Below are positions 1 through 64,000 of a stretch of 64,000 nucleotides of DNA, piece after piece (the first letter of the stretch is position 1; each line of letters opens with the position of its first letter). The stretch is taken from positions 4,452 through 68,451 of the forward strand of contig CALCKK010000039.1 in assembly GCA_937966215.1 (NCBI GenBank). Reading direction: 5' to 3'. The stretch comes from an uncultured Collinsella sp. (GTDB lineage: Bacteria > Actinomycetota > Coriobacteriia > Coriobacteriales > Coriobacteriaceae). The notes under the pieces were generated by a model, which saw nothing but the letters and a program-made list of their open reading frames with translations, was not told the DNA's origin and did not search any database. The translations under genes were made by a program, and so were the position numbers.

Positions 1-1
1 C

Positions 2-271
2 GAGCCGCAAGACGATGATCCGCTCATTTGGGAAGCCGCCCATATTGTGGTGGAATCGCAGCTTGGCTCCACATCTGGCCTGCAACGTCGTCTGAAGGTT
101 GGCTATGCGCGTGCCGGGCGTATTATGGACATGCTGGAAGAAAAGGGTGTCGTCGGCCCGCCCGACGGTTCCAAGCCGCGCGAGGTCCTGTTGGACGAGG
201 AGGGGCTTGCCGCGCTGGAATCTGTCGACGCCGAGATGGCACGTGAAGATCGTGAGTTTGGAGGATTCTGA
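2..271 (+). CDS. ftsK: DNA translocase FtsK/SpoIIIE, C-terminal gamma (winged-helix) fragment; 5' end outside window
   Basis: The frame is open from the window edge to the stop at 271. The translation ...[37 protein letters not shown] matches the conserved FtsK gamma-domain pattern. Confidence 0.8.
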
Positions 272-1782
272 TGGCTGCACGCTTTGGTGACATGCTGCTC
301 GAGCAGCGTCGCCGAATGGGCCTTTCCATTCAGCAGGTCGCCAACACCATCAAAATCAGGCCGCAGATCATCGAGTTTTTCGAGACCGGTAACTTTGCTT
401 CGATGCCGCCGCGCGGCTATGCGCAGGGCATGATTTCGAGCTATGCTCGCTTTTTGGGCCTCAATCCGCGCGAGGTCGTCAATGCCTACTTTGACGAGCT
501 GATGGCATACGAGCGCGAGACGTCGCAGCAGGGCGGTCGTTTTCAGGACGCCGCCGGCTATGTCAATTCACGTTCCTCGGTGGATAATGGGCGCTTCTTG
601 ATGGTTCAGGGTGGTCGCTCAACGCGTTATGGTCAGCGTCCGCAGCAGGCTGGCTATATTACCGAGACGGGTTCGGGCGAGGAGATTCGCTCACAGCGTG
701 ACCGGTTCCGCAGTACGCCGATGCCCGAGGACCGTGCACTTCCCGCTGCCCGCGGCGTGGCGCGTGACCCTCGTGCCGGCTACGGCGACGGCGGCTATTC
801 CGATCGCGGTCACCGTGGTATCTCCACCGGACGTTCTCGCAGTGGCTATGCGGACGCCGATGCCACGCAGGTGACGCCGCGTCTTCGCTCTCAATCACAG
901 CCGTATGGCCAGCGCTCTTCGGCTCCACGTGCGTGCCAGCGTGGCTATCAAGGCCGCGGTGAACTTGCGCCCCGCTCGGGTCAGCGCAGCCTTCAGGGCC
1001 AGGGTGGCTATCGCGGCCGTTCCGACAGCAATCGTGGTCGTATGCCTCAGGGAGGCGGCCGCAGCAGTTCCAGTCGTGGACGCGGCGGTTCCCGTACTCC
1101 TCAAAACAACGGTCTCGATCCGCGTATCGTCTACGCCGGCATCGGTGCCGTGGCGTTGCTGCTGATCGTGCTCATCGTGGTACTTCTGCGCGGCTGCGCA
1201 TCTTCGACGCCCGAGACCACGCCCGAGACGCCCACTGCTACCAAGACGACGCCCAAGAAGTCCTCTAAGAAGACCGAAACGGTCGACGAGGATGAGGACA
1301 CCGATGAGGCGACGGATGAGTCGACCGATTCGGACGCCACCAAGACGACGGCTAAAAAGGAAGAAAACGAGGTAACGAAGGTCAAGGTCTCCGTTGCCAA
1401 GGGAAAGACCGCCTGGATTGAGGTCAAGGTCGATGGCAAGTCGGTCTATGGCGCCCAGGCGACTGGCCCCTTTGAGCAGGAGTACACGCCTGAGTCCTCG
1501 ATCGAGATCACCACGTCCAAGCCTTCCGATGTCACCGTTACCAAGAACGGCGAAAAGGTCCGTTACGATACCAAGACCTCGGGCGTGGCGCGTGTGACGA
1601 TCACCGTTCCCAAGAAGGAGACGACTGGTTCCGAGAATGGTGAAAGTTCTGATGGTACCGACACCACCGATGGTGCCGACACCACCGACGGCACCGATGC
1701 CCAATCCACGGATGGCGCCGATACCGCAACTGACGGCCAGACGCCCACCGATTCTACCGACTATTCGTACGATAGCTACTAA
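271..1782 (+). CDS. RodZ-like membrane protein (Xre-type HTH, one TM helix, DUF4115-like C-terminus)
   Basis: N-terminal HTH (LLEQRRRMGLSIQQVANTIKIRPQIIEFFETGNF), then an Arg/Gly/Ser-rich linker and a TM helix (IVYAGIGAVALLLIVLIVVLL). A beta-rich segment KVKVSVAKGKTAWIEVKVDGKSVY follows, ending in an Asp/Thr/Gly low-complexity tail. Confidence 0.7.
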   Translation: MAARFGDMLLEQRRRMGLSIQQVANTIKIRPQIIEFFETGNFASMPPRGYAQGMISSYARFLGLNPREVVNAYFDELMAYERETSQQGGRFQDAAGYVNSRSSVDNGRFLMVQGGRSTRYGQRPQQAGYITETGSGEEIRSQRDRFRSTPMPEDRALPAARGVARDPRAGYGDGGYSDRGHRGISTGRSRSGYADADATQVTPRLRSQSQPYGQRSSAPRACQRGYQGRGELAPRSGQRSLQGQGGYRGRSDSNRGRMPQGGGRSSSSRGRGGSRTPQNNGLDPRIVYAGIGAVALLLIVLIVVLLRGCASSTPETTPETPTATKTTPKKSSKKTETVDEDEDTDEATDESTDSDATKTTAKKEENEVTKVKVSVAKGKTAWIEVKVDGKSVYGAQATGPFEQEYTPESSIEITTSKPSDVTVTKNGEKVRYDTKTSGVARVTITVPKKETTGSENGESSDGTDTTDGADTTDGTDAQSTDGADTATDGQTPTDSTDYSYDSY

Positions 1783-1808
1783 GCCGCTCGTACGCGAAAG
1801 GAAACATC

Positions 1809-2306
1809 ATGGCTAAAGATTCCAGCTTCGACGTCGTGTCCGAGGTCAACATGCAAGAGGTCGACAACGCCTTCCAGCAAACCACGCGTGAGATTTCCCA
1901 GCGCTATGACCTGAAGGATTCCGGCGCCACGATCGAGCTTTCGAAGGGCGACAAGCTCTTTACGATCAACGCCCCGGCCGACTTTGTCTCCAAGCAGATT
2001 ATCGACGTGCTGAGCTCCAAGCTCATCAAGCGCGGCATCGACCTCAAGGCTGTCTCGTGGGATGCTCCGCAGGCGGCATCGGGCGGCACCGTGCGCGTGC
2101 TCGGCCATATCGTCGAGGGTATCGACCAGACGACCGCCAAGAAGATCAACAAGGACATCAAGGACCAAAAGCTCAAGGTCAAGGTGACTATCGAGGCCGA
2201 CAAGCTGCGTGTTTCCTCTGCTTCGAAGGACGCGTTGCAGACCGTGATCCAGTTCCTGCGCGACCAGGACTACGGCCAGCCGCTGCAGTTCACCAACTAC
2301 CGCTAA
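1809..2306 (+). CDS. yajQ: YajQ family (UPF0234) nucleotide-binding protein
   Basis: 165 aa. MAKDSSFDVVSEVNMQEVDNAFQQTTREISQRYDLKDS... is a full-length YajQ-type sequence. Confidence 0.88.
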   Translation: MAKDSSFDVVSEVNMQEVDNAFQQTTREISQRYDLKDSGATIELSKGDKLFTINAPADFVSKQIIDVLSSKLIKRGIDLKAVSWDAPQAASGGTVRVLGHIVEGIDQTTAKKINKDIKDQKLKVKVTIEADKLRVSSASKDALQTVIQFLRDQDYGQPLQFTNYR

Positions 2307-2333
2307 TATCATTCGAAAGGACTGCTCTCCAAC

Positions 2334-3683
2334 ATGGATACACCGTTGGGCTCCGTGCTCTACATCACCCTCGGGTGCGCTAAGAACGAGGTTGACACCG
2401 ACCGCATGCGTTCTCTTTTGACCGCCGCGGGCTACGAGGAGGCATTCGACCCACAGGATGCCGATATCGCCATCGTCAATACATGCTCGTTCCTCGCCTC
2501 CGCAACGTCCGAGAGCATCGAGACCACGCTCGAGCTCGCCAACGAGGTTCAGGACGGCGTTCGTTCTTGTCCCATCGTCATGTGCGGCTGTGTGCCGTCG
2601 CGCTATGGCGACGACCTGCCTGACGAGCTGCCCGAGGTCGCTGCCTTTGTGAAGGCCGACGAGGAGGATGGCATTGTGACGGTCATCGATGGCGTGCTGG
2701 GTGTCGAGCGTGAGATTGCCGCCTATATTCCGCAGGTCAAGCGCACCGTCGAGGGCGCTGTCGCCTACGTCAAGATCTCCGATGGCTGCAACCGCTTCTG
2801 TAGCTTCTGCATGATCCCGTATATCCGCGGTCGTTATCACTCGCGCAATGCCGAGAGCATTATTTCCGAGGTGCGCGACTTGGTTGCCGGTGGCGTGCGA
2901 GAGATCGTGCTGATCGGCCAGGACACGGGTATTTGGGGCACCGACTTTGCCGACGAAGACGTCACCGATGGCTCGCCGCGCAATCTGGCGCAGCTGCTGC
3001 ATGCCGTCGCCGAGGCCGTGCGCCCGCACAACGTCTGGGTCCGCGTGCTCTACCTGCAGCCCGAGGGCATGACCGACGAGCTTATCGATACGATTCGCGA
3101 TACGCCCGAGGTACTGCCTTATATCGATATCCCCGTGCAGCACTGCGACGCGCGCATCCTCAAGGCTATGCGCCGTTCTGGTTCGCGCCAGGAGCTCGAG
3201 GACCTGTTCCGTGATCTGCGTGAGCGTATCCCCGGCATTGTGATCCGTTCCACGGCCATGGTCGGCTTCCCGACCGAGACCGACGATGAGTTCCGCGACC
3301 TTATCGACTTTATGGACACCGTCGGCTTTGACTACACGAGCGTCTTTGCCTACTCGCAGGAGGAGGGCAGCCTGGCCGCTAAGATGGAGGGTCAGGTCGA
3401 TGAGGAGGTCAAGCTCGAGCGCGCCCAGGAGGCCATGGACCTGGCCGAGTCGCTCGGTTTTGCCGCCACCGCCGCACATGTGGGCGAGCGCGCCCAGGTG
3501 ATTGTCGACGGCATCGAGGAGACCGAGGACGGCGCCGAGCTGATCGGCCACGCTTGGTTCCAGGCGCCCGATTCCGATGGCGCGGTGCACTTGGACGCCA
3601 GCGAGGCGTCCGTGGGCGATATTCTGACGGTCGAGTTTACCGATAGCTTCTGCTATGAGCTTATCGGCCATGTTGTGGAGTAG
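2334..3683 (+). CDS. rimO: Ribosomal protein S12 methylthiotransferase RimO (radical SAM MTTase)
   Basis: N-terminal MTTase domain (LYITLGCAKNEVDTDRM), radical-SAM CxxxCxxC (SDGCNRFCSFCMIPYIRG) and a TRAM-like C-terminus. It sits directly upstream of pgsA and is a distinct paralog of the MiaB at 10311. Confidence 0.82.
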   Translation: MDTPLGSVLYITLGCAKNEVDTDRMRSLLTAAGYEEAFDPQDADIAIVNTCSFLASATSESIETTLELANEVQDGVRSCPIVMCGCVPSRYGDDLPDELPEVAAFVKADEEDGIVTVIDGVLGVEREIAAYIPQVKRTVEGAVAYVKISDGCNRFCSFCMIPYIRGRYHSRNAESIISEVRDLVAGGVREIVLIGQDTGIWGTDFADEDVTDGSPRNLAQLLHAVAEAVRPHNVWVRVLYLQPEGMTDELIDTIRDTPEVLPYIDIPVQHCDARILKAMRRSGSRQELEDLFRDLRERIPGIVIRSTAMVGFPTETDDEFRDLIDFMDTVGFDYTSVFAYSQEEGSLAAKMEGQVDEEVKLERAQEAMDLAESLGFAATAAHVGERAQVIVDGIEETEDGAELIGHAWFQAPDSDGAVHLDASEASVGDILTVEFTDSFCYELIGHVVE

Positions 3684-3692
3684 GAGAGCATC

Positions 3693-4331
3693 GTGGCAAA
3701 CGAGAGCAATAAGGAACTGACGAGTGTTTGGACGCCCGCCAACATCGTGACGTGCGTTCGCATCGTCTTTATCCCGGTGTTCATGATCGTGTCGGCGCTT
3801 TCTCACACGAGTGTTGCCGGTACAGATTGGAGCACCTTCGACGGCCCGCTCGCCGCCGCTGCCTTCATTCTGTATGTGATCCTGTCGTGCACCGATAAGG
3901 TCGACGGTTATCTGGCGCGCTCGCGCAACGAGATTACCGATTTCGGTAAGTTCTTGGACCCCATCGCCGATAAGCTGCTGGTGTTCTCGGCTCTGCTGCT
4001 GTTCTTGGATTTTGGCGCTGTGACCGTGTGGTCCGTGTTCATTATCCTGTTCCGTGAGCTTCTGGTGAGCGCCCTTCGCATGGTCGCGAGTGCCGCCGGC
4101 GTTGTCGTTGCGGCCGATAAGCTCGGCAAGTACAAGACGGCGACCACGATGGTCTCCATCTGCGGTTACCTGTGCGTCTTTGCGATGGCCGGCTTGCACC
4201 TTGGCCCGCTGGCGCTGACGCTCGGCATCTACTCGGTGTCGCGCTTCCTGTACGCCGTTGCCGTTGTCCTGACCGTTATCTCGGGCGCCCAGTACTTCTG
4301 GAACTGCCGCAAGATCGTCTTTTCGGTCTAG
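3693..4331 (+). CDS. pgsA: CDP-diacylglycerol--glycerol-3-phosphate 3-phosphatidyltransferase
   Basis: CDP-alcohol phosphatidyltransferase motif DKVDGYLARSRNEITDFGKFLDPIADKLL, with multiple TM helices. Confidence 0.9.
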   Translation: MANESNKELTSVWTPANIVTCVRIVFIPVFMIVSALSHTSVAGTDWSTFDGPLAAAAFILYVILSCTDKVDGYLARSRNEITDFGKFLDPIADKLLVFSALLLFLDFGAVTVWSVFIILFRELLVSALRMVASAAGVVVAADKLGKYKTATTMVSICGYLCVFAMAGLHLGPLALTLGIYSVSRFLYAVAVVLTVISGAQYFWNCRKIVFSV

Positions 4332-4337
4332 GTTCTG

Positions 4338-4874
4338 GTGGGTATGACGGACTCTTTTGAGCAGATTTCCGCACATAACGAGGAGCTGGCGCGTCATATT
4401 GTCGAGCGCGCGAGCGCTCGGGGCGTGACGGTTTCGACGGCTGAGTCGCTGACAGCAGGTATGATCGCCTCGACGATTGCCGATATCCCGGGCGCCTCGG
4501 CGGTGCTGCGTGGCGGTGCGGTGACCTACTGCGATGAGATCAAGCATCGCGTTTTGGGTGTTGATCAGGAGACGCTCGACCGCTATACCGCGGTGTCGCA
4601 TCAGACCGCGCGCGAGATGGCGGCGCGTTCGCTGGAGCTGTACCAGAGCGATATTGCAGTGAGCGCAACGGGTTATGCCGGCCCCGGCGGCGGCACTGAG
4701 GACGATCCGGCTGGCACTTTCTATATTGGCTGGGCGTATCGCGCGGCTGATGGGGAAGTGCCGGTCGTGGACTCTGTGCGCTGCCGCTATGAGGGCGACC
4801 GTTCGTGTATTCGTGTCCATGCGGTCGCGGAGGCATTGGGACGCATTGCCCTTGTGCTTAACTCTATGGAATAG
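4338..4874 (+). CDS. CinA-family nicotinamide-nucleotide amidohydrolase (PncC domain)
   Basis: TAESLTAGMIASTIADIPGASAVLRGGAVTYCDEIKHRVLGV and GYAGPGGGTEDDPAGTFYIG are typical of the CinA C-terminal domain. It sits upstream of recA, as in many Gram-positives. Confidence 0.85.
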   Translation: MGMTDSFEQISAHNEELARHIVERASARGVTVSTAESLTAGMIASTIADIPGASAVLRGGAVTYCDEIKHRVLGVDQETLDRYTAVSHQTAREMAARSLELYQSDIAVSATGYAGPGGGTEDDPAGTFYIGWAYRAADGEVPVVDSVRCRYEGDRSCIRVHAVAEALGRIALVLNSME

Positions 4875-4881
4875 ACGTGTT

Positions 4882-4905
4882 TTAAGGGGCCTTCGGGCCC
4901 CTTAA
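4882..4905 (+). terminator. GC-rich palindromic stem-loop after cinA
   Basis: ttaaggggcc-ttcg-ggccccttaa is a perfect 10-bp stem with a tetraloop, 8 nt after the cinA stop. No strong T-run follows. Confidence 0.45.
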
Positions 4906-5079
4906 ATGTGGAGATAGGGACCCCTGACGAATTTAGCGTTTGCGCTGGTCATAGGTGTATTTTTGCCTTTCTTGTTCTTATTTGCCCCTTTGTGGTCAAG
5001 CATTTGGTCAGTGTTTGGTCGGCGTTTGGTTGGGTTTTGGAAAGACTGCCTGCATATGATTGGCCTGAACGGTTGACCA

Positions 5080-5093
5080 CGAACAGCCGTTCG
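5080..5093 (+). promoter_or_regulatory. SOS (LexA) box in the recA promoter
   Basis: CGAACAGCCGTTCG matches the Gram-positive/actinobacterial GAAC-N4-GTTC LexA operator. It lies between TTGACC (5073-5078) and TATTAT (5096-5101), which are separated by 17 nt. Confidence 0.7.
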
Positions 5094-5131
5094 TTTATTA
5101 TCGATGCAGGTTGTTAAGAGGAGGGCTATTC

Positions 5132-6280
5132 ATGGCCAAGAATTCAGGTCCCGTACGTACCGTTCATGCTCGCACGACGGGTAAAGAGCGCGATGAGATG
5201 ATCGCCACCACCAAGGCCGAGATCGAGAAGAAGTTCGGTCAAGGCTCCATCATGAGGTACGGCGACGGTGGCCCCGAGCTCGAGGTCGAGGCCATCCCTA
5301 CGGGCGCTCTGGCACTCGATGCCGCTCTGGGTATCGGCGGTGTGCCGCGCGGCCGAATCGTCGAGATCTACGGTCCCGAGTCCTCCGGTAAGACGACGCT
5401 TTCGCTCGAGATCCTGGCCGAGGCCCAGGCAATGGGTGGCGTGGTGGCATTTATCGATGCCGAGCACGCGCTCGATCCCACGTATGCCGCGCGCATTGGC
5501 GTGGATATCGACGAGGTACTGATTTCCCAGCCTGATACGGGTGAGCAGGCGCTCGAGATTGTTGACATGCTCGTGCGTTCCGGCGCCATCGATGCCATCG
5601 TCGTCGACTCCGTCGCCGCGCTGACCCCGCGTGCCGAGATCGAGGGAGAGATCGGCGATACCACGGTCGGTTTGCAAGCTCGCCTGATGAGTCAGGCGCT
5701 CCGCAAGCTCGCCGGCTCGCTGTCCAAGTCCAACACGACATGCATCTTCATTAACCAGCTGCGAGAGAAGATCGGCGTCATGTTCGGCAACCCCGAGACC
5801 ACGACGGGCGGCCGCGCCCTTAAGTTCTTCTCTTCGGTGCGTATCGACATTCGCCGCATCGACAGCATTAAGCTTAAGGATGAGGTTATCGGTAACCGCG
5901 TGCGCGCCAAGGTCGTTAAGAACAAGGTGGCAGCTCCGTTCCGTTCTGCTGAGTTCGACATCATGTACGGTACGGGCATCTCTAAGGAGGGCTCGATTCT
6001 GGACATGGCTGTCGAGTGCGGCATTTGCAAGAAGATGGGCTCCTGGTTTGCCTATGGCGAGGACAAGCTCGGCAACGGTCGCGAGGCCGCCAAGGCGTTC
6101 CTGCGCGAACACCCCGATTGCGCCGACGAGATTGAGCATAAGGTCCGCCTTGCCTGCGGGCTTGAGTTTGATGACGATGCTCCGTCCGAGGTCGAGCTGA
6201 CCGATCAGCCTGCGCCTGAGGAGTTTGACGAGCTTTACGCCATCGATGGTTCCGCCATGCTCGATGATGACGACGAGTAG
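5132..6280 (+). CDS. recA: Recombinase RecA
   Basis: Walker [19 protein letters not shown] and the L1/L2 regions are present. The ATG at 5132 is preceded by aagaggaggg, so the upstream TTG at 5111 is unlikely to be the start. Confidence 0.97.
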
Positions 6281-6291
6281 CGGTTACGCTC

Positions 6292-6984
6292 ATGTCGTAT
6301 ACGGTGACCGAGGCCACGGTCGTCTTTCCCGATAAGAAGGCGGCCTCCTCGTTCTCGAGCGGGTATGCGTCCAAAAAGCCTTGCGCACATATCGATTGTG
6401 AGCTTGAGGGCGGTTTTGAGCGGTCCATTTGGATTCCCGTGCGGGTCGCGCGCCTGTATGTCAAAAATCGCCCCGATCTTCCCTGTGATTGGGATAACTT
6501 TCGTGAAGCGGTGCAGCTCATCGAGCGTAAATGTGCACTTACCATGGTGACCGAGATGCTATCGCGACGCGACCATGCGACGGGTGAGGTCCGTGACAAG
6601 TTGTCACGCTACGGCTTTCGCCAGCCCGCGATCGATTTCGCCGTCGAGCGCGCCACCGAGTATCGCTTTTTAGACGAGAACCGCTTTTGCTCGTACTTTA
6701 TCGAGGAACGCAAGCGGCGCGGTTGGGGACAGCGTAAAATCGAGACCGAGCTCAAGCGCCGTCATGTCGTGCTCGATGACATTCCCGGTTATCCCGAGGA
6801 TTATTTTGCCGTCGAAGACGATTTGGCGCGTGCGTCAGCCCTGCTCGCCAAGCGGCGTGTTCCAGAGACGCGCGGATTCGAAAAACTGGTTCGGTTTTTG
6901 ATGGGCAAGGGCTTCTCGTATCACATCGCCGCCGATGCCGTTAAGGCACGTCTCGATGCCGAACGTGAGGAATGTGCGGTTTAG
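6292..6984 (+). CDS. recX: RecA regulator RecX (with N-terminal extension)
   Basis: The C-terminal two thirds (LSRRDHATGEVRDKLSRYGFRQPAIDFAVERATEYRFLDENRFCSYFIEERKRRGWGQRKIETELKRRHV) show RecX helical repeats. The gene lies immediately downstream of recA. Confidence 0.85.
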   Translation: MSYTVTEATVVFPDKKAASSFSSGYASKKPCAHIDCELEGGFERSIWIPVRVARLYVKNRPDLPCDWDNFREAVQLIERKCALTMVTEMLSRRDHATGEVRDKLSRYGFRQPAIDFAVERATEYRFLDENRFCSYFIEERKRRGWGQRKIETELKRRHVVLDDIPGYPEDYFAVEDDLARASALLAKRRVPETRGFEKLVRFLMGKGFSYHIAADAVKARLDAEREECAV

Positions 6985-7235
6985 GCGTATGCGTTTTGTG
7001 GCCCTGCCGTTCACCGCGTTTTAGCCGCCGTGCTGGGGCCATTTATTTGACAGTTGTTGTGGTTCAACGTACGATAAACACTGTCATTTGCTTTGTGATA
7101 TGTGCTCATCTGTGATGAGTTTGTTTATATGTTTACCTGTATCCGACCCGCATAAGCTGCGCCCATATTACTCAAATGTCGCGAGCCGTTCGTAAGGACG
7201 GTTCGCTTTGTTGTGTAACGAATCCATAAAAAGGA

Positions 7236-8792
7236 GTGAGCATGCCTATCATCGCAGCGCTCGTTGGCATCGTTTTGGGTGCCATCGCCGCCATTGCCTA
7301 CATGCGCACCGCCAAGCAGGGTAGTCTTCACGAGGCCGACGAAAAAATCCAGTCGGCACACGCACAGGCTGAGTCCCTGATCGGTGATGCTAAGCGTCAG
7401 GCCGAGACCCTCAAAAAAGAGGCTCTGCTCGAGGCTAAAGAGGAGATCATCAAGAACAAGCAGGCCGCTGAGGCCGAGGACAAGCAGCGTAAGAACGAGA
7501 TTCGTACGCTCGAGAACCGCGTGATGCAGCGCGAGGAATCCCTCGATCGCCGCAACGACGCTCTCGACAAGCGCGAGCATCAGCTGTCCAGCCAGGCCGG
7601 TCAGGTCGAGAAGCGCTCCCGTGAGCTCGAGGAGCTCTGCGCAAAGCAGACCTCCGAGCTCGAGCGTATCGCCGACCTTACCCGCGAGGACGCCCACAAG
7701 GAGCTCCTCGATAAGGTTCGCGGCGAGGTCACCCACGAGGCCGCCACGATCATTCGCGAGTCCGAGCAGCAGGTTCGCGCCGAGTGCCACAAGACCGCCC
7801 AGGAGATTCTGTCTCTGGCGATTCAGCGCTGCGCTGCCGATCACACTGCCGAGGTCACCGTTACCTCCGTGCACATTCCCTCTGATGACCTCAAGGGCCG
7901 TATCATCGGTCGCGAGGGTCGCAACATCCGGACCTTCGAGCAGGTTTCCGGCGTCAACCTCGTGATCGACGACACGCCCGAGACCGTCGTTCTTTCGAGC
8001 TTCGACCCGGTCCGTCGTGAGACCGCCCGTGTCGCCCTCGAGAACCTCATCGCCGACGGCCGCATTCACCCTGCCCGTATCGAGGAGATGTATCACAAGG
8101 CCGCCGACCTGGTTCAGCAGCGCGTGCGCGAGGCTGGCGAGCAGGCTGCCTTCGATACCGGCATCCACGATCTGCACCCCGAGATCGTCAAGACCCTTGG
8201 TGCCCTGCGCTACCGTACCTCGTTTGGTCAGAACGTGCTTCAGCATTCCCTCGAGGTCTCTGATCTGTGCGGCGTGATGGCTTCCGAGCTTGGCCTGGAC
8301 GTTGTGACCGCCAAGCGCGCCGGCCTGCTTCATGACCTGGGCAAGGCAATCGACCACGACGTCGAGGGCCCGCATGCCGTCATCGGCGCCGAGCTTGCCC
8401 GCCGTTATGGCGAGAAGCCCGTTATCGTCCATGCTATTGAGGCTCACCATGCCGATGTCGACCCCAACACGGTGCTCGATGTCCTGGTGCAGGCCGCCGA
8501 TGCTGTCTCTGCCTCTCGCCCCGGTGCCCGTCGCGAGTCTGCCGAGAACTACATCAAGCGTCTTGAGAAGCTCGAGGAGATCGCCAACTCCCATGACGGC
8601 GTCGAACGTACCTATGCCATGCAGGCCGGTCGCGAGGTCCACGTCATGGTCCAGCCGGACAAGATCTCCGATGCCCAGTCCACGGTCCTGGCTCACGATA
8701 TCGCCCATCAGATCGAGGAAGAGATGGAGTATCCCGGTCAGGTGCGCGTCGTCGTGATTCGCGAGAGCCGCGCTGTCGATATCGCTAAATAA
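7236..8792 (+). CDS. rny: Ribonuclease Y
   Basis: N-terminal TM helix, coiled coil, KH domain ([15 protein letters not shown]) and HD domain ([11 protein letters not shown]...HH). Confidence 0.95.
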
Positions 8793-8793
8793 C

Positions 8794-9879
8794 ATGAGCG
8801 ACGCGAACGAGCTCATCTCATTTATCGCGTCGATGTCGGGGGAGGGCAACCTTCGCGTCGAGGAGAACCTTGGCGAGGGGTATGTCCGCCTCCGCGTTTC
8901 GGAGGCCGAGCGGCGCCAGGCTAAGCACGACATTCAGCATGTCGAGGACATCGTCATCGAAATGCTCCGTAATGCTCGCGATGCCGGCGCCGACAAGGTC
9001 TATCTCGCCACGACCAAGGAAGATGGCGTCCGCACGCTTGTCTTTCTGGATAACGGTTCTGGCGTTCCGCAGGATATGCAAGAGCGAATCTTTGATGCCC
9101 GCGTTACCTCCAAGCTCGAGAGCATGAAGATGGACCGTTGGGGCGTTCACGGTCGTGGCATGGCATTGTTTTCGATTAAGCAGAACACCGACGAGGCCCG
9201 TGTGGTCACGTCCGGCGTCGATCTTGGTTCAGCCTTCAAGGTGAGCGTTGCGGCCGACCGCCTCAGTGAGCGTGCCGATCAGTCCAGCTGGCCCCAGGCC
9301 GTCAAGGATGAGGACGGACGTTATGTCTGCGCTCGCGGTCCACATAATATTATTCGCGCTGCTTGTGAGTTTGCGCTCGAGGAGTTGCGTGGTTGCGATG
9401 TCTATCTCGGTTCTCCGTCTGAGATTGCCGCGACCCTTTATGCTCAAGCGTCAAGTCGGCTCGATACGTCTCGTCTCCTGTTCATTGATGACGAGAGCGA
9501 GCTTCCGGTTGTCGATCGTTTAGGCCTTGCTTCTGATGCCGAGGACTTTATCCGTATTTGTTCGGGTTTGGGTCTTGAGATGTCCGAGCGCACGGCCCAT
9601 CGCATTTTGGCAGGGCAGATTAAGCCCGTTCGCGGTGTGACCGCGCGTCTGCTGCGCGAGCGTGATTCGTCCTCGCATGCGCCGGCTCCTGTCGATCTCG
9701 CGAAGGATCGTCGCGGGCTACGTATTGCCAAGGATGACATGGCACAGTTTTCGCGCGCTGTGGAACGCGACTTTAATGACCTTGCCACCCGGTACTATCT
9801 CAACCTTTGCGGCGACCCAAAGATCCGTGTTTCGCGTGATCGAATCACCGTGACCTTTGATCTTGCCAAAGAGGAATAG
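8794..9879 (+). CDS. GHKL/HATPase_c-like ATP-binding protein of unknown role
   Basis: N box EMLRNARDAGADKV, G1 FLDNGSGVP and G2 GVHGRGMALFSI are present. No TM helix and no His-phosphotransfer domain were recognised. Confidence 0.6.
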   Translation: MSDANELISFIASMSGEGNLRVEENLGEGYVRLRVSEAERRQAKHDIQHVEDIVIEMLRNARDAGADKVYLATTKEDGVRTLVFLDNGSGVPQDMQERIFDARVTSKLESMKMDRWGVHGRGMALFSIKQNTDEARVVTSGVDLGSAFKVSVAADRLSERADQSSWPQAVKDEDGRYVCARGPHNIIRAACEFALEELRGCDVYLGSPSEIAATLYAQASSRLDTSRLLFIDDESELPVVDRLGLASDAEDFIRICSGLGLEMSERTAHRILAGQIKPVRGVTARLLRERDSSSHAPAPVDLAKDRRGLRIAKDDMAQFSRAVERDFNDLATRYYLNLCGDPKIRVSRDRITVTFDLAKEE

Positions 9880-9953
9880 TGCCTTTACCGAGTCCACTCG
9901 GTACGATACAGTTATTGCAGTTAAAACGTACTTTTAAATGCAGGAGTTTCTTC

Positions 9954-10271
9954 ATGGATTGCCTGAAGGTATCAAGCAAATCATCGCCCGCGTCCGTTGC
10001 CGGCGCCATCGCCGGCATGGTCAAGGATGGTGTACCCGTCAACATCCAGTGTGTCGGCGCTGGTGCCGTCAACCAAGCCATTAAGGCCGTTGCTATCGCG
10101 CGCGGTTTTTTGATTCCAACCGGTTTTGATATTTCCTGCGCGCCCGTGTTCTCCGACATCCTCATTAACGGGGAGTCGCGCACGGCCATCCGCCTTTCTA
10201 TCTACGTTCACCAGATCAATCGAGCTGCTATGGATAACGTCGTCATGGATGATGTTAAGCCTGTGGCATAG
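9954..10271 (+). CDS. spoVS: SpoVS family protein
   Basis: MDCLKVSSKSSPASVAGAIAGMVKDGVPVNIQCVGAGAVNQAIKAVAIARGFL...RTAIRL is a close SpoVS pattern. The ATG at 9954 is preceded by aggag (9942-9946). Confidence 0.85.
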   Translation: MDCLKVSSKSSPASVAGAIAGMVKDGVPVNIQCVGAGAVNQAIKAVAIARGFLIPTGFDISCAPVFSDILINGESRTAIRLSIYVHQINRAAMDNVVMDDVKPVA

Positions 10272-10310
10272 CTTCTGCTTGCCTCGTTCCGCTCCCCATC
10301 GTTAGGACTT

Positions 10311-11687
10311 ATGCACATGGACCAGCGTTCCGTACGCGATATTCTTGCCGGTAAAACCTACTTTATCCGCACCTTTGGCTGCCAGATGAATCAGCACGAC
10401 TCCGAGCGCGTGAGTGGTCTGCTCGATTCGTATGGTTGCCTCATGGCGCTCGATCCCGAGCATGCCGATATTGTTGTCTTCATGACATGCTGCGTGCGCG
10501 AGGCCGCCGATACTCGCCTGTACGGTCAGTGCAATTCCTGCAAAAGCCTGCCGCCTTCGCCTTCGGGCAAGCGCGTGGTTGCCGTGGGTGGCTGTATCGC
10601 GCAGCGCGATGGCGAGGGTCTGCTCACCAACGTCGATAATGTCAATGTCATTTTTGGCACGCATTCCATCGCACATGTGGCCGAGCTCATTGCCGAGGCG
10701 TTCCTTGATGGTAAGCGTCATATCCGTACCAATGAGCATGAGGATACGGATGCCATGAGCATGCCGTGGCATCGCGAGACCCAGTATCACGCTTGGGTGC
10801 CCATCATGACAGGCTGCAATAATTTCTGCACCTACTGCATCGTGCCGTACGTTCGCGGTCGCGAAAAGAGCCGCCCCTTCGAGGAGATTGTCGACGAGGT
10901 GACCGGTCTGGTGCGCCAGGGCGTGCGCGAGATCACACTTTTGGGCCAAAACGTTAACTCATATGGTCGCGATCTGTTTGGCAAGCCGCGTTTTGCCGAT
11001 TTGCTGCGCGCCGTGGGCGATACGGGTGTGGAGCGTATCTTCTTTACGTCTTCGCATCCCAAGGATCTGTTGCCCGAGACCATCGACGCCATGGCCGAGA
11101 CGCCTGCCGTTATGCCGCAGCTGCACTTGGCCGTCCAGTCAGGTTCGACGCGGATCCTCAAAGAGATGAATCGCCGTTATACACGCGAGGACTATCTGGG
11201 CCTGGTCGATCGCATTCGCAACCGCATGCCCGATATCGCGCTCTCGACTGACATTATCGTCGGCTTCCCGGGCGAGACTGAAGAAGACTTTGAGCAGACG
11301 CTCTCACTTGCCGAGACGGTCCGTTATGCTCAGGCCTATACCTTCATCTATTCCAAGCGCGCCGGTACCCCGGCCGCCGAGATTGACGATCCTACGCCGC
11401 ATGAGGTTATTCTCGAGCGTTTCAACCGCCTGGTTAAGGTTATCGAGACCACGGCACACGAGTATAACCAGGGTGAGCTCCATACTGTGGTGCCGGCGCT
11501 CATTGAGGGAACGAGTAAAAAGAACGACGCGGTCCTGCTGGGTAAGAGTCCCAAGAATCAGACCGTGCATGCGCCCATCCCCGAGGGCTACAGCATCGAT
11601 CAGCTTGTTGGCAAGATCGTTGATGTTGACGTTGACGTTGCCAAGACCTGGTATTTGTCAGGCTCCGTTGTGGGCGAGCCGCGCTAA
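10311..11687 (+). CDS. miaB: tRNA-2-methylthio-N6-dimethylallyladenosine synthase MiaB
   Basis: YFIRTFGCQMNQHDSERVSGLL, radical-SAM MTGCNNFCTYCIVPYVRGREKSR and a TRAM C-terminus. It is followed by miaA. Confidence 0.93.
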   Translation: MHMDQRSVRDILAGKTYFIRTFGCQMNQHDSERVSGLLDSYGCLMALDPEHADIVVFMTCCVREAADTRLYGQCNSCKSLPPSPSGKRVVAVGGCIAQRDGEGLLTNVDNVNVIFGTHSIAHVAELIAEAFLDGKRHIRTNEHEDTDAMSMPWHRETQYHAWVPIMTGCNNFCTYCIVPYVRGREKSRPFEEIVDEVTGLVRQGVREITLLGQNVNSYGRDLFGKPRFADLLRAVGDTGVERIFFTSSHPKDLLPETIDAMAETPAVMPQLHLAVQSGSTRILKEMNRRYTREDYLGLVDRIRNRMPDIALSTDIIVGFPGETEEDFEQTLSLAETVRYAQAYTFIYSKRAGTPAAEIDDPTPHEVILERFNRLVKVIETTAHEYNQGELHTVVPALIEGTSKKNDAVLLGKSPKNQTVHAPIPEGYSIDQLVGKIVDVDVDVAKTWYLSGSVVGEPR

Positions 11688-12625
11688 TGGTTTCTCCCGG
11701 GGCAGGTCTTTCCGCCGTTGCGATCGTCGGTCCGACGGCGGTTGGTAAGAGCGATGTTGCCGACCGTTTGGCAGCTTGTCTTTCGTCCGAAGTGCTGTCG
11801 TGCGATGCGATGCAAATCTATCGCGGCATGGACATCGGTACTGCAAAGATGACGCCCGATGAGTGTACGGCGCCGCTGCGTCTCGTCGACATTGTAGAGC
11901 CGGGTGTGGCATATTCTGCTGCGCTTTATCAGGCTGACGCTCGTGTGCATGTTGAGCGTCTCCTTGGTTCGGGTTGCCTGCCGGTTTTTTGCGGAGGTAC
12001 GGGGCTGTATCTCAAGGCCGCCCTCGATGAGTTGGACTTTCCCTCGGGTGAACTTGAGGACGATCGCCGTGCGGGCTATCAGGAGCTTGCCGAGCGTATT
12101 GGCGAGGATGAACTGCATGCCCTGCTTGCCGAGCGCGATCCAGAATCGGCTGCTGTTATTCATCCCCATAACGTGCGGCGTGTGATTCGCGCGCTCGAAA
12201 TGCACGATGATGGCGTTTCCTATGCGCAGCAAAAGTCGCAGTTTAGTGTTCCGCGCGAGCATTATCATGCGTTATGGTTTGGCCTAACGCGAAATCGCGA
12301 GGTGCTCTATGAACGCATTAACCTGCGCGTCGATCTGATGTTTGAGCAGGGTCTTGTCGATGAGGTCCGCGGTCTTATGGACCAGGGGCTGGGAGATGCC
12401 CTGACGTCGATGCAGGCAATTGGCTATAAAGAGATCATCGATGCTTTCAATGGCGTGATAAGCATGGATGAGGCTCGCGAACTCATTAAGATGCGTTCGC
12501 GTCGTTATGCCAAGCGTCAGCTTTCGTGGTTTAAGCGCGATGACCGTATTGTGTGGTTTGATATGGATGTATGTACGATCGATGAGGCCGTTGAGGATAT
12601 CCTGCATCGTATCGAGGCTGCCTAA
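11687..12625 (+). CDS. miaA: tRNA dimethylallyltransferase MiaA
   Basis: P-loop IVGPTAVGKSDVA, MQIYRGMDIGTAK and a RQLSWFKRD C-terminal motif. Confidence 0.93.
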   Translation: MVSPGAGLSAVAIVGPTAVGKSDVADRLAACLSSEVLSCDAMQIYRGMDIGTAKMTPDECTAPLRLVDIVEPGVAYSAALYQADARVHVERLLGSGCLPVFCGGTGLYLKAALDELDFPSGELEDDRRAGYQELAERIGEDELHALLAERDPESAAVIHPHNVRRVIRALEMHDDGVSYAQQKSQFSVPREHYHALWFGLTRNREVLYERINLRVDLMFEQGLVDEVRGLMDQGLGDALTSMQAIGYKEIIDAFNGVISMDEARELIKMRSRRYAKRQLSWFKRDDRIVWFDMDVCTIDEAVEDILHRIEAA

Positions 12626-13914
12626 TGGCCCGTTTCCCCCTTGTTCCCACGGCACCCGAGCCCGAGCGTGCCATTTTAGTTGGTGTTGAGTGGCGCGACA
12701 ATGCATGGCCACTCAATCGATCGCTCGATGAGCTGGAGCGCCTTGCCCACACGGCTGGTGCCCAGTGCGTGGCTCGCTTGTCTCAGCGTTTGGTAAAGCC
12801 GTATCCCAAATCATTTATCGGTTCCGGTAAGGTAGAGGAGCTTTGCGGCCTGGTACATCGCATGGATGCCGATGTCGTTATTTTTGATGACGACCTGACG
12901 CCCTCGCAGCAGTCCTATTTGGAGAAAGCCGTGGGCGAGCCGGTGAAGATTATCGATCGTACAGCACTGATCCTGGATATCTTTGGCCTGCATGCTCAGA
13001 CGCGTGAGGGACGCCTACAGGTACAGCTGGCACAGCTTCAGTATCTGTTGCCTCGTCTGCGCGGCATGTGGAGCCATCTTGCCAAGGAGCAGACGCGCGG
13101 CGGCATCGGCTCACGCTTTGGTCAGGGCGAAAGTCAACTCGAGGTCGACCGTCGCCTCATTCGCAATAAGATCGCTGCGCTCCGTCGTGAGCTCAAGCAG
13201 GTTGAACAGCGTCGTGATGTTCAATCCAAGAGTCGCATTGAGTCGCCGGCGTTTCGCGTCGCATTAGCCGGCTATACCAATGCCGGTAAATCGACGTTGC
13301 TCAATCGTTTAACCGGCTCGACGGTACTTTCGCAGGACAAGCTGTTTGCTACGCTCGACCCGACGACGCGTTCGTATCGTTTGCCCGGCGGTCGCGGCAT
13401 GACGATTACCGATACCGTCGGCTTTATTCAAAAGCTGCCGCATGGTCTGGTCGATGCCTTTAAATCAACGCTGTCCGAGGTGTTGGGTGCCGATCTAATT
13501 CTCAAAGTCGTAGATGCGTTTGATGAGGACTATGAGCGGCAGCTGGAGGCTGTCGACCGCGTGCTTGATGAGATCGGCGCCGGAGAGCGTTTGACGCTGG
13601 CCGTATTCAATAAAATCGATCTTCTCGACAGCGTTGATCGATTGAGTTTCCGTCGTCGCTATCCCGAGGCCGTTCTGTTCTCGGCCCAAACGGGCGAGGG
13701 GCTCGATGATCTCGTCGATCGCATTGCTCGCGAGGCGGCTGCCACCGATGTGTTGCTCTCCGCTGATATCCCGTATTGCGAGGGCGCCCTCATCACGCTG
13801 GTGCATGAACAGGGAACCCTTCTGCATGAAGAATATCTCGAGAACGGCGTTCGAATTGTGGCGAAGTTGCCGGCCCGAATCGCGCCGCGTCTCGAGCGCT
13901 ATCGTACGGAATAA
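12625..13914 (+). CDS. hflX: GTPase HflX
   Basis: HflX N-terminal domain (IFDDDLTPSQQSYLEK, QVQLAQLQYLLPRL) and G domain (GYTNAGKSTLLNRLTG, DTVGF, NKID). Confidence 0.93.
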   Translation: MARFPLVPTAPEPERAILVGVEWRDNAWPLNRSLDELERLAHTAGAQCVARLSQRLVKPYPKSFIGSGKVEELCGLVHRMDADVVIFDDDLTPSQQSYLEKAVGEPVKIIDRTALILDIFGLHAQTREGRLQVQLAQLQYLLPRLRGMWSHLAKEQTRGGIGSRFGQGESQLEVDRRLIRNKIAALRRELKQVEQRRDVQSKSRIESPAFRVALAGYTNAGKSTLLNRLTGSTVLSQDKLFATLDPTTRSYRLPGGRGMTITDTVGFIQKLPHGLVDAFKSTLSEVLGADLILKVVDAFDEDYERQLEAVDRVLDEIGAGERLTLAVFNKIDLLDSVDRLSFRRRYPEAVLFSAQTGEGLDDLVDRIAREAAATDVLLSADIPYCEGALITLVHEQGTLLHEEYLENGVRIVAKLPARIAPRLERYRTE

Positions 13915-14603
13915 ACGAGTTCTAGTACGCCTAGAATGACAGGCTGATGGAGCAGGTAGAACGGTAAGGCATGCCGACCAAGGACTGTGAGCGCCGGGAT
14001 GGGATTGGCGTATGCCCATTCGGGCGCTTCGAGGCTTGATGCTTGTGCTACCTGGGCAGCAAAATAGCCGGTAAGGTACATAAAGACAAACGGAATGAGC
14101 GGATAGTAGTCTCCCGATATAAAACCCGGGCCCGGAAATCCTAGCCATGCCAGGTAGGGGAGTGGGTAGACCGCTTTTGGAATGCCCCAGGTTAGGGCAA
14201 AAAGAACAAGGCAAGCCGCGATGCCCCACGAGCCCGGTAATTTTTGGAGTAGCGGACGGGTGAGTGCAACCACCGCGGTGCACGCCGCCATGCAATAAAT
14301 GATGCCAAAGTTCACTGAATCGTCGACCGATACGACCGTTGTTGCGATCCAGACGACCAAAGCTGCGGCAGCGTACTTGGCCGCTCGTTTAGCATTGTTG
14401 CGTGAGAGCGTGCACATCCAACCCGCGATAAACAAAAATACCCAGCTGATGCTGGCGCGCCAGATGTCTTGAAAGACAGTCTGGGTAAACCAGGGCATAT
14501 CCCAGTCGTACAGGTAGGCGAGATCATAGCAAGCGTGAAAACCTGCCATTGAAATCATCGTAAACCCGCGGACGGTATCAAAGATGGTGATGCGTTTTTG
14601 CAT
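13899..14603 (-). CDS. DUF1624-like (heparan-alpha-glucosaminide N-acetyltransferase-like) membrane protein
   Basis: The N-terminus RITIFDTVRGFTMISMAGFHACYDL and at least six hydrophobic helices resemble the DUF1624 family. The family was assigned from memory. Confidence 0.55.
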   Translation of the reverse strand: MQKRITIFDTVRGFTMISMAGFHACYDLAYLYDWDMPWFTQTVFQDIWRASISWVFLFIAGWMCTLSRNNAKRAAKYAAAALVVWIATTVVSVDDSVNFGIIYCMAACTAVVALTRPLLQKLPGSWGIAACLVLFALTWGIPKAVYPLPYLAWLGFPGPGFISGDYYPLIPFVFMYLTGYFAAQVAQASSLEAPEWAYANPIPALTVLGRHALPFYLLHQPVILGVLELVYSVR

Positions 14604-15247
14604 TACGAGAACCGGCGCATCAAGCCAACGACTTTGCCCAAGATAACGGGATTCGTTGCATAGATAGGCTCCATGGTGTCATTCTCAGGCTGCAGGCGTA
14701 CGCGTCCCTGCTCCTTGTAGAACGTCTTGACGGTCGCTGAACCATCAATCATGGCCACGACAATTTCGCCGTTCATGGCACTCTTTTGTTCACGGACGAT
14801 GATGTAATCGCCATTGAAGATGCCGACATTGATCATTGAGCTCCCATGCACCTCAAGGATAAAGGAACCCTGATCGGTGGCGATTTCGGTCGGGATAGTA
14901 AACGTGTCTTCGATATTCTGCTCGGCCAGAATGGGAATCCCAGCCGCGACGCGACCAACGAGCGGTAGCGAGACCGTCCCGCGAGGTGCGGAGGGCTCGT
15001 CAGATTTAGAAATTGAGACCGAGGAGCCGTCTTCGTTAAAGAGTTCCAGGGCGCGCGGTTTGGTGGCATCGCGCTTGAGTAGCCCGCGCGCCTCCAGGGC
15101 AGAGAGATGAGCGTGCACGGTGCTGGGGGAGGAAAGGCCCACGGCAGAAGCCATCTCGCGCACGCTGGGCGGATAACCCTTCTCCTGCTGATATTCCTTG
15201 ATGAAGTCGTAAATTTGCTGCTGACGCTTGGTAATTTTGCGAGCCAT
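14603..15247 (-). CDS. lexA: LexA repressor
   Basis: wHTH (YPPSVREMASAVGLSSPSTVHAHLSALEARGLLKR), cleavage region GRVAAGIP and S24 peptidase Ser/Lys (HGSSM ... SATVKTF). Start taken at Met36 of the tracked ORF (ATG 15247). Confidence 0.95.
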   Translation of the reverse strand: MARKITKRQQQIYDFIKEYQQEKGYPPSVREMASAVGLSSPSTVHAHLSALEARGLLKRDATKPRALELFNEDGSSVSISKSDEPSAPRGTVSLPLVGRVAAGIPILAEQNIEDTFTIPTEIATDQGSFILEVHGSSMINVGIFNGDYIIVREQKSAMNGEIVVAMIDGSATVKTFYKEQGRVRLQPENDTMEPIYATNPVILGKVVGLMRRFS

Positions 15248-15299
15248 CAGGGCGTCCTCTCTACCCATGTCAAACAAATGTTCGAATTTTGCTTGACAG

Positions 15300-15311
15300 G
15301 AACAACTGTTC
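15300..15311. promoter_or_regulatory. SOS box 1 in the lexA / LysM-gene divergent region
   Basis: GAACAACTGTTC (GAAC-N4-GTTC) lies in the spacer between TTGACA (15293-15298) and GATAAT (15315-15320) of a plus-strand promoter facing the LysM gene. Confidence 0.65.
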
Positions 15312-15326
15312 GAAGATAATAATAAC

Positions 15327-15339
15327 CGAACATTCGTTC
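15327..15339. promoter_or_regulatory. SOS box 2 in the lexA / LysM-gene divergent region
   Basis: CGAACATTCGTTC (GAAC-N4-GTTC), 16 nt from box 1 and upstream of lexA on the minus strand. Confidence 0.65.
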
Positions 15340-15407
15340 TCGCGCCAGACATTTTTGTCCGCGCGGCTTGATAAAACTGTTCTCAGCAAAACACGCGAGA
15401 GGAGAAC

Positions 15408-15860
15408 ATGATGAATGCAACGAATATGGTCCAGGGAAACCTCGCCCTTAAGCTCGAGACGTCTGCAGAACCCACTTTTACGGTTGTTCAAGGTGGCCGC
15501 TCCGGCTTTCAGCCTATGACTGTAAAGCCTTCTCGCAATCAGCAGACTGTAGCCGCGCCTGCCCGCGTTGCCCTGAAGGTTTCGACGATTGTCGCCGTTG
15601 CCGTTGCGCTTACGCTCTTCTTTGTCCTCGCTACGTCTGTCTTTAGCGCTCGTCACGCTGCGTATGCCGAGTCCGTTTCCAATGTAACCTACGAGACCGT
15701 TCGCGTTCAGCCTGGCGATTCTCTTTGGTCGCTCGCCGAGGAATATCCAATCGAAGGCCTTTCCACGCAAGAGACTTCCGACATGATCCGTAACGTCAAT
15801 CATCTGGAGCATGGTTCGCTCGCCGCCGGTGCGCATCTTAAGGTTCCTGCTCGTTCGTAA
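15408..15860 (+). CDS. LysM-domain membrane protein (YneA/ChiZ-like position, putative SOS-induced)
   Basis: One TM helix (VSTIVAVAVALTLFFVLATSVF) and a C-terminal LysM domain (YETVRVQPGDSLWSLAEEY...GAHLKVP). It is divergent from lexA with SOS boxes in its promoter. Confidence 0.8.
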   Translation: MMNATNMVQGNLALKLETSAEPTFTVVQGGRSGFQPMTVKPSRNQQTVAAPARVALKVSTIVAVAVALTLFFVLATSVFSARHAAYAESVSNVTYETVRVQPGDSLWSLAEEYPIEGLSTQETSDMIRNVNHLEHGSLAAGAHLKVPARS

Positions 15861-15911
15861 TCATTATCGCGCTGCGCATGGTACCCTTGTTATCGTTTAA
15901 GAGGAGGTACC

Positions 15912-16355
15912 ATGCGCTGTCCCAAATGCGGCAAGGCACATACCCGCGTCGTTGATTCCCGTATGCAGGAGTCAAATAACACCATTAAGCGCCGTCGCGA
16001 ATGTTGCTCGTGTAACTATCGCTTTACAACGTTCGAGCGATGCGAAGACCCAATCGAGGTCATTAAGTCGGACGGAACCAAGCAGCGGTTCGATCGCAAT
16101 AAGCTGCTCGTCGGCTTGATGCGCGCCACCATCAAGCGCGATATCGACACTAAGAAGCTCAATGAGCTTATCGACGACATCGAGGTCGAGCTTCGTTCTC
16201 GCACGCTGACGGCCGTCACGTCCCATGAGTTAGGTGACATGGTGCTCAAGCGTTTGGCCAGGATCGACAAGGTAGCGTACATTCGCTTTGCCTCGGTCTA
16301 CCGTGATTTCAAAGACGTCGATGAGTTTCTGCAAGAGCTCGACAAGCTAAGGTGA
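15912..16355 (+). CDS. nrdR: Transcriptional repressor NrdR
   Basis: Zinc ribbon MRCPKCG...[12 protein letters not shown] followed by an ATP-cone. Confidence 0.95.
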
Positions 16356-16359
16356 TTCC

Positions 16360-16803
16360 ATGTCCAACATTACCGTCAATATAAAGCGTCTCGACCCCAC
16401 CGTCGAGCTTCCCAAATACGCCCATCCTACGGATGCCGGCCTTGACCTGCGTTCCAACGAGGACTGCGTTCTGAAGCCCTTCGAACGCCGTCTGGTCTCT
16501 ACTGGGCTGGCCATCGCCCTGCCCGATGGCTACGCCGGCTTCGTTCAGCCCCGCAGCGGCCTGGCCATTAAGCAAGGCCTGTCTATAGTCAACACTCCTG
16601 GCCTCATCGACGCCCACTACCGAGGAGAGCTTAAAGTCATCCTCATCAACCTAGACCCCACGAACAACATCCAAATCAACAAAGGCGACCGCATCGCCCA
16701 ACTCGTCATCCAAGAAGTCCCCACGGTCAACCTCGTAGAAGTACAAGAACTAGACGAAACCGACCGAGGCAAAGGAGGCTTCGGCTCCAGCGGCGTAGCC
16801 TAG
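16360..16803 (+). CDS. dut: dUTP diphosphatase
   Basis: Trimeric dUTPase motifs [25 protein letters not shown] and [10 protein letters not shown]. Confidence 0.95.
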
Positions 16804-16820
16804 TCATTTACGTACTGTCC

Positions 16821-16922
16821 GCTGACCGGCCCGACCGCCTATATATCATCCCATGCTCAAACATTCTCGCTTCGCTGCGAAACTGCGCGTGGGACGATAT
16901 ATAGGCGGTCGGGCCGGTCAGC
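16821..16922. repeat. 33-bp inverted repeat (1 mismatch) separated by 36 bp
   Basis: gctgaccggcccgaccgcctatatatcatccca (16821-16853) pairs with tgggacgatatataggcggtcgggccggtcagc (16890-16922). It is flanked by a direct near-repeat, tttacgtactgtccgctg / tttacgcactgccagctg. Confidence 0.85.
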
Positions 16923-17095
16923 TGCGTTTACGCACTGCCAGCTGCGCCGGATCCTCATATTAGAAGCTGCAAAGGTGAACCAAAGTAATTAATTGCAGTT
17001 AGCAGATGCGGCAAAGGGATTGCTTCTTTGTCGCATCTGCATATCAGAAAGATTGATTATTGTTTTCAAGCGGGCGGGAGGGATACGAGCGCCCC

Positions 17096-17128
17096 GCGAG
17101 AATGTTTGAGCATGGGATGATATATAGG
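17096..17128. repeat. Inverted 33-nt copy of the 16838-16870 segment
   Basis: gcgagaatgtttgagcatgggatgatatatagg is the exact reverse complement of cctatatatcatcccatgctcaaacattctcgc at 16838-16870. Confidence 0.85.
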
Positions 17129-17159
17129 GGCCTCCCGCAGGTAAGCGGACATAAAGACG

Positions 17160-18500
17160 CTAGCGGATATGCGCGGGTTTTCCGCCCCAGTAGAAGCGGC
17201 AGAAGGCTCGTTTGCGCTTTTGGGGTTTGCCTACGAGCTCCATGGTTGCGATGGCTATGTCTTCGGCTGCGTGGGGGCGGCGTAGTACTTCGCCGTTGAT
17301 GAGTAGGGCTTTGAGTGATTCGGGATGGTCGTGCAAGTGACGTAGGGTAACGATGAGCTCTCGTGCGGTGGTGACATGCATGCTGGCGCCCATGCCGGTG
17401 AGCATGGTGGTGTTGGCCTTTTCCTGGCCATAGGACTTGCCCAGCAGAATCATCGGCAGATGTGCGCATAGGCACTCGGTGACCGTGAGTCCGCCCGATT
17501 TGAGAATTGCCAGGTCGCAGCCGTGCATAAGCGCTGCCATATCATCGACATAGTCCAGAACCGTGACGTTTTCGAGCTTCATGGCGTCGAAGAGCGTTTT
17601 GAGGCGGGTGGCATATTCGGTGTCTTTGCCCGGCAAAAAGACAAAGTGCATGTCTTCGAAGCTGCGTAGGAAGGGGAGGGTGCGGTCCATCTCCGCGCGA
17701 AAGCGAACGTACGGTTGAGGCAAACTGGCACCGGCCATTACCAGCACGACGGTCTTCTCGGTGGGGAGGTTGAACTTAGCTAGCTCTTCCTCGCGATCGT
17801 AATCCGTGTCGAATCCGGCGCGAATAGGAATGCCGGTAATGCGAATCTTTGTCTCGAGCACCTTGCGCGGACGCAGCGTTTCGGCCATAAATTCGTTGGC
17901 AACACAGAATAAATCGGTGTCCTTGTGGGGCCACCATCCCTCGACTTCGTAGTCGGTCGGTACGCAGATGACCGGATAATCGATACCCGTAATTACGCGG
18001 GCGCCCACGGCAACATTGGCTGCTGTGATGTGCGTTGCAACCACGGCTATGGGCCTGCGGCTACGAATATATTCGTTGAAGGCGGGGAACATAATTCGCG
18101 ACCATGCCGTTCCGCCACCCCAGAGAAGATGTCCCGTAAGCGTATATCGCCAGGTCAGGTCGTAAATGGGGCGCGTGGCTCCCGTAAAAGAAGCCGCGGT
18201 CTTATTGCCGTCGAATTTAATACGTCCAAAATCAAGGATATCGAGCACTTCAATCTCAATATCCTCGGGGATGCCATTGGTGCCGCGGATGAGGTCGAAT
18301 GCCTGCGCTATCGCATTTGCGGCGGCCTTGTGGCCCGAGCCAACGGAGGCATGCACGATGGTCACGAGAGGTTTTTGCTGAGCCAGGAGCGTGGTTTGCT
18401 CCGATTGGGGAGTGCTGTGCGTGAGCAGGGGAGCGTCGTCACTCGTCTGCGCCTGGTCCATCGATAACTCCCCTTCAGCTTTGTAATACGGATTTATCAT
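17160..18500 (-). CDS. Diacylglycerol glycosyltransferase (MGDG-synthase/UgtP-like, GT28 family)
   Basis: N-terminal IVHASVGSGHKAAANAIAQAF and C-terminal LKSGGLTVTECL...GQEKANT are typical of MGDG synthase-like processive glycosyltransferases. The start may be an internal Met. Confidence 0.8.
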   Translation of the reverse strand: MINPYYKAEGELSMDQAQTSDDAPLLTHSTPQSEQTTLLAQQKPLVTIVHASVGSGHKAAANAIAQAFDLIRGTNGIPEDIEIEVLDILDFGRIKFDGNKTAASFTGATRPIYDLTWRYTLTGHLLWGGGTAWSRIMFPAFNEYIRSRRPIAVVATHITAANVAVGARVITGIDYPVICVPTDYEVEGWWPHKDTDLFCVANEFMAETLRPRKVLETKIRITGIPIRAGFDTDYDREEELAKFNLPTEKTVVLVMAGASLPQPYVRFRAEMDRTLPFLRSFEDMHFVFLPGKDTEYATRLKTLFDAMKLENVTVLDYVDDMAALMHGCDLAILKSGGLTVTECLCAHLPMILLGKSYGQEKANTTMLTGMGASMHVTTARELIVTLRHLHDHPESLKALLINGEVLRRPHAAEDIAIATMELVGKPQKRKRAFCRFYWGGKPAHIR

Positions 18501-18579
18501 TGTAGTGCATGAGTGTCACGTTCACGTAAATTTGGGTACGAGCGCAAAGAACGACAACGTTTCGACGAAAGGACGCTTC

Positions 18580-19518
18580 ATGACTACCGATAAGCCGATC
18601 GATGTTGCGATTATCGGTGGCGGCCCCGCGGGCTATGCTGCCGCCATTTATGCTGCGCGTGCCAACCTGACGACGACCGTGATTGAGCAGGGCATGTCGG
18701 GAGGGCAGATCGCCACAACCAATGAGGTCGAGAACTATCCGGGTTTCCCGCTCCTGAGTGGCGCCGAACTCGGCGAGCGTTTTCAGCAGCATGCAGAGGG
18801 CCTGGGAGCACAGGTTACATGGAGCATGGTTACGGGTATCGATTACGATGCCGATGCAGCGTTGTTTACGGTGCATCACGATATGGGCGATACGCTGGCC
18901 TCGAGCGTTATCGCTTGCATGGGTGCCACGCCGCGTCCGGCAGGTTTCGCAGGCGAGGATACGTATCGCGGTCGTGGCGTTTCATATTGCGCAACATGTG
19001 ACGGCATGTTTTTCCGCGGCAAGCAGGTTTTTGTAATCGGTGGTGGCAATTCGGCATGCGAAGAGGCGCTGTTCCTGTCCGACATTGCCAGCAGTGTGAC
19101 CATCGTGCTGCGCCGCGACCAGTTCCGTGCGCCCGATGGTGTTGTTCAGAAAGTACTCGCAAAGGACAATATTACAGTTAGGTACCAAACTAGTATTGTG
19201 GAGCTATCGGGCGAAGCCATGCCAACGACGATTACCTTTAAGGACAATGCATCTGGGGAAACTCATGCCGAGTCATTTGAGCCCGGCTCGTTTGGCATCT
19301 TTGTCTTTACGGGGACGCAGCCACATACCGAGCTTGTTGAGCATCTAGTCGATCTGGCTCCCGACGGCGGTATTGTTACCGATGATTCGATGGCCACCCG
19401 TACGCCCGGCTTATTCGCAGCTGGCGATATCCGTTCCAAGCGTTTACGCCAGGTTGTGACTGCCGTTTCTGACGGAGCCATAGCGGCAACCGGCGCATAC
19501 GCTTTTCTACGCGGATAA
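18580..19518 (+). CDS. trxB: Thioredoxin-disulfide reductase
   Basis: FAD motif IIGGGPAGYAAAIYAAR, redox centre CATCDG, NADPH motif GGGNSACEEA and GDI. The ATG at 18580 follows gaaagga. Confidence 0.93.
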   Translation: MTTDKPIDVAIIGGGPAGYAAAIYAARANLTTTVIEQGMSGGQIATTNEVENYPGFPLLSGAELGERFQQHAEGLGAQVTWSMVTGIDYDADAALFTVHHDMGDTLASSVIACMGATPRPAGFAGEDTYRGRGVSYCATCDGMFFRGKQVFVIGGGNSACEEALFLSDIASSVTIVLRRDQFRAPDGVVQKVLAKDNITVRYQTSIVELSGEAMPTTITFKDNASGETHAESFEPGSFGIFVFTGTQPHTELVEHLVDLAPDGGIVTDDSMATRTPGLFAAGDIRSKRLRQVVTAVSDGAIAATGAYAFLRG

Positions 19519-19560
19519 GTACGATAATATATCTTATGTAAGGTTGCTATCTTTACACAA

Positions 19561-19602
19561 AGTGGTTGGACGATGCATCAATGTGTTGTCCAACCACTTT
19601 TA
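19561..19602 (+). terminator. Rho-independent terminator after trxB
   Basis: agtggttggac-(16 nt)-gtccaaccact, an 11-bp perfect stem, followed by tttt. Confidence 0.7.
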
Positions 19603-19672
19603 CTTGCCGGCTATGTGGTATGCAAAACTAGATAACCTAGAATACAATATAGAAAATGAACGGAGGACCTTT

Positions 19673-20284
19673 ATGAACCACGTTAAACACGTTATTCCGA
19701 TGTCCGATTCGTCGGTCAGTATTAAGCCTGAGGATATTCAGCCCACGGTGCTACCCGATGCATTCATTCAGTCCGATATCGTGCGTAAACTCAATACGTT
19801 GAGTCTGCCGCGCTATAACCAGTTGCCCAATGTGACGCTCTACCGCGACCAGGTCATTGAGTATGTTGCGCTGTGGATGGAGCCGCTGTCCATTTGCGTT
19901 GAGCACCCTGTCATTACGCCATCGATGATCAATAACTACGTGAAGGTCGGCCTGGTGCCTGCTCCGGTCAAAAAGCAATATGGCCGCGAGCAGATTGCCC
20001 GCCTGATCGCTATCTGCCTCTTTAAGCAGGTGTTACCTATTGCTGCGGTGCAGGCACTCTTTAACATTCAGCGTTTGAGCTACGATGCCCCGACGGCCTT
20101 CGATTATGTGGTCGATCAGCTCGAGGCATCGATTCGTTCGGCGTTTTCCGTCGAGCAGACGCCGGTTCCCGATACGGCGCATCAGGTAACGCGTGAGTCG
20201 CTGCTTGTGCGCAGTGCGGTTTCATCCTTCGTTTCGAAGGCGTACCTGATGAGCTATCTAAAGTTTAATGGGTTTAATAGCTAG
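19673..20284 (+). CDS. DUF1836 domain protein
   Basis: YRDQVIEYV...PSMINNYVKVGLVPAPVKKQYGREQIARLIAICLFKQVL resembles DUF1836 (assigned from memory). The ATG at 19673 follows ggagg, and the gene is paired convergently with degV. Confidence 0.65.
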   Translation: MNHVKHVIPMSDSSVSIKPEDIQPTVLPDAFIQSDIVRKLNTLSLPRYNQLPNVTLYRDQVIEYVALWMEPLSICVEHPVITPSMINNYVKVGLVPAPVKKQYGREQIARLIAICLFKQVLPIAAVQALFNIQRLSYDAPTAFDYVVDQLEASIRSAFSVEQTPVPDTAHQVTRESLLVRSAVSSFVSKAYLMSYLKFNGFNS

Positions 20285-20357
20285 CCGACGTATAAAACGG
20301 GCGGAGCAAAGGGTCATCTGTCACTTTGTCCCGCCCGTATTTTTGCTTGGTTGGACT

Positions 20358-21224
20358 TTATTGGCCCGAAGCCACGTCCATGCCGTAGCCGATAATAAGA
20401 CCGTGCATCTCGGCGTAATAGGAATCCAGGCCGTTGCAGGGCATGATGATAGTCTTGGAGCCGGGCCAGCGCTCCACAATGCGGCTGGCAAGTGCCTGGG
20501 CGCCTGCCTCATTCTCGACATGGTCGATGACGACCTCGCCGCCCGTAAAACCCTCGGCTTCCATGGTGTCGATGATCTTGTTGAACATCTTCTTTTCGCC
20601 ACGCGTGTGTCCGACGAGTTCGATTTTACCGGCCTCACTCGCCGTGCCCAAAATGCGAATATTGAGCTTGTTGGCAATGACGCCGGCTGCCTTAGGGATA
20701 CGTCCGGCTTTGGCCAGGTTTTCGTAATTGCACAAGCTGAAGAGGATTTTGCTGTTCTGCTCAAGGCTATTGAAGTATGCGCAAGCGTCCTCGAATGAGA
20801 CATCCGGATTGCTTGCAAGATACCGGTCGAACAGCAGTAAGATCAGGTCCATTTTGCCGCCGGCTCCGCGTGAATTGACCAAATGAATTTGACGGTTCGG
20901 CTCCTCGGCAAGAACCAAATCGCGTGCCGTGGCGGCGGCGTTATAGCTCCCCGATACGCCCTCCGAGATGGGCATACAAATCGTCTTGTCGGCAAGCCTA
21001 AAGAGTTCGGTCCACTCGCCTACGCTCGGACAGGCGCTCGAAGAAGCGCTCGACTCCGCCTGCACGGCGCAATTGAGTTCGTGAACGTCGAGCGTGAGGT
21101 CATCGACGAACTCGCGCTCCCCCACTCGAATTTTGAGGGGTGCAAATGCAAAGGTGGTATGGGGCGCGGTCGGTTGCCAATCGCGGAGGTTACAGCTCGA
21201 ATCGGAGATAAGTGCCCAGCTCAT
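20358..21224 (-). CDS. DegV family fatty-acid-binding protein
   Basis: SWALISDSSCNL at the N-terminus, ...SGSYNAA... and a length of 288 aa are typical of the DegV/EDD fold family. Confidence 0.88.
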   Translation of the reverse strand: MSWALISDSSCNLRDWQPTAPHTTFAFAPLKIRVGEREFVDDLTLDVHELNCAVQAESSASSSACPSVGEWTELFRLADKTICMPISEGVSGSYNAAATARDLVLAEEPNRQIHLVNSRGAGGKMDLILLLFDRYLASNPDVSFEDACAYFNSLEQNSKILFSLCNYENLAKAGRIPKAAGVIANKLNIRILGTASEAGKIELVGHTRGEKKMFNKIIDTMEAEGFTGGEVVIDHVENEAGAQALASRIVERWPGSKTIIMPCNGLDSYYAEMHGLIIGYGMDVASGQ

Positions 21225-21334
21225 AGAGGGTCCTTTCTATATGCTTCTCAATCATTATAGCTATATTGCTCACCGATGAAGCGTGCTTCTAGTATTGAAA
21301 ACTAGCACATTAGGATCATGTATGGAGCACGGTC

Positions 21335-21375
21335 ATAAATAAATGAACCTCGCAGCTCAAAGGCCACGAGGTTCA
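21335..21375 (-). terminator. Terminator after the NlpC/P60 gene
   Basis: tgaacctcg (21344-21352) pairs with cgaggttca (21367-21375). On the minus strand the stem is followed by tttattta. Confidence 0.6.
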
Positions 21376-21399
21376 CCTTCGTTCGCTATACAGAGTGAC

Positions 21400-22521
21400 T
21401 TAGTAGCGCACGAAAATGTAGTTGTTGTTCATACCGGCTGCGACGGAACTGATGATGACGCCCGTTTTGTAGTCGGAAGCATGGATCATCTGACCATTAC
21501 CGATATAGATGCCGGTATGGTAGGAGTTAACCACAACATCGCCGGGTTGCGGATCGGACACACGGGTCCAACCCATGAAGTCGACCGTGGTGCCCAGACG
21601 GCAGTAGCGTCCCGTGAGGCAATAGCTTACAAAACCGGAGCAGTCAAAGCTGTTCGGCCCAATGCCACCCCAAGAGTAAGCGTATCCGAGCTTGCTATAG
21701 GCACGCGAAACAACGGAACCGCCGTCAACGGACTGGCTCGGTGCGGAAGGCGTCGGAGCCGGAGCCGGAGCCGGAGCGGGCGTCGGGGGCTGCGGAGTGG
21801 GAGCGGGCGCGGGCGTGTTTCCGCCGCCGTCGTTGGTCGTACCGCCACCCTTGTTGGTGTTCTCGCTCGTACCGGCGGTGTCGTTGCTCACCGTGGCCTT
21901 TTCGGCGGTGCTAGCATTTATGCCAGCCTGCAGCGCGGCGTTGGCCTGGGCCTCGGCAGCAAGCTCGGCCTGCAACTGTGAATCCAGGGAGTTCACGACA
22001 CTCTGGGCTTCAGCCTGCTGGGCGTTAAGCTCATCGACCTTCTTTTGCGTGGTGGCGACGTTCTTCTCCTGCTCGGCCTGCTTATCGGTGAGCTGCTGCT
22101 TAAGCTCCTTGACCTCTTGAATGGTCTGAGCCTGCTTATCGGAAACTTTGCCGTAGTAGAACAGACGGTTGAGCATATCGCTCAGGTCATCGACGCCGGT
22201 CAGAACCTGAAGCAGGCTCAGACCGCCGGTTTTGTACTCGCCGGCGACATAGGTCGAGAGCTTGGCCTGACCGTCAGCGATCTCCTGCTGCTTTTGCGTG
22301 ATCTCGCCAGCAGTCTGATCGAGCGCCTGCGTCTGCGTGGCGAGCTCATCGTAAATCTGCTGGGTTTGGGTACCGATCTGCTCGAGCTTCGTACGAGCAG
22401 CGGCAAGGTCGGATGCGGTATCGGCGTAGGCAGGAGCCGCGAGGCCCAAGCCCAAAACACAAGCGAGGGTTGCCGTAGCAGCGCAGCGTGCCATGTTTTT
22501 GTGCGTGTTTGCTGTGCGCAT
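21400..22521 (-). CDS. Secreted NlpC/P60 (C40) peptidoglycan endopeptidase with coiled-coil N-domain
   Basis: Signal peptide, a long Gln/Ala/Glu coiled coil, a Pro/Ala/Thr linker and a C-terminal NlpC/P60 domain (FDCSGFVSY catalytic Cys; SYHTGIYIGNGQMIHAS). Confidence 0.87.
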   Translation of the reverse strand: MRTANTHKNMARCAATATLACVLGLGLAAPAYADTASDLAAARTKLEQIGTQTQQIYDELATQTQALDQTAGEITQKQQEIADGQAKLSTYVAGEYKTGGLSLLQVLTGVDDLSDMLNRLFYYGKVSDKQAQTIQEVKELKQQLTDKQAEQEKNVATTQKKVDELNAQQAEAQSVVNSLDSQLQAELAAEAQANAALQAGINASTAEKATVSNDTAGTSENTNKGGGTTNDGGGNTPAPAPTPQPPTPAPAPAPAPTPSAPSQSVDGGSVVSRAYSKLGYAYSWGGIGPNSFDCSGFVSYCLTGRYCRLGTTVDFMGWTRVSDPQPGDVVVNSYHTGIYIGNGQMIHASDYKTGVIISSVAAGMNNNYIFVRY

Positions 22522-22553
22522 GTAGCTTCCTTTCCAGTAACTAAGGGTAACGG

Positions 22554-23084
22554 CTAGTCCACCGTCACCAGGCTAAAGAGCTCAACATCGTCGTCAGTCG
22601 GCGTGAGCTTCTCGCGCGGGTTGAGAAACGCAAGCTCAAGGATACACCCGTAGCCCACAAGCTTTGCGCCCATATCTCGCACAAGTTTACCTGTTGCCTC
22701 GACGGTTCCGCCCGTCGCGACCAAGTCGTCCAGAATCAACACGGTATCTTTAGAGGTAATGGCATCGGCATGGATCTCGATAGAGTCGGTGCCGTATTCG
22801 AGCTCATAGCTCTGGCTCACCGTCTTGCGGGGTAGCTTGCCCGGTTTACGTGCGGGAACAAAGCCGGCACCAAGGGCCACAGCCACCGGTACGCCAACCA
22901 TAAAGCCACGGGCCTCGGGACCCACGACCTTGGTGATCCCCATGCCGGCAAAGTGCTCGGCGAGGGCATCGGTCATGGCTTTGAGCGCCTCGGGATTGCC
23001 AAAGAGCGGCGTAATGTCTTTGAAGATGACTCCGGGCTCGGGATAGTCGGGGATGTCGACGATTTGAGATTCGAAGTCGTACAT
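22554..23084 (-). CDS. apt: Adenine phosphoribosyltransferase
   Basis: MYDFESQIVDIPDYPEPGVIFKDITPLF and PRPP motif VLILDDLVATGGT. Start at Met29 of the tracked ORF (ATG 23084). Confidence 0.93.
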   Translation of the reverse strand: MYDFESQIVDIPDYPEPGVIFKDITPLFGNPEALKAMTDALAEHFAGMGITKVVGPEARGFMVGVPVAVALGAGFVPARKPGKLPRKTVSQSYELEYGTDSIEIHADAITSKDTVLILDDLVATGGTVEATGKLVRDMGAKLVGYGCILELAFLNPREKLTPTDDDVELFSLVTVD

Positions 23085-23124
23085 TGCATGACCTTTCAAT
23101 GGGTTGCCGGATAAGCGGTAGCTG

Positions 23125-24003
23125 TTATTTGCCCGCGGTGACAGTGTCGGATTGCGAAGGGGCGACAACCTTGAGCGGCTTTACGAGAGAATCCTCGTGT
23201 GAAGCCGGCGCGGCAGTTTCTTCGTTTTTGGCCTTGGTGGACTCGGAGCGAGCGATTTCTTCATCGAGTGCATCGATGTCGGCGTCCTCGACCACGGCGT
23301 TGAGCGACTCAAAAACGCGGTTCTTGAGCAGCGCAGTGTGCACACCCTCGGTCAGGTCGTGAAGCTTCTTAAACGCACGCTCGAGCTTGGCGTCGCGCTC
23401 GTCATCGGAGGTATCCATTCCGAGCATGCTCACGAGCACCTGCTCAAACATCGAGGACTCACGGTTGGCGGAAGACACGTACTGACGCAGGTTGCGGGGC
23501 TCGATATGGAAGCGTGACAGCTCGGAGCAGTAGCGGATGATTGGAAAATCGCGACCATCGACGAGCTCACGATTCTGCGGACTCTTGATGATGCGAATGA
23601 GGTCGTTCTCGGCGAGCGAGCGGATAAACGAAATCTCGACGCCCAGCATATCGGGAATGGTCTCAATGGGATGCAGCTTTTGCTTAGTCTCCTTGGGCTC
23701 CGTCTTGAGCGGAACATCGGACAGCAAGCCCACCTCGTAAGCGAGCGTTGACAGGTCCGTGGCGTTTTCCAAGCGCTGCTTAATCACGTTGAGCGGCATG
23801 TAGCGGGTCTTCTGCAAGTGCAGGATGACCTCCAGGCGATCAACGTCCTCCTTAGAGTACTGACGGTATCCCTTAGGCGTACGATGAGGGGTAATGAGCC
23901 CCTCATCTTCTAGAAATCTAATTTTTGAGTTCGAAAGATCGGGGTATGCGCCTCGAAGTAGGTTGACGACTTGGCCGATACTCAGATAGTTGCGTTCGGC
24001 CAT
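23125..24003 (-). CDS. MerR-family transcriptional regulator (actinobacterial FHA-linked type)
   Basis: The HTH YLSIGQVVNLL...IRFLEDEGLITPHRTPKGYRQYSKEDVDRLEVIL is present. The gene is adjacent to an FHA protein and a CDP-alcohol transferase, as in the mycobacterial garA-MerR neighbourhood. Confidence 0.83.
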   Translation of the reverse strand: MAERNYLSIGQVVNLLRGAYPDLSNSKIRFLEDEGLITPHRTPKGYRQYSKEDVDRLEVILHLQKTRYMPLNVIKQRLENATDLSTLAYEVGLLSDVPLKTEPKETKQKLHPIETIPDMLGVEISFIRSLAENDLIRIIKSPQNRELVDGRDFPIIRYCSELSRFHIEPRNLRQYVSSANRESSMFEQVLVSMLGMDTSDDERDAKLERAFKKLHDLTEGVHTALLKNRVFESLNAVVEDADIDALDEEIARSESTKAKNEETAAPASHEDSLVKPLKVVAPSQSDTVTAGK

Positions 24004-24006
24004 GCC

Positions 24007-24474
24007 CTACTCACCGGTTTCGATGCGCTCCGGCGTGCTCTCGTGGTAGATGAGCGTAAACGTACCGATCTGGACAGAAGAACCGTCGTGCAGCGGGGCT
24101 GCATTGACGATGGCACCGTCGACCCAGGTGCCATTGAGCGAGCCCAGGTCCTCAATGCGAGCGCCGAGGCCCTCGCGAATAATGCGCGCGTGGCTACGCG
24201 AAACGGTCATGTCATTGAGGAAGATGCCGTTCGCAGGATCGCGGCCGATGGTGGTCACGTCGTCCTCGAGCTCAAAGGCGGCACCAGTCTGCGGACCCTT
24301 GACGATGGACAGAACGGGTGCGGTGATGCGCACGTTGGCCATGAGGTCGGGAACGGTGACGTCGCTTGAAGGCACGCGGAATACGCAGGTAGCGTCAGCG
24401 GCCTTATCATTCTGAGGCATATTGTTAACCATGTTGTCCATGACAACCCCTAACTTATCGCGGACGTGCCGCAA
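24007..24474 (-). CDS. FHA-domain protein (GarA/OdhI-like)
   Basis: FHA core TIGRDPANGIFLNDMTVSRSHARI...GSLNGTWVDG with a short N-terminal tail. Confidence 0.85.
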   Translation of the reverse strand: MRHVRDKLGVVMDNMVNNMPQNDKAADATCVFRVPSSDVTVPDLMANVRITAPVLSIVKGPQTGAAFELEDDVTTIGRDPANGIFLNDMTVSRSHARIIREGLGARIEDLGSLNGTWVDGAIVNAAPLHDGSSVQIGTFTLIYHESTPERIETGE

Positions 24475-24507
24475 ATAATGAACCGTACGTAATCATACCC
24501 CAACGAA

Positions 24508-25302
24508 TCAGTCTTCGATTTCAGGGTTCAGAAAGTCGATGTCCTCGTCCTCGGGATGCGCGAGAGCCTGTTTAATGGCCACTCCGCCCTTAATGGAATA
24601 GATGACAGCCGTGAGCATGGAGAAGATCACGCCGCCGTACACAAAGAAGATGCCGAGGGGCACCGAGCTTCCGTTGAGGCCCGGGAAGGCCGTAAGGGTT
24701 GAAGGTAAAAGATGCAGGCCGTCGATAACGGGGAACCCGAGCAGCATGAGCGAGAAGCCGGTCATGAGCAGTGCAGTGGCAATCTTTCCGGGAAAGACGA
24801 CATCGATGGGGCGACGGTGATAATGACGAACGATAAGCGTGCCGATGCCCAGATAGATGTCGCGGCCAATAATGAGCACGCAGACCCAGATGGGCAGCTC
24901 TCCGCGGACCACCAGCCCAAGTACGCCGGTGAACAGCAGCGCACGGTCGCAGATGGGGTCCATGACCTTGCCGAGCCACGAGACCGTCTTGGTCATGCGG
25001 GCGATCTGACCGTCCATCCAGTCGGTAGAGGCGGCAACGGCGTAGATAACGATGGCGATGACGCGGTTGTTATCCGTCACAAACAGGTACAGAAATACCA
25101 GAGTGAGGATCAGGCGCGTAAAGGTGATGAAATTGGAGATCGTAAAGATCTTATTCGACGGGTAATCGGAAGTGCCGATAAGCTCCTTTTTGATCTTCTT
25201 TTTGATGCCCACAGGACTCCCCCGCTGGTTAACGACAAAACTTTCGCTACTATACCCGTTCCGGCGATGTCTATCCAGCGTAAGCATAGAGAGTCCAGAC
25301 AT
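24508..25302 (-). CDS. CDP-alcohol phosphatidyltransferase family protein
   Basis: Motif DWMDGQIARMTKTVSWLGKVMDPICDR (DG-x2-AR...G-x3-D-x3-D) and about six TM helices. The true start is probably downstream of the tracked start. Confidence 0.8.
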   Translation of the reverse strand: MSGLSMLTLDRHRRNGYSSESFVVNQRGSPVGIKKKIKKELIGTSDYPSNKIFTISNFITFTRLILTLVFLYLFVTDNNRVIAIVIYAVAASTDWMDGQIARMTKTVSWLGKVMDPICDRALLFTGVLGLVVRGELPIWVCVLIIGRDIYLGIGTLIVRHYHRRPIDVVFPGKIATALLMTGFSLMLLGFPVIDGLHLLPSTLTAFPGLNGSSVPLGIFFVYGGVIFSMLTAVIYSIKGGVAIKQALAHPEDEDIDFLNPEIED

Positions 25303-25608
25303 GAGGAAGGCGCTTTTGGGCGGCGGTGGATTTCACATTCGTGTACATCAGCCTCCAAACATGCCGAAAAATGTCGGTTTTGGAGGGTGATGTACACGTT
25401 TTGATTCGGTGATTACATCGATCGGGAAAGTTGTTGCCTTAAGCAAATTAATCATGATGTGCGGGTCGAGAAGGGTTGGCGCCAAAAGAACCCAACGGCC
25501 GTTATGGCTTCGTTAGAAACGCGCCCCACCATGGATGGTGAACCCGAAAGGTAAGGCGCGCGGGCACGGTGACTCGGCCCGCGCTCCCGGAAGAGAAAGG
25601 ATAAACCC

Positions 25609-26338
25609 ATGGGTTACATGCTCGAGACGCGTGGGCTCACCAAGCGCTTCGGCCGCGGCGACCAGGCGCAGGACGCCGTGGCCGACGTGAGCCTTCATAT
25701 CCGCGAGGGCGAGGTGTACGGGCTGCTCGGTCCCAACGGCGCCGGCAAGTCGACAACGCTCAAGATGATCTGCGGGATGCTGCGGCCGACGGCCGGGGAG
25801 ATCCTCTTTGCCGGGCACGCCTGGCGCCGCGAGGACCTCTACGCAATCGGCAGCCTCATCGAGGAGGCGCCGCTCTACCCCAACCTCACCGCGCGCGAGA
25901 ACCTGCGCGTGCGCACCACGCTGCTGGGCCTTCCCGAGAGCCGCATAGATGAGGTGCTCGCCGCCGTGGACCTCGCGGACACCGGGAAGAAGCGCGCCGG
26001 GCGCTTCTCGATGGGGATGCGGCAGCGCCTGGGGCTCGCGTTGGCGCTGATCGCCCGGCCACGCCTGCTCGTGCTCGACGAGCCCACCAACGGCCTCGAC
26101 CCCATCGGCATCGAGGAACTGCGCGACCAGATCCGCGGCTTCGCGGCGGCGGGTACGACGGTGATCGTCTCGAGCCACATCCTTTCCGAGGTGCAGCAGA
26201 TGGCGGACACCATCGGCATCATCTGCGGGGGGGCGCCTCGCCTACGAGGATGCGCTTCGTCCCGGGCAGGACCTCGAGGAACTCTTCATGAGCTTCTGCC
26301 GGGAAGGGCGACGAGCGCGCGGGGAGGTGGCGGCATGA
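25609..26338 (+). pseudogene. ABC transporter ATP-binding protein (LanF/BcrA-like), frame broken at a G7 run
   Basis: Walker [10 protein letters not shown], signature FSMGMRQR and Walker B LLVLDEPTNGLD are present. After GGGGGGG (26227-26233) the expected C-terminus RLAYEDALRPGQDLEELFMSFC...* is in the +1 frame. As sequenced, the frame reads through into the permease. Confidence 0.8.
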
Positions 26339-27105
26339 CGGGCGAGAAAGGCGGCCTGCTTGCGGCCCTGCGCGCCGAGGCCCTGAAGTCGCGCCACGCG
26401 GCACCGGTTCGCCTGGCCGTGCTCATGGCGCTGCCGATGCCGCTGCTCGGCGCGATGCCCTACCGGGGCGTGCAGATCTTCAGCGCGTGGAACTACTGGT
26501 ACGCGCTCTTCCTGCCCGTGTCTCTCTCGCTCGTGGTGGCGTGCGTCGCGCGGGCGGACGCGCGCACGCGGATGCGGGGGCTTCTGGGCCTGGGCTTCCC
26601 GCTCGGGCGCGCCTGGTGGGCCAAGGCGCTCTGGTGCCTCGCGCTCTGCACGCTCTCGAACCTCGTGGTCTTCGGCATCTACCTCGCGGGATCGGCGTTC
26701 TCCTCGCAGGGTCTCACGGCCGCGGGCACGCTCACGATGCTCCTCTGCGCGCTCGCCAACACGGTGACCGCGGCGTGGATGATCCCCGCAGGGCTCTTCC
26801 TCACGGCGAGGCTCGGCATGCTCGCGGGCATCTTCTGCCCGCTCGCCGCGCAACTCGTAGGTGGGTTCGCCTGGTCGTTGGTGCCGCTGCCGCAGCTCTT
26901 TCCGCCGTCGGCGAACATGGTCATCCCCACGAGCTTCATCCCCGTGCTGCCGAGCGGCGAGCCGCTCGCGGCGGACATGGCGCTCGGCGAGGCGCTCGCG
27001 TCGGACGGCATGCTCACGCTGGCGGGCCTTGCGGTCTGCGCGCTCGCGTTCGCCGCGCTCACGGCGGCGGGCGCGGCCTGGTTCGCGCGCTCCGAGGAGA
27101 GGTGA
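26335..27105 (+). CDS. ABC-2 type permease (lantibiotic-immunity MutE/EpiE-like)
   Basis: ATG 26335 forms an ATGA overlap with the native ATPase stop. The product is about 256 aa with six hydrophobic helices. The family was assigned from architecture only. Confidence 0.65.
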   Translation: MTGEKGGLLAALRAEALKSRHAAPVRLAVLMALPMPLLGAMPYRGVQIFSAWNYWYALFLPVSLSLVVACVARADARTRMRGLLGLGFPLGRAWWAKALWCLALCTLSNLVVFGIYLAGSAFSSQGLTAAGTLTMLLCALANTVTAAWMIPAGLFLTARLGMLAGIFCPLAAQLVGGFAWSLVPLPQLFPPSANMVIPTSFIPVLPSGEPLAADMALGEALASDGMLTLAGLAVCALAFAALTAAGAAWFARSEER

Positions 27106-27920
27106 TGGCCATGACACGACTCTCCGACCCGATGCCGCGCATGACTCTCCCGCGGGCCCTGCTCTCCGAGGCCCTGCGCCTGGCGCGCTCCCCGCTCGCG
27201 GCGGTGCACCTCGCCTGCGGCCTGGCAGCCGGTCTTGCCTGCGGCGAGTACTTCTCCGTAACCCGATGGGACCCGGCGCTGGGCGCGGACGCCTACGCCC
27301 AGTTCCTCGGCGCCCTCATGCCGCTCATGTCCGCCATCGTCTGCGGGCTCGCCGTGGACGAGGAGCGCGCTGCCGGGCGCCTCGCCAACCTCACGGCGGT
27401 CCCCTCGCGCGGGCGCGCCGTCGCGGCGAAGTTGCTCGCCCTTGCGGCGCTCGGCGCGGGCGCGCTGGCCGTGGCGCTCGGCGTTTTCGGGGCCGTGCTC
27501 GCCGTCGCCGGGCGCCTGCCGCTCGGGCCCGCTCCGCTTGCGGCCGCCTGGGCGGGCATCGTGCTGGGCAGCCTGCCCCTCTACGCGCTGGGGCTCGGCG
27601 TGGCCCTGCGCCTCGGCCGCAACGCCACCATCGGCGCCGGCGCGGCGGGGATGCTCCTCGCGTTCTTCTCAGTGGGCGGACTTGCGCACGGTCTCATGAC
27701 CGGCGAGCTCACCGGTGCCCTGGCGACGCCCCTGAGCTGGGTGCCGCTCGCCTGGCCCGCGCGCCTGGGGTCGCTCGGGGTGGAGGCCTTCATCGACGCC
27801 GCACGCGCGGCGGGCCCTCTCCTCACGACTGCGCTCGCTGGCCTCGCGTTCACCCTGGCAGCCGCCGCCGTCCTTCTCGCCTGGTTCTGCCGCTTCGAGG
27901 ACGGGAGGGCAGATGCGTAG
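27105..27920 (+). CDS. ABC-2 type permease (MutG/EpiG-like)
   Basis: The ATG overlaps the upstream stop (TGATG). The product is 271 aa and multi-TM, the second permease of an F-E-G arrangement. Confidence 0.65.
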   Translation: MAMTRLSDPMPRMTLPRALLSEALRLARSPLAAVHLACGLAAGLACGEYFSVTRWDPALGADAYAQFLGALMPLMSAIVCGLAVDEERAAGRLANLTAVPSRGRAVAAKLLALAALGAGALAVALGVFGAVLAVAGRLPLGPAPLAAAWAGIVLGSLPLYALGLGVALRLGRNATIGAGAAGMLLAFFSVGGLAHGLMTGELTGALATPLSWVPLAWPARLGSLGVEAFIDAARAAGPLLTTALAGLAFTLAAAAVLLAWFCRFEDGRADA

Positions 27921-28314
27921 GAGGCCGCTCGCCGCCGTGCTCGCCCTCCTCTCCGCAGCGCTCGTCCTGGGCAGGAATGCCCTGCTCGACGCCGGCTGGG
28001 GTTCGGCGCTGCGCTCGATCGCCGACCGCGTGCTGCCCAACCCTGAGATCGCCATGTGGGCGCCCGCGCCCGAGCCCGGCAGCCACGCGAGCTCCTACGC
28101 CGACGCCACCGGGGCGGGGGCAAACTACGTCTACCTGGTGGACGCGGCGGACGACAGAGGCAATGTCCGAGAGCTCCAGCTCATCTTCTTCGGGCGGGAG
28201 TCGGACGGCGAGGGCTGGCTCGAGATCGAGGCGCGCGGCGGCTCGGGCGTGCGCTACCGCGCGTGCGACGCGGCCGAGACACCCGTGGCTGCGCGCAGGG
28301 CTCTGGACCGCTGA
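27913..28314 (+). CDS. Small secreted protein (possibly YxeA/DUF1093-like)
   Basis: Signal peptide MRRRPLAAVLALLSAALVLG and 133 aa. It lies between the ABC permeases and a two-component system. The family guess rests on size, context and memory only. Confidence 0.4.
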   Translation: MRRRPLAAVLALLSAALVLGRNALLDAGWGSALRSIADRVLPNPEIAMWAPAPEPGSHASSYADATGAGANYVYLVDAADDRGNVRELQLIFFGRESDGEGWLEIEARGGSGVRYRACDAAETPVAARRALDR

Positions 28315-28359
28315 GCGCGGCGTTAGTACAATTCCGACGAGAGTTTCAGGAGGTCGAAC

Positions 28360-29022
28360 ATGGCGAGGATACTGGCAGTGGATGATGAACGGGCGATCCT
28401 CGACGCGCTTGCGCGCGTCCTCGGCCGCGACGGCCATGAGGTCGTCAAGGCGGAGGACCCGACGGCGGTCCCGGGGATGGACCTCTCGCGCTTCGACCTC
28501 GTGCTCTGCGACGTCATGATGCCGGGGCTCGACGGCTTCGAGCTCGTGCGGCAGATCCGCCCGGACTTCGACGGCCCCATCGTCTTCCTGACCGCTCGCG
28601 TGGCCGAGGAGGATGCCGTGGCCGCCTACGGCCTGGCCGCCGACGACTACGTCCGCAAGCCCTTCGGGGCCGCGGAGCTGCGCGCCAAGGTCGCGGCCCA
28701 TCTACGCCGTGAGCGCCGGCCGCGCTCGCACGCCCTCTCCTTCGGGGAGGTGCGGATCGACCTCAGGGCGCGCGGCCTCGCCGTGGGCGGCGAGGCCGTG
28801 CCGCTCACGCCCACCGAGTACGCCATCTGCGAGTACCTCGCCCGCCACCCCGGGCAGGTCAAGAGCCGCGCGCAGATACGCGAGGCGGTGCTCGGCTGGG
28901 AGAGCGACGCCGACGACGCGGCCATATCCATGCAGGTCAGTCGCGCCCGGAGGAAACTCTCCGAGGCCGGCGCCGATCCGATCGCGACCGTCTGGGGGAT
29001 GGGGTACAAGTGGCAGCTCTGA
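28360..29022 (+). CDS. OmpR-family response regulator
   Basis: Receiver domain (ILAVDDE, LVLCDVMMPGLDG, KPF) and winged-helix output domain (LTPTEYAICEYL...VWGMGYKW). Confidence 0.92.
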   Translation: MARILAVDDERAILDALARVLGRDGHEVVKAEDPTAVPGMDLSRFDLVLCDVMMPGLDGFELVRQIRPDFDGPIVFLTARVAEEDAVAAYGLAADDYVRKPFGAAELRAKVAAHLRRERRPRSHALSFGEVRIDLRARGLAVGGEAVPLTPTEYAICEYLARHPGQVKSRAQIREAVLGWESDADDAAISMQVSRARRKLSEAGADPIATVWGMGYKWQL

Positions 29023-30446
29023 GGATCGGGGCGCGAGGTCGCGGGGGCATGCCGCTCTCCTTCGTCATCGCGCGCTACTTCGCCTGCGCGTTCGCGGCAG
29101 TCGCCACGGCGTGGCTCGCCTCGTTCATGATGCTCTCTGTGGCGATCAACGCGGGCTTCGTCTACGAGGCAAGCTGGGGGCCGGCCAATGCGCGCGAGGT
29201 CGCGGAGGGCCTGGCACGCGACGGCGTCTGCGGGCAGCAGGACGTGCCGACGGCGTACCGCTACCTCATCCTGAACAAGGACGGAAACGTGCTGATGACA
29301 GACCTCGAGAGCACGCGGCTCGAGGACGCGAAGGAAATGGCTCGTACGGCACTCGCCGCGGATCCGGGCACAGTGGAGATCGAGGGCGGGGGTTCGGGCG
29401 TTACCTACGCCGCGTTCCCGCTCAAAGGTGGCGGGGCCTGCGCGCTCGTCAGCGAGTATCTGCCGCAGTGGGTCTCGCGCGACCTCGCCGGCCTGCTTCC
29501 CAACCCGCAGAACCTCATGCTCGTCGGCGCCACGGCGGGAAGCGCACTTGCGCTTGCGCTCGTCGCGCGCCGCGCGAGCCGCGTGATCTCGCGCAAGATG
29601 GCGCCGCTCGCGGAGGCGGCGGGGCGCGTCGGCGCGGGGGAGCTCGACTTCGCGGTCGGCAGCACCAACGTGCGCGAGGTGAACGACGTCCTCGCCGCGA
29701 TGGACGCCATGCGGGCCTCCCTCGCCGAGTCGCTCGAGGCCCGCTGGGCCGCGGAGCGGGGGCAGCGCGAGCAGATGACGTCGCTCGCCCACGACCTCAA
29801 GACGCCGCTCACCGTGCTGCGCGCCAACGCCGACTTCGTAGCGGAGGAGCTGGAAGACGAGAAAGACGCCGACCTCGCGGCCGCCGCGCGCGACATAGCC
29901 GGCAGTGTCGAAAGGCTCGACGGCTACGTGCGCCTGCTCATCGAGGCCTCGCGCGGGTCCGGCGGGGCGGAGAGGGCCCCCATGCGGCCGGCCGAGCTTT
30001 GCGAGCAGGTCCTCGCCGAGGCCGCCCAGATCGCCCGGGCGCGAGGCGTGACGCTCGACGCGGCCACGGGCCCCGCTGTCGCGGGCGCGCCCGAGGCCGC
30101 GCTCGACCGAACCGCCCTGGCGCGAGCCGCCGCGAACCTCGTGGCCAACGCCGCCGAGCACGCACGCTCGCGCGTGGCTGTCTCCTGCGACGTCGCGGGC
30201 GGGCACCTCGTCATCGAGGTTGCCGACGACGGACCGGGCTTTTCTCCCGCCGCCCTCGAACGCGGCTGCGAGCGCCTCTTCACAGACGACTCCTCCCGCT
30301 CCTCGCGTGACGAAGGCCGCCACTACGGGCTCGGCCTCCACGTCGCCTCCGAGGCCGCGAGCGCCCACGGGGGATCCGTCTCGCTCGCCAACGGCCCCTC
30401 GGGCGGTGCGGTGGCCACCATCGCGGTCCCCCTGTGCGGGATCTGA
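29010..30446 (+). CDS. Sensor histidine kinase
   Basis: Two TM helices, a HAMP-like linker, H box SLAHDLKTPLT, N box NLVANAAEHA and G boxes DDGPGF / GLGLHV. Confidence 0.9.
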   Translation: MAALRIGARGRGGMPLSFVIARYFACAFAAVATAWLASFMMLSVAINAGFVYEASWGPANAREVAEGLARDGVCGQQDVPTAYRYLILNKDGNVLMTDLESTRLEDAKEMARTALAADPGTVEIEGGGSGVTYAAFPLKGGGACALVSEYLPQWVSRDLAGLLPNPQNLMLVGATAGSALALALVARRASRVISRKMAPLAEAAGRVGAGELDFAVGSTNVREVNDVLAAMDAMRASLAESLEARWAAERGQREQMTSLAHDLKTPLTVLRANADFVAEELEDEKDADLAAAARDIAGSVERLDGYVRLLIEASRGSGGAERAPMRPAELCEQVLAEAAQIARARGVTLDAATGPAVAGAPEAALDRTALARAAANLVANAAEHARSRVAVSCDVAGGHLVIEVADDGPGFSPAALERGCERLFTDDSSRSSRDEGRHYGLGLHVASEAASAHGGSVSLANGPSGGAVATIAVPLCGI

Positions 30447-31020
30447 CGATTTCCTCGATGTCTACCTCGACTGCGATATGTCGCTCGCCGAGGCCGCGAC
30501 GAGATGGTGTTGCGTCTGCCCCGTTTGGTGCTTCTAGCTCAAATTTGATCTGATGTAAGGCCCGTGCAATCCTGCATGGGCCTTACTTTTGGCAATTGCT
30601 CGACCGATTCGTGGCTTGAAACACAAATTATCGAGTTAAGGAGAAATGGGGTCATACAGCAGCTCTCAGAGCGCTTGCCGCACTCCCCCGCCATTACCTC
30701 TGCGGCGTCCTCGTATAGAGCCCATACCGTTTGGCATATCGTTGCAATCGCCCACTTGTCCACCGGTCAAGTGAACTACTGGAATAAATACAGCGACACG
30801 CTTGTCCGTTACAGTCGCTATATCTGTGTAAATCGCCGCGATAAATACAGCCTGTACTCGGCTGTATACCAACTACGCGTATGTAGATTCATATCGCGTT
30901 AATAAATCGGCTCAAGCGTGTGCAAAACGCGCAAGTAACCGCAAAAGGCGATTATCGCTCAGGTAGATTTTTGGCACCCCGTTGCTTAATCAAAATTAAG
31001 CAATTGCTTAAAACAAAAAA

Positions 31021-31043
31021 GGTCAGGCACTAGATGCCTGACC
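31021..31043 (-). terminator. Terminator downstream of tRNA-Pro
   Basis: ggtcaggca-ctaga-tgcctgacc is preceded on the plus strand by aaaaaa, which is a U-run on the minus strand. Confidence 0.65.
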
Positions 31044-31053
31044 TGCAAACTTC

Positions 31054-31130
<77 letters not shown>

Positions 31131-31210
31131 AAGCTTTTGTTTGTTGCTCTGCTCTCGCTCGCAACAGGGAGTATATTAACCCGAAACTTTAGACTTGTGC
31201 AAGAACTTTT

Positions 31211-32425
31211 TTATAAATTTTGAAGCAAGTCCAAAATTGTATCTGCGAGCTGGGGTTTTGTTAGAACGGGAAGTTCTTTCGTACCCGTTGTGCTCACAAT
31301 CCAGGCCTTGTTGGTATCGGTTCCAAAGCCCGAATCGGCGCGTGAGACATCGTTGGCGATAATGGCATCGCAGCCTTTGCGTGCCAATTTGCGCTCGGCG
31401 TACTTGACGACGTTATCGGTCTCGGCAGCAAATCCGATTACGAGGCGATCGCCCTTTTGGCGTGAGAGTTCGGCCAAGATGTCAACGGTCTCGACGAGCT
31501 CGATTCGATCCAGGCGCTCGTTGGCCTTTTTGAGCTTATGGTCCGCCGGGGCCGCCGGCGTGTAGTCGGCGACGGCGGCGGCGCAAATGGCAGCGTCGGC
31601 CGTCTGGAAGGCGCTCAGCGCCGCCTGCAGCATCTCTGCGGCGGTCTGCACGCTTACGCACGCCACGCCGCGGGGAACATCGAGCGATGTCGGTCCCAGC
31701 ACGAGCGTGACCTCGGCACCGCGGCGAGCGGCCTTCCCCGCCAGGGCGATGCCCATCTTGCCCGACGATCGGTTTCCAATAAAACGCACGGGGTCGATCG
31801 GTTCGTGCGTAGGACCGGCAGTGATGACGATGCGCTTGCCCGCCAGGTCTTGCGGCACGGGATTGAGCACCTCGCAGATGGCTTCGACGATGTCCTCGGG
31901 CTCGCTCATGCGCCCCGTGTCCACGTCGCCGCAAGCAAGGTAGCCACTACCGGGCCCAACCACGTGCACCCCGCGGTCGCGCAGCGTGGCCATATTGGCC
32001 TGGGTTGCCGGCGCCTTCCACATGCCATTGTTCATGGCCGGCGCGATCACAATGGGTCGCGGCGTGGCGAGTAGCGTCGTAGAAATCAGGTCATCGGCAA
32101 TGCCGTTGGCCATCTTGGCGATGATATTGGCCGTCGCGGGCGCCACGGCCACCAGATCGGGCTCCTGCGCCAGCGAAATGTGGTGGATGGGGTCGGAAGG
32201 ATCGTCGAATAGCCCAACCGCGACCGGCTCGTTGGTGAGCGCGCGGAAGGTAAGCGGCCCCACAAACTCCGTGGCATGCTCGCTCATAACGACTTTGACA
32301 CGTGCGCCGCGCTTTTGCAGCAGGCGCACGATATTGCACGACTTATAGGCGGCGATCCCGCCGGTAATGCCCAGCAGGATCGTTTTTCCCTCAAGTTGCA
32401 TTGAATTGTTGGATGCCGCCGTCAT
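31211..32425 (-). CDS. coaBC: Bifunctional phosphopantothenoylcysteine decarboxylase / phosphopantothenate-cysteine ligase
   Basis: Flavoprotein N-domain (LGITGGIAAYKS, PAMN) and CoaB C-domain (GNRSSGKMG, AAVADY). Confidence 0.95.
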   Translation of the reverse strand: MTAASNNSMQLEGKTILLGITGGIAAYKSCNIVRLLQKRGARVKVVMSEHATEFVGPLTFRALTNEPVAVGLFDDPSDPIHHISLAQEPDLVAVAPATANIIAKMANGIADDLISTTLLATPRPIVIAPAMNNGMWKAPATQANMATLRDRGVHVVGPGSGYLACGDVDTGRMSEPEDIVEAICEVLNPVPQDLAGKRIVITAGPTHEPIDPVRFIGNRSSGKMGIALAGKAARRGAEVTLVLGPTSLDVPRGVACVSVQTAAEMLQAALSAFQTADAAICAAAVADYTPAAPADHKLKKANERLDRIELVETVDILAELSRQKGDRLVIGFAAETDNVVKYAERKLARKGCDAIIANDVSRADSGFGTDTNKAWIVSTTGTKELPVLTKPQLADTILDLLQNL

Positions 32426-32427
32426 CG

Positions 32428-33147
32428 CTAGGCTTCCTTACTCGGGAGCACCAGGAGGCGGTGGCAGTACGGACAGTGCGTAATCTCGCTACCGTCGTGG
32501 TTGAGGTCGCTCATGGACGATGCCTGCAGCGCGGTGTGGCAGACCGTGGGGATGTTGCCCTGGATGGTCTCGACGGCCAAGCCGCGGAACTGCTTGAGCA
32601 GACGCTCGTAGTCGCTGAGCACGTCGGTGGGCAGCGTAGCGGCCAGCGCGGTGCGCTCCTTGGTGGCGGCATCGATCTGGGCCTGGAGGTCGGCTGCCTT
32701 GGCGCGGGCGGCCTTGGTGTCGGCCTTCACGCCCTCCTCGAACTTGGCGATGATTGCCTGTGCGCGAGCCTCGCGGTCGAGCGCCTCCTTGTGGGCGACT
32801 ACGACGTCCTTGCGGGTGTGCTCGATCTTGTCCAGGCGCTTGGCCAGGGTGGCGAGCTCGTTCTCCAGGTCCTGAACCTCGCGATAGTCAGAGCCGTCGA
32901 CGTGGCGCTTCTTAGCGGCCTCAATGGCGTTATTGGTCTGGATCTCGGTGGTGTTGAGATCGTCGAGCTCAATATCCAGGTCCTTGCGCTGAGCGTAGAG
33001 CTTGGTCATTTCGGCCTTGAGCTTTACATAGGTCTTGCGCTTGGAAGCGAGCTCCTTGAGCTCCGGCATATTGGCAAGTTCGCTCTTGTTGCGGGCGAGC
33101 TCCAAATCGATCTGTTGCAGCTTGAGTAGCGTAGCGCCGGCGCTCAT
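32428..33147 (-). CDS. Coiled-coil C4 zinc-ribbon protein (COG1579-like)
   Basis: Long coiled coil and a C-terminal CHTALQ...CPYCHRLL zinc ribbon. The ATG at 33147 forms an ATGA overlap with the Nif3 stop and follows aaggagag. Confidence 0.75.
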   Translation of the reverse strand: MSAGATLLKLQQIDLELARNKSELANMPELKELASKRKTYVKLKAEMTKLYAQRKDLDIELDDLNTTEIQTNNAIEAAKKRHVDGSDYREVQDLENELATLAKRLDKIEHTRKDVVVAHKEALDREARAQAIIAKFEEGVKADTKAARAKAADLQAQIDAATKERTALAATLPTDVLSDYERLLKQFRGLAVETIQGNIPTVCHTALQASSMSDLNHDGSEITHCPYCHRLLVLPSKEA

Positions 33148-33953
33148 AAGTTCTCTCCTTTTGTCACAGTCCACCATTGGCAAGGGTTCAGTATTTTAAT
33201 CGCATGACGGGGGTCGACCCCGGCGTCAACTGCAGAGTTCATCAATATATCAACGAACGGCTCCTCGGAGCGGTCGTGGCCGAGCAAGATCACCGACAGC
33301 CCGCGCAAGGCAAGGTCTTGCGCCACGTGGTAGCCCGCCTCGCCCGTCACGACAACATCTGCGCCCGCGGCGATGGCGAGCTCTCCGAAGTCGCCCAGGG
33401 AGCCGCCCAAAATGGCGACGGTGCGGCACGGGCGATCAGCTTTGCCCCACACACGCGGGTCGCTGCCAAAGGCCGTGGCAGCACGGGTGGCAAGATCGCG
33501 CAGCGTGCACGGGTCGTTGAGCGTTGCAAGTGCGCCCAGGCCGGTGGCCTCGGGGTCGTCCACGTGCTCCAGTGAGCTCACGGGTGCGGCACCCAGCAGC
33601 TTGCTCAGGCAGACACGGGCTTCGTGCGAGCGGTCCAGGTTGGTGTGGAGCGAGATAATGCTCACCCCGCAGCGGGCAGCCTCGTAGAGGGCCGCACTGC
33701 ACTGGGGTCGTGTGGCATCCGCCGGACAAAAGGCCTCGGGTGCCTTGATGTATATGGGATGATGCGTCAGCAGCACGTTGGCGCTTGCTTCTTGGGCGCG
33801 GCGAACATTAGCCTCAGTCGCATCGAGTGCGCAGGCAACGCCGGTGATCTCCGCGGCCGGATCGCCAACGGAGAGTCCTACGTGGTCCCAGGGCTCGGTG
33901 TCCGTCTTGGGATAGCGTGCCAGTAGCGCGCGCTCGAGCTCGGCGACGATCAT
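33144..33953 (-). CDS. Nif3-like dinuclear metal centre protein
   Basis: LLTHHPIYIKAP, SLHTNLD and C-terminal VVVTGEAGYH...LLGHDRSE match NIF3 family metal ligands. Confidence 0.85.
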   Translation of the reverse strand: MIVAELERALLARYPKTDTEPWDHVGLSVGDPAAEITGVACALDATEANVRRAQEASANVLLTHHPIYIKAPEAFCPADATRPQCSAALYEAARCGVSIISLHTNLDRSHEARVCLSKLLGAAPVSSLEHVDDPEATGLGALATLNDPCTLRDLATRAATAFGSDPRVWGKADRPCRTVAILGGSLGDFGELAIAAGADVVVTGEAGYHVAQDLALRGLSVILLGHDRSEEPFVDILMNSAVDAGVDPRHAIKILNPCQWWTVTKGENL

Positions 33954-35128
33954 GCGGCACCTGCGATCGAGAGCAGCGTCTGGGCAAACTCGTCCAGATC
34001 GTCCGGATTCACGCGGTCGTCAAAGGAAATGCGCAGTGCACCTAGTGCCTGCTCGCGACCAATGCCCATGGCGCTGAGCACATGGCTCGGGTCCATGCTG
34101 CCGCTCGAGCACGCCGAGCCGGCCGAAACCTCAAAGCCGGCGGCGTCGAGCTTGATGATGAGCTCCTCGGAGTCCATGCCGTCAATGTAGATCGATAACA
34201 TGCCGGGCAGACGGTCGGCTTGCGCGTAGTCACCCATGGTGGCGTGAATGCGCGGATGGGCCGTAAGCGTGGCGTAGAGCTTGTCGGAAAGGGCTTGCAG
34301 CTTCGCGCGCTCCTGAGCCACATGGGGCGTCAGAGACGAGGCGGCAGCGGCAAAGGCGAGCTGCGTGCGCAGGTCTTGCGTGCCGGCACGACGACCGGCC
34401 TCCTGTCCGCCGCCGAAGATGCGCGGGCGCAGCGGCGTGCGGCTCTTAAGGTAGAGTGCGCCAGATGCCACGGGACCGCCAATCTTGTGGGCTGCGACGG
34501 ACATGGCGTCGACGCCCAGCTCGGTGACATCGAGTGGAATATGCAAGTAGCCCTGGATGGCATCGGTGTGGAACAGGGCACCTGCGGTGTGCGCAGCTGC
34601 GGCAAGCTCGCGGATGGGCTGCACCACGCCGGTTTCGTTGTTGGCGACCATAATGCTCACGAGCGCCACGTCGTCGCCTAGCAGCTCGACAAGCGTGGCA
34701 GGCTCAACGTAGCCCGCGCGGCAGGGCTGCACCAGGTCGACGGTAAAGCCGGCGGCACGCAGCAGCGGCAGGTTGTCCAGAATCGAATCGTGCTCGATGG
34801 CCGAAACGATTACGCGACCGCGCTTGCGATCGCGCTGACGAGCGCCCTCGGCAAGACCGAGCAGCGCCAGCTGGTTGGCTTCGGTGCCGCCGTTGGTCAG
34901 TACAATCTCGGACGGGCGGACGTGCGCGCCAAAGCTGCGGGCGATCTCGCGACGTGCAACCTCCAGACGCGCGGCAGCCTTGCGGCCGAGCGAATGCAGC
35001 GAGTTGGGGTTGACGCCGGCAAGCTCGCTGTCGTCGTACTCGCGCTGCGCAAGGAGCGCCTCGGCGCGCATTGGCGTCGAGGCGGCATAGTCAAGATTCA
35101 CGGGTATGCGGTTTTGACCTGCGGTCAT
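33950..35128 (-). CDS. Cysteine desulfurase (class V aminotransferase, NifS/IscS-like)
   Basis: PLP lysine context SVAAHKIGGP and active-site Cys GSACSSG. Confidence 0.9.
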   Translation of the reverse strand: MTAGQNRIPVNLDYAASTPMRAEALLAQREYDDSELAGVNPNSLHSLGRKAAARLEVARREIARSFGAHVRPSEIVLTNGGTEANQLALLGLAEGARQRDRKRGRVIVSAIEHDSILDNLPLLRAAGFTVDLVQPCRAGYVEPATLVELLGDDVALVSIMVANNETGVVQPIRELAAAAHTAGALFHTDAIQGYLHIPLDVTELGVDAMSVAAHKIGGPVASGALYLKSRTPLRPRIFGGGQEAGRRAGTQDLRTQLAFAAAASSLTPHVAQERAKLQALSDKLYATLTAHPRIHATMGDYAQADRLPGMLSIYIDGMDSEELIIKLDAAGFEVSAGSACSSGSMDPSHVLSAMGIGREQALGALRISFDDRVNPDDLDEFAQTLLSIAGAA

Positions 35129-35134
35129 AAGGGT

Positions 35135-35806
35135 TTATGCCTCCTGTGCGGCCTCGTTGCCCAGCTTCTGCAGCAGCGCAACCTCGGCAGCGGGATCTTC
35201 GGACTTAAATACGGCGGAGCCGGCCACGAGCACGTTGGCGCCGGCCTTGACGACCTCGGCGATGTTCTTGGAAGAGATACCGCCGTCGACCTCGATCAGG
35301 GGCGACACGCCGTGGCGCTCGCACATGGCCTTGAGCTCGTGAAGCTTTGCGATGGTGCCCGGGATAAAGCTCTGGCCGCCAAAGCCCGGGTTCACGCTCA
35401 TGAGCAGCACCATATCGACGACGTCGATGATGCTCTCGAGCACGCACACGGGGGTGGCGGGGTTGAGCACCACGCCGGCCTTGACGCCGCGCTGCTGCAG
35501 ATGCGTGAGCGTGCGGTGCAGGTGCGTGGAAGCCTCGTAGTGCACGGTGATCATGTCGGCACCGGCGTCGGCGTACCAATCGACCGTCTCGTCGGGGTTC
35601 GTCACCATGAGGTGCGCGTCGACCGGTACATCGGTGGAGCGCTTGACGGCCTTAAGGATGTCAACGCCAAAGGTGAGGTTGCCGGTAAAGTGACCGTCCA
35701 TAACGTCGAAGTGCACGTAGTCGGCACCGGCGATCTTGTCGAGTTCGCCCTTGAGGTTGGCCATGTCGGCCGAAAGGACAGACGGAGCGATTTTGATGGA
35801 ACCCAT
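35135..35806 (-). CDS. rpe: Ribulose-phosphate 3-epimerase
   Basis: APSVLSADMANL, HFDVMDGHF and MSVNPGFGGQSF. Confidence 0.95.
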   Translation of the reverse strand: MGSIKIAPSVLSADMANLKGELDKIAGADYVHFDVMDGHFTGNLTFGVDILKAVKRSTDVPVDAHLMVTNPDETVDWYADAGADMITVHYEASTHLHRTLTHLQQRGVKAGVVLNPATPVCVLESIIDVVDMVLLMSVNPGFGGQSFIPGTIAKLHELKAMCERHGVSPLIEVDGGISSKNIAEVVKAGANVLVAGSAVFKSEDPAAEVALLQKLGNEAAQEA

Positions 35807-35824
35807 GGTAGAAGCCTTTCTGCG

Positions 35825-36832
35825 CTAGTCGGTGAGTCCGTAGAACTCTTGAGAGGGGACGCGATCGGTAAGAATCTCGAGCGCCCTATCCAAAGTAACA
35901 CCGTTGTAGAGCGTTTGCTCCACGGCAAAGGTGAGCGGAATGTCTACGCCCAGTGAACGGGCAAGCTCACTGACGCTGCGGGCCGCGACGGCGCCCTCGA
36001 CCACCATATGCGTACGTGCCTGGTACTCGTCGAGCGAGACGCCGTGGGCAAACTCGTAGCCAAAGGTGCGGTTGCGCGAATGCTCGGAGGTGCAGGTGGC
36101 AATGAGGTCACCCATGCCGGCGAGCCCCATGCAGGTCATGGCTTGACCGCCGCGGGCGTGCACCAGTCGGCTGATCTCGGCCAGGCCGCGCGTCATGATG
36201 AGGGCAAGCGTATTGTCACCCGCGCCCGAGCCGGCGGAGATGCCGCACACGATGGCGATGACGTTTTTCATGGCGCCGCAAACCTCGACGCCGGTCATGT
36301 CCTGCGACAGGTAGATGCGGAAGGCCGTGGATAGGAGCAGGTCCTTAAAGGTCTCCCCTACCTGCGGATCTTTGCTGGCGATGACGGCGGCAGAAAGCCC
36401 GCCGCGGCAGATCTCCTCGGCATGGTTGGGGCCCGAGAGCGCCGCGACACGCGACTCTTTGCCGATCTCACTGGCGATGACCTCGCTCATAAGCAGGCCG
36501 GATTCAGGCTCAATGCCCTTGGTGAGGCAGAGCACCGGGGTATCGGAGCCGATAAAGGGCGCGGCCTGGTGACACACGTCGCGCAGGTGCGTGGAAGGCA
36601 CGGCAAAGATTAGCGCATCGGCACCGTCGAGCGCTCGGGCGAGCTCGGTCGTTGCTACCACGTTGTCCGGCAGCTCGTATCCCACCAGATAGCGCGGGTT
36701 GCGGTGCTCGCCGTTAATGCCGGCGGCCGTCTGCTCGCTGTGGGCCCACATGGTCACGCGCTCGGCTCGCGCGGCGGCAAGGCCGGCGACGGCGGTTCCC
36801 CAGGAGCCGGAGCCAATCAGCGCAACATTCAT
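35825..36832 (-). CDS. gpsA: NAD(P)H-dependent glycerol-3-phosphate dehydrogenase
   Basis: LIGSGSWGTAVA Rossmann motif, KGIE and a GpsA-type C-terminal domain. Confidence 0.95.
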   Translation of the reverse strand: MNVALIGSGSWGTAVAGLAAARAERVTMWAHSEQTAAGINGEHRNPRYLVGYELPDNVVATTELARALDGADALIFAVPSTHLRDVCHQAAPFIGSDTPVLCLTKGIEPESGLLMSEVIASEIGKESRVAALSGPNHAEEICRGGLSAAVIASKDPQVGETFKDLLLSTAFRIYLSQDMTGVEVCGAMKNVIAIVCGISAGSGAGDNTLALIMTRGLAEISRLVHARGGQAMTCMGLAGMGDLIATCTSEHSRNRTFGYEFAHGVSLDEYQARTHMVVEGAVAARSVSELARSLGVDIPLTFAVEQTLYNGVTLDRALEILTDRVPSQEFYGLTD

Positions 36833-36841
36833 GACTCTCTC

Positions 36842-37525
36842 CTACTTATCGTCGGGCTCGGTGACGCGCTTGGTAAACGAGAGCTTGGACTCCTTACCGG
36901 CCATGAGCTTTTGGATATTCGAGCGATGGGCCCACACCACGGTGATGCCGATCATCGCCATGCATAACTTGAGGCCCAGGCTGCTGTACGGAAAGACCGC
37001 GCAAGCAGCGATAGGAAGTCCGATGGCCGCGGCAAGCGAACCCACTGACACATACTTGGTGATGGCGACGGCCACGATAAACATGCCCAGCAGCGACAGG
37101 CCAATAGGCCAGTACCAGGCGAGGATCACGCCCAGACCAACGGCGATACCCTTGCCGCCATGGAAGTTGAGGTAGGGCGAGAAGATATGGCCCCATACAG
37201 CTGCCAGGCAAATGACGCCGAGCATCCAGTCGCCGGGGGCTCCAGGCGCCATGATGCTCGGCGGAAAACCATAGCCAAAGTCGGCGATGAGCGGACGGGC
37301 GATAAGGACGCAGATGGCGCCCTTAAGGCAGTCGAGCAGCAGCGTGAGTGCGGCCACCTTGGGGCCGGCCACGCGCAGCGCGTTGGTGGTGCCGATGTTG
37401 CCGGAGCCCGCCTTGCGAATGTCCGTGTGGTTGAACACACGGCCCAAGATCAGGCCAAACGGAATCGCCCCGATAAAGAACGAGACCACGGCGCAGATGG
37501 AGGTCAGCAGAATCGGATTATGCAT
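36842..37525 (-). CDS. plsY: Glycerol-3-phosphate acyltransferase PlsY
   Basis: FIGAIPFGLILG, GSGNIGTTNALR and FHGGKG. Start at Met17 of the tracked ORF (ATG 37525). Confidence 0.93.
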   Translation of the reverse strand: MHNPILLTSICAVVSFFIGAIPFGLILGRVFNHTDIRKAGSGNIGTTNALRVAGPKVAALTLLLDCLKGAICVLIARPLIADFGYGFPPSIMAPGAPGDWMLGVICLAAVWGHIFSPYLNFHGGKGIAVGLGVILAWYWPIGLSLLGMFIVAVAITKYVSVGSLAAAIGLPIAACAVFPYSSLGLKLCMAMIGITVVWAHRSNIQKLMAGKESKLSFTKRVTEPDDK

Positions 37526-38855
37526 CCTTCTGTTCCTTCTTCCTAAAGAAGAGTCGAATGGGCGTGCCGGCAAAGTCGAAGGTCGAGCGCATGCGGTTCT
37601 CTACATAGCGCTGGTAGGTGTCGTTGACCAGGTCGCTGTGGTTGACGAAAAACGTGAACGTCGGCGGGTTGACGCCCGTCTGGGTCACGTAGTGCATGCG
37701 CAGGCGGCGCTTGCCGTCCACCACGGTGTGGCCGAACTCGCGCAGGTCGGTGAGGAAGGTGTTGAGGCGCGAGGTAGTGATCTTTTGCGAGCGCGTCTTT
37801 TCGGCGGCGTCGACCATTGCCCAGATCTTCTCCACGCTGCGGCCGGTCAGGGCCGAGATGCGCAGATACTGGGCCCAGGGAGCCATGACGCCCAGACGGC
37901 GGTCGACGGTCTCCATGCAGGCCTCGCGCTTGCGGTCGTCGTCGAGCAGGTCCCACTTGTTGAGCAGCACAACGATGGCGCAGCCGCGCTCGATGGCCAA
38001 GCCCATGACCTTTTGGTCCTGCTCGGTGACGCCCACGGAGGCGTCGACGACGAGTAGCGCCACGTCGGCGCGGTCGATGGCGCGCAGGCCACGGACCATG
38101 GAGTAGTACTCGATGTTTTCGTACACGGTGCTCTTCTTACGGATGCCCGCGGTATCGACCATGCGGTAGTGCTTGCCGTTGCGCTCGACGACCGTGTCGA
38201 TGGCGTCGCGCGTTGTGCCGGCGATGTTCGAGACGATGGAGCGGTCGGCGCCCAGGATGCGGTTGAACAGCGAGGACTTACCGGCGTTGGGGCGGCCGAT
38301 GATGGCCACGTTCAGCGCATCGGGGAACTCGTCGGCGACCTCGTCCTCTTCTTCCTCGGGAAGCAGGGCCACGATATCGTCGAGCAGGTCGCCCGTGCCA
38401 TGGCCATGCAGGGCCGAGAGCGGCGTGGGCTCGCCGATACCGAGCGAATAGAACTCCCAGATGCTGTCGTTTTCGCGATCGGGGTTGTCGAGCTTGTTCA
38501 CCAGCAGAAAGACCGGCTTGTCGCAGCGCTTGAGCATGCGGGCGACCGACTCGTCCTCCTCGGTGACGCCGGTGCGGCCATCGACTACAAACAGGATGAC
38601 TGCGGCTTCCTCGGCGGCGGCGAGCGCCTGGTCGCGGATGGACGTGGCAAAGACGTCGTCGCTCTTGAGCGGCTCGATACCGCCCGTGTCGACGATGGTG
38701 AACTCGCGGCCGTTCCAATCGGCCGTGTGATACGAGCGGTCGCGCGTGACGCCGCGAGACTCGTGGACGATGGCGTCCGAGGTCTGGGCCAGGCGGTTAA
38801 CGAGCGTGGATTTGCCCACGTTGGGGCGTCCGACGACGGCGACGATAGGTTTCAT
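37518..38855 (-). CDS. der: Ribosome-biogenesis GTPase Der (EngA)
   Basis: Two G domains (GRPNVGKSTLVNRL and GRPNAGKSSLFNRI) plus a KH-like C-terminus. The ATG at 38855 follows aaaggagag. Confidence 0.95.
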   Translation of the reverse strand: MKPIVAVVGRPNVGKSTLVNRLAQTSDAIVHESRGVTRDRSYHTADWNGREFTIVDTGGIEPLKSDDVFATSIRDQALAAAEEAAVILFVVDGRTGVTEEDESVARMLKRCDKPVFLLVNKLDNPDRENDSIWEFYSLGIGEPTPLSALHGHGTGDLLDDIVALLPEEEEDEVADEFPDALNVAIIGRPNAGKSSLFNRILGADRSIVSNIAGTTRDAIDTVVERNGKHYRMVDTAGIRKKSTVYENIEYYSMVRGLRAIDRADVALLVVDASVGVTEQDQKVMGLAIERGCAIVVLLNKWDLLDDDRKREACMETVDRRLGVMAPWAQYLRISALTGRSVEKIWAMVDAAEKTRSQKITTSRLNTFLTDLREFGHTVVDGKRRLRMHYVTQTGVNPPTFTFFVNHSDLVNDTYQRYVENRMRSTFDFAGTPIRLFFRKKEQKDA

Positions 38856-38865
38856 CTGCTCTCCT

Positions 38866-40308
38866 TTAATGGGTAGGTTCAGTGGAAGTGTTAGAGTCGG
38901 CAGGCACAATGCCAAGGATATGCTCCAGGGTATCGAGCAGCTCATGCGGCATGGTCGACACCACATGAACCTCGGCGCCGCGACTGGTAAGGCTTGCGAG
39001 TAAATCGTCCCGATGATACTCGTCAAGCGTCATGCCGTCAGCGTTGAACATGAGCTTAGGCACAAAGAGCATAACCCCCGACAGATCTTGGGGCAGCTGC
39101 TCCAAGATGTCACACGCGACGATGAGGCCGGTCACGTCCACGTTGCCGCCAAAGTAGCGGTTCTTGATGGCCGTGACAGTGCCGGCGAGTCCCTGGGGCG
39201 ACTCCACAAAGCGGGCCACCGTGTCGCGTGCGCTGGCGCCCGAGAGGCACAGCAAATGCTGGCTGCGGGCGGCGATGGCCTCGCGGACGCGGGCCAGACG
39301 CTCGGTATAGGCGGCAAGCACGTCGTCGGTCTCGTCTAGATACGAGCGGATCATGCCGATGCCGTCGTAGTACTGCGGGTAACCGTCGTAAAAGTCTGCC
39401 TCTGGAGGATCGATGCCGGCGTCCAGATAGAACTCGTCGCTCATCTGGAAGGTGTGGCGGCCAAAGCGCTCATAGGCGCGGTCCTGGAACGGTCGGATCA
39501 TGGCAATGGTCTCGCGCGCCAGTTCGGGCTTGTCGCTGTATGACCAGCTAAAGCGGTTTTGGTGTTTGGTAAAACCGAGCGGCACAATGCCCAGGCTTGT
39601 GATTTGCTCGTGCTCCTCGCAAAAGCGCAGGGTCTTTTCCAGCTCCTCGCCGTCGTTCATGCCGGGGCACAACACGATCTGCGCGTGAATCTCGATGCCG
39701 GCGGCCATGATGGTCTCGAGTACGTCCATGCCTCGCTGGGCGTTACGGCCCATCATACGACGGCGGACGTCGGGGCTCACAGCGTGGACCGACACGTTCA
39801 TGGGACTCATGTTGCGCTGGATGACGTTTTGCACGTCCTCGTCGGTGAGGTTCGTAAGCGTGACAAAGTTGCCTTGCAAAAAGCTTAGGCGATAGTCGTC
39901 GTCGCGAATGTAGAGCGTGGAGCGGCCACCCTTGGGCAGCATCGTCATAAAGCAGAACACGCAGGCGTTGACGCAGGTACGCATGCCATCGAAGATAGGG
40001 CCATCGAACTCAAGGCCCCAGTCCTCTCCCGGGAAGCGGTCGAGCTCGACGGAGGTGACGGTGCCGTCGCGCGGGTCGAATACCTCCAAATCAACGGTGT
40101 CGTCGTCGGCCTCCCAAAGCCATACGATCATGTCGGTGAGCGCCTCACCGTTGACCGTGAGCACGCGCATGCCCGGCTCGATACCCACATCCCATGCGGG
40201 CGATTCGGGACGCACATTCTTAACGAGCGCGCCCTCACCCGGCTCGGGGTCGCGGCTGCGCCCGTAATCGGCCACCTCGGCGGCGTATGCGGGTACGGTC
40301 TGGTCCAT
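38866..40308 (-). CDS. DUF512 domain protein (PDZ plus radical-SAM-like)
   Basis: PDZ-like N-terminus (VRPESPAWDVGIEPGMRVLTVNGE), Cys cluster CVNACVFCFM and DDDYRLSFLQGNFVTLTNL. Start at ATG 40308, just after the ispH stop. Confidence 0.8.
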   Translation of the reverse strand: MDQTVPAYAAEVADYGRSRDPEPGEGALVKNVRPESPAWDVGIEPGMRVLTVNGEALTDMIVWLWEADDDTVDLEVFDPRDGTVTSVELDRFPGEDWGLEFDGPIFDGMRTCVNACVFCFMTMLPKGGRSTLYIRDDDYRLSFLQGNFVTLTNLTDEDVQNVIQRNMSPMNVSVHAVSPDVRRRMMGRNAQRGMDVLETIMAAGIEIHAQIVLCPGMNDGEELEKTLRFCEEHEQITSLGIVPLGFTKHQNRFSWSYSDKPELARETIAMIRPFQDRAYERFGRHTFQMSDEFYLDAGIDPPEADFYDGYPQYYDGIGMIRSYLDETDDVLAAYTERLARVREAIAARSQHLLCLSGASARDTVARFVESPQGLAGTVTAIKNRYFGGNVDVTGLIVACDILEQLPQDLSGVMLFVPKLMFNADGMTLDEYHRDDLLASLTSRGAEVHVVSTMPHELLDTLEHILGIVPADSNTSTEPTH

Positions 40309-40310
40309 GG

Positions 40311-41210
40311 TTAGCGGCAAAGCTCCTTGATGCGCTCGACGGCGCGCTCGATGTGTTCTTGCGGGGTGGAGGCTCCGGCAGTGATGCCGATGTGGCGCGC
40401 GTTGGCAAACCATGCGGCCTGGAGCTCGGAAGCTTCCTCGATGTGATACGTGCGCTCGCAGGCGTCTGCGCAAATCTGCGCCAGGCGGCGCGTGTTGCCC
40501 GAGTTCTTGCCGCCCACGACGACCATGCAGTCGCAGCGGTTAGCAAGTGCGGCGGCTGCCTGCTGGCGCTCGCTCGTGGCTGCGCAGATGGTGTTGATCA
40601 CGCGTAGTTCCTGCACGCGCGGGGTGATGGCAGCCACAACCTCGGCGAGGTTCTGCGCGGTCTGGGTGGTCTGCACGACGAGGCCCACCTTGCCCTTGAG
40701 CGACAAGGCGTTGGCGTCGGCGGCACAGCTCACGACCTGCGCGTCATCGCCGGCGTGACCCAGAATGCCCTCGACCTCGGGATGCCCCGGCTCACCCACG
40801 ACGAGTACGCGATAGCCCTCGCGCACCAGCCGCTCGGCGGCCACGTGGACCTTCTTGACGTAAGGGCAGGTGGCGTCGATCACGTTGAGGCCGCGCTTGC
40901 GGGCAGCATCGATGACCTGCGGCACCACGCCGTGGGCGCGGATGATCACGGTGCCGGTTGCTGCGTCGTCCAGGGTTTCGGCCAAGCCAACGCCTGCCTC
41001 AGCGAGCTCGCGTACCACGATGGGGTTATGGATGAGCGGACCCAAGGTATGGACCTGAGTGCACTCTCCTGCCTGCGGCGCGGCCGCCAGCGCCATATCG
41101 AGCGCACGCTGTACGCCGTAGCAAGTGCCGGCGTGGGCGGCGATCTCGATTGTCGGCGCGGTTGCCTGGTCGGACGTAGCCGCGGCGGTGTTCGTCACGT
41201 TCTCGCTCAT
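40311..41210 (-). CDS. ispH: 4-hydroxy-3-methylbut-2-enyl diphosphate reductase
   Basis: GTCYGVQRAL, GPLIHNPIVV, TCPYVKKVH and a C-terminal GASTP motif. Confidence 0.92.
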   Translation of the reverse strand: MSENVTNTAAATSDQATAPTIEIAAHAGTCYGVQRALDMALAAAPQAGECTQVHTLGPLIHNPIVVRELAEAGVGLAETLDDAATGTVIIRAHGVVPQVIDAARKRGLNVIDATCPYVKKVHVAAERLVREGYRVLVVGEPGHPEVEGILGHAGDDAQVVSCAADANALSLKGKVGLVVQTTQTAQNLAEVVAAITPRVQELRVINTICAATSERQQAAAALANRCDCMVVVGGKNSGNTRRLAQICADACERTYHIEEASELQAAWFANARHIGITAGASTPQEHIERAVERIKELCR

Positions 41211-41212
41211 GG

Positions 41213-41941
41213 CTAGAACCTGCCCGGATGCTCGGCGCACAGCTCGTCTCGCATGGCGTAGACGCGGTTCATGGCCTCGGATTCAAACCAGGCCAAGCGC
41301 TCCGTGCGTTTAAGCCCGGCCGGTGCGTCGGAAAGTGAGACGGCCTTGCCGGCACGAATCCAGCACTTCTTGGGACGCATGAGCTTTTTGCCCGCGGGCG
41401 TGATGTCGGACCAGCCACAGATGGCGAGCGGGTTGACGGGCGCCTTGCCCATCTGGGCGATGAGCGCAAAGCCGCCGTGGACCTCGGGCTTGATCTCGCG
41501 CGAGCGGATGCGCGTGCCCTCGGGGAAGATCAGAACGTCCTCGCCGCGCTGCAGCGCATGCTGGGCGGCACGCAAGCACTTCATATCGGCAGTACCACGC
41601 TCCACGGGGATGCCGCCCACGCGGCTAAAGGCCCAGCGCACAATCTTGCTCTTGGCGAACTCGGACTTAAAGATGGGGCGAATGCGGCGGCCCCCAAAGA
41701 ACAGCGCCGTCTCCACGGCCAGGAGCTCGGCCATCGAGGTGTGGTTGCAGATGACCACGCTGCCGCGGCCTTCCTGGCGCTCAAACAGAAGATTGGCGTC
41801 CTCGACCTTCCAGCGCCACATGAGCTTGGAGAAAGCCCAAAGGATGGCCATGACTACGACGACGGTGCCGCGGATCAGCGCTGGAAACTCGGCGTAGGGG
41901 GCGTTGTAATAGTCCTCGGGCGTCTGCTTAAACAGGCGCAT
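41213..41941 (-). CDS. plsC: 1-acyl-sn-glycerol-3-phosphate acyltransferase
   Basis: Acyltransferase block I NHTSMAE (the usual Asp is Glu here) and block III FPEGTR. Confidence 0.82.
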   Translation of the reverse strand: MRLFKQTPEDYYNAPYAEFPALIRGTVVVVMAILWAFSKLMWRWKVEDANLLFERQEGRGSVVICNHTSMAELLAVETALFFGGRRIRPIFKSEFAKSKIVRWAFSRVGGIPVERGTADMKCLRAAQHALQRGEDVLIFPEGTRIRSREIKPEVHGGFALIAQMGKAPVNPLAICGWSDITPAGKKLMRPKKCWIRAGKAVSLSDAPAGLKRTERLAWFESEAMNRVYAMRDELCAEHPGRF

Positions 41942-41944
41942 GGG

Positions 41945-42631
41945 CTACCTCCTTTGGTTGATGAGGTCCTCGATGATACGAACGACCTCGTCGATGGTGT
42001 GGGCGGTGGAGTCGATGTGCACGGCGTCCTCGGCGGGCACGAGCGGGGCGACCTCGCGACTACTGTCGAGCTTGTCGCGCTGCTTAAGGGCGTCGAGGGT
42101 CTCATCGACCTCAGCCTCGAGCTGCTCGGACGTGAGCGGCTGGGCATCGTTTTGGTGACGCTGAAGCACGCGGCGGCGGGCGCGCTCGCGCGGGTCGGCG
42201 GTTAGGAAGACCTTGACCTGCGCGTTAGGGAACACGACGGTTCCGATGTCGCGACCCTCGGCCACGATATCGCGGTCCTCGGCTGCGCGGCGCTGGTGGA
42301 TGAGCATGGCGGTGCGCACGCCCGGGTAGGCCGAGACCTTGGACACGTTGGCGTCGACCTGCGGGGTACGAATGGCGGCCGAAGCGTCCTGGCCGTCGAT
42401 GGTCAGGCGCGTGTCCTCGCCGGTACCGTTGGTAAAGCGGATCTCGATTTGCTCGGCGAGGGCGTCGATTGCCGCCTCGTCGTCCAAATCGATGCCGCGG
42501 TCGAGCGCGGCGAAGGTGACGGCGCGATACATGGCACCCGTGTCGAGCTTGTTAAAGCCAAGCTGGCGGGCGATCTCCTTGGCGATAGTGGACTTGCCGG
42601 AACCGGCGGGGCCGTCGATGGCGACGATCAT
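41945..42631 (-). CDS. cmk: Cytidylate kinase
   Basis: MIVAIDGPAGSGKSTIAKEIA and GRDIGTVVFP. Start at Met97 of the tracked ORF (ATG 42631), preceded by gaaaggaag. Confidence 0.93.
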   Translation of the reverse strand: MIVAIDGPAGSGKSTIAKEIARQLGFNKLDTGAMYRAVTFAALDRGIDLDDEAAIDALAEQIEIRFTNGTGEDTRLTIDGQDASAAIRTPQVDANVSKVSAYPGVRTAMLIHQRRAAEDRDIVAEGRDIGTVVFPNAQVKVFLTADPRERARRRVLQRHQNDAQPLTSEQLEAEVDETLDALKQRDKLDSSREVAPLVPAEDAVHIDSTAHTIDEVVRIIEDLINQRR

Positions 42632-42698
42632 GCAATGCTTCCTTTCGATGGTTGACGTGCTGGTATGGTTCGCGGGCGCTGGGGGCACGGCGGGTTGT

Positions 42699-43628
42699 CT
42701 AGCCCGTGTAGCGCTCGCGGTAGGTGTTGCGCTTGGGTGCGGAGCCGTGGCTACCGTGGTGACGCGTGCGACTGGCGGGCGTGTCTTGGGGCTTGCCGCC
42801 GTTTCGCTTGTCGATCGCCTGCTTGGGCGGGATGCCACCGGCCTTGAGGATCTGCACCTCGCGGTCGGTGAGCTCGCGCCACGAGCCCTTGGCCACGCCC
42901 TCGAGCTCAAGGCCGGCAAAGTTGCAGCGGTGCAGGCGGATCACCGGATGGTGAATCTTGCTCAGCATGCGCTTGACCTGGTTCTTGCGCCCCTCGCGGA
43001 TGATGACCTCCACGGCGGTGGTGCCGGGCTTGATGCCTTGGGGAGCTACGGCCTCGGCCTCGCGCGCGTTGATGACGCGGCAGATCGCCGGCTGGCACAG
43101 GCCGTCGTCGAGCTCGATGCCACGGCGGAGTGGGTCTAGATCGCGGTCGGACAGCTGCCCGTTCACGAGTGCCTGGTAGGTCTTGTAGACGTGCTTGCTG
43201 GGGTGCAGCAGGTCCTGCGACAGGTCGCCGTCGGTGGTAAAGAGCAAAAGGCCCGTGGTGTCGCGGTCCAGGCGGCCCACCGGGAAAAGTCCCGGAAAGC
43301 GGTCGCGGGGGACCAGGTCGGCCACGCAAGGGCGCTCCTGCGGATCGCTCATGGTGGTGAGGTAGCCGGTCGGCTTGTAGAGCATCAGGTACACGGCGCC
43401 CTGGTTGAGCTTGACGGGCATGCCGTCGACCTCGATATGGTCGCGGTCGACGTCGACCTTGGTACCTAGTTCGGTCGCGACCTGGCCGTTGACGGTCACG
43501 CGGCCGGCGGTCATCAGGTCCTCCGAGCCGCGGCGGCTCGCCACGCCCGCACGCGCCAAAAAGCGCTGCAGGCGCATGGTGTGCGGATAGACGGGCTGGG
43601 TGTCGGTTGCGGGTATTGCGTTGCCCAT
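42699..43628 (-). CDS. rluB: rRNA pseudouridine synthase (RluB/RsuA family)
   Basis: S4 domain MRLQRFLARAGVASRRGSEDL, catalytic GRLDRDTTGLLL and a basic C-terminal tail. The start is uncertain (43628 or 43664). Confidence 0.87.
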   Translation of the reverse strand: MGNAIPATDTQPVYPHTMRLQRFLARAGVASRRGSEDLMTAGRVTVNGQVATELGTKVDVDRDHIEVDGMPVKLNQGAVYLMLYKPTGYLTTMSDPQERPCVADLVPRDRFPGLFPVGRLDRDTTGLLLFTTDGDLSQDLLHPSKHVYKTYQALVNGQLSDRDLDPLRRGIELDDGLCQPAICRVINAREAEAVAPQGIKPGTTAVEVIIREGRKNQVKRMLSKIHHPVIRLHRCNFAGLELEGVAKGSWRELTDREVQILKAGGIPPKQAIDKRNGGKPQDTPASRTRHHGSHGSAPKRNTYRERYTG

Positions 43629-43650
43629 GGCGCGCGTCTCCCCTACTTCG

Positions 43651-44379
43651 TTAGTCCTCGTCATGCAAATCCTCCGAGGTCTCGTCGACGACCAGGGTCT
43701 CCAAGTTCTCGACTGCCTCAACATCTTCAACATCGGTATCGAGCAGTTCGCGCTCTTCGTCCAGGTCCTCAGCCTGCTCCTCGAGCGTGGACTGAATACT
43801 GCGGCCGCTCAGGCGCTCGCGGATAAACTGACGCGACTGTTCGTCGGGGGCAAACTGCTCCAGGTCGGGCAGGTCGCGGGTGGAGCGCAGACCGAACTTT
43901 TCCAAGAAGGCGTTGGTCGTGCCGTAGATAATGGCTTGACCGCGCTGGGGGTCGCGGCCGAGCTCGCGCACCAGGCCCTTGTCGACGAGCGACGCGATGA
44001 CGCCGTCGGAATTGACGCCGCGGATGCCCTTGACCACCTCGCGCGTCACAGGCTGGTGGTATGCGATGACGGCCAGGGTTTCGAGCGCCGCTTGCGACAG
44101 CTTTTGCGTGTCCCAGCTCAACACATAGGCCTCGACTACGTCGTGGTAGGCGGGGTGCGTAAACAGGCGCCAGCCGCCGGCGACCTCGCGCAGCTGAAAG
44201 CCGCGGTTGGCCTCCTCGTACTCAACCTTGAGCTCGGCGAGCAGCGACGCGCATTCGCCGGGGGCGATATCCAGCGCACCTGCCAGCGCGGGCGCGCTCA
44301 CCGGGTCGCTCGACACCAGCAGCAGCGCCTCGAGGGCGCCTTTGAGGCTGTTTGCCTCCAGCGTTGAAAGGGTTGACAT
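43651..44379 (-). CDS. scpB: Segregation and condensation protein B
   Basis: ALLLVSSDPVS...LAVIAYHQPVTREVVKGIRGVNSDGVIASLVDKGLV, two winged helices and an acidic tail. Confidence 0.9.
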   Translation of the reverse strand: MSTLSTLEANSLKGALEALLLVSSDPVSAPALAGALDIAPGECASLLAELKVEYEEANRGFQLREVAGGWRLFTHPAYHDVVEAYVLSWDTQKLSQAALETLAVIAYHQPVTREVVKGIRGVNSDGVIASLVDKGLVRELGRDPQRGQAIIYGTTNAFLEKFGLRSTRDLPDLEQFAPDEQSRQFIRERLSGRSIQSTLEEQAEDLDEERELLDTDVEDVEAVENLETLVVDETSEDLHDED

Positions 44380-44390
44380 GGTTGCGGCTC

Positions 44391-45203
44391 CTATTCGGTG
44401 AGCTCGGGGCCCTTGCCGGGCACGTATGCCTCGGCGCCCTCGACTCGGTTGATGCAGATGGTTCCGAAGATCTCGTCCTGGCTCAGCGTGAGCGAGCCGC
44501 GCTTGGCGAGCTCGAGCATGGCCAGGAAGGTGACGACGAGCTGCTCGGTGGTGGCGTCGCCGTCCAGCAGCTCACGGAAGGTGCAGGTTTGGTGTGCCAT
44601 GGTAAAGCGATCGACCGAGGCCACGGTCAGGTCGAGCGGCACACGATGCGGCGCCACGTGCTCGGCTTCCAGCAAGAAGGTCTGTCGCTTGCCGTCAAGG
44701 TCGGCACAGATGACGGCCAGACCGCGCAGGGTGATGCCGGCCAGGTAGTCGGGCATGAGCCCCAGGAACTCGGGGTCGGGGCCGGCCACACGCGGGTGCA
44801 TGCGGCTTTCGGCCTGCATGCGGGCACCGAGGGCCGCAGCCGCGCCTTTAAACTGCTTGTAGGCAATCAGGCGCTGGATCAGGACCTCGCGCAAGGCGTC
44901 GCCGTCGAGCGCGCTGAGTTCCTCGAGGTCTTCGTCGAACTCGTCATCGTCGTCATCGACTTTGCGCGGGGCCTCCTGCGGCACCAGAGAGGCGGCCTTG
45001 ATGTCCAGAAGGGTTGCCGCGACCAGCAGAAAGTCGCTCGCCACGTCCAGGTCCAGCGCCTCGATGCGCTCCACCTCGGCAAGGTACTGCTCGGCCACCT
45101 CGCTGATGGAGATGGCGCCGATATCTACTTTTTGGCGGGTTACCAGCTGCAGCAACAGGTCGAACGGCCCGCTGTAGACCTGAGTCGACACGCGATACGA
45201 CAT
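44391..45203 (-). CDS. scpA: Segregation and condensation protein A
   Basis: YSGPFDLLLQLVTRQKVDIGAISISEVAEQY and a C-terminal FLAMLELAK motif. Confidence 0.9.
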   Translation of the reverse strand: MSYRVSTQVYSGPFDLLLQLVTRQKVDIGAISISEVAEQYLAEVERIEALDLDVASDFLLVAATLLDIKAASLVPQEAPRKVDDDDDEFDEDLEELSALDGDALREVLIQRLIAYKQFKGAAAALGARMQAESRMHPRVAGPDPEFLGLMPDYLAGITLRGLAVICADLDGKRQTFLLEAEHVAPHRVPLDLTVASVDRFTMAHQTCTFRELLDGDATTEQLVVTFLAMLELAKRGSLTLSQDEIFGTICINRVEGAEAYVPGKGPELTE

Positions 45204-45287
45204 CTTCGACCTCCTTTGACGGCGCCTTCGCGGCGCGGTTTGGGTGCATGTTGCGACCGTTTTGCGCGGTCGACCTGTAAGTTTACC

Positions 45288-45971
45288 TTAGATGCCGGCG
45301 ATTGCGAAGTTGAGCAGCTGCTCAGCAAGCGGATACACGGTAACGTCGAAATAGCGGCCGATCACATCGATGCCGGTCCACATGGGCAGTAGATACAGCA
45401 CAATGATGAGGATGGGCATAGCGTATTGCTGCAGACGGTAATAATTGTTGAGCGCCTTGCCTTTGAGGAACGGCACGATGATCGACGAGCCATCGAGCGG
45501 CGGGATCGGGACGAGGTTAAAGAACGCGAGCGACAGGTTGACTACGATAAACGTGGCGCCGAAGTTCATGATCTGTGACGCCAGGGCAAAGGACATGTTG
45601 GTATAGAGGCTGCCATATGCCGCGTGCATGAGGGCGGCAGCGAGGCACGCGAGCGAGATGTTCGATGCGGGGCCGGCTACGCTCACCAGGACCTCGTCGC
45701 GCTTGGGGTGCTTGAGGTTGTTGAGGTAGACGGGCACGGGTTTGGCGAAGGCGAACACTGGGCCGCCGGCCGCGAGCATGAGCAGCGGCAGGATGATGGT
45801 GCCAAACGGGTCGATATGGTTAAGCGGGTTGAGCGACACGCGGCCGCGCGAACGGGCCGTCTTGTCGCCGAGCGCCCAGGCCGCGGCGGCGTGTGCGCTC
45901 TCGTGGATCACGATGCCCACGATGACGGCGACGGCGCTGGCGAGCAGGTTCATGAGGTAGCTGCTGGACAT
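45288..45971 (-). CDS. Site-2 protease family (M50) membrane metalloprotease
   Basis: HExxH in a TM helix (IHESAHAAAAWALG), NLVPIPPLDGS and multiple TM helices. Confidence 0.8.
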   Translation of the reverse strand: MSSSYLMNLLASAVAVIVGIVIHESAHAAAAWALGDKTARSRGRVSLNPLNHIDPFGTIILPLLMLAAGGPVFAFAKPVPVYLNNLKHPKRDEVLVSVAGPASNISLACLAAALMHAAYGSLYTNMSFALASQIMNFGATFIVVNLSLAFFNLVPIPPLDGSSIIVPFLKGKALNNYYRLQQYAMPILIIVLYLLPMWTGIDVIGRYFDVTVYPLAEQLLNFAIAGI

Positions 45972-45980
45972 GGCGCTCCC

Positions 45981-46247
45981 CTAGCGGACGCGACGCGAGG
46001 CGCGCGTGAGCAGGTAGTCGGCCACAAACAGGATGACGGCCACGATGGCGTAATCCAAGCGGAACACGCCGCCAAAGGGCGATGTGATGACGCCGTAGCC
46101 GGCGATGGCGCTCGGCAGTGCGCGCGAAAGCTCGACGACAAAGCCCACAATCTGCAGCTTGGCGGTCAGGCCGCTAAAGCACAGCAGCACGGTCATCGCG
46201 CTCATAAAGATGCCGCAGATGCGACAGGCGATGGCGATGATGCTCAT
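45981..46247 (-). CDS. Small membrane protein (about 88 aa), function unknown
   Basis: Three predicted hydrophobic helices begin at MSIIAIACRICGIFMSAMTVLL. The longer tracked ORF would overlap the ABC-F 3' end, so the internal Met is preferred. Confidence 0.4.
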   Translation of the reverse strand: MSIIAIACRICGIFMSAMTVLLCFSGLTAKLQIVGFVVELSRALPSAIAGYGVITSPFGGVFRLDYAIVAVILFVADYLLTRASRRVR

Positions 46248-46263
46248 CGCCACGGCAGCGGCC

Positions 46264-48297
46264 TTACGAGAGTTCACGCGCGGTCTCCTCTTCGATCTGG
46301 GCGGAAAGCTCCAGCCATTCGTCCTCGAGCTTGGGTAGCTCTTGCTTAAGGCCGTTATATTCCCCCAGCGCGGCGTTGAACTTATCCTGATCGGCATAAA
46401 GTTCTTCGCTCGCCATCAATTCCATAAGCTCGTCATAGCGGGCGCGCTTTTTGTCGAGCTCCGTCTCGATCTTCTTGAGCTGGTTACGCACGCCCTTGAG
46501 CTTTTTGTTGAGCGCAGCGCGGGCTTGGGCCTCGGCGCGCTTTTGCTCCTTGGTCTTTTTGCCCTCGGCAGGCTTGGGGGCGGCGACGGGGGTGTCGGCC
46601 TGGGCAGCGCTGGCCTTGGTGGACTTGGTCGTGGCCGGCGCGCTCTCCGTGGACGCCTCGGCGGCGGCGCGGGCCGCGAGGTCCTCACGCTTGTAGAGGT
46701 AGTAGTCGTAGTCGCCGTCGTAGACCGTGACCTTGCCGTCGCGAATGTCGATGATGCGGTTGGCCACGGCGCGCACCAGGTGCTCGTCGTGGCTGATCAG
46801 CACGATGGTGCCGGGGAAATTTTGCAGGGCGTTCTCGAGCATGTCCACCGAGTCGATGTCTAGGTGGTTGGTGGGCTCGTCCAGGCACAGGAGCGCCTCG
46901 GGTGCTACGAGCATCTTGGCGAGCGCCAGACGCGCCTTTTCGCCGCCGGAGAGGACGCGAACCTGCTTTTCGATTGCGTCGTTGTCGCTAAACAGGAAGG
47001 CGCCCAGCAGGCTGCGCTGCTGCGGCACGGTCCACTTGGGCGTGACGGTGTCAATCTCTTGCAGGACGGTATTGGACTCGGTCATGCCCTCGAGTGCGTG
47101 CTGGGCGTAGTAGGCTACGCCTACGTTGGTGCCCAGGTCCCGGGTGCCGGTGGTGGGCGGCTCCAGTCCGGCGATGATCTTCATGAGCGTGGACTTGCCG
47201 GCGCCGTTGGGGCCGACGAGCGCCACGTGCTCGCCGCGGTAGAGCTTGAGGTCGATATCGCTGTAGATGTGTTTGTTGCCGTAGGACTTGGAGACGCCCT
47301 CCAGGCCCACGACCATATCGCCGGAGCGCGGTGGGTCAGGGAACTTAAAGTCGATGTGCTTGTGGCCCTCGGGTAGGATGACAAGCTCCTTTTTGATCTG
47401 CTCGATCTTGCGGATGCGCTCCTGGGCCTGGGCTGCCTTGGTGGGCTTGTAGCGGAACTTGTCGACGAAGACCTGCATGTGGGCGATGTCGCGCTCCTGG
47501 GCGGCGCGCTTGGCGCGCATCTGCTCAAGGTTGTCCTCGCGCTGCTTGAGGTAGCTGCTGTAGTTGCCGGTGTAAGTGGTCACGCGACGATTTTCGAGTG
47601 CGGCGACGTGGTCGACGCAAGCGTCCATGAAGGCGCGGTCGTGGCTGACGATGAGGACGGCGCCGTCATAGTTGGCTATAAAGCCGCGCAGCCACTGGAC
47701 GCTTTCGAGGTCCAGGTGGTTAGTGGGCTCGTCCAGAAGCAGCAGGTCGGGATGGCGCAGGAAGAGCTTGGCGAGCGCGATGCGCATCTGCCAGCCGCCC
47801 GAGAACTCGGAGCACGGGCGCTCAAAGTCGGTGACCTTAAAGCCAAGGCCGGACAGGATCTTGCGGGCGTTGCTCTCGAGCTCGTAGCCGCCCAGGTGCT
47901 CAAAGCGGTCCTGGACCTGGCCGTACTCGTTAAGGAGCGCGTCAACGTCCTTGCCCTGTTCGGAGAGCTCAGTGATCTGGGCCTGCAGCTCGTTGGCGCG
48001 CTCGCCCATGCGGCGGATTTCCTTGGCGGCGGCCATGACCTCAGCGAGGATGGTGGTGTCCTTTTGTTCCAGATTAGTTTCCTGCTCTAGGTAGCCCACC
48101 TGGCAGTCCTTTGCGTACTGGACCTGGCCGGAGTCGGGACTGTCGATGCCCATGATGATTTTGAGCATGGTGGTTTTGCCGGCGCCGTTGGGGCCCACGA
48201 GCGCGAAGCGCTCGCCGGGGTTGATCTGGAAGGACGCGCCGCTAAAGAGGACGCGTGCGCCGAAGCTTTTTTCGATCTTGTCGACCAGGAGGATCAT
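46264..48297 (-). CDS. ABC-F family ATPase (translation-factor type, no TM domain)
   Basis: Two cassettes ([13 protein letters not shown] / LSGGWQMR; [13 protein letters not shown] / LSGGEKAR), an interdomain linker and a Lys/Ala/Glu-rich C-terminal coiled coil. Start [13 protein letters not shown] at ATG 48297. Confidence 0.93.
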
Positions 48298-48328
48298 GGT
48301 GCCGCCTTTGACCTTGTGTGCCAATATG

Positions 48329-48356
48329 AAAAAAGGCCCCAACTTGCGTTGGAGCC
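48329..48356 (-). terminator. Terminator downstream of tRNA-Ala copy A
   Basis: ggccccaac-ttgc-gttggagcc is preceded by aaaaaa on the plus strand, a U-run on the minus strand. The copy at 49151-49178 has a perfect stem. Confidence 0.65.
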
Positions 48357-48372
48357 TCATTCAATGCTCGGG

Positions 48373-48445
48373 TGGAGACGAGGGGGATCGAACCCCTGAC
48401 CTCTTGACTGCCAGTCAAGCGCTCTCCCAGCTGAGCTACGCCCCC
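48373..48445 (-). tRNA. tRNA-Ala (anticodon GGC), copy A
   Basis: The reverse complement GGGGGCGTAGCTCAGCTGGGAGAGCGCTTGACTGGCAGTCAAGAGGTCAGGGGTTCGATCCCCCTCGTCTCCA has the G3:U70 Ala identity pair. The anticodon loop is CU-GGC-AG. Confidence 0.92.
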
Positions 48446-48457
48446 GTGCGAAGAAGT

Positions 48458-48486
48458 ACTATACGGGAACTCGGACCACGATGCAA
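48458..48486 (-). promoter_or_regulatory. Candidate sigma70-type promoter of tRNA-Ala (repeated at 49280-49308)
   Basis: On the minus strand: TTGCAT, 17 nt, then TATAGT, with the -10 element ending 12 nt before the tRNA 5' end. Confidence 0.5.
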
Positions 48487-48635
48487 GGACAATTTTGGAA
48501 AAACTTTCCGGGGGCGCGGGCGCCGGAGTCCCGCGGGGCCGCGACGGCGGAGACCGGCGCCCGCGGGGCCGATGCGGGCGGGCGGCGCTGCCGCCGCCCG
48601 CCTATCAGGCTCCACTCCGGTCGCCCCCGGGATCC

Positions 48636-48799
48636 CCGCCACGAAACCGGCCCATCTACTACGTTTGGGCGACATCTCCCGACCATGGCGTCTCGGGCAG
48701 AAATAAAACCGCAGGTAGACGGCCTGCGGTTTTCGCGAAATACGGGGTATGGTCGAGGGGTCGGGGTTAAACGTAGTAGATGGGCCGGTTTCGTGGCGG
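48636..48799. repeat. 31-bp perfect inverted repeat enclosing about 100 bp with an internal terminator-like hairpin
   Basis: ccgccacgaaaccggcccatctactacgttt (48636-48666) pairs with aaacgtagtagatgggccggtttcgtggcgg (48769-48799). The internal hairpin aaccgcagg-tagacgg-cctgcggtt plus tt lies at 48707-48733. Confidence 0.85.
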
Positions 48800-48920
48800 C
48801 GGCATCGCAGGCAGCCGACCGAGGGCGTCCGGAAGTGAGCAAGCAGGCTATTTGCAAGTGAAAACTAATGCCATGAAAAAGAAAACAGGCCAGACATATT
48901 GCCTGACCTGTTGAAAAACC

Positions 48921-48996
48921 TGGTGGGCCCTCCGGGATTCGAACCCAGAACCCAGGGATTATGAGTCCCCTGCGCTAACCGTTGCGCCAAGAGCCC
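48921..48996 (-). tRNA. tRNA with CAT anticodon (elongator Met, or Ile2 if lysidinylated), CCA encoded
   Basis: The reverse complement GGGCTCTTGGCGCAACGGTTAGCGCAGGGGACTCATAATCCCTGGGTTCTGGGTTCGAATCCCGGAGGGCCCACCA has a G1-C72 pair, which argues against an initiator. Confidence 0.85.
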
Positions 48997-49086
48997 TTAT
49001 AAAGTGGCGCTTGCAGTTGGGGTGGCAGAACAGCCTCCAACGCTTTGAACCACGATGTGAAATACTACCATGCGCGCGGCACCCGT

Positions 49087-49119
49087 TCAACGCACGATCT
49101 TGTCGACCAGGAGGATCAT
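49087..49119 (-). pseudogene. Remnant of the ABC-F 5' end (10 codons) inside repeat copy B
   Basis: The minus strand reads ATG ATC CTC CTG GTC GAC AAG ATC GTG CGT TGA ([10 protein letters not shown]). The first 8 codons are identical to the start of the ABC-F gene at 48297. Confidence 0.8.
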
Positions 49120-49326
49120 GCTGCCGCCTTTGAGCTTGTGTGCCTATATGAAAAAAGGCTCCAACTTGCGTTGGAGCCTCATTCAATGCTCGGGTGGAGA
49201 CGAGGGGGATCGAACCCCTGACCTCTTGACTGCCAGTCAAGCGCTCTCCCAGCTGAGCTACGCCCCCGTGCGAAGAAGTACTATACGGGAACTCGGACCA
49301 CGATGCAAGGACAATTTTGGAAAATT
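49095..49326. repeat. Direct repeat copy B (232 bp)
   Basis: See copy A. Beyond 49326 only loose similarity to the region after 48504 remains (for example cgcaggtag...gaaat.c.gggtatgg at 48710 and 49494). Confidence 0.9.
49195..49267 (-). tRNA. tRNA-Ala (anticodon GGC), copy B
   Basis: Sequence identical to copy A at 48373-48445. Confidence 0.92.
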
Positions 49327-49634
49327 TCGCAGTCGCGGCGCGTTCCGCCATCCGCCCAACGGCCGTCTTGCCGGCGCCAGGCCCATTACCGGGGCCGACC
49401 GCGCCCCCGCCGACCCGGCGATTCCAAAACCATGCCGGTTTACGGGGCCAGGCCGGGAACCCCCGAGCATGCCGTAATCGGTAAAATCAAAATCGCAGGT
49501 AGGCGACTTGCGCATTCCGTGAAATGCAGGGTATGGACGGCCGGTCCGGGTCCAGCCCCGTAATCCGGCACAGTTTTGAAATGACATTAATTCACTAACA
49601 GGCAAACTAGGTAGTTCTAGCGCCTTGTCGCCGG

Positions 49635-50792
49635 CTAATTTCCGATTTCCAACCAGTTGCACAAAACATTTGCTCGCAGTCTCGTCTCGGCGCACTTCAT
49701 TGCCTCAGTTTTGACTTTATAGCGAATCCCTAAACGGTCGCAGACACTTCTGACTATGGTGTCTAGCTGCTTTGAATCGTTGAGCATATCGTGAGTCACC
49801 AGGAATACATCGAATCCCATGCTCTGCAACGCAGTCATGCGTTCCGCATCGTGGTCAAGTATTGCACCTGAACCATGAATGACTTCACCTTGGATTTCGA
49901 TAATTGCCCCTTTCATAAGAATCGGATTTACGATCACGATATCGCCGTAGCAGACCTTTTGACCTGCGATGCTTTGCGCCGATATGGAAAGAGGAGTTAA
50001 GTCGTTGGCATAAACGTTCGTGAAGCCAGCGCCGCCAAGACGCCGCGGACGGTTTAGAAGCAAGATTCCTGCAACCTCGAGCGGAGACGCAGCAATGCCG
50101 ATAACCTGCTGAGCGGCATCATAAAACTGCTTTCCCCACATTTGACTTTTGACCTTGTCGGCGAAACGATGCAGGTCGCTCAGCTCGATGAGCGGCTTTC
50201 TCATCCAGAGAGAAGTACCTTTGAGTTTCGTAACCTCTCTTCCATCTTCACGCTTGCTCGTTTGGCTATCATTATCTGGGTCCTTAACGGTTGCGCGGGC
50301 ATAAACTCGTTTCCAAGGAACCTCGTCTTCGCCTTCTCCAAGTTCGAACAGATCCTGCGTGCTGGAATTGCGATTCTCCTCTACCGCCATTTTTAACTGC
50401 ATTTCGGCAGCGGGAGCCGGCTCGAAAACAGAAAACCAACCGCAAAGTTCGTACATAGCCAGTACGAGATCTATTTGGGATACAAAGCGTGTCATAGTAA
50501 ATAACGTGTTAAGCGGATTGGTGACACAAAAGCCTAAATTAGTGTCGATTGTTGTGCCGGCATCCGATGCCCCTTCCCAGCGAATAGTAGAGCGCAATCC
50601 CGAGTGGTGATTACAACAACCTGGCGAAGTAACAGCGATAATTGGGGTCTTGAGGACTTCGGTTACAAAAGGGGCTTGGGATAGAGCTCGCCAGCCGTCT
50701 TCGGAGTTGGGCAGGCGCGGGTAGAGATTGCGCACCTGCGGTGGGCAGCGCCAATAGCGGAATGCAGTGTTTGCGCAGACGATATCGTCCAT
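49635..50792 (-). CDS. Hypothetical protein with C-terminal DUF559/Vsr-like endonuclease-fold domain
   Basis: The C-terminus GAIIEIQGEVIHGSGAILDHDAERMTALQSMGFDVFLVTHDML resembles the DUF559 pattern (hE.DG..H...D..R...L...G..V.R). The N-terminal 250 aa were not recognised. GC content is visibly lower than in the core genes. Confidence 0.45.
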   Translation of the reverse strand: MDDIVCANTAFRYWRCPPQVRNLYPRLPNSEDGWRALSQAPFVTEVLKTPIIAVTSPGCCNHHSGLRSTIRWEGASDAGTTIDTNLGFCVTNPLNTLFTMTRFVSQIDLVLAMYELCGWFSVFEPAPAAEMQLKMAVEENRNSSTQDLFELGEGEDEVPWKRVYARATVKDPDNDSQTSKREDGREVTKLKGTSLWMRKPLIELSDLHRFADKVKSQMWGKQFYDAAQQVIGIAASPLEVAGILLLNRPRRLGGAGFTNVYANDLTPLSISAQSIAGQKVCYGDIVIVNPILMKGAIIEIQGEVIHGSGAILDHDAERMTALQSMGFDVFLVTHDMLNDSKQLDTIVRSVCDRLGIRYKVKTEAMKCAETRLRANVLCNWLEIGN

Positions 50793-51161
50793 TTGCGCCT
50801 CCCCTGGTATCGGCCGTAGGCCGTGCGGATTGCGGGCAAGGTCGATTATCTACTGGCGCATCATGCGGGTAAGTACGGGTAGCTGACCAAACACTGACCA
50901 AAAGCTTGACGCAATCTATTGAAAATCCGCCATAGACATGAACGTGCTGGTACGAGCTGTGAGCCAGTGGTCTCTGTCTCCACAATTGCGCATAGATTGC
51001 GCAGAGAATTCAATGAATGAACGCAGATGCACTTTTCAAAACGTGCGATGACGACAACTAAAGTGAACTGCATAACATACAACGCTTTAGGTAAATTCGG
51101 TTCGATTTGGCATCATATGAAAAAAGGCCAGAGGCTTAACACCTCTGACCTGCGCTTTTGA

Positions 51162-51236
51162 TGGTGGGCGATACAAGATTCGAACTTGTGACCCCATCCG
51201 TGTGAAGGATATGCTCTACCCCTGAGCCAATCGCCC
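51162..51236 (-). tRNA. tRNA-Val (anticodon CAC), CCA encoded
   Basis: The reverse complement is GGGCGATTGGCTCAGGGGTAGAGCATATCCTTCACACGGATGGGGTCACAAGTTCGAATCTTGTATCGCCCACCA. A terminator-like hairpin ggccagagg-cttaaca-cctctgacc lies downstream at 51126-51150. Confidence 0.9.
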
Positions 51237-51380
51237 GTCGCCTTTCGGCAAAAGAGATACTAACATAGCCGCGCGTGGTTTACCAAGAACTTTTTGCCCT
51301 CGATTTTAAATTCGTGGGTGCTAGCCAAGCCAAAACAATCAAAGCAATCTGAAAAACCGCAGCTAAACCACCCTTTATCG

Positions 51381-52184
51381 TTAAATCCACGAGGTCTCGG
51401 GACGGCAGATAAGTCGCGCGTTGTTGTAGGCCATGTCGAGCGTGAGGCAGGTGCGTGCGGCGTAGAAACCGTCCTCGCGCTGGATGGTCAGCGCCAGCAC
51501 GGGCTTGTCGCCGGTTAGGCACAGCGGCAAGAGCAGCTGGATCCGGCCGCCGTAGAACTGCGGCACGGCGAGTGTGTAGTTGGCGGCGGCGCGGCGGGCG
51601 GCCTCGACGACGGCACCCTCAAAGGCGCGGCGCAGCAGCAGCGAGTTACCCTCCCCCATCAGGCTGGCAGGAATGCGCGTCAGGTTCTCCTCGTCGCCCA
51701 GAATGTGATCGATGTTGGAGCGGATGGGAAGGCGGTGGTCAAAGACCAGCTCGGAAGGGTCCTCGGCAAAGCGTACGCGGCACGGCAGGTACTCAAACGA
51801 GACTAGCATGGGGTCGCTTTCCTTAAAGGAGCCCTTCAAAAACCAGTGCTGGTGCGCGTCGGGCTTGGTGTTGGGCTCAAACAGGCCGTAGGTGGTCTCG
51901 TAGCGGCGCGTGTGCAGGCCGGTGTTGAATAGGCAGCGGACGTCGTCGAACACCAGCGGCAAGTTGGACGGGGCGGTCTGGTCCACGTCGCGCTCGGTCA
52001 GGAACACCGCGCGGCTAAACGAAAACGACAGGTAGTTTTTGAGGATGCGGTTGCCGGGGCCCCAGTCCTCGGGGTCGGCGAGGTCGACCAGGCGGTCGTA
52101 GCAGGGCTCGGGGCAAAACGCGAAGTCGTACACATTGCTGCACAGGGTGCTGGGGATCTCCGTGTGGTGTCCAATCCATTTCAT
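51381..52184 (-). CDS. DUF3825-like protein
   Basis: ILKNYLSFSF, FNTGL, SNIDHILGDEENLTRIP, NYTLAVPQFYGGRIQLLLPL and LDMAYNNARLI match my recollection of DUF3825 conserved blocks. No database check was possible. Confidence 0.45.
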   Translation of the reverse strand: MKWIGHHTEIPSTLCSNVYDFAFCPEPCYDRLVDLADPEDWGPGNRILKNYLSFSFSRAVFLTERDVDQTAPSNLPLVFDDVRCLFNTGLHTRRYETTYGLFEPNTKPDAHQHWFLKGSFKESDPMLVSFEYLPCRVRFAEDPSELVFDHRLPIRSNIDHILGDEENLTRIPASLMGEGNSLLLRRAFEGAVVEAARRAAANYTLAVPQFYGGRIQLLLPLCLTGDKPVLALTIQREDGFYAARTCLTLDMAYNNARLICRPETSWI

Positions 52185-52520
52185 AACTGGAGTGCGGATC
52201 CTTAGATTCTATACGCGCGACAGGTCGCCGGCTCGCCACAAAGCAATTGCGACCTTGCTTTTTGACGAGCTTGTCGCGGGAGTGGCTTTCGAAAACGAGG
52301 TCGCGGATCCAAGCGAAGTGCGGAGTAAAACCAAGGCCCGTCGACCAGACCCCGGTTTTACGCTTTTGCGACATGCGTTTTTTAAATAGAGGATGTGTTG
52401 GGGCTGCTATGGCTGCCATGTAATTTAAAAACAAAAGACCGCTCAACAGATAGGGGTGCCCCGGCATTGGCCGGGGCACCCCGTCTCGGAAGCCATATTG
52501 CTTACCTTTAGATCACTTGA

Positions 52521-53306
52521 CTATTTACGAAAAGCAAGGAAAACCGCCGCTGCGATGCATATGATGCCTATCACGAGCGGAAGCCACGCCTTATCTTCTT
52601 TATCCTTAACAAGAAAAGCCTCAATTGCGGACGCAAGGACCAGGAATCCGCCGATAATCAGCAGATCAAGCGCAACGAAACGGACGGTCGTTATATCGGA
52701 AGAAACCCCTCCGGCATTAACGTTCACAAGCGTGAAGATCGCGGCAAAAATGGCGAAGAGAGCCAGAACATTGCCATAGATACGAGACTCGATGTTGGCG
52801 ACTTCGTTCTTTTTATCCTCGACCTTTTTGAGCTCTCCGGCATAGACGTCGGAATAGTCGGCAAGCCCATTAAAATTGAGCTCATCGGAAAAGGCTCCAT
52901 GGTAAGGATGAGCAACCGTGCCTTCGACGCGCTGGAATGCGACTTGCGCGATACCCTTAGATTTATCAAGGGCAATCGTGTTGCCGCTTACGTTTGTAAC
53001 ACGGTAGAACAGCCGTGTTCCATGACCGGGGAAATATAGCGGCGCATCCAAAGAAAGCCCCTGGCGAATGCGCGAATTGCGTAAAAGAACGCTAGCGGTC
53101 AAATCGTTGGGCAGCGCGATACATTCAACGCAAGAGACAAAAGTCGAGTCTCCAGGGCCAAGTTCGACCTCGGATTGCTTGCTTTCGTTAACGTAGAACC
53201 CGTCAGTGCGCAAGTCATACGTAACCTGTCCGATGTTCGAAGCATCGGCATTGAGCAGCACCTTGCTGTCGATGAGCTCCTGAATCTTAGTATCGCTCAA
53301 GTACAT
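52521..53306 (-). CDS. dCTP deaminase/dUTPase-fold domain fused to a C-terminal multi-TM region
   Basis: The N-terminal 170 aa or so align by eye with Dcd (MYLSDTKIQELI..., ELGPGDSTFVSCVECIALPNDL, LLRNSRIRQGL, FPGHGTRLFYRVTN, IAQVAF). A coiled segment and 3 hydrophobic helices follow (VLALFAIFAAIFTLV, FVALDLLIIGGFLVLASAI, LPLVIGIICIAAAVFLAF). The ATG at 53306 follows aaggaag. Confidence 0.7.
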   Translation of the reverse strand: MYLSDTKIQELIDSKVLLNADASNIGQVTYDLRTDGFYVNESKQSEVELGPGDSTFVSCVECIALPNDLTASVLLRNSRIRQGLSLDAPLYFPGHGTRLFYRVTNVSGNTIALDKSKGIAQVAFQRVEGTVAHPYHGAFSDELNFNGLADYSDVYAGELKKVEDKKNEVANIESRIYGNVLALFAIFAAIFTLVNVNAGGVSSDITTVRFVALDLLIIGGFLVLASAIEAFLVKDKEDKAWLPLVIGIICIAAAVFLAFRK

Positions 53307-53430
53307 ATGAATCACTTCCTTAGGACAACGAGTATAGCACTGAGGTATTGCGCTGGCGGCTGTCCCCAAAGGGGACATAGGGGAAGAAGTTTGAACACAT
53401 ATTTAAGGCTCGGACACGTGGTTGCGATTC

Positions 53431-54309
53431 CTATTCCTCGTCCGGAAGTAGAAACCTGGTATACATCTGAAAGACGGCAAGAAGAAATAGGTCTTCCATG
53501 GTCTCGATTCTCTCGCCATCGAAACCGCCGGGGCACCCGTAGTCCTTATCGTTGGCCTCGTCACCAGAGCCGTAGGTCGCCGCGTAGAATGCAACGGTTA
53601 ACGCGAATCGGCAGGCCTCAATCTCGGAGCTCGATTCGAATTGATATTCATTTTTCAGATAGGAAATGGGGGCGAAGGAAGCGACCCTGGATTCGAAGGC
53701 CTCGGAAAGGACCTTACGGATAAGGTAATCGTACCCCGGGGAACAGCTATCAGGGGGCAGAAAGGAAGAGTCCAGGCACTCAGAAAGAAGGTCAACCCGA
53801 GGTTCTGGCAGCCTCTCCCCCGCATACCTTTCGAGGCTGCGAAGCACGTATTTCCCATCATCATAAAGAACGGGTTCATCTTCTGGGAAGCGGTCACGGA
53901 GGGCGGCTTCGACTGCGGTGATGCAACGGACGAACAGGTCATCCTCTCCCCTGACCCGCAAGTCAAGATTGCAGTATTTAAGAATTAGATTCTGTACCTC
54001 CGGCACGAGACAACAAAAGTTCCGGTACATCTCACGTGAATAATAAAAAAGGTCATTGTGCATGGCGGCGACAGCGCAAAGCGGAATTAATCCTCTGTCT
54101 GAGTAATACTTCGAGATAAACTCGATTGCCTGCGCCTTATTCCCTTCGGCGTGTCTGCGTTCGTCTCTTTCGTCCTGGCGACGCTCGAATTCCTCCATGC
54201 GCTTGCTCTGGCAACACTGTTTCTTGCCAATGATGGCTGTCACAATTAAAGAGATAAACGCGCATATTAATTCAGCCAATTCGTTCCACTTCACAAGAAA
54301 CCCCCACAA
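53431..54309 (-). CDS. Membrane-anchored hypothetical protein
   Basis: N-terminal TM helix (LAELICAFISLIVTAIIG), a charged helix (EEFERRQDERDERRH) and a 230-aa domain with no recognisable motif. It lies directly upstream of the Dcd-TM gene on the same strand. Confidence 0.5.
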   Translation of the reverse strand: MWGFLVKWNELAELICAFISLIVTAIIGKKQCCQSKRMEEFERRQDERDERRHAEGNKAQAIEFISKYYSDRGLIPLCAVAAMHNDLFYYSREMYRNFCCLVPEVQNLILKYCNLDLRVRGEDDLFVRCITAVEAALRDRFPEDEPVLYDDGKYVLRSLERYAGERLPEPRVDLLSECLDSSFLPPDSCSPGYDYLIRKVLSEAFESRVASFAPISYLKNEYQFESSSEIEACRFALTVAFYAATYGSGDEANDKDYGCPGGFDGERIETMEDLFLLAVFQMYTRFLLPDEE

Positions 54310-54735
54310 TACTTAATGGTGTTGCAATTCTATATACCAAGCAATTCTACGCATGGGACGTAGGCCTCGACCGCAACAGCCGGATATACGCAAAAGAGGG
54401 GTTAGACCATACTGCTTGCACTATAAATGAATTCAGCGGATCTAAATCCGCCTTGCGCTCGACCCTGATTGTTGCATTGCGGTGCTCTGTGTACTGCCGA
54501 TATTGCGCTTGGGCACCGGAGCCGACATAAGTCCCGGTGCCCTTTTTGCTGTTTGTGATCTGCACCACCTTATTGTTGAATTCTTTTCTCCCGTATATCA
54601 ACCCGGGTCTCGTTGCCGCGATTCAGCCCATGGACGCGTCCGTATGGCCTCTGCCTTCGATAATTGGGCGCCTATAAGCAAACAAGCAAATAGCAATGCC
54701 TTGTGGATGTCCCTTTCTTCCAAATGGCAGCTATC

Positions 54736-55875
54736 TCAACAACGACATGCGGCAGCTAGAAGCATTGTACCAAGCAGGAAAAGCGTCACGGAAGCTGCGA
54801 CCCAGTTGTTGTCGCCGGTCTTGGGGAGTAACGCAGTTGTCGCGGTGGCGGTTGCGGTCTTGGGCTTATAGGACGTGGACACCGTGGTCTTGGTTACTGT
54901 CGTTGTTGTCTTGGTTGTCGCGGCCGCGGGCTTCAGCGAGGGATTTGCCGTGGGTACCGTGGTGGGCTCTCCGGTAGCGGGGTTGGCATTGGCGGGAGAC
55001 TTGTCCGTGCTATCGCCCAGCACGTCGTGTCCATCGGTCTCCCCCGCCGGAGGCGTGGCCACATCGGGCTCAACCACCACATGCGGTGCCACCGCACCGG
55101 AGGCGTCCACCACGCCGCTAGCACCAAAAGCCCCACCAGCAGGCGTCACAAACCGCGCAGATACAAGTGACCCGCCCGTGCTCGCAAGGCCGCCGTCGGC
55201 ACCGGTCGCATCGAGCCACGAGGCGTCGACGGAAAGCCGACAGCCGGCCGCACCGTCGCCAAGGCCCGCATCCTGCAGACACACGCCGTAGGCGCGCACG
55301 CCCGCTCCGGACCCGGCGCCCGCGGCGACGAAGCGCCCGCCGCCGCGCACGGCCATATCGCCTGCGATCACGCCGGCGACCGCCTCGTCCGTAATATCGG
55401 CCCCATCCGCCCGCGCATCGACGGTGCATCCGTCCACCACGAGCGCCTGCGAGACGTGGATCCCGCACTGTGAGCCCGTCGCCGTCAGGGTCCCGGTACC
55501 GCGAAGCGTCAGGTTGCCCCACACCTCCATGCCGCACAGCGTGATGTCCGCATCGGGCGCATGCGACTCCGTCACGGAGTTTTGCCCGGCAAGCGTCAGC
55601 ACCAGGTCGCCTTCGGCGCCGATGGCCTCCCCCGCGTAGCCGTTAAGCTCCAGGTGGTCGGCATCGGTCCAGGCCCAGCCGGGGCCCGACGCGCCCGGCT
55701 CGTAGTACGTCTCGCCCGCGATGATGAGGCTCTCCGCGCCCGCGGCATAAGAAGGCCCGCCCAGCAAAACGCATAGGCAGGCCATGGCAGCGATCGCGAT
55801 GTGATGACGGCTGGTGTGGGACTCGGCAGCAAACATACCCGCTCCGATCTTCGCAGGAGCCAATAGAATGTGCAC
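54736..55875 (-). CDS. LPXTG cell-wall-anchored surface protein
   Basis: Signal peptide (IAIAAMACLCVLLGGPSYAAGA), a Gly/Ala/Asp-rich beta-like region, a Thr/Lys/Pro stalk and a C-terminal LPKTG motif with a hydrophobic helix and tail. The start is possibly Met14. Confidence 0.8.
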   Translation of the reverse strand: MHILLAPAKIGAGMFAAESHTSRHHIAIAAMACLCVLLGGPSYAAGAESLIIAGETYYEPGASGPGWAWTDADHLELNGYAGEAIGAEGDLVLTLAGQNSVTESHAPDADITLCGMEVWGNLTLRGTGTLTATGSQCGIHVSQALVVDGCTVDARADGADITDEAVAGVIAGDMAVRGGGRFVAAGAGSGAGVRAYGVCLQDAGLGDGAAGCRLSVDASWLDATGADGGLASTGGSLVSARFVTPAGGAFGASGVVDASGAVAPHVVVEPDVATPPAGETDGHDVLGDSTDKSPANANPATGEPTTVPTANPSLKPAAATTKTTTTVTKTTVSTSYKPKTATATATTALLPKTGDNNWVAASVTLFLLGTMLLAAACRC

Positions 55876-56077
55876 CAGAAAATGCCCTGGTAGCAGCAGT
55901 TATTAGTTTAGCGAGATCAGACGATGAGCAAAGAATAAAACCGTGATCAACTCCCAAAATTAGGTGTAAATCGTTTTGCCAGTCGGCGAAAGGAAGAATC
56001 GCCTCGAGTCGATTGGCGTTCATAAATTCCTAAGTCTGTAACAAAGGACCCTTACAGGTTGAAATCGTAAGAATAGC

Positions 56078-57871
56078 CTACTTTGACAATTGCTTAAAAT
56101 CCTGAGCTGATGATTCCGCAGCCTCAACCATTGTTAACCAATCGTCTAATTTTGGAGGACGAACGGTCCATAAAGTATCTCGGCCCTTCAGCACATCTTC
56201 ATTTGGTGGAACCATTGCACATATAGCTTTGTTTCCGTACTGATCATCTGGGCTTAAGACTAGCTTACGTTCAGAATCTTTTATTTGGTCTGCTGAGCAT
56301 TCTGAAGAACCAATTACTAGAGTAGTCTGTGCAAAACCGCAGAATGCCTCTTTGCTTCCAAGCTTAACAGCTATAGGCTTAATCCAGCGCGCTAAAGAGG
56401 GGTATTCAAAGTTTGGGACTTCATCCCCTTCTAGATTAAACCCATGTGATTCCCAACTATATACAATCGTTTCGCCATCGAGCAGTCTTGCTGCATCTTT
56501 AATATTTGCGACTTCTCCTTTAGTGATTTTAAAATAATCAGGGAAAGGCATTTCGCCGTCCGCAGCCCTGTTAATAGTTTCTAACGCAACCGCAAGACCG
56601 TATATGGCATTTACTTCGGCAACCACATCATCCCTGAGGCCGAGATAAAAATAGAGAGCACTCGTGCCATCGATTCGAAGCTCCACTTTTTCATCTTCGG
56701 CTTCGCTTAAGAATCGATAAGTTCTTACTACATCTCGAGAACGCTTATTGAGTAATTTGTTAAATGAAAACTCATAGTTAATCGTTCCGCCGGACTGGCT
56801 GCCGATCCATTTAAAGCTCAATCGAAAGGTTTCCGTCGCGTCATGGGCAGAAAAGAAAGCTCCCTTCGTTCCATGAGTGGCCTTATCAACTATTAGATGT
56901 AGTTCACCACAGCCTTCCCAGAACAACGAAGCCGACCTTATGCAAGTTGATGTGGGCAGATCAAGGGTCTTAATGATTCCCTTTCGAATACCATCGCAGG
57001 AACGTCCAACGGGCAATTGGTAGGCCTGATCAATCACTTCCGCCGGCAACGAAGTGAAGGGCATACCATACTCGATAAAATTTTTGGCCTGTTCCTTCTC
57101 ATCGTCAGTCCCTGCAGTGATTTTCAGTGAAAACCTTAATGGATGCAGCATTGAAGCAATTGGCGTCTTTTCAATTACGTCGATTGCGATTCGACCTGCT
57201 CCCGGGGTTACTAGAATTTGGGACATAACAACGCCAGGGGCACATGCGCAAAAATCATCGCGTTTGTCGTATTCTGAGAGCACGTGAACTGAATATGCAT
57301 AGTAAGGGTCCAGTTTATCAAGATGGGAACATAGATCGCGCAGCCTATTTTCGAGAATGGCTGGATCGCTGCAGTCTGGAAGATTGGCCATGGAGAGCAG
57401 TTTCGCAGCATACTCAGAGACCTCTTCTTTTCCATTTGAAAAGTAATAATCAATTACTTCTGGGTGTTTGGACGCCCAGCCATCAACTCTTGAAAGGCCA
57501 TCCCAGACGAATTTTGTACCAGAAGTTTCAACCAGCTCCTTAGCCCATCTTAGATTCTCATTTGTGGGATCTAATGGCATAACAAGATGCCAGCTATTTA
57601 TTTTTACATGCAAATCGACTGTGGTTGCCGATAATTCCTGCCACGAATTTTCAATCTGAGCTTTCTGGCCGTTTTTTAGATTTTCAGCAAATTTCTTAAT
57701 TTGATATATGTCGACCGTTTCAGCATCAAGGTAAACGATAAGGTCAATTCCTCCATCGCCCCTAGAAGGTCGAATTTTAATGGCGTCTCGCTCTTCAAGA
57801 GAAATAAACGTCGCAAGAACTGACTCGATATCCTCACCTGAATATCGAGTCCAAGGGATACGTCCAGTCAT
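56078..57871 (-). CDS. Large protein with N-terminal PD-(D/E)xK (Mrr-like) nuclease motif and an unrecognised C-terminal 450 aa
   Basis: The N-terminus WTRYSGEDIESVLATFISL...RPSRGDGGIDLIVY...VDIYQIKKF matches the Mrr-cat pattern (GDGGID ... Q-x-K). No P-loop was found. It lies 41 nt downstream of the RT gene on the same strand in AT-rich DNA. Confidence 0.6.
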   Translation of the reverse strand: MTGRIPWTRYSGEDIESVLATFISLEERDAIKIRPSRGDGGIDLIVYLDAETVDIYQIKKFAENLKNGQKAQIENSWQELSATTVDLHVKINSWHLVMPLDPTNENLRWAKELVETSGTKFVWDGLSRVDGWASKHPEVIDYYFSNGKEEVSEYAAKLLSMANLPDCSDPAILENRLRDLCSHLDKLDPYYAYSVHVLSEYDKRDDFCACAPGVVMSQILVTPGAGRIAIDVIEKTPIASMLHPLRFSLKITAGTDDEKEQAKNFIEYGMPFTSLPAEVIDQAYQLPVGRSCDGIRKGIIKTLDLPTSTCIRSASLFWEGCGELHLIVDKATHGTKGAFFSAHDATETFRLSFKWIGSQSGGTINYEFSFNKLLNKRSRDVVRTYRFLSEAEDEKVELRIDGTSALYFYLGLRDDVVAEVNAIYGLAVALETINRAADGEMPFPDYFKITKGEVANIKDAARLLDGETIVYSWESHGFNLEGDEVPNFEYPSLARWIKPIAVKLGSKEAFCGFAQTTLVIGSSECSADQIKDSERKLVLSPDDQYGNKAICAMVPPNEDVLKGRDTLWTVRPPKLDDWLTMVEAAESSAQDFKQLSK

Positions 57872-57911
57872 CGCTGCACCTCAATAGAAGCTAAATAAAA
57901 AAATCCAATCA

Positions 57912-59459
57912 CTAATTTAAATATTCGGGTTTAATGAACTTGATTCCCCTCTTTTTAATGGCCCTCCACTCATCAGACGGTAACCACTCTTTTGATCGAA
58001 TATGATAGAGAAAAAGCCACATCTCTTCAAATTCACGCCCTTCTATTGGGAATTCCTTAGCATGCTTTGTAAGACGATCAAGCAAATATCCATCGCCAAA
58101 ATGCTTGGCGTAAAGATAGACGAATAAGTATAAAAGACAGTCATTAGCCCTTTTGATATCTTCAAAATCGGGCATATCAACCTTAAAATCGAACTTAATT
58201 GCGTAGTAAAGGCCGTAGCAAACCGAAAGGTGATCACCGTGATTAAGACAATCAGAGATAATAACCTTTGAGAGACACTCAATATAATCTTTGTCCATAC
58301 TCAAAGGCTCAATTATTGCTTTCTCGAATGACGGCAGCAAATAAGGAAATACGATTGCAAGGTGCATAGCATAGTCCCGAAAATAGGCTTTTGCCGAAGG
58401 CTTTAGTGAGCGCGATGCGAGCATTTTGAACGCGTATAGCAGTATTGAGGCATTATTCTGGTAAGAAGGAAGAAGACTGGTCGCGTATTCCAAAAAAGAT
58501 GACACATCTTTGTAATCAAGCGGGTCCGATTTATTAGGTTCATTGCGCCTTAATGAATTTACCCAGCCATTAGAAAGCGCTATGGGTAATTCTAGTATTT
58601 CAGTTTTCTTCTGATTCAGTGTTAGACGAAACTTGGACAGCTCTTCCTGCAACGAGATGATGAACTGCTCGGCCTCGTATCGCGATGCGACATAACAATT
58701 GTAGTCATCGATATTTCGAATAAATCTATAGCCTTTGTTAAATAAACTAGCATCGATAACTGTGAGAATTAATTCTGAGACAACATTGGAAGCGTGTGGA
58801 CCGATAAGTAATCCGTGGGTTTCGCCGTCGCACGCCTTTTGAAGTAGTCCGTCAATTTCGTTCGCCCAACCGCCCCGACGGGAACTTCTATTTTGCTTTG
58901 CGTTATCCCTTCCCATAATCGCCCAAGGCAAAGAATGCGTGTATATACTCGGAAAACAAGTGGAGATGTCGCATTTCACGAGGTATTTTTTACCAATAAG
59001 AATAGTTGGTTCAGGGTTAGGATCAGTCATCCAGTTTGAATAGTTCATTTGGAATATTGCTTGCGAATCGGGAATCACACGAGGATGAATCCTGCTAACT
59101 GCATAAGGCTGCGGTAATGTGTATTTTTGAACGTGACGGACTATATCGCCCCAATTGTCGGCTAAACCGCGGACGAGTCGCTCGTAGGTGAAGGGGGTTG
59201 GTATGCCGAATTTTCGATATTGTCCATTGCACCGAATGTAATTAAATCTAATCCACTCTGAGCGTGAATCGTTGCTTGCCATTTTGCGATTATTGCAATA
59301 CGTAACAAATTGTTCTGCCGAAAAAATCGGCGGTAGTTTGTCGGCAAACCATCCGGCAAGCATTAGTCCGTTATAAACAGCATCTTCGGATAACTCTTGC
59401 CAATATGCCCAGTAAGGCTTGGAAGGAGCAAAGAGCTTGTCACATAATTGAGATTCCAT
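57912..59459 (-). CDS. Reverse transcriptase of the UG/Abi (defence-associated) type, helical C-terminal half
   Basis: The RT palm motifs occur in order: LVKCDISTCFPSIYTHSLPWA (A), GLLIGPHASNVVSELIL (B), FIRNIDDYNCYV (C, with DD) and LTLNQKKTEIL (D/E). The C-terminal 200 aa or so are helical and contain an R-x4-H match (FRDYAMH). There is no maturase or endonuclease domain. Confidence 0.8.
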   Translation of the reverse strand: MESQLCDKLFAPSKPYWAYWQELSEDAVYNGLMLAGWFADKLPPIFSAEQFVTYCNNRKMASNDSRSEWIRFNYIRCNGQYRKFGIPTPFTYERLVRGLADNWGDIVRHVQKYTLPQPYAVSRIHPRVIPDSQAIFQMNYSNWMTDPNPEPTILIGKKYLVKCDISTCFPSIYTHSLPWAIMGRDNAKQNRSSRRGGWANEIDGLLQKACDGETHGLLIGPHASNVVSELILTVIDASLFNKGYRFIRNIDDYNCYVASRYEAEQFIISLQEELSKFRLTLNQKKTEILELPIALSNGWVNSLRRNEPNKSDPLDYKDVSSFLEYATSLLPSYQNNASILLYAFKMLASRSLKPSAKAYFRDYAMHLAIVFPYLLPSFEKAIIEPLSMDKDYIECLSKVIISDCLNHGDHLSVCYGLYYAIKFDFKVDMPDFEDIKRANDCLLYLFVYLYAKHFGDGYLLDRLTKHAKEFPIEGREFEEMWLFLYHIRSKEWLPSDEWRAIKKRGIKFIKPEYLN

Positions 59460-59979
59460 TGCCGACCTTAAGATAGGCTACTTAATGAACAATAGTTTAA
59501 TCAAATAGCTGCATAGATATTTATGAAATACTTCAATTTAGAAGTGTGAATCACATTGAAATTGCTGTAATTAATTTAAAGGATTTCTATGTGCCTGCAG
59601 TCAACCTATTAATACCGATCCGATTGCTTATACTAAATGCTGGCTCGGGTCTACGTAACTAATACGAGCCAGTTATATTGCTCCTATTATATTGAGGTCC
59701 GAGAGAAGCGGGGCCATCGCACTCCCCAGATGTCGCCAAACAAGTCCTTCGCGTACGCCCTGTCTCTGCTACGAGCTTGTCCGTTTAAGTAGGCTTTATC
59801 GTGCTCCCGTGACGCATATCCTTAATGTAATTACTTCTATCCTAAAAGTCCTCCAACGGCAGGCGAAGGCCATCATATGAGCCACTAGAAACGGCCAAAC
59901 TGCGTCACGAGATAGCTTGCTTGGACAATCGGTAGATACGGAGTGTTGCCACTAATCGACATGTAATCTATCCATTCTC

Positions 59980-60639
59980 TCAGCGCCATATAGGACCTGC
60001 TAGTTGCATTTGGCGCTGAATTGCACCTCTCTTGTTTAGCTGGCATAGAGTTTTGTATGATGCGGCAAGAGTGTTTTCTCTTTCAAAGAGATCTTGCCGT
60101 TGATCGGGCTCATCTAACCTTTCAGAAGCCTGTTCAAGCGTCCATTGATATTCCCTTGCATTCTTGAGCATCTTATTAAATAGAATCTGATACTGATACA
60201 TTGAAAACAAAAGGGATTGATAATCTTCTATGAATTCGGCAATTGCCTTTCCACTCTTTCCCTTGAAGCAAAATCTCGCCTCCATGGCGAGCGATCTCAT
60301 TTCATCAAGCTTTAAATGCAATTTAAGTTGAAGGTCGGCATCTAACACCTTATTAATTGAGGCTGAGATTGATTGCAGGTACGTGGTGTTAGTCAGCCAT
60401 ACAAATAGTAGGTCGATTGCCATTTGCGGTTCGTCGTCATGTTCCAAGTTCTTCGCGTTTTTTGCGTAAACGCTCATGAGATTATCGACGGTTATCCATA
60501 TATTTAAACGTCGATTGAATAGAGACTGTTTATTGCTGAGACGAGCCTGGTAACAAGAAATGAGCAACGCGATGATTGCCACAATCGCTGAGATGTACTC
60601 AGGTAAATTTGTTAGGTTCATTGTCTCCTCCGCAGCCAA
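59980..60639 (-). CDS. Single-pass membrane protein with helical cytoplasmic domain, unknown function
   Basis: TM helix YISAIVAIIALLISCY near the N-terminus, with the remaining 180 aa predicted helical. It lies in AT-rich DNA between the SMODS operon and the RT module. Confidence 0.5.
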   Translation of the reverse strand: MAAEETMNLTNLPEYISAIVAIIALLISCYQARLSNKQSLFNRRLNIWITVDNLMSVYAKNAKNLEHDDEPQMAIDLLFVWLTNTTYLQSISASINKVLDADLQLKLHLKLDEMRSLAMEARFCFKGKSGKAIAEFIEDYQSLLFSMYQYQILFNKMLKNAREYQWTLEQASERLDEPDQRQDLFERENTLAASYKTLCQLNKRGAIQRQMQLAGPIWR

Positions 60640-60814
60640 AAATCAATTGGCAATACTACAATTATCGATCTGCATTCAGGATTCTCTGACAATAGGAATT
60701 ACGTTACTGAGGTCATTGATCGTAGTAGAATATCCGATTGATTTGAAAGTCGTTCCACATCGTAGCTTATGCTGTTAGTTGATTGGTTATATGGGCTGTT
60801 TAGGGGATAATTCC

Positions 60815-61366
60815 CTAATTGATATCCTTTCCTTTAAACGACGTGGATAGCATCATCAGAAGAACGTCGTTGACCATTCGTCCCCTGAAGTTGCAAAGCG
60901 CGGTAAATGAAATCATACTAAGCAGTTTCATGCCCTGCTCATCGATCCTTCCTTTTTCAGGAGGGCAGTAGACGATTAATCCGCACTGGGGCTTTTTACC
61001 TCGGACAACAGCATTGAATTCTTCGTTGCTTAGATATTCATGAACAATAATCATTAAAAGCGCTGATTGAGCTTCATCAAGGTGTTTGTTGGTGACATGC
61101 TGAATATTTCTTGTTTTAATAAGGCCGGAATTGACCAAATCTTTTCGAATGTCATTAAAATCATCAAGTCCTGCGATAATAGCGATTTTCTTTGCGAATA
61201 ACGCTAGCCCGAATCTGATCAGGGCTTGAGTAATGCCAGCAAAAGATCCCGCGGCAACTACCAACAGTGCGATGAACCCAAATACTGAGCAGATAGCAGT
61301 TATGCAGTCACGGGCGCTATAAAAGATTTGTAGGAGCTGTAGTATTATTTCCAACAATTTATCCAT
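60815..61366 (-). CDS. 2TM protein with small alpha/beta C-terminal domain (candidate effector of the SMODS enzyme)
   Basis: Two hydrophobic helices (ITAICSVFGFIALLVVAAGSFAGI and LIRFGLALFAKKIAIIAGL) precede a domain of about 110 aa with alternating strand/helix character. The start lies 10 nt after the SMODS gene stop. Confidence 0.55.
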   Translation of the reverse strand: MDKLLEIILQLLQIFYSARDCITAICSVFGFIALLVVAAGSFAGITQALIRFGLALFAKKIAIIAGLDDFNDIRKDLVNSGLIKTRNIQHVTNKHLDEAQSALLMIIVHEYLSNEEFNAVVRGKKPQCGLIVYCPPEKGRIDEQGMKLLSMISFTALCNFRGRMVNDVLLMMLSTSFKGKDIN

Positions 61367-61375
61367 ATCAATTAT

Positions 61376-62698
61376 CTACTCCACATTAATGAAAAACGGA
61401 CGGGTCCATCGTACGCAATAGCCTTTACGCACAACAAAGCACTGCACGATATGTTTTCCGGTATAGGCTGTTTCTTCTCGTCTTGAAGTTTTCCCTTCGT
61501 TGGGAGCTTCAAAGCCCCCACGCTGACAGCATCGCATAGCCTCTTCACCGGTATTGGTGATCTGCCATCTTACACGCCCGTCTTTAATTGGGCTGTATGT
61601 GACTTTATATATCACTGAGGACCCTTTCGGAACCGCCGGCCCATCATTTGGAAGATTGATTTGTTTGCCCGAAGGAAGAGTGGCAGTTGCAGTGATGGTT
61701 GCATTTGGTTTTTGAGATTGCAAGGGATACTTCAGCTTTTGTCTATGGGTAACGGACAACGCGCGTTCCTGTGCAATTCGCCTCGTTCCAGCTGCGTAAG
61801 ATCTCGATTCATTCCCTGCTGGGAAATTAATGCCAAGAATGGTTCTCCAAATATCGTTGCCAGTGCCTTTTTCTGCAAGAAGATCAAGTTGTTCGATCAG
61901 TCTATTTGAAAACTCAAGGAAGTCGTTGTGTTTGTACTTTTCCGCTAGGTTATTTTCGCAAAATGCGGGATCTTCGATAAATGGAGTGTTGCCAGAACTT
62001 AAATCTTCTGAGTACGCTTCTGACAAATTGGCCATTGTTTGCATTACACGCTCTTCAATCGTGAGGTGCGGTTCTGGTAAATTATCAGCAATCATTTTCT
62101 CAAGAGTAATTCCCTTTGGATATTTGACATTCGATGGACAGTTTTCTCTTCGCCACCATTTAAAAATTTTCACCAAAGGCTTATATGCATTTTCATACCC
62201 TTGATTAACTTCTGTTGTCCAAGAAATATGTTTCTTCGGATCAGTTCGCTTCCAAGTGCCTTCCTTAGATGATCCAATATTAAGAAAACCGTTTTCATCT
62301 CTGACCAAGGGCACAACATCAAGATGGAAACTTGCCATATCTATACCGACAGAATGATTTTGAATAGTCGTTTTTTGGTAACAGCTGCGTAGTTTGAGGG
62401 CCTTTTCAAGCTCATTCAATACAAAAGTCGGAGAATCGTTTGTTGAACGACTAGTTTCGATGACAACGTCAATATCGCAGCAATCCGAATTCTTTTTTGG
62501 ACGAATGAACGTTTGCTTAGCGTAAGATCCTGACAAATAGCTGTGAACATAAATATGTTTATAGCTCTCACAAGTTTTCAAGTGATTCCTAAGATTCTGG
62601 TGAAGTCTGCTTGCTTCATCGATAGTAGATTTACTTGGGTTGATATCTTTTAGAAAAGACTCGAAGTCGGTACTGTTTGCCACAATTCTCCAATTCAA
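61376..62698 (-). CDS. SMODS-family nucleotidyltransferase fused to an AGS-C sensor domain
   Basis: Pol-beta NTase signature LSGSYAKQTFIRPKKNSDCCDIDVVI (GS ... DxD) plus a third acidic residue in HLDVVPL. The C-terminus VRWQITNTGEEAMRCCQRGGFEAP...ETAYTGKHIVQCFVVRKGYCV resembles the AGS-C pattern (assigned from memory). Confidence 0.75.
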   Translation of the reverse strand: MNWRIVANSTDFESFLKDINPSKSTIDEASRLHQNLRNHLKTCESYKHIYVHSYLSGSYAKQTFIRPKKNSDCCDIDVVIETSRSTNDSPTFVLNELEKALKLRSCYQKTTIQNHSVGIDMASFHLDVVPLVRDENGFLNIGSSKEGTWKRTDPKKHISWTTEVNQGYENAYKPLVKIFKWWRRENCPSNVKYPKGITLEKMIADNLPEPHLTIEERVMQTMANLSEAYSEDLSSGNTPFIEDPAFCENNLAEKYKHNDFLEFSNRLIEQLDLLAEKGTGNDIWRTILGINFPAGNESRSYAAGTRRIAQERALSVTHRQKLKYPLQSQKPNATITATATLPSGKQINLPNDGPAVPKGSSVIYKVTYSPIKDGRVRWQITNTGEEAMRCCQRGGFEAPNEGKTSRREETAYTGKHIVQCFVVRKGYCVRWTRPFFINVE

Positions 62699-62819
62699 AC
62701 GTATGTTCTATTATAAGTAATAATATTCGAGTAGATTAATTTATGTGACATCAATTTAAATACTGATTCGAATCTTAGATTGATAGTTTCTGCCAGGGTG
62801 TTTTTGGTTTTCCATTTAT

Positions 62820-62865
62820 GAAATCGACCCCTGAGGATCTGTTTTACTCCTCAAGGGTCGATTTC
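62820..62865. other. Long hairpin in AT-rich spacer at the island edge
   Basis: gaaatcgacccctgagga-(10 nt)-tcctcaagggtcgatttc is an 18-bp stem with one mismatch. Confidence 0.6.
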
Positions 62866-63310
62866 AATTTATATATCAGTTTAGAAAACAGTTGATGATT
62901 CAGAGACCGGAAGGCCCCCGAAGATCGTGTCGAAAATGTGAGCCTGATTCTAAATCAAATTATGTAGTCATCATGACCCTAGCATAGAGTCTTTTATTTG
63001 GTTTGCTTAACCAAGTACCAAATAGCGAAGACACATTCAAGTGCTTACGGAGGGTTACGTTGGTTCAAAAGTTGGCTTAGTCAATTTTTGAACCAACGTA
63101 AGTCAAAACTCATGGAGAGAGTTTACGTGGAAGTAGCTAAATTTCGGCTTCCGTTATTCGCAAGTTGCTGCTTGCGTTGTAGTTAAATCAATGAAAGATA
63201 AGCATGCAATTGAGATGCTGACCGCTATCATCCAGACGAATGATAGTTACCACTCCCCCATGCTTCAGATTACGGCATGAATAATGCGCCGAGTGTATAT
63301 CTAAGCGCGG

Positions 63311-64000
63311 CTATCTCGCTACGCCTTCACCACAGGTGTCGCTCCCGAGCTTGATAGGCGACAGTTCGATGTGGTCTTTACTTGCGTCGAATTGACCCAG
63401 CAGGCCAGCTATGGCGGCGGATACACTATCATCGATGTAAAGACCGCATTTGCCTCCACGCTCAGCTGCTCGCGCGAACTCGACGAGCTCGTTTCGAATT
63501 CCCTCGCCGTCAAGCTGGAAGAAATACCGCTTGTTTTGAGAAGGATCCTCTTTGCGTACCTCGAAGTAGTCTGTTTTCCACCAGGGAGCGGGTACGTAAA
63601 TGTAGCCATCCGTGCCGGAAACCACAAGCGACCCCTCAGATTTAGCCGCCTTGCCGAAAACCGCCTCGCCGTAGCCATCCTCGAATGCCAGTCGGATCTC
63701 ACCAAACGCGTCAAAGCCAGCGTAACCTTCAAGGTCGGCCCTTACAAAATCGGCTGATTGATAATTAGTTCCGAGTAGCTGCAAGATGGGCAGCAACGCT
63801 GCTGGACCCCAGGCTTTGGAGCTCGACCACTTGCCCTCAACGCTCGAGATGTCCTCACTGCCAAGATCAACAAGGCTGGTGCATACAGCGCGCACCGACA
63901 GAACTCGTCCAATGTGACCACTCTTGGCGAGCAGAAGCAGTCGATGGTAGGCCGTTGAATACGCCGTCTTGATCGCGTCGGCCAAAACGAGGCCCTTTGA
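63311..64000 (-). CDS. Gfo/Idh/MocA-family oxidoreductase, C-terminal part (5' end outside window)
   Basis: The frame stays open to the window edge upstream of the tracked TTG. AYSTAYHRLLLLAKSGHIGRVLSVRAV is typical of the junction into the Gfo/Idh/MocA C-terminal domain. Confidence 0.6.
   Translation of the reverse strand, partial: SKGLVLADAIKTAYSTAYHRLLLLAKSGHIGRVLSVRAVCTSLVDLGSEDISSVEGKWSSSKAWGPAALLPILQLLGTNYQSADFVRADLEGYAGFDAFGEIRLAFEDGYGEAVFGKAAKSEGSLVVSGTDGYIYVPAPWWKTDYFEVRKEDPSQNKRYFFQLDGEGIRNELVEFARAAERGGKCGLYIDDSVSAAIAGLLGQFDASKDHIELSPIKLGSDTCGEGVAR

Follow-up and report, generated by a model that had tools for sequence, protein, structure and literature searches.

A membrane-tethered relative of dCTP deaminase with substituted catalytic residues, carried as a single-gene cassette by Collinsella and by prophages

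The window analysed here, a stretch of 64,000 nucleotides from an uncultured Collinsella sp., encodes a protein (gene A) whose N-terminus has the DCD/dUTPase fold, followed by a stalk and three membrane helices, and which belongs to an unannotated, undescribed, single-gene family where Asp or Glu never occupies the catalytic positions. Our preferred reading, which we regard as plausible if still short of probable, is that in A a nucleotide sensor devoid of catalysis gates an effector that disrupts the membrane. The features discussed below are collected in Table 1.

Table 1. Features of gene A, its flanks and the neighbouring gene B in the 64,000-nt window
Feature	Coordinates	Strand	Basis or remark
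Gene A, 261-aa DCD-like-3TM protein	52521..53306	-	almost certainly the true CDS; mechanical ORF reaches 53378
DCD/dUTPase-fold domain, residues 1-142 of A	52881..53306	-	PF22769, AF2, Foldseek
RNSRIRQGL, residues 76-84 of A	53055..53081	-	counterpart of the Dcd phosphate-binding R-S-S-x-x-R-x-G-L
YFPGHGTRLFYRVTN, residues 91-105 of A	52992..53036	-	Phe92 for the DPG Asp, Arg102 for the catalytic Glu
PYHGAFSDE, residues 134-142 of A	52881..52907	-	counterpart of the DCD C-terminal lid/arm PYxGxY
K/E-rich amphipathic stalk helix, residues 152-175 of A	52782..52853	-	AF2, alignment
TM1, residues 176-198 of A	52713..52781	-	Kyte-Doolittle, AF2; best-conserved TM helix
TM2, residues 209-233 of A	52608..52682	-	D/N214, L215, G219, F221 conserved
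TM3, residues 242-260 of A	52527..52583	-	Kyte-Doolittle, AF2
Conserved 5' region of the A cassette	53315..53376	-	alignment of seven locus types
Shine-Dalgarno AGGAAG of A	53315-53320	-	
Extended -10-like TGCTATACT in the 5' region	53331-53339	-	
Palindrome GTCCCCTTTGGGGAC in the 5' region	53362-53376	-	
Terminator-like hairpin, 13-bp stem, 12 GC pairs	52453..52482	-	39 nt past the A stop codon
Gene B, 287-aa N-terminally anchored Cys-rich protein	53431..54294	-	GTG start; ORF list gives 54309

The sequence-only reading of this DNA had described two co-oriented open reading frames, and both are present on the minus strand. The mechanical frame of A (52521-53378) would give 285 aa, although the true start is almost certainly the ATG at 53306, since the Shine-Dalgarno sequence lies 8 nt upstream of it and the homologs measure 259-262 aa. 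At the N-terminus, Pfam PF22769 matches above its gathering score (7.8e-9, 36.2 bits versus a 27-bit cutoff) and phrog_1663, 'dCTP deaminase', matches at 5e-13; TIGR02274 (dCTP_deam) reaches 1.4e-13 but stays at 50.9 bits under its 92.8-bit cutoff, and the dUTPase model NF002598 falls far below its own (22.1 bits, cutoff 130). The AF2 model of A has a pLDDT of 83, rising above 90 across residues 1-142, with low confidence in the linker 142-151 after the arm. The best PDB matches of this model in Foldseek were the DCD-DUT entries 4a6a, 4xjc and 2qlp and the archaeal dUTPases 8y1w and 9ln0, at E ~5e-12 and a probability of 1.0, and superposition on 8y1w gave a TM of 0.81 and an rmsd of 1.9 Å. 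The bifunctional DCD-DUT enzymes (M. tuberculosis 2qxx/4a6a, B. halodurans 4xjc, M. jannaschii 1ogh) and the archaeal dUTPases (Thermococcus 8y1w, P45 9ln0) thus share the fold of A, at TM 0.6-0.8, rmsd 1.9-3.6 Å and 22-27% identity. A BFVD search, in which betaherpesvirus UL72-type matches appear, gave no viral structure model matching A outside its N-domain.

The catalytic positions of A were assigned by HMMER alignments, both single-sequence and profile, which agree with the earlier by-eye alignment to dCTP deaminase: YFPGHGTRLFYRVTN of A aligns onto DPGFNGQITLELFN of 4xjc and onto IDPGFSGHITLELSN of M. tuberculosis 2qxx/4a6a. The roles of the residues in Dcd were taken from the titles of PDB mutant entries plus general knowledge; the catalytic Glu (E138 of the E. 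coli enzyme, E145 of that from M. jannaschii) is the residue mutated in 2j4q, 2v9x, 2hxd and 3gf0, and sits in 'TLEL' of the M. tuberculosis and B. halodurans enzymes. The Arg and the Phe that had been read by eye at the Glu and Asp positions are both confirmed, and the loss of the two acidic residues extends to the family: among the 150 best 50%-identity representatives, Arg occupies the Glu position in nearly all, and the position of the DPG Asp holds F/Q/H/Y/R/L, never Asp. In dUTPase-type sites this Asp touches the sugar 3'-OH and the catalytic water, and dUTPase chemistry depends on it. It is retained in (V/I)DPG even in the Glu-less archaeal dUTPase 8y1w, and its loss in A could perhaps have closed the pocket to any deoxynucleotide.

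The remaining motifs are strongly kept. P93, G94, H95, T97 and N105 are invariant in a 24-sequence alignment, with R102 nearly so, and H95, T97 and R102 are almost invariant among the 150 representatives, whose signature reads [RK]NSxRxG...Y-[FQHYRL]-PGH-x-T...R...N-x-S...YG[FY]E. Likewise, N77, S78, R79, R81, G83 and L84 are invariant across the family, as are Y135, G137, F139 and E142 of the arm, and both the triphosphate-binding motif and the C-terminal PY-G arm, invariant or nearly so, align with those of the enzymes. What A has in common with DCD-DUT is therefore the R-x-S-x-x-R-x-G-L phosphate motif, the PG loop and the PY-G arm, whereas it differs in the Arg for the deaminase Glu, in the variable non-acidic residue for the DPG Asp, and in the stalk and three TM helices, present in none of the solved relatives compared. 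To judge from these alignments the domain is probably unable, by the known mechanism, either to deaminate, as had been suggested, or to hydrolyse, with substitutions that are family-invariant and not a one-off loss; in a degenerate pseudo-enzyme such constancy of the substituted residues would not be expected. Nucleotide binding without canonical catalysis would be a reasonable reading, given the retention of the phosphate-binding motif. A genuine trimeric dut lies elsewhere in the window (16360-16803), as previously noted, and shows all five of what we take to be the dUTPase motifs.

The three hydrophobic helices suspected in A are borne out by Kyte-Doolittle segments and by AF2 helices. Along the stalk the hydrophobic positions 154/155, 159, 162, 169, 172 and 176 are conserved, and TM1 keeps its polar residues Y177, N179, T192, N195 and N197 with little or no variation; a K/R-rich loop ahead of TM3 is consistent with an N-in/C-out topology. 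Three TM segments were found in 58 of the 74 family representatives of at least 245 aa with a complete N-domain, and this is the usual number in the family. The TM part matches the PADLOC SAVED-2TM and 2TM effector models weakly (E 0.009-0.035). In 26 intact Collinsella orthologs dN/dS was 0.064 for the N-domain, 0.085 for the stalk and 0.127 for the TM part, so that A is under strong purifying selection. Nevertheless, a truncated allele is present at about 15% of the loci from Collinsella genomes and at 11% of those from metagenomes, the latter from a scan that returned Collinsella-type loci only and served allele statistics. The distinct nonsense sites whose codon change was inspected (codons 151, 160, 161 and 173) fall in the interval between the domain and TM1, where further stops occur at codons 166 and 177. 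None lies in the N-domain, even though this holds 62% of the one-step nonsense paths (P 4e-4 to 9e-4, the window for the statistic having been defined after looking). Short stalk-terminated forms also account for 30 of the 118 representatives of the family whose N-domain is complete, and are scattered among the long forms. We read this position-specific truncation as a signature of cost or toxicity of the TM module, and the recurrence of truncations in one interval offers a natural experiment separating the two modules.

The same residues would admit another function, in which His95, Thr97 and Arg102 form a new catalytic centre, for example of a nucleotide hydrolase or transferase, and the TM helices are only a tether. 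Their conservation to the degree of catalytic residues and the kept phosphate-binding motif speak for it, but we know of no precedent for a new catalytic centre in this fold, the position of the water-activating Asp is freely variable (F/Q/H/Y/R/L), the conserved polar residues of TM1 and TM2 would be needless in a passive anchor, and stalk and TM helices are strongly constrained (dN/dS 0.085-0.13). We consider such a neo-enzyme decidedly improbable.

Gene A is a self-contained cassette with its own promoter-like region and terminator, an autonomy that rests on the conserved upstream region and on the terminator hairpins directly 3' of the gene. The 85 bp upstream of A are conserved in 7 of 7 aligned locus types, whatever gene precedes, and hairpins analogous to that in the window are found 3' of A homologs in the prophages L006, L126 and L130. 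A conserved small partner on the 3' side was considered and rejected, the 72-73-aa ORFs found there in L126, L127, L130 and L132 being mutually non-homologous. Contigs from metatranscriptomes span portions of both A and B at a depth of 2-8, which is compatible with transcription, although DNA carry-over could also account for it.

These observations bear directly on the model initially advanced for this locus, a two-gene system formed by A and the membrane-anchored B upstream. B ends 124 nt ahead of A on the same strand, no terminator is predicted in between, and the B-A arrangement recurs in three other genome loci (L010, L056, L074) and in four contigs from metagenomes. However, B stands upstream of A in just 4 of the roughly 72 loci from Collinsella genomes and in 4 of the 63 from metagenomes; the commonest B allele (P0135, 844 index blocks) fills the same slot without A, the next gene there encoding an unrelated protein of 158 aa; A homologs at 37-56% identity occur by themselves, whether in prophages or at other sites, with no B relative beside distant homologs in the contexts examined; and the 85 bp upstream of A are kept irrespective of B. 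The pairing is effectively refuted by co-occurrence, leaving the two-gene model with a very slight probability, and B is an independent cassette in the same hotspot and not a partner of A. As to B itself, the description as an anchored, motif-less protein of 292 aa stands in its anchor (one N-terminal hydrophobic segment) and in its absent motifs (no match in Pfam, NCBIfam, PADLOC or PHROG), while the length has to be corrected to 287 aa, which matches the homologs. A variant at 73% occurs in L056, and no relatives of B were found in viral contigs. Its AF2 model, built on a shallow alignment (9 sequences, >=87% identity), has a pLDDT of 38 and is unusable for fold. The 158-aa gene after B (L089) was tried as a ToxN/AbiQ toxin and not accepted, since Pfam gave nothing and BLASTP against bona fide ToxN aligned 28 residues at 2e-5; it is possibly ToxN-like at most.

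The sequence-only reading had staked its proposal on a conserved partner or a defence-island context, and if no partner emerged, the second part was not refuted: the neighbourhood of A is a defence island, with DRT4 (3.9e-186, PADLOC), a SMODS+AGS_C system with a 2TM protein, whose SMODS gene lies 8 kb from A beyond DRT4, and toxin-antitoxin cassettes in sister genomes, where the same slot is filled by Fic/Doc, DUF3990+HTH and other cassettes. Within Collinsella, more than 70 species have A in a syntenic position, a distribution closer to that of a gene domesticated at the level of the genus than to that of mobile defence. The family as a whole, comprising 104 clusters at E<1e-30 and 304 at E<1e-10, is mobile, occurring in prophages, transposase-adjacent sites and defence hotspots, with SIR2_2, SLATT_1/3, ThsB_TIR, NYN, ToxN, integrases and recombinases among its neighbours. 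We found nothing on it in the literature, and the PADLOC defence models gave no match to the A domain at E 0.1 or better. Some members carry other C-termini. P0302 joins the Arg-for-Glu domain to a TIR/NDT-like C-terminus (PADLOC CBASS TIR effector 9.6e-5, Rcl/DNPH1 0.13, both weak) and adjoins SLATT_1 and DUF4062 on a relaxase-bearing element, P0334 combines the domain with HicB_lk_antitox, and both can be read as modular effector swapping; Pfam gave no match for the domains at the C-termini of P0302 and P0386. In L106-L110, what seemed to be a fusion protein of 772 aa proved to be an ORF-extension artefact, with 510 wrong-frame-like residues upstream and a real start at M513.

In at least four prophage lineages A homologs have the replication or late-regulator module on one side and the terminase on the other, and co-orientation with the lytic genes might indicate a service to the phage itself. 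Such a protein would be made during lytic growth to link nucleotide status to lysis timing, depolarisation or competitor exclusion, the Collinsella copy being a domesticated prophage remnant. In this line, no other gene separates A from the terminator at the early/late boundary, phrog_36-type regulators immediately precede it in two lineages, one viral locus has holin and endolysin-like genes close by, and 30 viral contigs of IMG/VR carry it; moreover, staphylococcal phages have their dut in the corresponding place, and a second role of Dut proteins in signalling is known. Against this, the position of A varies between phages and many sites are non-phage, as for cargo genes, A has no match in the 50,697 deposited phage genomes of INPHARED (tblastn, 1e-5), and the Collinsella chromosomal locus is strongly conserved with phage genes absent nearby. 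Besides, a protein of 260 aa with a large cytoplasmic domain is unlike holins, which are shorter than about 150 aa and lie beside an endolysin, whereas A has 261 aa with a cytoplasmic domain of 150. We hold this phage-serving function to be unlikely.

A substantial share of the non-phage sites are glycan loci. In the Bifidobacterium loci L085 and L133 the A homolog stands between EpsG/PS_pyruv_trans/GT2 genes and Wzz/DUF4012, in the Bifidobacterium EPS cluster L127 it comes after DUF4012, LMWPc and Wzz, in L001 it adjoins an NAD-dependent epimerase/dehydratase, in Olsenella (L088) it lies near LytR_cpsA_psr and a sortase, and in the NeuB/CTP_transf_3/GtrA cluster of L136 the gene for P0386 shares an overlap with the 3' end of a GT2 gene. 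Together with the LPXTG surface protein that neighbours A in the window and the extracytoplasmic tails of P0369 and P0373 (the former past TM3 and with a weak PG_binding_1 match, 18.9 bits, below cutoff), these loci would suit a domain that binds a pyrimidine nucleotide-sugar or released UDP, dTDP or CMP in a protein regulating or aiding exopolysaccharide or wall-polymer synthesis, phage copies then being receptor-altering lysogenic-conversion genes. Yet EPS loci are hypervariable and IS-rich, and transposases flank the A homologs in L001 and L127, so that A may be a passenger; the contexts fit an envelope role and passenger status equally. An operonic look is seen in one case only, L136, of divergent architecture; prophage copies sit between replication and packaging and not by attP/integrase, the usual site of conversion genes; SIR2, SLATT, TIR and ToxN neighbours occur elsewhere; and nonsense loss confined to the TM part would be unexpected for a biosynthetic helper. 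An envelope role thus appears to us rather doubtful.

Anti-phage dCTP deaminase and dGTPase defences, from the work of Tal and colleagues in 2022, reportedly deplete nucleotides. Like the anti-phage dCTP deaminases, A is a single gene with a pyrimidine-nucleotide enzyme fold in defence islands; they, however, are active, soluble and dCTP-depleting, whereas A has a membrane module and lacks the catalytic residues, so that dCTP depletion cannot be its mechanism. A likeness in logic, a cytoplasmic nucleotide-binding sensor joined to 2-4 TM helices through which the cell is killed or arrested, exists with SAVED-2TM, Cap14/15 (CBASS), PycTM (Pycsar), CARF-TM Cam1 and Panoptes, and the C-terminal multi-TM effector module of such second-messenger effectors is present in A. 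CARF-TM effectors of nucleotide-signalling immunity include that of type II Panoptes (PMC13577387). The sensor of A is instead a degenerate metabolic-enzyme fold, in place of SAVED, CARF or cNMP-binding domains. No cyclase or synthase was found beside A in the Collinsella, prophage or other contexts examined, so any ligand would come from the host or phage nucleotide pool, and we do not claim membership of A in the CBASS, Pycsar, type III CRISPR or Panoptes effector classes. A dUTPase fold with lost or sidelined catalysis has also been reused in virus-host conflict by herpesvirus dUTPase-related proteins and by the signalling Duts of staphylococcal phages, although these are soluble proteins of the Dut branch with no membrane module and resemble A in fold only. 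Finally, and by analogy only, if A is trimeric its interfacial nucleotide sites would be coupled to few TM helices as in P2X receptors, which are not homologous to A and have an extracellular ligand domain where that of A is cytoplasmic; channel activity of A is hypothetical.

Under the sensor-effector reading that we prefer, the N-terminal domain would be cytoplasmic and presumably trimeric, as in all DCD/dUTPase enzymes, and would bind a pyrimidine (deoxy)nucleotide in a base/sugar pocket remodelled by His95, Thr97 and the near-invariant Arg102. Binding or loss of the ligand may order the arm (residues 134-142), a change that the amphipathic stalk (152-175) would relay to the membrane, where each subunit has three TM helices whose residues N179, T192, N195, N197 and D/N214 might line a pore or destabilise the membrane. 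Perturbation of the nucleotide pool by phage replication would in this way lead A to abortive infection or superinfection exclusion. The trimer, nucleotide binding and the identity of the ligand, the coupling to the membrane, the toxicity and the anti-phage role are all inferred. A more specific version, to which we give a low probability, makes A a trimeric channel or disruptor of the membrane with a (deoxy)pyrimidine nucleotide as its direct gating ligand, reading the phage-perturbed dNTP pool or a phage-specific modified nucleotide with no synthase, and the stalk-truncated alleles a functional soluble N-domain, which might soak up nucleotides, serve as a decoy, or interfere in a dominant-negative way with prophage-borne full-length copies.

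If the sensor-effector model holds, A would represent a new sensor type in bacterial immunity, a metabolic nucleotide enzyme turned receptor, and infection might be detected straight from the nucleotide pool, a step poorly understood for many abortive-infection systems. Actinomycetota of the human gut (Collinsella, Bifidobacterium, Olsenella) and the prophages they carry often contain members of the family, and in this group, to our knowledge, hardly any defence system has been put to the test. Should the defence reading be wrong, a conserved, strongly selected, membrane-tethered pseudo-Dcd in exopolysaccharide loci and prophages merits the assignment of a function.

Gene A, the DCD-like protein with three membrane helices, and its upstream neighbour, gene B, are two co-oriented ORFs on the minus strand, in a locus 100% identical to that of Collinsella sp. 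OM04-5. The true start of A is almost certainly the ATG at 53306 (261 aa), since an AGGAAG Shine-Dalgarno lies 8 nt upstream and homologs (n>100) are 259-262 aa long, with the N-terminus M-[YL]-L-S-D. The sequence-only reading had proposed for A a Dcd/dUTPase fold deprived of its catalytic residues. Agreement on the fold came from Pfam PF22769 'dCTP deaminase-like' (7.8e-9, above the gathering score), from PHROG phrog_1663 'dCTP deaminase' and from an AF2 model derived from a family alignment of 24 sequences (pLDDT 83 overall, >90 over residues 1-130), whose closest PDB structures (E ~5e-12) are the DCD-DUT entries 4a6a, 2qlp and 4xjc and the DCD-type archaeal dUTPases 8y1w (TM 0.81, rmsd 1.9 Å) and 9ln0. 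TIGR02274 also matched at 1.4e-13, yet with 50.9 bits against a cutoff of 92.8.

A close-up view of the active site was obtained with single-sequence and profile HMMER alignments, in which the segment YFPGHGTRLFYRVTN of A aligns with DPGFNGQITLELFN of 4xjc and IDPGFSGHITLELSN of M. tuberculosis. Both substitutions previously read by eye were recovered: Phe92 stands at the position of the DPG-loop Asp and Arg102 at that of the catalytic Glu, the residue mutated in PDB 2j4q and 2v9x (E138, E. coli) and in 2hxd and 3gf0 (E145, M. jannaschii). Those archaeal dUTPases that lack the Glu keep the Asp, whereas A has neither. Dcd and DCD-DUT are structural relatives from which A departs on three defining points, namely the Glu, the Asp and the equivalog score. 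On the other hand, the phosphate-binding block R-S-S-x-x-R-x-G-L is preserved as R76-N-S-R-I-R-Q-G-L84, and the C-terminal arm motif as P134-Y-H-G-A-F-S-D-E142. The dut gene previously noted in the window is genuine and canonical.

When 1.84 billion representatives were searched with a profile restricted to the N-domain, 104 clusters scored E<1e-30 and 304 scored E<1e-10. The best 150 representatives share the signature [RK]-N-S-x-R-x-G ... Y-[F/Q/H/Y/R/L]-P-G-H-x-T ... R ... N-x-S ... Y-G-[F/Y]-E, where the former Asp position is variable and never acidic, and His95, Thr97 and Arg102 are almost invariant. Among 26 intact Collinsella orthologs, dN/dS is 0.064 in the domain, 0.085 in the stalk that follows it and 0.127 in the TM part. 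Judged from these sequences, A belongs to a family and is not a decayed enzyme; that its His and Arg residues serve a neo-enzyme seems to us quite improbable. Homologs are named 'hypothetical' throughout the sources and a literature search on the family found no paper; the family is undescribed.

As had been proposed, a charged segment and three TM helices follow the domain. Residues 142-151 form a low-confidence linker, which leads into the stalk, a long K/E-rich helix with a conserved hydrophobic seam (154/155, 159, 162, 169, 172, 176), and then into three hydrophobic helices (176-198, 209-233, 242-260). Three such C-terminal segments occur in 58 of the 74 representatives of at least 245 aa with a complete N-domain, and the polar residues N179, T192, N195, N197, D/N214 and G219 are conserved in TM1 and TM2. 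The topology is consistent with N-in/C-out, because the TM2-TM3 loop is K/R-rich and the tail after TM3 of the homolog P0369 resembles PG_binding_1, a weak match (18.9 bits) below cutoff.

Features of the A locus and related coordinates
Feature	Position	Strand	Observations
dut	16360-16803		canonical
tRNA-Ala, tRNA-Met, tRNA-Ala, tRNA-Val	island start, before DUF3825 gene
385-aa protein	49635-50792	minus	weak REase_MTES_1575 match, 0.029
DUF3825 protein	51381-52184	minus	2.5e-55; also phrog_11623
Gene A, mechanical ORF	52521-53378	minus	285 aa; from ORF listing
Gene A from ATG 53306 (almost certain start)	52521-53306	minus	261 aa
Extended -10-like TGCTATACT	53331-53339	minus	3' of palindrome; kept in all locus variants; predicted transcription start of A near 53324
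Palindrome GTCCCCTTTGGGGAC	53362-53376	minus	~55 nt 5' of A ATG; invariant across all locus variants
Gene B	53431-54294	minus	GTG start as in B homologs; 287 aa
LPXTG-type surface protein	54736-55875	minus	motif LPKTGD; C-terminal TM helix
597-aa protein	56078-57871	minus	directly after DRT4; N-terminus weakly matches LmuA models, 1.3e-4
DRT4 reverse transcriptase	57912-59459	minus	PADLOC 3.9e-186
219-aa protein	59980-60639	minus	one TM helix; after 183-aa gene
183-aa protein	60815-61366	minus	two TM helices; after SMODS + AGS_C gene
SMODS + AGS_C nucleotidyltransferase	61376-62698	minus	PF18144 1.7e-35; PF18134 4e-20
Four-gene array on a relaxase-bearing element (loci L134/L135)	711-6930 of those loci		1205-aa protein, SLATT_1/DUF4231, DUF4062, P0302 gene

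Gene B does encode, as claimed, a membrane-anchored protein of no recognisable motif, with a single N-terminal hydrophobic segment and no match in Pfam, NCBIfam, PADLOC or PHROGs. Its proposed pairing with A did not survive comparison. A occupies the same syntenic position in ~72 Collinsella species genomes, in the order LPXTG protein, variable genes, A, variable genes, DUF3825, 385-aa protein, tRNAs and ABC-F. B lies upstream of A in only four of them (L009, L010, L056, L074) and in 4 of the 63 metagenome contigs with enough upstream sequence; at the other loci the LPXTG gene is the immediate neighbour of A, 150-200 bp away, or different genes occupy the gap, such as a 2TM 196-aa and a 174-aa protein in L047. 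The commonest B allele (P0135, 844 index blocks) follows the LPXTG gene where A is absent and an unrelated 158-aa protein comes next, and no B relative was found beside A homologs of 37-56% identity or in viral contigs. Moreover, the 85 bp 5' of the A ATG are conserved regardless of the upstream gene and hold a palindrome, an extended -10-like element and the SD; the palindrome could be the operator of some regulator or a small terminator for upstream genes. A strong predicted hairpin follows the A stop codon, and similar ones follow A homologs in three prophages. With its own conserved upstream region and its own hairpin, A thus stands as an autonomous unit of one gene, and B is a separate cassette of the same hotspot; the pairing fails on these grounds and on the rare adjacency, and we give it hardly any weight.

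The membrane part of A is lost again and again, by independent truncations. An in-frame stop occurs in 10 of ~71 evaluable Collinsella genomes; those examined at the nucleotide level are nonsense changes (Y151 TAT->TAA, K160 AAA->TAA, K161 AAG->TAG, E173 GAG->TAG), and in L080 the sequence is replaced after codon 166. Among metagenome contigs, further stops were seen at 166 and 177, and two more lie beyond these on contigs with very low coverage (truncated orthologs: genomes L022, L027-L030, L053, L059, L065, L067, L072, L080; metagenome loci L146, L151-L153, L157, L170, L179, L200, L204). Codons 151-177, approximately 52776-52856 in the window, correspond to the stalk just before TM1, and no stops fell in codons 1-149, though 62% of one-step nonsense paths lie in the N-domain: the probability of finding 0 of 8 there is 4e-4, and that of finding ≥6 of 8 within the stalk 9e-4, for a test window set post hoc along domain boundaries. 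The TM codons downstream stay stop-free, and the truncated Collinsella alleles all descend from one allele clade. Family-wide, stalk-ended forms of 140-180 aa make up 30 of 118 representatives with a complete N-domain and turn up in all parts of the family; 23 of these 30 have a long form as their closest relative, and endings are 3.3 times denser in the stalk than in the next 64 residues. The TM module is thus repeatedly discarded while the N-domain ORF is spared, as expected if the TM part were costly or toxic and the domain still valuable or at least harmless.

The surroundings of A form a low-GC island (48-64 kb of the window). After the tRNAs come DUF3825, A, B, the LPXTG protein, the 597-aa protein, DRT4, SMODS + AGS_C and the 2TM and 1TM proteins. 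In L052 and L075, too, DRT4 and the 597-aa protein stand as a pair upstream of A, which makes the 597-aa protein a possible DRT4-associated partner. The gene set at 59980-62698 resembles a CBASS-like or SMODS operon whose effectors are membrane proteins, in which Pfam recognised no effector domain. The DUF3825 and 385-aa genes are the conserved far border of the variable slot in ~70 Collinsella species, and the A-DUF3825 gap of sister genomes holds DUF3990+HTH, Fic/Doc or other cassettes. Of the conserved genes at the locus, the one for the LPXTG protein varies most: Collinsella species share 62-91% identity in it, compared with 94-98% in DUF3825 and ABC-F, which points to a surface antigen or phage receptor under diversifying pressure. 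At the island edge, tRNA-Ala(GGC) occurs twice in 48146-49480 (48371-48445 and 49193-49267) with near-identical flanks, the same spurious ORF peptide in both copies and tRNA-Met between them, a local duplication that is possibly a former integration site. Elsewhere in the window, GC reaches 0.72-0.735 at 26001-30000, against 0.55-0.65 in the surrounding core genome.

Distant homologs of A are mobile and keep conflict-type company. In four prophage lineages the homolog lies between terminase and the replication module or phrog_36 regulator, as the last gene there. In 30 IMG/VR contigs the neighbours include serine and tyrosine recombinases, SIR2_2, SLATT_1/3, ThsB_TIR, NYN, Peptidase_M78 and one holin + endolysin-like pair, and in L100 a ToxN toxin gene sits directly upstream; that A serves the phage itself we consider unlikely. 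Other homologs adjoin SIR2_2+HTH or transposases. A second group of contexts, the cell-surface glycan loci, comprises Bifidobacterium EPS clusters, an Olsenella LytR/sortase region and the 3' end of a NeuB/CMP-sugar operon, the last of these with a divergent member. Members L085, L133, L127 and L136 are embedded in clusters for exopolysaccharide or nonulosonic-acid glycans in Bifidobacterium and other bacteria, and the L136 gene shares 47 bp with the GT2 gene before it. The EPS-locus contexts speak for a role of A in envelope glycan function, which we regard as unlikely; the members in glycan clusters could be passengers of hypervariable loci or reflect a true envelope link.

The Arg-for-Glu domain also carries other C-termini, namely HicB_lk_antitox in P0334 (37 bits), a weakly TIR/NDT-like region in P0302 and a long low-complexity region with one TM helix in P0351, a pattern that on domain composition would be that of a sensor module with exchangeable effectors. 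The L134/L135 array is a candidate multi-gene conflict system using the sensor domain of A.

The C-terminal arm of DCD and dUTPase folds over the bound nucleotide. The best reading of A, which we hold possible although short of probable, is a single-protein sensor-effector. Its cytoplasmic domain, presumably trimeric as in all its relatives, would bind a pyrimidine (deoxy)nucleotide without turnover, using the phosphate motif that it has kept and a remodelled pocket (His95, Thr97, Arg102); ordering of the arm would then pass through the stalk to the TM helices, which would open or disrupt the membrane and lead to abortive infection or exclusion. A is not the known anti-phage dCTP deaminase: that enzyme is soluble and active and works by depletion, and PADLOC gave no defence-model match for the DCD-like domain of A. 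Herpesvirus dUTPase-related proteins and staphylococcal phage Duts are precedents for non-catalytic reuse of the dUTPase superfamily, from a different branch and with no membrane module. By hypothesis, A would work in the manner of sensor-TM effectors known from CBASS, Pycsar, type III CRISPR and Panoptes (e.g., a CARF-TM effector, PMC13577387), but it belongs to none of these systems: no synthase lies next to it, and it lacks a SAVED, CARF or cNMP domain. If the hypothesis is true, A would be a ligand-gated membrane effector whose sensor is of a new kind.

Follow-up and report, generated by a model that had tools for sequence, protein, structure and literature searches.

The 64,000-nt stretch of Collinsella DNA analysed here (the window) contains an AT-rich run of five genes that a preliminary description had read as a horizontally acquired defence island with only defence-like content, which raises the question of what this locus is and how it came by its genes. 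We consider it very probable that a defence hotspot in the chromosome currently carries positions 55997-62934 as its cargo, which is foreign in composition and made up of four modules that are exchanged independently without a mobility gene. The host belongs to the C. aerofaciens group of Collinsella, and most of the Collinsella loci that we fetched share 96-99% identity in the flanking ABC-F protein.

Composition and boundaries of the AT-rich segment

The GC content of the segment is 0.420, as opposed to 0.608 in window positions 1-49267. In 500-nt sliding windows it fell from 0.60-0.72 (55000-55999) to 0.36-0.47 (55750-63249) and returned to 0.55 past 63250, and the three GC-poorest 7-kb windows of the 64 kb begin at 56001-56501 (GC 0.419-0.423, against a median of 0.588 for all 7-kb windows). 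Third-position GC (GC3) was 0.383-0.444 (about 0.42) in the five island genes and 0.559-0.870 (mean 0.730) in 19 long ORFs elsewhere in the window, picked by us as host genes; the two ranges are disjoint (Mann-Whitney p = 2.4e-5), and the codon usage of the island is foreign. The GC drop and the location of all five ORFs on the minus strand, both of which had been described beforehand, were thus confirmed.

The boundaries of this segment had been placed at 55900 and 63300, and comparison with ~200 related loci (numbered below with the prefix L) corrected them to ~55996/55997 and ~62934/62935 (Table 1). On the left, blastn homology to the LPXTG flank ends at window positions 55994-56000 (L079, L048, L029, L074, L034, L091-L096, L100, L102-L107), and on the right L101-L106 match the GFO flank as far as 62935, L101-L107 being 95-97% identical to window positions 64000-62935. 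This comparison had been proposed as a way of finding both the exact junctions and the empty site; it gave the former, and a truly empty site was not found among the ~200 loci, in which replacement was seen and insertion as such never.

On one side of the hotspot is the gene for an LPXTG surface protein, homologues of which (57-100% identity) adjoin this site in many Collinsella loci; on the other is a locus for cell-wall polysaccharide. On the latter side, a conserved 376-bp spacer containing a palindrome with 23-nt arms (I1, 63055-63101) precedes the stop, at 63311, of a gene for a 462-aa CTP_transf_like and GFO_IDH_MocA protein. The "oxidoreductase" previously described from 63311 is only the C-terminal part of this protein, whose gene is, according to the content of L001-L010 beyond the window, the last of a LicD/aminotransferase/Polysacc_synt locus of the polysaccharide or teichoic-acid type. 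The variable region exceeds the AT-rich part, because a second variable slot is located across the LPXTG gene: there the homology of L013, L048, L029 and L072 breaks at ~52229-52321 and ~54735-54740, and in other strains the place is taken by HEPN_AbiU2, MNT/Polbeta, Fic, Abi_2 or AAA_21 genes.

Table 1. Features of the hotspot and its surroundings (window coordinates)
Feature	Position	Strand	Basis or remarks
Second variable slot, far side of LPXTG gene	~52230..54735	-	Homology breaks; GC about 0.50
dCTP-deaminase-like (DCD) protein, C-terminal TM region	52521-53378	-	Second slot
287-292-aa protein	53431-54309	-	Second slot
Left flank, LPXTG (LPKTGD) surface-protein gene	54736..55875	-	ORF; GC 0.68; conserved anchor of slot
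Cargo segment, AT-rich island proper	55997..62934	.	6938 bp, GC 0.420
597-aa protein, Mrr/Avs4-like PD-(D/E)xK N-terminus and beta-rich remainder	56078..57871	-	PADLOC, AF2, Foldseek
DRT4 (UG15) defence reverse transcriptase, 515 aa	57912..59459	-	PADLOC, NCBIfam, Pfam RVT_1
Single-pass membrane protein, otherwise all-helical	59980..60639	-	219-aa ORF
CBASS effector, 183 aa	60815..61366	-	N-terminal transmembrane segment(s) and small cytosolic domain; PADLOC
CBASS cyclase (CD-NTase) ending in an AGS-C (Ig-like) domain	61376..62698	-	440-aa ORF; Pfam, PADLOC
Hairpin, 19-nt arms	62819..62866	.	Inverted repeat I3, 95% complementary, 10-nt loop; inside island, upstream of cyclase gene; possibly an insulator or terminator
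Right flank, spacer and 3' part of CTP_transf_like/GFO_IDH_MocA gene	62935..64000	-	blastn; gene content of L001-L010

Gene content of the island

The gene content first described, namely a reverse transcriptase, a SMODS nucleotidyltransferase, a protein with a PD-(D/E)xK N-terminus and two small membrane proteins, was borne out by our searches (RVT_1 and Drt4 for the first) and, for the two small proteins, by the hydrophobic helices near the N-terminus of their sequences. None of the five proteins matched a housekeeping family in Pfam or NCBIfam, and PADLOC assigned three of them to established defence families (CBASS cyclase, CBASS 1TM effector and Drt4). To call the content only defence-like was nevertheless too strong, as the 219-aa protein has no defence match and the 597-aa nuclease is a candidate.

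The cyclase, which gene callers start at 62683 (435 aa, as also in L001-L010), matched SMODS (1.7e-35) and AGS_C (4.1e-20) in Pfam and Cyclase (3.6e-79) in PADLOC, and among solved structures B. cereus CdnD (9sa4, 2.1e-42) is closest to it, with the GS...DxD residues visible in the alignment. The effector gene begins 9 nt past the cyclase stop, and its product, for which Pfam and NCBIfam held no family, matched the PADLOC models "Effector 1TM" (1.1e-32, residues 21-178 on profile positions 15-172/174) and, second, "C3a59 TM" (3.7e-30); it matches only PADLOC "1TM" effector models and no characterised Cap protein. This effector always accompanies the cyclase (in the window type and in L107). 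Together they form a type I CBASS of the CD-NTase-AGS-C subtype, which they resemble in the SMODS cyclase with its GS/DxD motif and C-terminal AGS-C, in the transmembrane effector gene directly downstream and in the lack of Cap2/Cap3 or HORMA/TRIP13 genes here, although they are found in an actinobacterium of the gut with high GC. Type I CBASS reportedly consists of CD-NTase and effector only (in the classification of Millman et al. 2020). By analogy with the family, the enzyme would make a cyclic oligonucleotide on infection, and this would activate the adjacent membrane effector, which would damage the membrane and so abort the infection. The AGS-C Ig-like domain occurs in about 40% of type I operons and is not reported in clade D (bioRxiv 10.1101/2023.05.21.541620), and B. 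cereus CdnD makes cA3 (PMC13424991). Since the match to CdnD reaches only 2e-42 and AGS-C is not reported for clade D, neither clade nor nucleotide product is assignable here.

The 219-aa membrane protein (213-219 aa; likely start 60621) had no match in Pfam, PADLOC, NCBIfam or PHROGs, and its AF2 model is of low confidence (pLDDT 53). It has 366 homologues at E<=0.001, the best 120 of which are 84-96% identical, with Collinsella and Coriobacteriaceae the only named sources among the matches listed, and it is strongly conserved (mean column identity 82%, alignment A2). Its only ties to defence are its location in the slot and its AT-rich composition, and its frequency in the slot raises the possibility of a semi-resident gene that serves some other purpose.

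The reverse transcriptase matched Drt4 over its full length in PADLOC (3.9e-186) and scored 360.8 bits for Drt4 in NCBIfam, under the equivalog cut-off of 450. It aligned with the E. coli DRT4 structures (21ou, 9vdo, 9ltm; 1.1e-49) over residues 41-445, placing the E. coli residues Tyr125 and D240/D241 at Y140 and D251/D252 here, so that the priming Tyr and the catalytic Asp-Asp are kept; all three are invariant among 20 relatives. The C-terminal helical (alpha-Rep) region is also present, with no thumb-type domain, but compared with E. coli DRT4 the protein ends in a shorter flexible tail (515 vs 540 aa) and RNIDD stands where E. coli has YIDD. N, H or T is usual at this position in the 20 aligned relatives, and NIDD is normal for this subclade. 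DRT4 is by experiment a single-gene system and in the hotspot, too, it behaves as one; the mechanism of the E. coli homologue (PMC12783706) is the basis of our proposal that a hexameric enzyme here would prime on its own Y140 and make untemplated random ssDNA, which host exonucleases would normally remove and which a phage ssDNA-binding protein would shield, so that it builds up to toxic levels.

The nuclease part of the 597-aa protein extends over about residues 1-120 by profile and about 170 by fold, which is of the Avs4 and restriction-endonuclease type, and carries the motif GDGGID...YQxKK (invariant G38, G41, D43, Q57 and K59). PADLOC gave a weak N-terminal match to LmuA (1.3e-4); of 61 family members, 46 matched LmuA, 7 Avs2 and 7, weakly, Mrr_cat, and none an NCBIfam family. 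In its AF2 model (pLDDT 88, pTM 0.73) Foldseek matched the N-terminus only, to Avs4 (8dgf_B; prob 1.00, 168 columns), EcoT38I and N.BspD6I, and the C-terminal 430-480 residues had no sequence or fold match in profile searches or Foldseek. The protein thus shares its N-terminal fold and D...QxK signature with the nuclease domains of Avs4, Avs2 and Lamassu LmuA, but it lacks the STAND/P-loop ATPase module of Avs and the LmuB/SMC partner gene of Lamassu, and is a member of neither family; "sensor plus Mrr nuclease" describes it by analogy only. We infer that an Mrr/Avs4-type nuclease effector may be fused to a large C-terminal part that would sense or regulate, releasing DNA cleavage on infection. 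None of its homologues is characterised; clustered at 50%, the family has 895 representatives. At 29-31% identity, distant homologues occur on their own beside integrases and Abi_2, beside IS110, within an nSTAND3/GmrSD/KwaB island and beside an integrative conjugative element, whereas one of five such contexts (Streptomyces) is not obviously defence-related. The shared nuclease N-terminus and the other contexts make the protein a candidate single-gene defence nuclease.

Exchange of modules in related strains

The segment is not conserved in relatives, its cargo being swapped in strains whose neighbouring products (DUF3825, DCD-TM and the 287-aa protein) are 100% identical. Among ~9 GTDB species representatives with a fetched locus reaching the slot, only L013 has island-type sequence. 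Elsewhere the slot holds PDC-M12A/B (L029; 1.5e-144 and 8.3e-68), PDC-S49 (L105, 1e-25, with a protein clearly of the same family by sequence in L079/L100), YobI-ATPase/Tmn (L102, 1.1e-85 and 2.8e-35; L091 likewise by Pfam), nSTAND3 with DUF2971 (L092-L096, L100) or, by Pfam domains only, a Gabija-like GajA/GajB pair (L181-L188).

The CBASS pair, the 219-aa gene, DRT4 and the 597-aa gene assort independently. L107 retains the CBASS pair and the 219-aa gene with the other two replaced; L102, L103, L106 and L189-L196 retain the 219-aa gene alone, which is hence an independent module and not a CBASS component; in L181-L188 the 597-aa gene (84% identical) follows the Gabija-like genes, and of DRT4 a remnant of 93 nt from its 3' end is left; and L197 carries DRT4 (81%) and the 597-aa gene (86% identical) behind other genes. 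These mosaic breakpoints and the DRT4 remnant therefore point to cassette exchange, most likely through homologous recombination, both within the conserved flanks and where modules join. Such exchange would need no mobility gene, which accounts for the missing integrase. Mapping in the E. coli pan-genome reportedly found defence hotspots whose cargo is swapped and which sit between conserved core genes (PMC10121019), and the present site is similar in its fixed junctions, its many alternative defence cargos and its AT-rich cargo without dedicated mobility genes in this variant, and dissimilar in adjoining a strain-variable polysaccharide locus, which close relatives exchange together with the cargo, and in having a second slot directly across the LPXTG gene.

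An alternative is that DRT4 and the 597-aa protein form a two-gene system in which the reverse transcriptase or its DNA product controls the downstream nuclease. They are neighbours with the same orientation, spaced by 39-40 nt in the window type as well as in L197, two variants that have diverged, and L107 has both of them replaced together. However, the 597-aa gene is intact where only the DRT4 remnant is left, DRT4 is a single-gene system by experiment, and a reverse transcriptase neighbour was absent for 5/5 distant homologues of the 597-aa protein, in a check confined to these homologues. We regard a two-gene system as unlikely.

Still less probable is that the segment is a degraded prophage, ICE or transposon with defence genes as its cargo. 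Its foreign GC, the tRNA genes 5-8 kb off (48371-51236), the transposase fragments or IS in this region of other loci (rve_3 in L182, rve in L198, a putative transposase-like ORF in L109) and the phage-like genes beside the tRNA cluster in L096 and L099 would fit such an origin. In keeping with the earlier description, however, no protein of the five matched an integrase or transposase family (Pfam, NCBIfam) and no direct or inverted repeats were found to pair the island ends; nor did Pfam, NCBIfam or PHROGs reveal structural or replication genes in 55997-62934, and junctions common to many unrelated cargos fit a hotspot better than the att site of one element.

That the five genes work together as a single system, with for example the CBASS signal controlling reverse transcriptase, nuclease and a second membrane effector, is very improbable and largely refuted by independent assortment. 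The genes share a strand and have short spacers, and the exact DRT4 protein, present in 466 assembly blocks, had the same unchanged five-gene context in 10/10 places listed, but these contigs are clonally related (about 100% identical), which explains the recurrence. The modules are set apart by intergenic gaps of 175 and 520 nt, and where an island lacks the CBASS, the 219-aa gene still has an upstream region of its own (homology begins at 60685-60646). Finally, native low GC, with ordinary Collinsella genes skewed by function or expression level, would suit the purely Collinsella and Coriobacteriaceae sources of the 219-aa homologues listed and the 83-88% identical variants of the 597-aa protein that are very common in Collinsella, but we reject it on GC3, 0.29 under the comparison mean, on the absence or replacement of the segment in close relatives, and on DRT4 relatives that, beyond close Collinsella-type variants, are <=47% identical and come from Bacteroidales, Clostridium, Blautia and Helicobacteraceae.

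The hotspot reading thus keeps the foreign and defence-bearing character first ascribed to the segment and replaces the single acquired island with a mosaic of four modules, the biochemical activities of which, like any anti-phage phenotype in Collinsella, are presumptive. The segment is a real yet ordinary defence island, and the family of the 597-aa protein is its sole possibly new element.

Composition and boundaries of the AT-rich segment

The preliminary description had reported a visible fall in base composition between the LPXTG gene and an oxidoreductase gene, with all ORFs of the segment on one strand, and both observations held. In 500-nt windows, GC content fell sharply from 0.60–0.72 over the LPXTG gene to 0.36–0.47 at ~55750–63250 and returned to ~0.55 beyond, the rest of the window ranging from 0.52 to 0.74; the three 7-kb windows of lowest GC content in the 64 kb start at 56001–56501. 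GC3 of the five island genes (0.38–0.44) did not overlap with that of 19 long ORFs that we picked as host genes from the remainder of the window (0.56–0.87; Mann-Whitney p = 2.4e-5), and all five ORFs lie on the minus strand (see the table of features). At the other extreme, GC content reached 0.72–0.74 at 26000–30000 and at 55000–55750 (inside the LPXTG gene), well above the 0.55–0.65 typical of the window.

On the evidence of a flanking ABC-F protein, the window belongs to Collinsella, in the C. aerofaciens group. On the left, many related loci matched the LPXTG side up to 55994–56000 and no further. Because no empty site was found among relatives with the same flanks, every one of which holds other cargo, and because the polysaccharide genes are also replaced in close relatives, we took the right junction from metagenomic contigs that share the GFO gene (462 aa, CTP_transf_like and GFO_IDH_MocA domains). 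Nucleotide homology ended at 62935 in six of seven such contigs, whose GFO proteins are 97–99% identical. Both junctions together define a cargo of 6938 bp with a GC content of 0.420. The comparison with relatives, which had been proposed as a way to locate both the junctions and an empty site, thus yielded exact junctions but not the empty site.

The GFO gene, which is the oxidoreductase gene of the preliminary description, extends past the right end of the window and closes a LicD/aminotransferase/LicD/Polysacc_synt locus with a GC content of 0.55–0.61. Strains in which neighbouring gene products (DUF3825, DCD-TM and a 287-aa protein) are 100% identical to those of the window carry different cargo and, next to it, another set of polysaccharide genes. 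Between the GFO stop codon and the right junction, a conserved spacer holds an almost perfect palindrome, whose 23-nt arms are 1 nt apart; it probably serves to terminate the polysaccharide operon, or is possibly a recombination-prone hairpin. On either strand this palindrome scored 34 bits with Rfam mir-548, for which the gathering score is 90, and we discarded this as a chance match to a hairpin. Scans for promoters and terminators gave no more than shuffled sequence did.

Further to the left lies a cluster of tRNA genes containing a duplicated unit of ~200 nt, both copies of which cross-match the same sequence in relatives. In some strains (L096 and L099), the ABC-F side is exchanged for HTH, MuF_C and a 488-aa gene, suggesting that a phage or ICE has integrated close to the tRNA cluster there.

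Features of the AT-rich segment and its surroundings, in window coordinates
Position	Strand	Feature
48301-49342		tRNA cluster (Ala-GGC, Met, Ala-GGC)
48301-48526, 49095-49324		Copies of the duplicated unit in the tRNA cluster
~52230-54735		Second variable slot, across the LPXTG gene
52521-53378		dCTP-deaminase-like membrane protein gene (second slot)
55997-62934		Cargo segment (island)
56078-57871	minus	E597, 597-aa protein
57912-59459	minus	DRT4-family reverse transcriptase
59460-59979		520-nt gap between C219 and DRT4
59980-60639	minus	C219, membrane protein of 213-219 aa
60815-61366	minus	183-aa CBASS effector
61376-62698	minus	CD-NTase (cyclase)
63055-63101		Palindrome in the right flank

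Cargo of the site in related genomes

The site is a defence hotspot, in which conserved flanks enclose different, mostly defence-related cargo in related genomes (see the table of alternative cargo). Every cargo measured was AT-rich (0.42–0.52). From its sequence, the protein of L079 and L100 evidently belongs to the same PDC-S49 family as that of L105. A UDPG_MGDP_dh_C fragment of 83–121 aa (UDP-glucose/GDP-mannose dehydrogenase) recurs at the polysaccharide-side edge of the slot in L181–L196 and L092–L100, in strains with other types of polysaccharide locus, and looks like a gene remnant of repeated recombination.

Alternative cargo of the slot in related loci
Locus	Cargo	Match
L029 (record C. 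aerofaciens ATCC 25986)	PDC-M12A/B	1.5e-144 and 8.3e-68
L105	PDC-S49 (604 aa)	1e-25
L102	YobI-ATPase / Tmn-like (1206 aa)	1.1e-85 and 2.8e-35
L091	YobI-ATPase / Tmn-like (817 aa)	Pfam only
L092-L096, L100	nSTAND3 (813 aa) and DUF2971	
L181-L188	Gabija-like pair: AAA_15/AAA_21/OLD-TOPRIM and UvrD helicase	Pfam domains only
L107	Exo_endo_phos protein and two unknown proteins	

A second variable slot lies on the other side of the LPXTG gene. In the window it holds genes for a dCTP-deaminase-like membrane protein and the unknown 287-aa protein, and elsewhere HEPN_AbiU2, MNT, Fic, Abi_2 or AAA_21 genes. The former product (261–285 aa) has an N-terminal dCTP-deaminase/dUTPase-like domain (Pfam DCD, 7.8e-9; TIGR02274, 1.4e-13, below cut-off) and, at its C-terminus, a hydrophobic region that is apparently multi-pass membrane; it matched no PADLOC model and is possibly a nucleotide-depleting defence variant.

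Mosaic structure of the cargo and mode of exchange

Related loci share parts of the cargo in different combinations. L107 retains CBASS and C219 (window 64000–59604, 96.5%) and has DRT4 and E597 replaced. In L102, L103, L106 and L189–L196, C219 occurs alone, with no CBASS, DRT4 or E597, and homology to the window runs from 60685–60646 down to 59951–59838. In L197, an AAA_15/AAA_21 protein and a D12-class methyltransferase precede DRT4 (81%) and E597 (86%), and L181–L188 carry E597 (84%) behind Gabija-like genes, their homology to the window beginning at 58004. This separate occurrence indicates that C219 is not a CBASS component and that E597 does not depend on DRT4.

Just upstream of the E597 homologue in L181, L182 and L184 (~7869–7960, corresponding to window 58004–57912) are 93 nt of the 3' end of DRT4. 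This remnant is a recombination scar, showing that DRT4 was replaced in the Gabija-type islands.

An integrative mobile element would bring its own mobility functions and termini. However, no integrase or transposase family was found among the five island proteins (Pfam, NCBIfam and PHROGs), as the preliminary description had stated of such genes and of flanking direct repeats, and the end-repeat search gave only short matches typical of chance, with no repeats pairing the island ends; this explanation is therefore unlikely. The scar, the shared breakpoints and the lack of mobility genes favour an exchange of cassettes through recombination over site-specific insertion. Horizontal acquisition of a defence island, as initially proposed, was supported in this sense, but the site is a hotspot with four independent modules and not the product of a one-off insertion.

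A type I CBASS pair

The first gene of the segment in the direction of transcription encodes a CD-NTase (Pfam SMODS, 1.7e-35, and AGS_C, 4.1e-20; PADLOC Cyclase, 3.6e-79). In its alignment with Bacillus cereus CdnD (9sa4), its closest solved match, SGSY and DIDVV are conserved and HLDVVP stands opposite MDVVP, leaving the catalytic motif GS ... DxD ... D intact. The effector gene starts 9 nt downstream of the cyclase gene and travels with it in L107; its product matched the PADLOC CBASS model 'Effector 1TM' over its full length (1.1e-32). As neither Cap2/Cap3 (type II) nor HORMA/TRIP13 (type III) was matched among the five island proteins (Pfam, PADLOC and NCBIfam), we assigned the pair to type I CBASS.

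The cyclase carries the AGS-C Ig-like fusion, which occurs in ~40% of type I operons and has a reported link with phage specificity (bioRxiv 10.1101/2023.05.21.541620). CdnD belongs to clade D and makes cA3 (PMC13424991), yet AGS-C is reported to be absent from clade D (bioRxiv 10.1101/2023.05.21.541620), so that neither the clade nor the product of the island cyclase is assignable.

A reverse transcriptase of a probable divergent DRT4 subclade

Among all RT models, PADLOC Drt4 matched the island reverse transcriptase best (3.9e-186, 617.9 bits, residues 14–513), and cryo-EM chains of E. coli DRT4 matched it at 1.1e-49. Its score against the NCBIfam equivalog NF041749 was 360.8 bits, below the cut-off of 450. 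On these sequence comparisons, it is best read as a member of a divergent subclade of the DRT4/UG15 family. The priming Tyr125 and the catalytic D240/D241 of E. coli DRT4 were defined experimentally (PMC12783706); Y140, D251 and D252 of the island protein align with these residues, and all three were invariant in 20 relatives. Whereas the E. coli enzyme reads YIDD, the island protein reads NIDD, a departure that is the rule in its subclade (20 relatives).

The exact protein was present in 466 assembly blocks of human-gut data, with the same context in 10 of the 10 places shown, and the modules flanking DRT4 vary between loci. An Rfam scan of the island returned no family.

C219 and the neighbouring gap

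C219 has an N-terminal hydrophobic helix and is otherwise predicted to be helical, and its structure prediction was poor (pLDDT 53). It matched nothing in Pfam, PADLOC, NCBIfam or PHROGs. Among the matches listed for its 366 homologues, the named sources were Collinsella or Coriobacteriaceae only. We rejected a role as CBASS accessory or second effector, since C219 occurs without CBASS. The initial view that the segment has only defence-like content is too strong, since this one gene is not demonstrably defensive and E597 is a candidate only.

A truncated C219 homologue (164 aa, 50% identical) is encoded at 11588–12082 of L109, a more distant gut contig (GFO homologue 60% identical), probably from another Coriobacteriaceae lineage. 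It lies ~6 kb downstream of that contig's GFO gene, with a transposase-like ORF and possibly a DUF2971-like gene next to it, from which we infer that C219 has long been associated with the slot. In the gap between C219 and DRT4, 59604–59951 moves with the C219 module elsewhere, and ~59472–59603 is common to none of the variant loci compared (L107 and L197); the gap contained no Rfam family and no convincing ORF.

E597 joins an Mrr-like nuclease fold to a beta-rich remainder

A complete HMMER search of 1.84 billion cluster representatives (50% identity) returned 895 relatives of E597 at E ≤ 1e-3 and 164 at ≤ 1e-30, most of them 560–610 aa long and alignable end to end, the named members coming from Collinsella, Eggerthella, Streptomyces and Kitasatospora. 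Invariant positions in a 61-sequence alignment include G38, G41, D43, Q57 and K59, and the motif RPSxGDGGIDV...VYQVKKF is the PD-(D/E)xK/Mrr signature (D43, Q57, K59). The N-terminal ~100 residues weakly matched PADLOC LmuA (1.3e-4). Across the 61 members, the LmuA N-terminal profile was matched in 46, Avs2 in seven and, weakly, Pfam Mrr_cat in seven, while NCBIfam models matched none.

Sequence and profile searches of the PDB with E597 were empty. With the AlphaFold model (pLDDT 88, pTM 0.73), Foldseek returned nothing at E ≤ 1e-3, and its matches to Avs4 (8dgf_B, prob 1.00), EcoT38I, N.BspD6I, Card1 and viral restriction endonucleases covered the first ~170 residues only. The N-terminus of E597 thus has an Mrr-like PD-(D/E)xK restriction-endonuclease fold. 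The beta-rich remainder (~430–480 aa), itself modelled with confidence, had no credible match in the PDB or viral structure libraries; recurrent sliding-clamp/PCNA matches had prob 0.02–0.04 and were not counted as evidence.

Both island variants that carry DRT4 have E597 after it, and DRT4 was not seen without E597 (L198, a further locus, ends at the RT). A role of E597 as an obligate DRT4 partner is disfavoured, as E597 persists behind Gabija-like genes and had an RT neighbour in none of five distant contexts (29–31% identity). Of these homologues, one lies between integrases and an Abi_2 gene in Eggerthella, one adjoins IS110 transposases, one is within an nSTAND3/GmrSD/KwaB island and one borders an integrative conjugative element that carries FtsK, RepSA and integrase genes; the neighbourhood of the fifth, in Streptomyces, was uninformative. 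Assignment to Lamassu was rejected, since the likeness to LmuA is N-terminal only and the LmuA effector sits beside an SMC-like LmuB ATPase, whereas the island has no SMC/LmuB gene. Avs was likewise rejected: the nuclease domain alone of Avs4 and Avs2 resembles E597, which gave no P-loop/STAND family match and lacks their central STAND NTPase.

By analogy with these systems, we read E597 as a defence candidate that may act on its own as a 'sensor plus Mrr nuclease' and belongs to neither. We put forward only tentatively, and as rather unlikely, that it founds an undescribed single-gene anti-phage nuclease family, in which a large, ATPase-free C-terminal part would take the place of a STAND or SMC ATPase in controlling an Avs4/LmuA-type Mrr nuclease.

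Proposed function and significance of the slot

The independent modules of the segment most likely provide several layers of immunity, acting mainly by abortive infection. The cyclase, whose AGS-C domain perhaps gates it, would make a cyclic oligonucleotide that would activate the CBASS membrane effector. DRT4 would synthesize Tyr-primed, untemplated random ssDNA, which would become toxic once a phage DNA-binding protein keeps host exonuclease away from it, following the published DRT4 mechanism (PMC12783706). E597 may cleave DNA when triggered by infection. The nameable systems of the island are of known kinds, and CBASS and DRT4 bring nothing new in mechanism; only the E597 family has a genuine prospect of being new.

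Collinsella is an actinobacterium common in the human gut, and our literature search found no paper describing its phage defences. The slot has precise bounds, within which cargos of the type I CBASS, DRT4, Gabija-like, PDC-M12, PDC-S49, Tmn-like and nSTAND3 kinds take each other's place. Because it adjoins a strain-variable cell-wall polysaccharide locus, receptor variation could be swapped jointly with intracellular immunity. The slot is a place to mine for new defence genes, with the 597-aa nuclease family as a concrete, testable candidate.

Follow-up and report, generated by a model that had tools for sequence, protein, structure and literature searches.

Two adjacent genes were followed up within the window (the whole 64,000-nucleotide stretch of uncultured Collinsella sp. 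DNA that was analysed). The initial annotation had described a reverse transcriptase (RT) ORF of 515 aa and a downstream ORF of 597 aa; both were found, on the minus strand, along with all of the strings quoted from them, i.e., motif A CDISTCFPSIYTHS, motif C RNIDDY and FRDYAMH in the RT, and RPSRGDGGID...YQIKKF in the 597-aa protein. The features of the locus, in window coordinates, are as follows.

57912..59459, minus strand: RT ORF, 515 aa, DRT4/UG15 class 1 UG/Abi as judged from Drt4 HMMs, PDB matches and conservation in 56 homologs
Key residues of the RT: Y140, priming Tyr; D164, motif A; N249-I250-D251-D252, motif C; followed by a predicted alphaRep C-terminal domain
57912..58004, minus strand: RT 3' end (last ~90 nt), the part that persists in decayed form at Gabija-type Collinsella loci, flanked there by gajB and the 597-aa gene; cassette-swap breakpoint
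57872..57911, minus strand: intergenic spacer of 40 nt carrying the 597-aa gene's own RBS (GAGGTG)
56078..57871, minus strand: 597-aa ORF, encoding a Mrr/LmuA-like nuclease at the N-terminus and >400 aa of C-terminal region after it
57467..57871, minus strand: Mrr/LmuA-like PD-(D/E)xK nuclease domain (residues ~1-135), candidate active site E16, D39, D43, Q57, K59
56078..57466, minus strand: helical linker and beta-rich C-terminal region (residues ~136-597), with a putative sensor or regulatory role
59460..59979, minus strand: 520-bp region upstream of the RT, outside any conserved RT unit and without a Rfam match
59980..60639, minus strand: 219-aa predicted membrane protein, linked only to the 94-100% RT allele (tblastn co-occurrence, synteny)
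60815..62698, minus strand: type I CBASS, with the cyclase (SMODS+AGS_C) at 61376..62698 and the 1TM effector at 60815..61366

The RT and 597-aa genes share a strand and are separated by 40 nt; the RT stop codon is TAG, the 597-aa ATG begins 41 nt past this stop, and the RBS was read from the sequence 6 nt ahead of the ATG. No terminator-like site was detected between the two genes by a scan that itself performed at chance level and was uninformative. The two genes are probably co-transcribed in the window. Their GC contents of 41.9% and 44.0% fall within the values for the island (~42-44%, vs ~58-63% for the genome), and this shared foreign GC, taken with an adjacency that is kept across RT alleles of 77-100% identity, may represent joint arrival of both genes. 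Related Collinsella loci were found that are 99% identical to the window locus. Both ORFs are real genes and not chance reading frames: the RT is matched full length by a Drt4 HMM, and the 597-aa protein belongs to a family of 895 clusters at 50% identity (mostly actinobacterial) and is under purifying selection.

Further upstream, promoter-like sites in the 520-bp region occurred at chance level. No Rfam family was found near the RT (positions 55000-64000 searched), the mir-548 match at 63053-63103 being attributed to chance. The 219-aa predicted membrane protein gave no family match in Pfam, PADLOC, NCBIfam or PHROGs. The CBASS genes scored strongly (Pfam SMODS 1.7e-35 and AGS_C 4.1e-20; PADLOC Cyclase 3.6e-79 and Effector 1.1e-32) and were absent from all of the related loci; the CBASS is an independent insert.

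The family identity of the RT was assessed with profiles. The PADLOC Drt4 profile PDLC02178, which is 506 positions long, covered RT residues 14-513 with its positions 3-504 (E=3.9e-186, 617.9 bits), the Mestre-type Drt4 profile PDLC03752 matched it full length (E=4.2e-153, 508.9 bits), and the PDB chains of UG15/DRT4 matched it with E~1e-49; the proposal that this is a UG/Abi defence RT was thus borne out by full-length Drt4 HMM matches. The NCBIfam Drt4 model (NF041749) scored the RT at 360.8 bits, under its equivalog cutoff of 450, yet this was the best match by a wide margin, the next NCBIfam model being Drt3b at 115.5 bits, which places the window RT in a divergent DRT4 subclade and not in another family. 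The accompanying view that the RT derives from neither group II introns nor retrons also held, with scores of 42.8 bits for group_II_RT_mat (cutoff 300) and 14.8 bits for the retron model (cutoff 235). Residues Y140, D164, D251 and D252 were invariant in 56/56 homologs, and Y140 lines up with Tyr125, the residue from which the solved E. coli DRT4 primes. The NIDD of motif C had been singled out as unusual, yet it is the subfamily consensus, with N at its first position in 41 of the 56 homologs.

Judged by its sequence, the RT is an ordinary member of DRT4/UG15, a known single-gene anti-phage system. DRT4/UG15 has been described as a stand-alone gene (PMC12783706; PMC9226505), its structure and mode of action both having appeared in print in 2025, and DRT4 works in E. 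coli without a partner gene (PMC12783706). The suggestion of a new RT system did not survive this comparison, in that the RT clusters with a characterised group published as single-gene. Like the E. coli protein (PDB 9vdo, 9ltm, 21ou), the window RT appears to carry an alphaRep domain, instead of a thumb, after its fingers and palm; the priming Tyr and the catalytic D251/D252 are common to both, and here too the gene behaves as a stand-alone, exchangeable cassette. The window RT differs in having NIDD where the solved protein has YIDD, in its length (515 vs 540 aa), in its actinobacterial gut host, and in having a sequence too far from that of the solved protein for the NCBIfam cutoff.

RT residues 41-445 aligned with residues 29-439 of the solved DRT4, spanning its alphaRep helices, and the C-terminus of the RT aligns as an alphaRep domain that would replace the thumb. 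Two readings of this half had been offered. A class 1 alpha-repeat C-terminus agrees with the alignment to the solved alphaRep domain; the alternative, an AbiA-like RT-HEPN, was rejected, because R361 is an arginine in only 3 of the 56 homologs, the FRDYAMH segment aligns with VYDYLLN of the DRT4 alphaRep, and no HEPN Pfam match was obtained in the RT at E<=0.1. AbiK and Abi-P2 are protein-primed, untemplated class 1 Abi polymerases. They resemble the window RT in joining an RT core to a helical repeat C-terminus (PDB 7r06, 7r08; E~1e-16 in the PDB search), but they are far more distant from it than DRT4 is (PADLOC AbiK 1e-41 vs Drt4 3.9e-186).

The N-terminus of the 597-aa protein carries a GDGGID...QxK signature in common with the nuclease domains of Lamassu LmuA, Avs2/Avs4 and Mrr_cat (PF04471). 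Within an alignment of 76 family sequences (~25% identity), G38, G41, D43, Q57 and K59 were invariant and E16 and D39 were at least 90% conserved; the active-site residues were kept in 29 Collinsella alleles, two single substitutions aside. LmuA models matched 59/76 family members, covering only the N-terminal ~100 residues, and Mrr_cat weakly matched 9/76 (best 1.7e-4), the window protein itself having no Pfam match. An alignment-based AF2 model of the protein reached pLDDT 90.2 and pTM 0.80 (pLDDT 31.7 for the single-sequence model), and the top Foldseek matches to it were nucleases, with probability 1.00 but E~1e-2: the best were the Avs4 N-terminal nuclease (8dgf, the top match), Nt.BspD6I, EcoT38I, Cap4 and phage restriction endonucleases, and EcoO109I was also among the type II enzymes matched. 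In the PADLOC profile search, Avs2 matched only the N-terminal ~80 residues of the protein (E=0.027). The Mrr-like nuclease N-terminus that had been proposed is supported by the conserved signature, by the LmuA and Mrr_cat family matches, and by the Foldseek nucleases.

The C-terminal region had been said to match nothing recognised, and this remained so for >400 aa: Foldseek gave no fold match to it in PDB or BFVD, there were no Pfam, NCBIfam, PADLOC or PHROG matches to it, and its conserved positions in the 76-sequence alignment were limited to G269, P444, G334 and L430, with no catalytic-type signature. In contrast to Lamassu, no LmuB/SMC gene lies beside the 597-aa gene, which is flanked by the genes for the RT and for a surface protein; in contrast to Avs, the protein is without a STAND NTPase (no NTPase domain in the Pfam search), and it is also without a SAVED domain, the N-terminal nuclease being followed by >400 aa that have no known fold. 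Neither the protein nor its family profile found a match in sequence searches of PDB, and NCBIfam and PHROGs gave none for the family. Members are labelled 'hypothetical protein' or 'restriction endonuclease' in their sources, and no library searched names the family. A word-indexed profile search for the family was dominated by near-identical Collinsella proteins and returned one distant member; distant loci were located with a 14-sequence subset, the 76-sequence alignment being too diverse for this use.

Rather than an immune sensor-effector, the 597-aa protein could be a conventional restriction-type nuclease (type II or IV-like), or one serving mobile-element maintenance, with a C-terminal region that merely binds DNA. 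The 'restriction endonuclease' label of some members fits this, as do the Foldseek matches to EcoT38I, EcoO109I and Nt.BspD6I, a C5 methylase directly upstream in one lineage (L080/L081), and the occurrence of members close to relaxase and T4SS genes on plasmids of actinobacteria. Most lineages, however, have no adjacent methyltransferase, and no known DNA-binding fold was recognised in the C-terminal region. We regard this reading as rather unlikely; in part it overlaps the explanation preferred below, since a type IV-like enzyme is a stand-alone defence nuclease too.

The relationship between the two genes was examined at 38 typed Collinsella loci. Upstream of the 597-aa gene, the RT was present in 19/38 and GajA+GajB (Gabija) in the other 19/38. 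The Gabija-type loci hold a decayed RT 3' remnant of ~90 nt together with the conserved spacer and RBS; tblastn detected RT remnants of 25-29 aa in them, and blastn synteny with the window begins at 58001-58004. At loci with the 80% RT allele, homology starts only at window position 59471, 12 nt upstream of the ATG. The synteny breaks at 59471 and 58004 frame the RT as a cassette of its own. The 597-aa ORF was intact in 13/19 Gabija-type and 17/19 RT-type loci; the disrupted ORFs (6/19 without the RT vs 2/19 with it) do not differ significantly between the two and include several on low-coverage contigs, and this excess was rejected as a sign of RT dependence on both grounds. The dN/dS of the 597-aa alleles was 0.21 for Gabija-linked and 0.25 for RT-linked copies, indicating purifying selection in each. 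The alleles also interleave across locus types, with that of a Gabija-type locus (L002) 97.8% identical to that of an RT-type locus (L016), and at another locus (L011) a 99.4% RT is paired with an 83% 597-aa allele. The adjacency of RT and 597-aa gene is ancestral in this Collinsella lineage and is probably needed by neither gene.

The pair did not recur elsewhere. An RT was found by tblastn or RT HMM in 0/62 distant 597-family loci (21 lineages, 518 kb), a count to be read with the fact that only 10/21 lineages have at least 2 kb of upstream sequence; 0/4 viral contigs contained one, and none was near the homolog on three annotated plasmids, where flanking genes are mostly on the opposite strand. 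Conversely, no 597-family gene occurred in the RT-relative lineages outside Collinsella (0/8; 40-63% identity), and these eight lineages have no shared neighbour. A possible recurrence, a small Mrr_cat gene two genes downstream of a Blautia DRT4 relative, came to nothing, as its product is not related to the 597-aa family (hhalign probability of 0.7%, without an HMM match). The expectation that the RT-nuclease pair would be seen in other genomes was not realised: in the loci examined it is confined to one Collinsella chromosomal site, where the RT has repeatedly been exchanged for Gabija.

R-M, GmrSD, Gabija and STAND genes surround distant 597-family homologs, none of them as a recurrent partner, and members of the family occur on plasmids, in defence islands and at the edges of prophages. 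It might be supposed that the 597-aa protein, rather than working alone, serves as a promiscuous accessory nuclease to whichever defence module adjoins it (DRT4, Gabija or R-M), given that three separate lineages have Gabija next to it (upstream of it in Collinsella, downstream of it in L082 and L059), DRT4 adjoins it here, and R-M components of type IIG, type III and type ISP do so elsewhere. The order relative to Gabija nonetheless varies by lineage, Gabija and DRT4 are each self-sufficient, no defence partner lies near the homolog on the three annotated plasmids, and most lineages are without a recurrent neighbour. The clustering of such genes in defence islands accounts for the adjacency, and we consider the accessory role very unlikely.

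The initial annotation had instead proposed a two-gene RT module, which here would be a genuine two-gene DRT4 variant, wherein protein-linked ssDNA from the RT activates, or is processed by, the 597-aa effector nuclease. The co-orientation, the short gap with no terminator found, the common low GC, and the ancestral adjacency across diverged Collinsella RT alleles are all consistent with such a unit, and there is a precedent in DRT8 (UG7), in which the RT has a separate PD-(D/E)xK effector (PMC9226505); as in the architecture first proposed here, a UG/Abi RT adjoins a PD-(D/E)xK nuclease gene. The Drt8 model, however, matches the window RT weakly and over its core only (residues 127-290, E=2.3e-29), the 597-aa protein matches no DRT-associated PADLOC model, and the pair is not seen outside the one locus. 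Against the two-gene variant there are also the self-sufficiency of E. coli DRT4 (PMC12783706), the replacement of the RT by Gabija in half of the loci with the nuclease intact there and under purifying selection, the discordant phylogenies of the RT and 597-aa alleles, and the absence of the RT from the 21 distant nuclease lineages and of the nuclease from the 8 RT lineages. Overall, the two-gene variant seems to us improbable.

The RT and the 597-aa gene assort independently, and the best reading is that they are neighbours and not partners, their pairing being coincidental, or at most facultative. We think it likely that the locus holds two separable single-gene modules, the DRT4 RT and the 597-aa nuclease, which adjoin each other within a Collinsella defence island of low GC, with the CBASS further upstream. 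By homology to E. coli DRT4, the RT would form a hexamer, prime itself on Tyr140, and synthesise random single-stranded DNA without a template; a phage ssDNA-binding protein would then shield this ssDNA from host exonuclease, so that ssDNA would build up and the cell would die. The N-terminal nuclease of the 597-aa protein (D39, D43, Q57, K59) would most likely act as an effector that cuts DNA and its C-terminal region most likely as a signal sensor or a restraint upon the nuclease, and the protein would act alone, as does a single-protein restriction or abortive-infection nuclease. A facultative coupling in Collinsella can also be envisaged, with the 597-aa C-terminal region sensing the protein-linked ssDNA or the hexamer of DRT4 and adding a DNA-degrading arm to its abortive infection; since the nuclease could also act alone, its survival after RT loss would be explained, and we give this coupling only a slight probability.

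The new RT defence architecture, as first framed, is not upheld, the RT being DRT4. The Collinsella locus is instead a case of cassette turnover, with Gabija standing in place of DRT4 and a datable RT remnant left behind, and it illustrates that two genes lying adjacent in one genome argue only weakly for a functional module. The 597-aa family, with its invariant Mrr-type site, its confidently modelled yet unmatched C-terminus, and its occurrence in the settings named above (defence islands, plasmids, prophage edges), can for these reasons reasonably be put forward as a candidate for a new nuclease that acts as a single gene in defence or restriction.

Two minus-strand open reading frames had been described in the initial annotation as a possible new two-gene reverse transcriptase (RT) and nuclease defence system. 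Both were confirmed; the 40 nt between them include the ribosome-binding site of the 597-aa gene, GAGGTG, which is 6 nt from its ATG. All of the quoted strings were found (SIYTHS, NIDD and FRDYAMH in the RT; GDGGID...YQIKK in the 597-aa protein). The genes of the region are:

49635..50792, minus strand: 385-aa protein, weak REase_MTES_1575 match
51381..52184, minus strand: DUF3825 protein, E=2.5e-55
52521-53378, minus strand: 285-aa protein with a dCTP-deaminase-like domain (PF22769, TIGR02274 partial) and C-terminal transmembrane segments
56078..57871, minus strand: second ORF, 597 aa
57912..59459, minus strand: RT ORF, 515 aa
59980-60639, minus strand: 219-aa protein, N-terminal TM helix, no family match
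60815..61366, minus strand: 1TM effector of a type I CBASS pair
61376..62698, minus strand: SMODS+AGS_C cyclase of the same pair

We compared the RT with the PADLOC models, where it matched Drt4 (PDLC02178, E=3.9e-186) and the Mestre-type UG15 model (PDLC03752, E=4.2e-153) over the full model length, and other families far more weakly (Drt6 3e-91, AbiK 1e-41, Drt8 2.3e-29). Drt4 was also the top NCBIfam match, at 360.8 bits, below the 450-bit equivalog cutoff. Scores against group II intron and retron models were far under the cutoffs, in agreement with the first reading that the RT is of neither type. The closest solved structures were UG15/DRT4 hexamers (E~1e-49), RT residues 41-445 being aligned with 29-439; Y140 thereby corresponds to Tyr125, and NIDD to YIDD. 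Across 56 RT homologs (39-82% identity) Y140, D164, D251 and D252 were invariant, as were S171, Y173 and H175 of SIYTHS. The position preceding IDD, at first thought unusual, held N in 41/56 and H in 11/56 homologs; thus NIDD is the subfamily norm. A HEPN motif suspected in FRDYAMH was ruled out: R361 is R in only 3/56 homologs, the segment aligns with VYDYLLN inside the alphaRep region of solved DRT4, and HEPN models gave no match in the RT.

The full-length Drt4 matches and the structural alignment bear out the assignment of the RT to UG/Abi class 1, and the best-supported reading of the sequence comparisons is that the RT is a DRT4 member, an already known kind, which by homology would share the DRT4 mechanism. 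DRT4 is a single-gene system; its protein assembles as a dimer of trimers, carries YIDD as its catalytic motif and has an alphaRep domain where the thumb would be. Synthesis of random ssDNA, for which no template is needed, is primed on Tyr125, and this ssDNA turns toxic once a phage ssDNA-binding protein shields it from ExoI (PMC12783706). Mestre et al. classed UG15 as a stand-alone class 1 RT (PMC9226505). One DRT4 relative (41% identity; related locus L118:906-9218) was seen within a type I R-M operon ordered HsdM, HsdS, RT, 152-aa ORF, HsdR.

The 597-aa protein gave no match in Pfam or NCBIfam and no sequence match in the PDB; its N-terminal ~100 residues matched LmuA and Avs2 weakly in PADLOC. 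Exhaustive searching yielded a family of 895 clusters at 50% identity (E<=1e-3; 556 at <=1e-10), typically of 560-610 aa. Within a 76-sequence alignment (~25% identity) W7, G38, G41, D43, Q57, K59, S76, P99, G269 and P444 were invariant and E16 and D39 were at least 90% conserved; conserved polar residues concentrate in the N-terminal domain, where GDGGID...QxK is the signature of Mrr-type PD-(D/E)xK nucleases. One LmuA model matched 59/76 members (best 1.6e-10) and Pfam Mrr_cat matched 9/76; a Streptomyces member, with a weak Mrr_cat match, is annotated as a restriction endonuclease. Foldseek matches to the alignment-based AlphaFold model (pLDDT 90.2, pTM 0.80) were local and confined to the N-terminal domain, namely Avs4 (8dgf, probability 1.00, 170 columns), Nt.BspD6I, EcoT38I, Cap4, EcoO109I and phage 'restriction endonucleases' (127-129 columns, rmsd 3.6-3.8); the helical linker and beta-rich region from ~190 to 597 had no match. 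The signature, the family's LmuA and Mrr_cat matches and the Foldseek nucleases support the Mrr-like N-terminus first proposed, and the protein is best interpreted as an Mrr-type nuclease that stands alone and whose C-terminal region is novel. Most likely it would act as a self-contained restriction-like or abortive-infection nuclease, the C-terminal part sensing the trigger or gating the nuclease.

Genome and metagenome scans for the 597-aa family turned up 43 Collinsella-type and 62 distant loci; the scans were pattern-based, the sample is non-exhaustive, and many metagenome contigs were short or of low coverage. Within Collinsella, the host genus as judged from related loci at 99% identity, the 597-aa gene was always directly upstream of one same high-GC surface-protein gene, and its upstream neighbour varied: 19 loci had the RT there, and 19 a complete Gabija (GajA 1e-182, GajB 5e-154, plus a 187-aa ORF). 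By junction alignment, the final ~90 nt of the RT gene persist in Gabija-type loci in a decayed, stop-containing form, and after them come the same spacer and ribosome-binding site as in RT-type loci. This remnant separates gajB from the 597-aa gene, lying ~130-45 nt before the start of the latter (L002-L004, L009, L010, L014, L015, L017, L031, L037, L046), and the blastn synteny blocks of Gabija-type loci agree, starting at window positions 58001-58004. The remnant attests directly that Gabija took the place of DRT4 at this hotspot, and the junction shows the RT and the 597-aa gene to be ancestral neighbours in this lineage.

The 597-aa ORF was intact in 13/19 Gabija-type and 17/19 RT-type loci, and its active-site residues were kept in Collinsella alleles; dN/dS (Nei-Gojobori) was 0.21 for Gabija-linked and 0.25 for RT-linked alleles, part of this divergence predating the cassette swaps. 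The 597-aa alleles interleave across locus types (Gabija-type L002 is 97.8% identical to RT-type L016, and L010 97.5% to L011), and L011 has a 99.4% RT allele beside an 83% 597-aa allele, which points to recurrent recombination between the two genes. An 81% Collinsella RT allele from an independent RT search had the 597-aa gene downstream, as expected of the same locus. In L001, from a genome 99% identical to the window at the locus, the 597-aa gene (6001-7791) has a premature stop at codon 57 and the RT is intact.

Real cooperation between RT and nuclease would fit the 40 nt gap, which has no terminator-like site; the foreign GC content common to both genes, set in a low-GC island (~42-44%, about 56000-63000) of a genome of ~58-63%; adjacency across RT alleles of 77-100% identity; and the commoner, non-significant disruption of the 597-aa ORF without the RT. 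We consider it improbable, as the RT is swapped for Gabija and the pair did not co-occur in the distant lineages sampled. The 62 distant loci represent 21 lineages at 60% identity (at least 2 kb upstream in 10, at least 2 kb downstream in 13), and 0/21 had an RT by tblastn (E<=1e-3) or by an HMM from the 56 DRT4 homologs, in a total of 518 kb of sequence. Four viral/prophage contigs with a 597-family gene likewise lacked a detectable RT, and GenBank phage records yielded no 597-family gene. Nine actinobacterial plasmids carried the family; the three examined (L121 NZ_CP049749.1, L122 NZ_CP066363.1, L123 NZ_KR152226.1) had no annotated RT, mostly opposite-strand flanking genes, and relaxase, T4SS or helicase/methyltransferase genes nearby. 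Neither tblastn nor the family HMM detected a 597-family gene in eight RT-relative lineages (40-63% identity); the small Mrr_cat gene close to a Blautia RT relative proved unrelated to the family (hhalign probability 0.7%).

No neighbour recurred across lineages in the distant loci; those nameable were type IIG, type III and type ISP R-M components, GmrSD, Gabija, STAND-Mrr, STAND-TPR and a C5 methylase. The family adjoins Gabija in three lineages including Collinsella, in differing gene order, from which one might suppose a promiscuous accessory nuclease; we hold this to be very unlikely. At L082:8001-13857 and L059:1849-5467 distant family genes (~30% identity) are followed by same-strand GajA/GajB-like genes.

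In loci with the 80% RT allele, homology reached no further than 12 nt ahead of the RT ATG, so the 520-bp upstream stretch is outside any conserved unit; an Rfam scan found no family near the RT gene. The 219-aa TM protein accompanies the 94-100% RT allele, not the 80% allele. The CBASS pair (60815-62698) is missing from every related Collinsella locus, synteny stopping near 60689, and is therefore a separate recent insert. Downstream, the DUF3825 and 385-aa genes are kept in many Collinsella genomes, and the 285-aa protein may serve in defence by nucleotide depletion, its membrane anchor being unusual. Window positions 26000-30000 are 71-76% GC, far over the ~58-63% around them. A mir-548 model match at 63053-63103 (both strands, 34 and 28 bits; gathering score 90) is probably a chance match to a palindromic AT-rich repeat.

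The initial interpretation is thus partly supported: the best-supported account is of two adjacent, separable, single-gene modules in place of a new two-gene system. The locus is of modest interest, for an unannotated nuclease family and for a visible DRT4-to-Gabija cassette swap.
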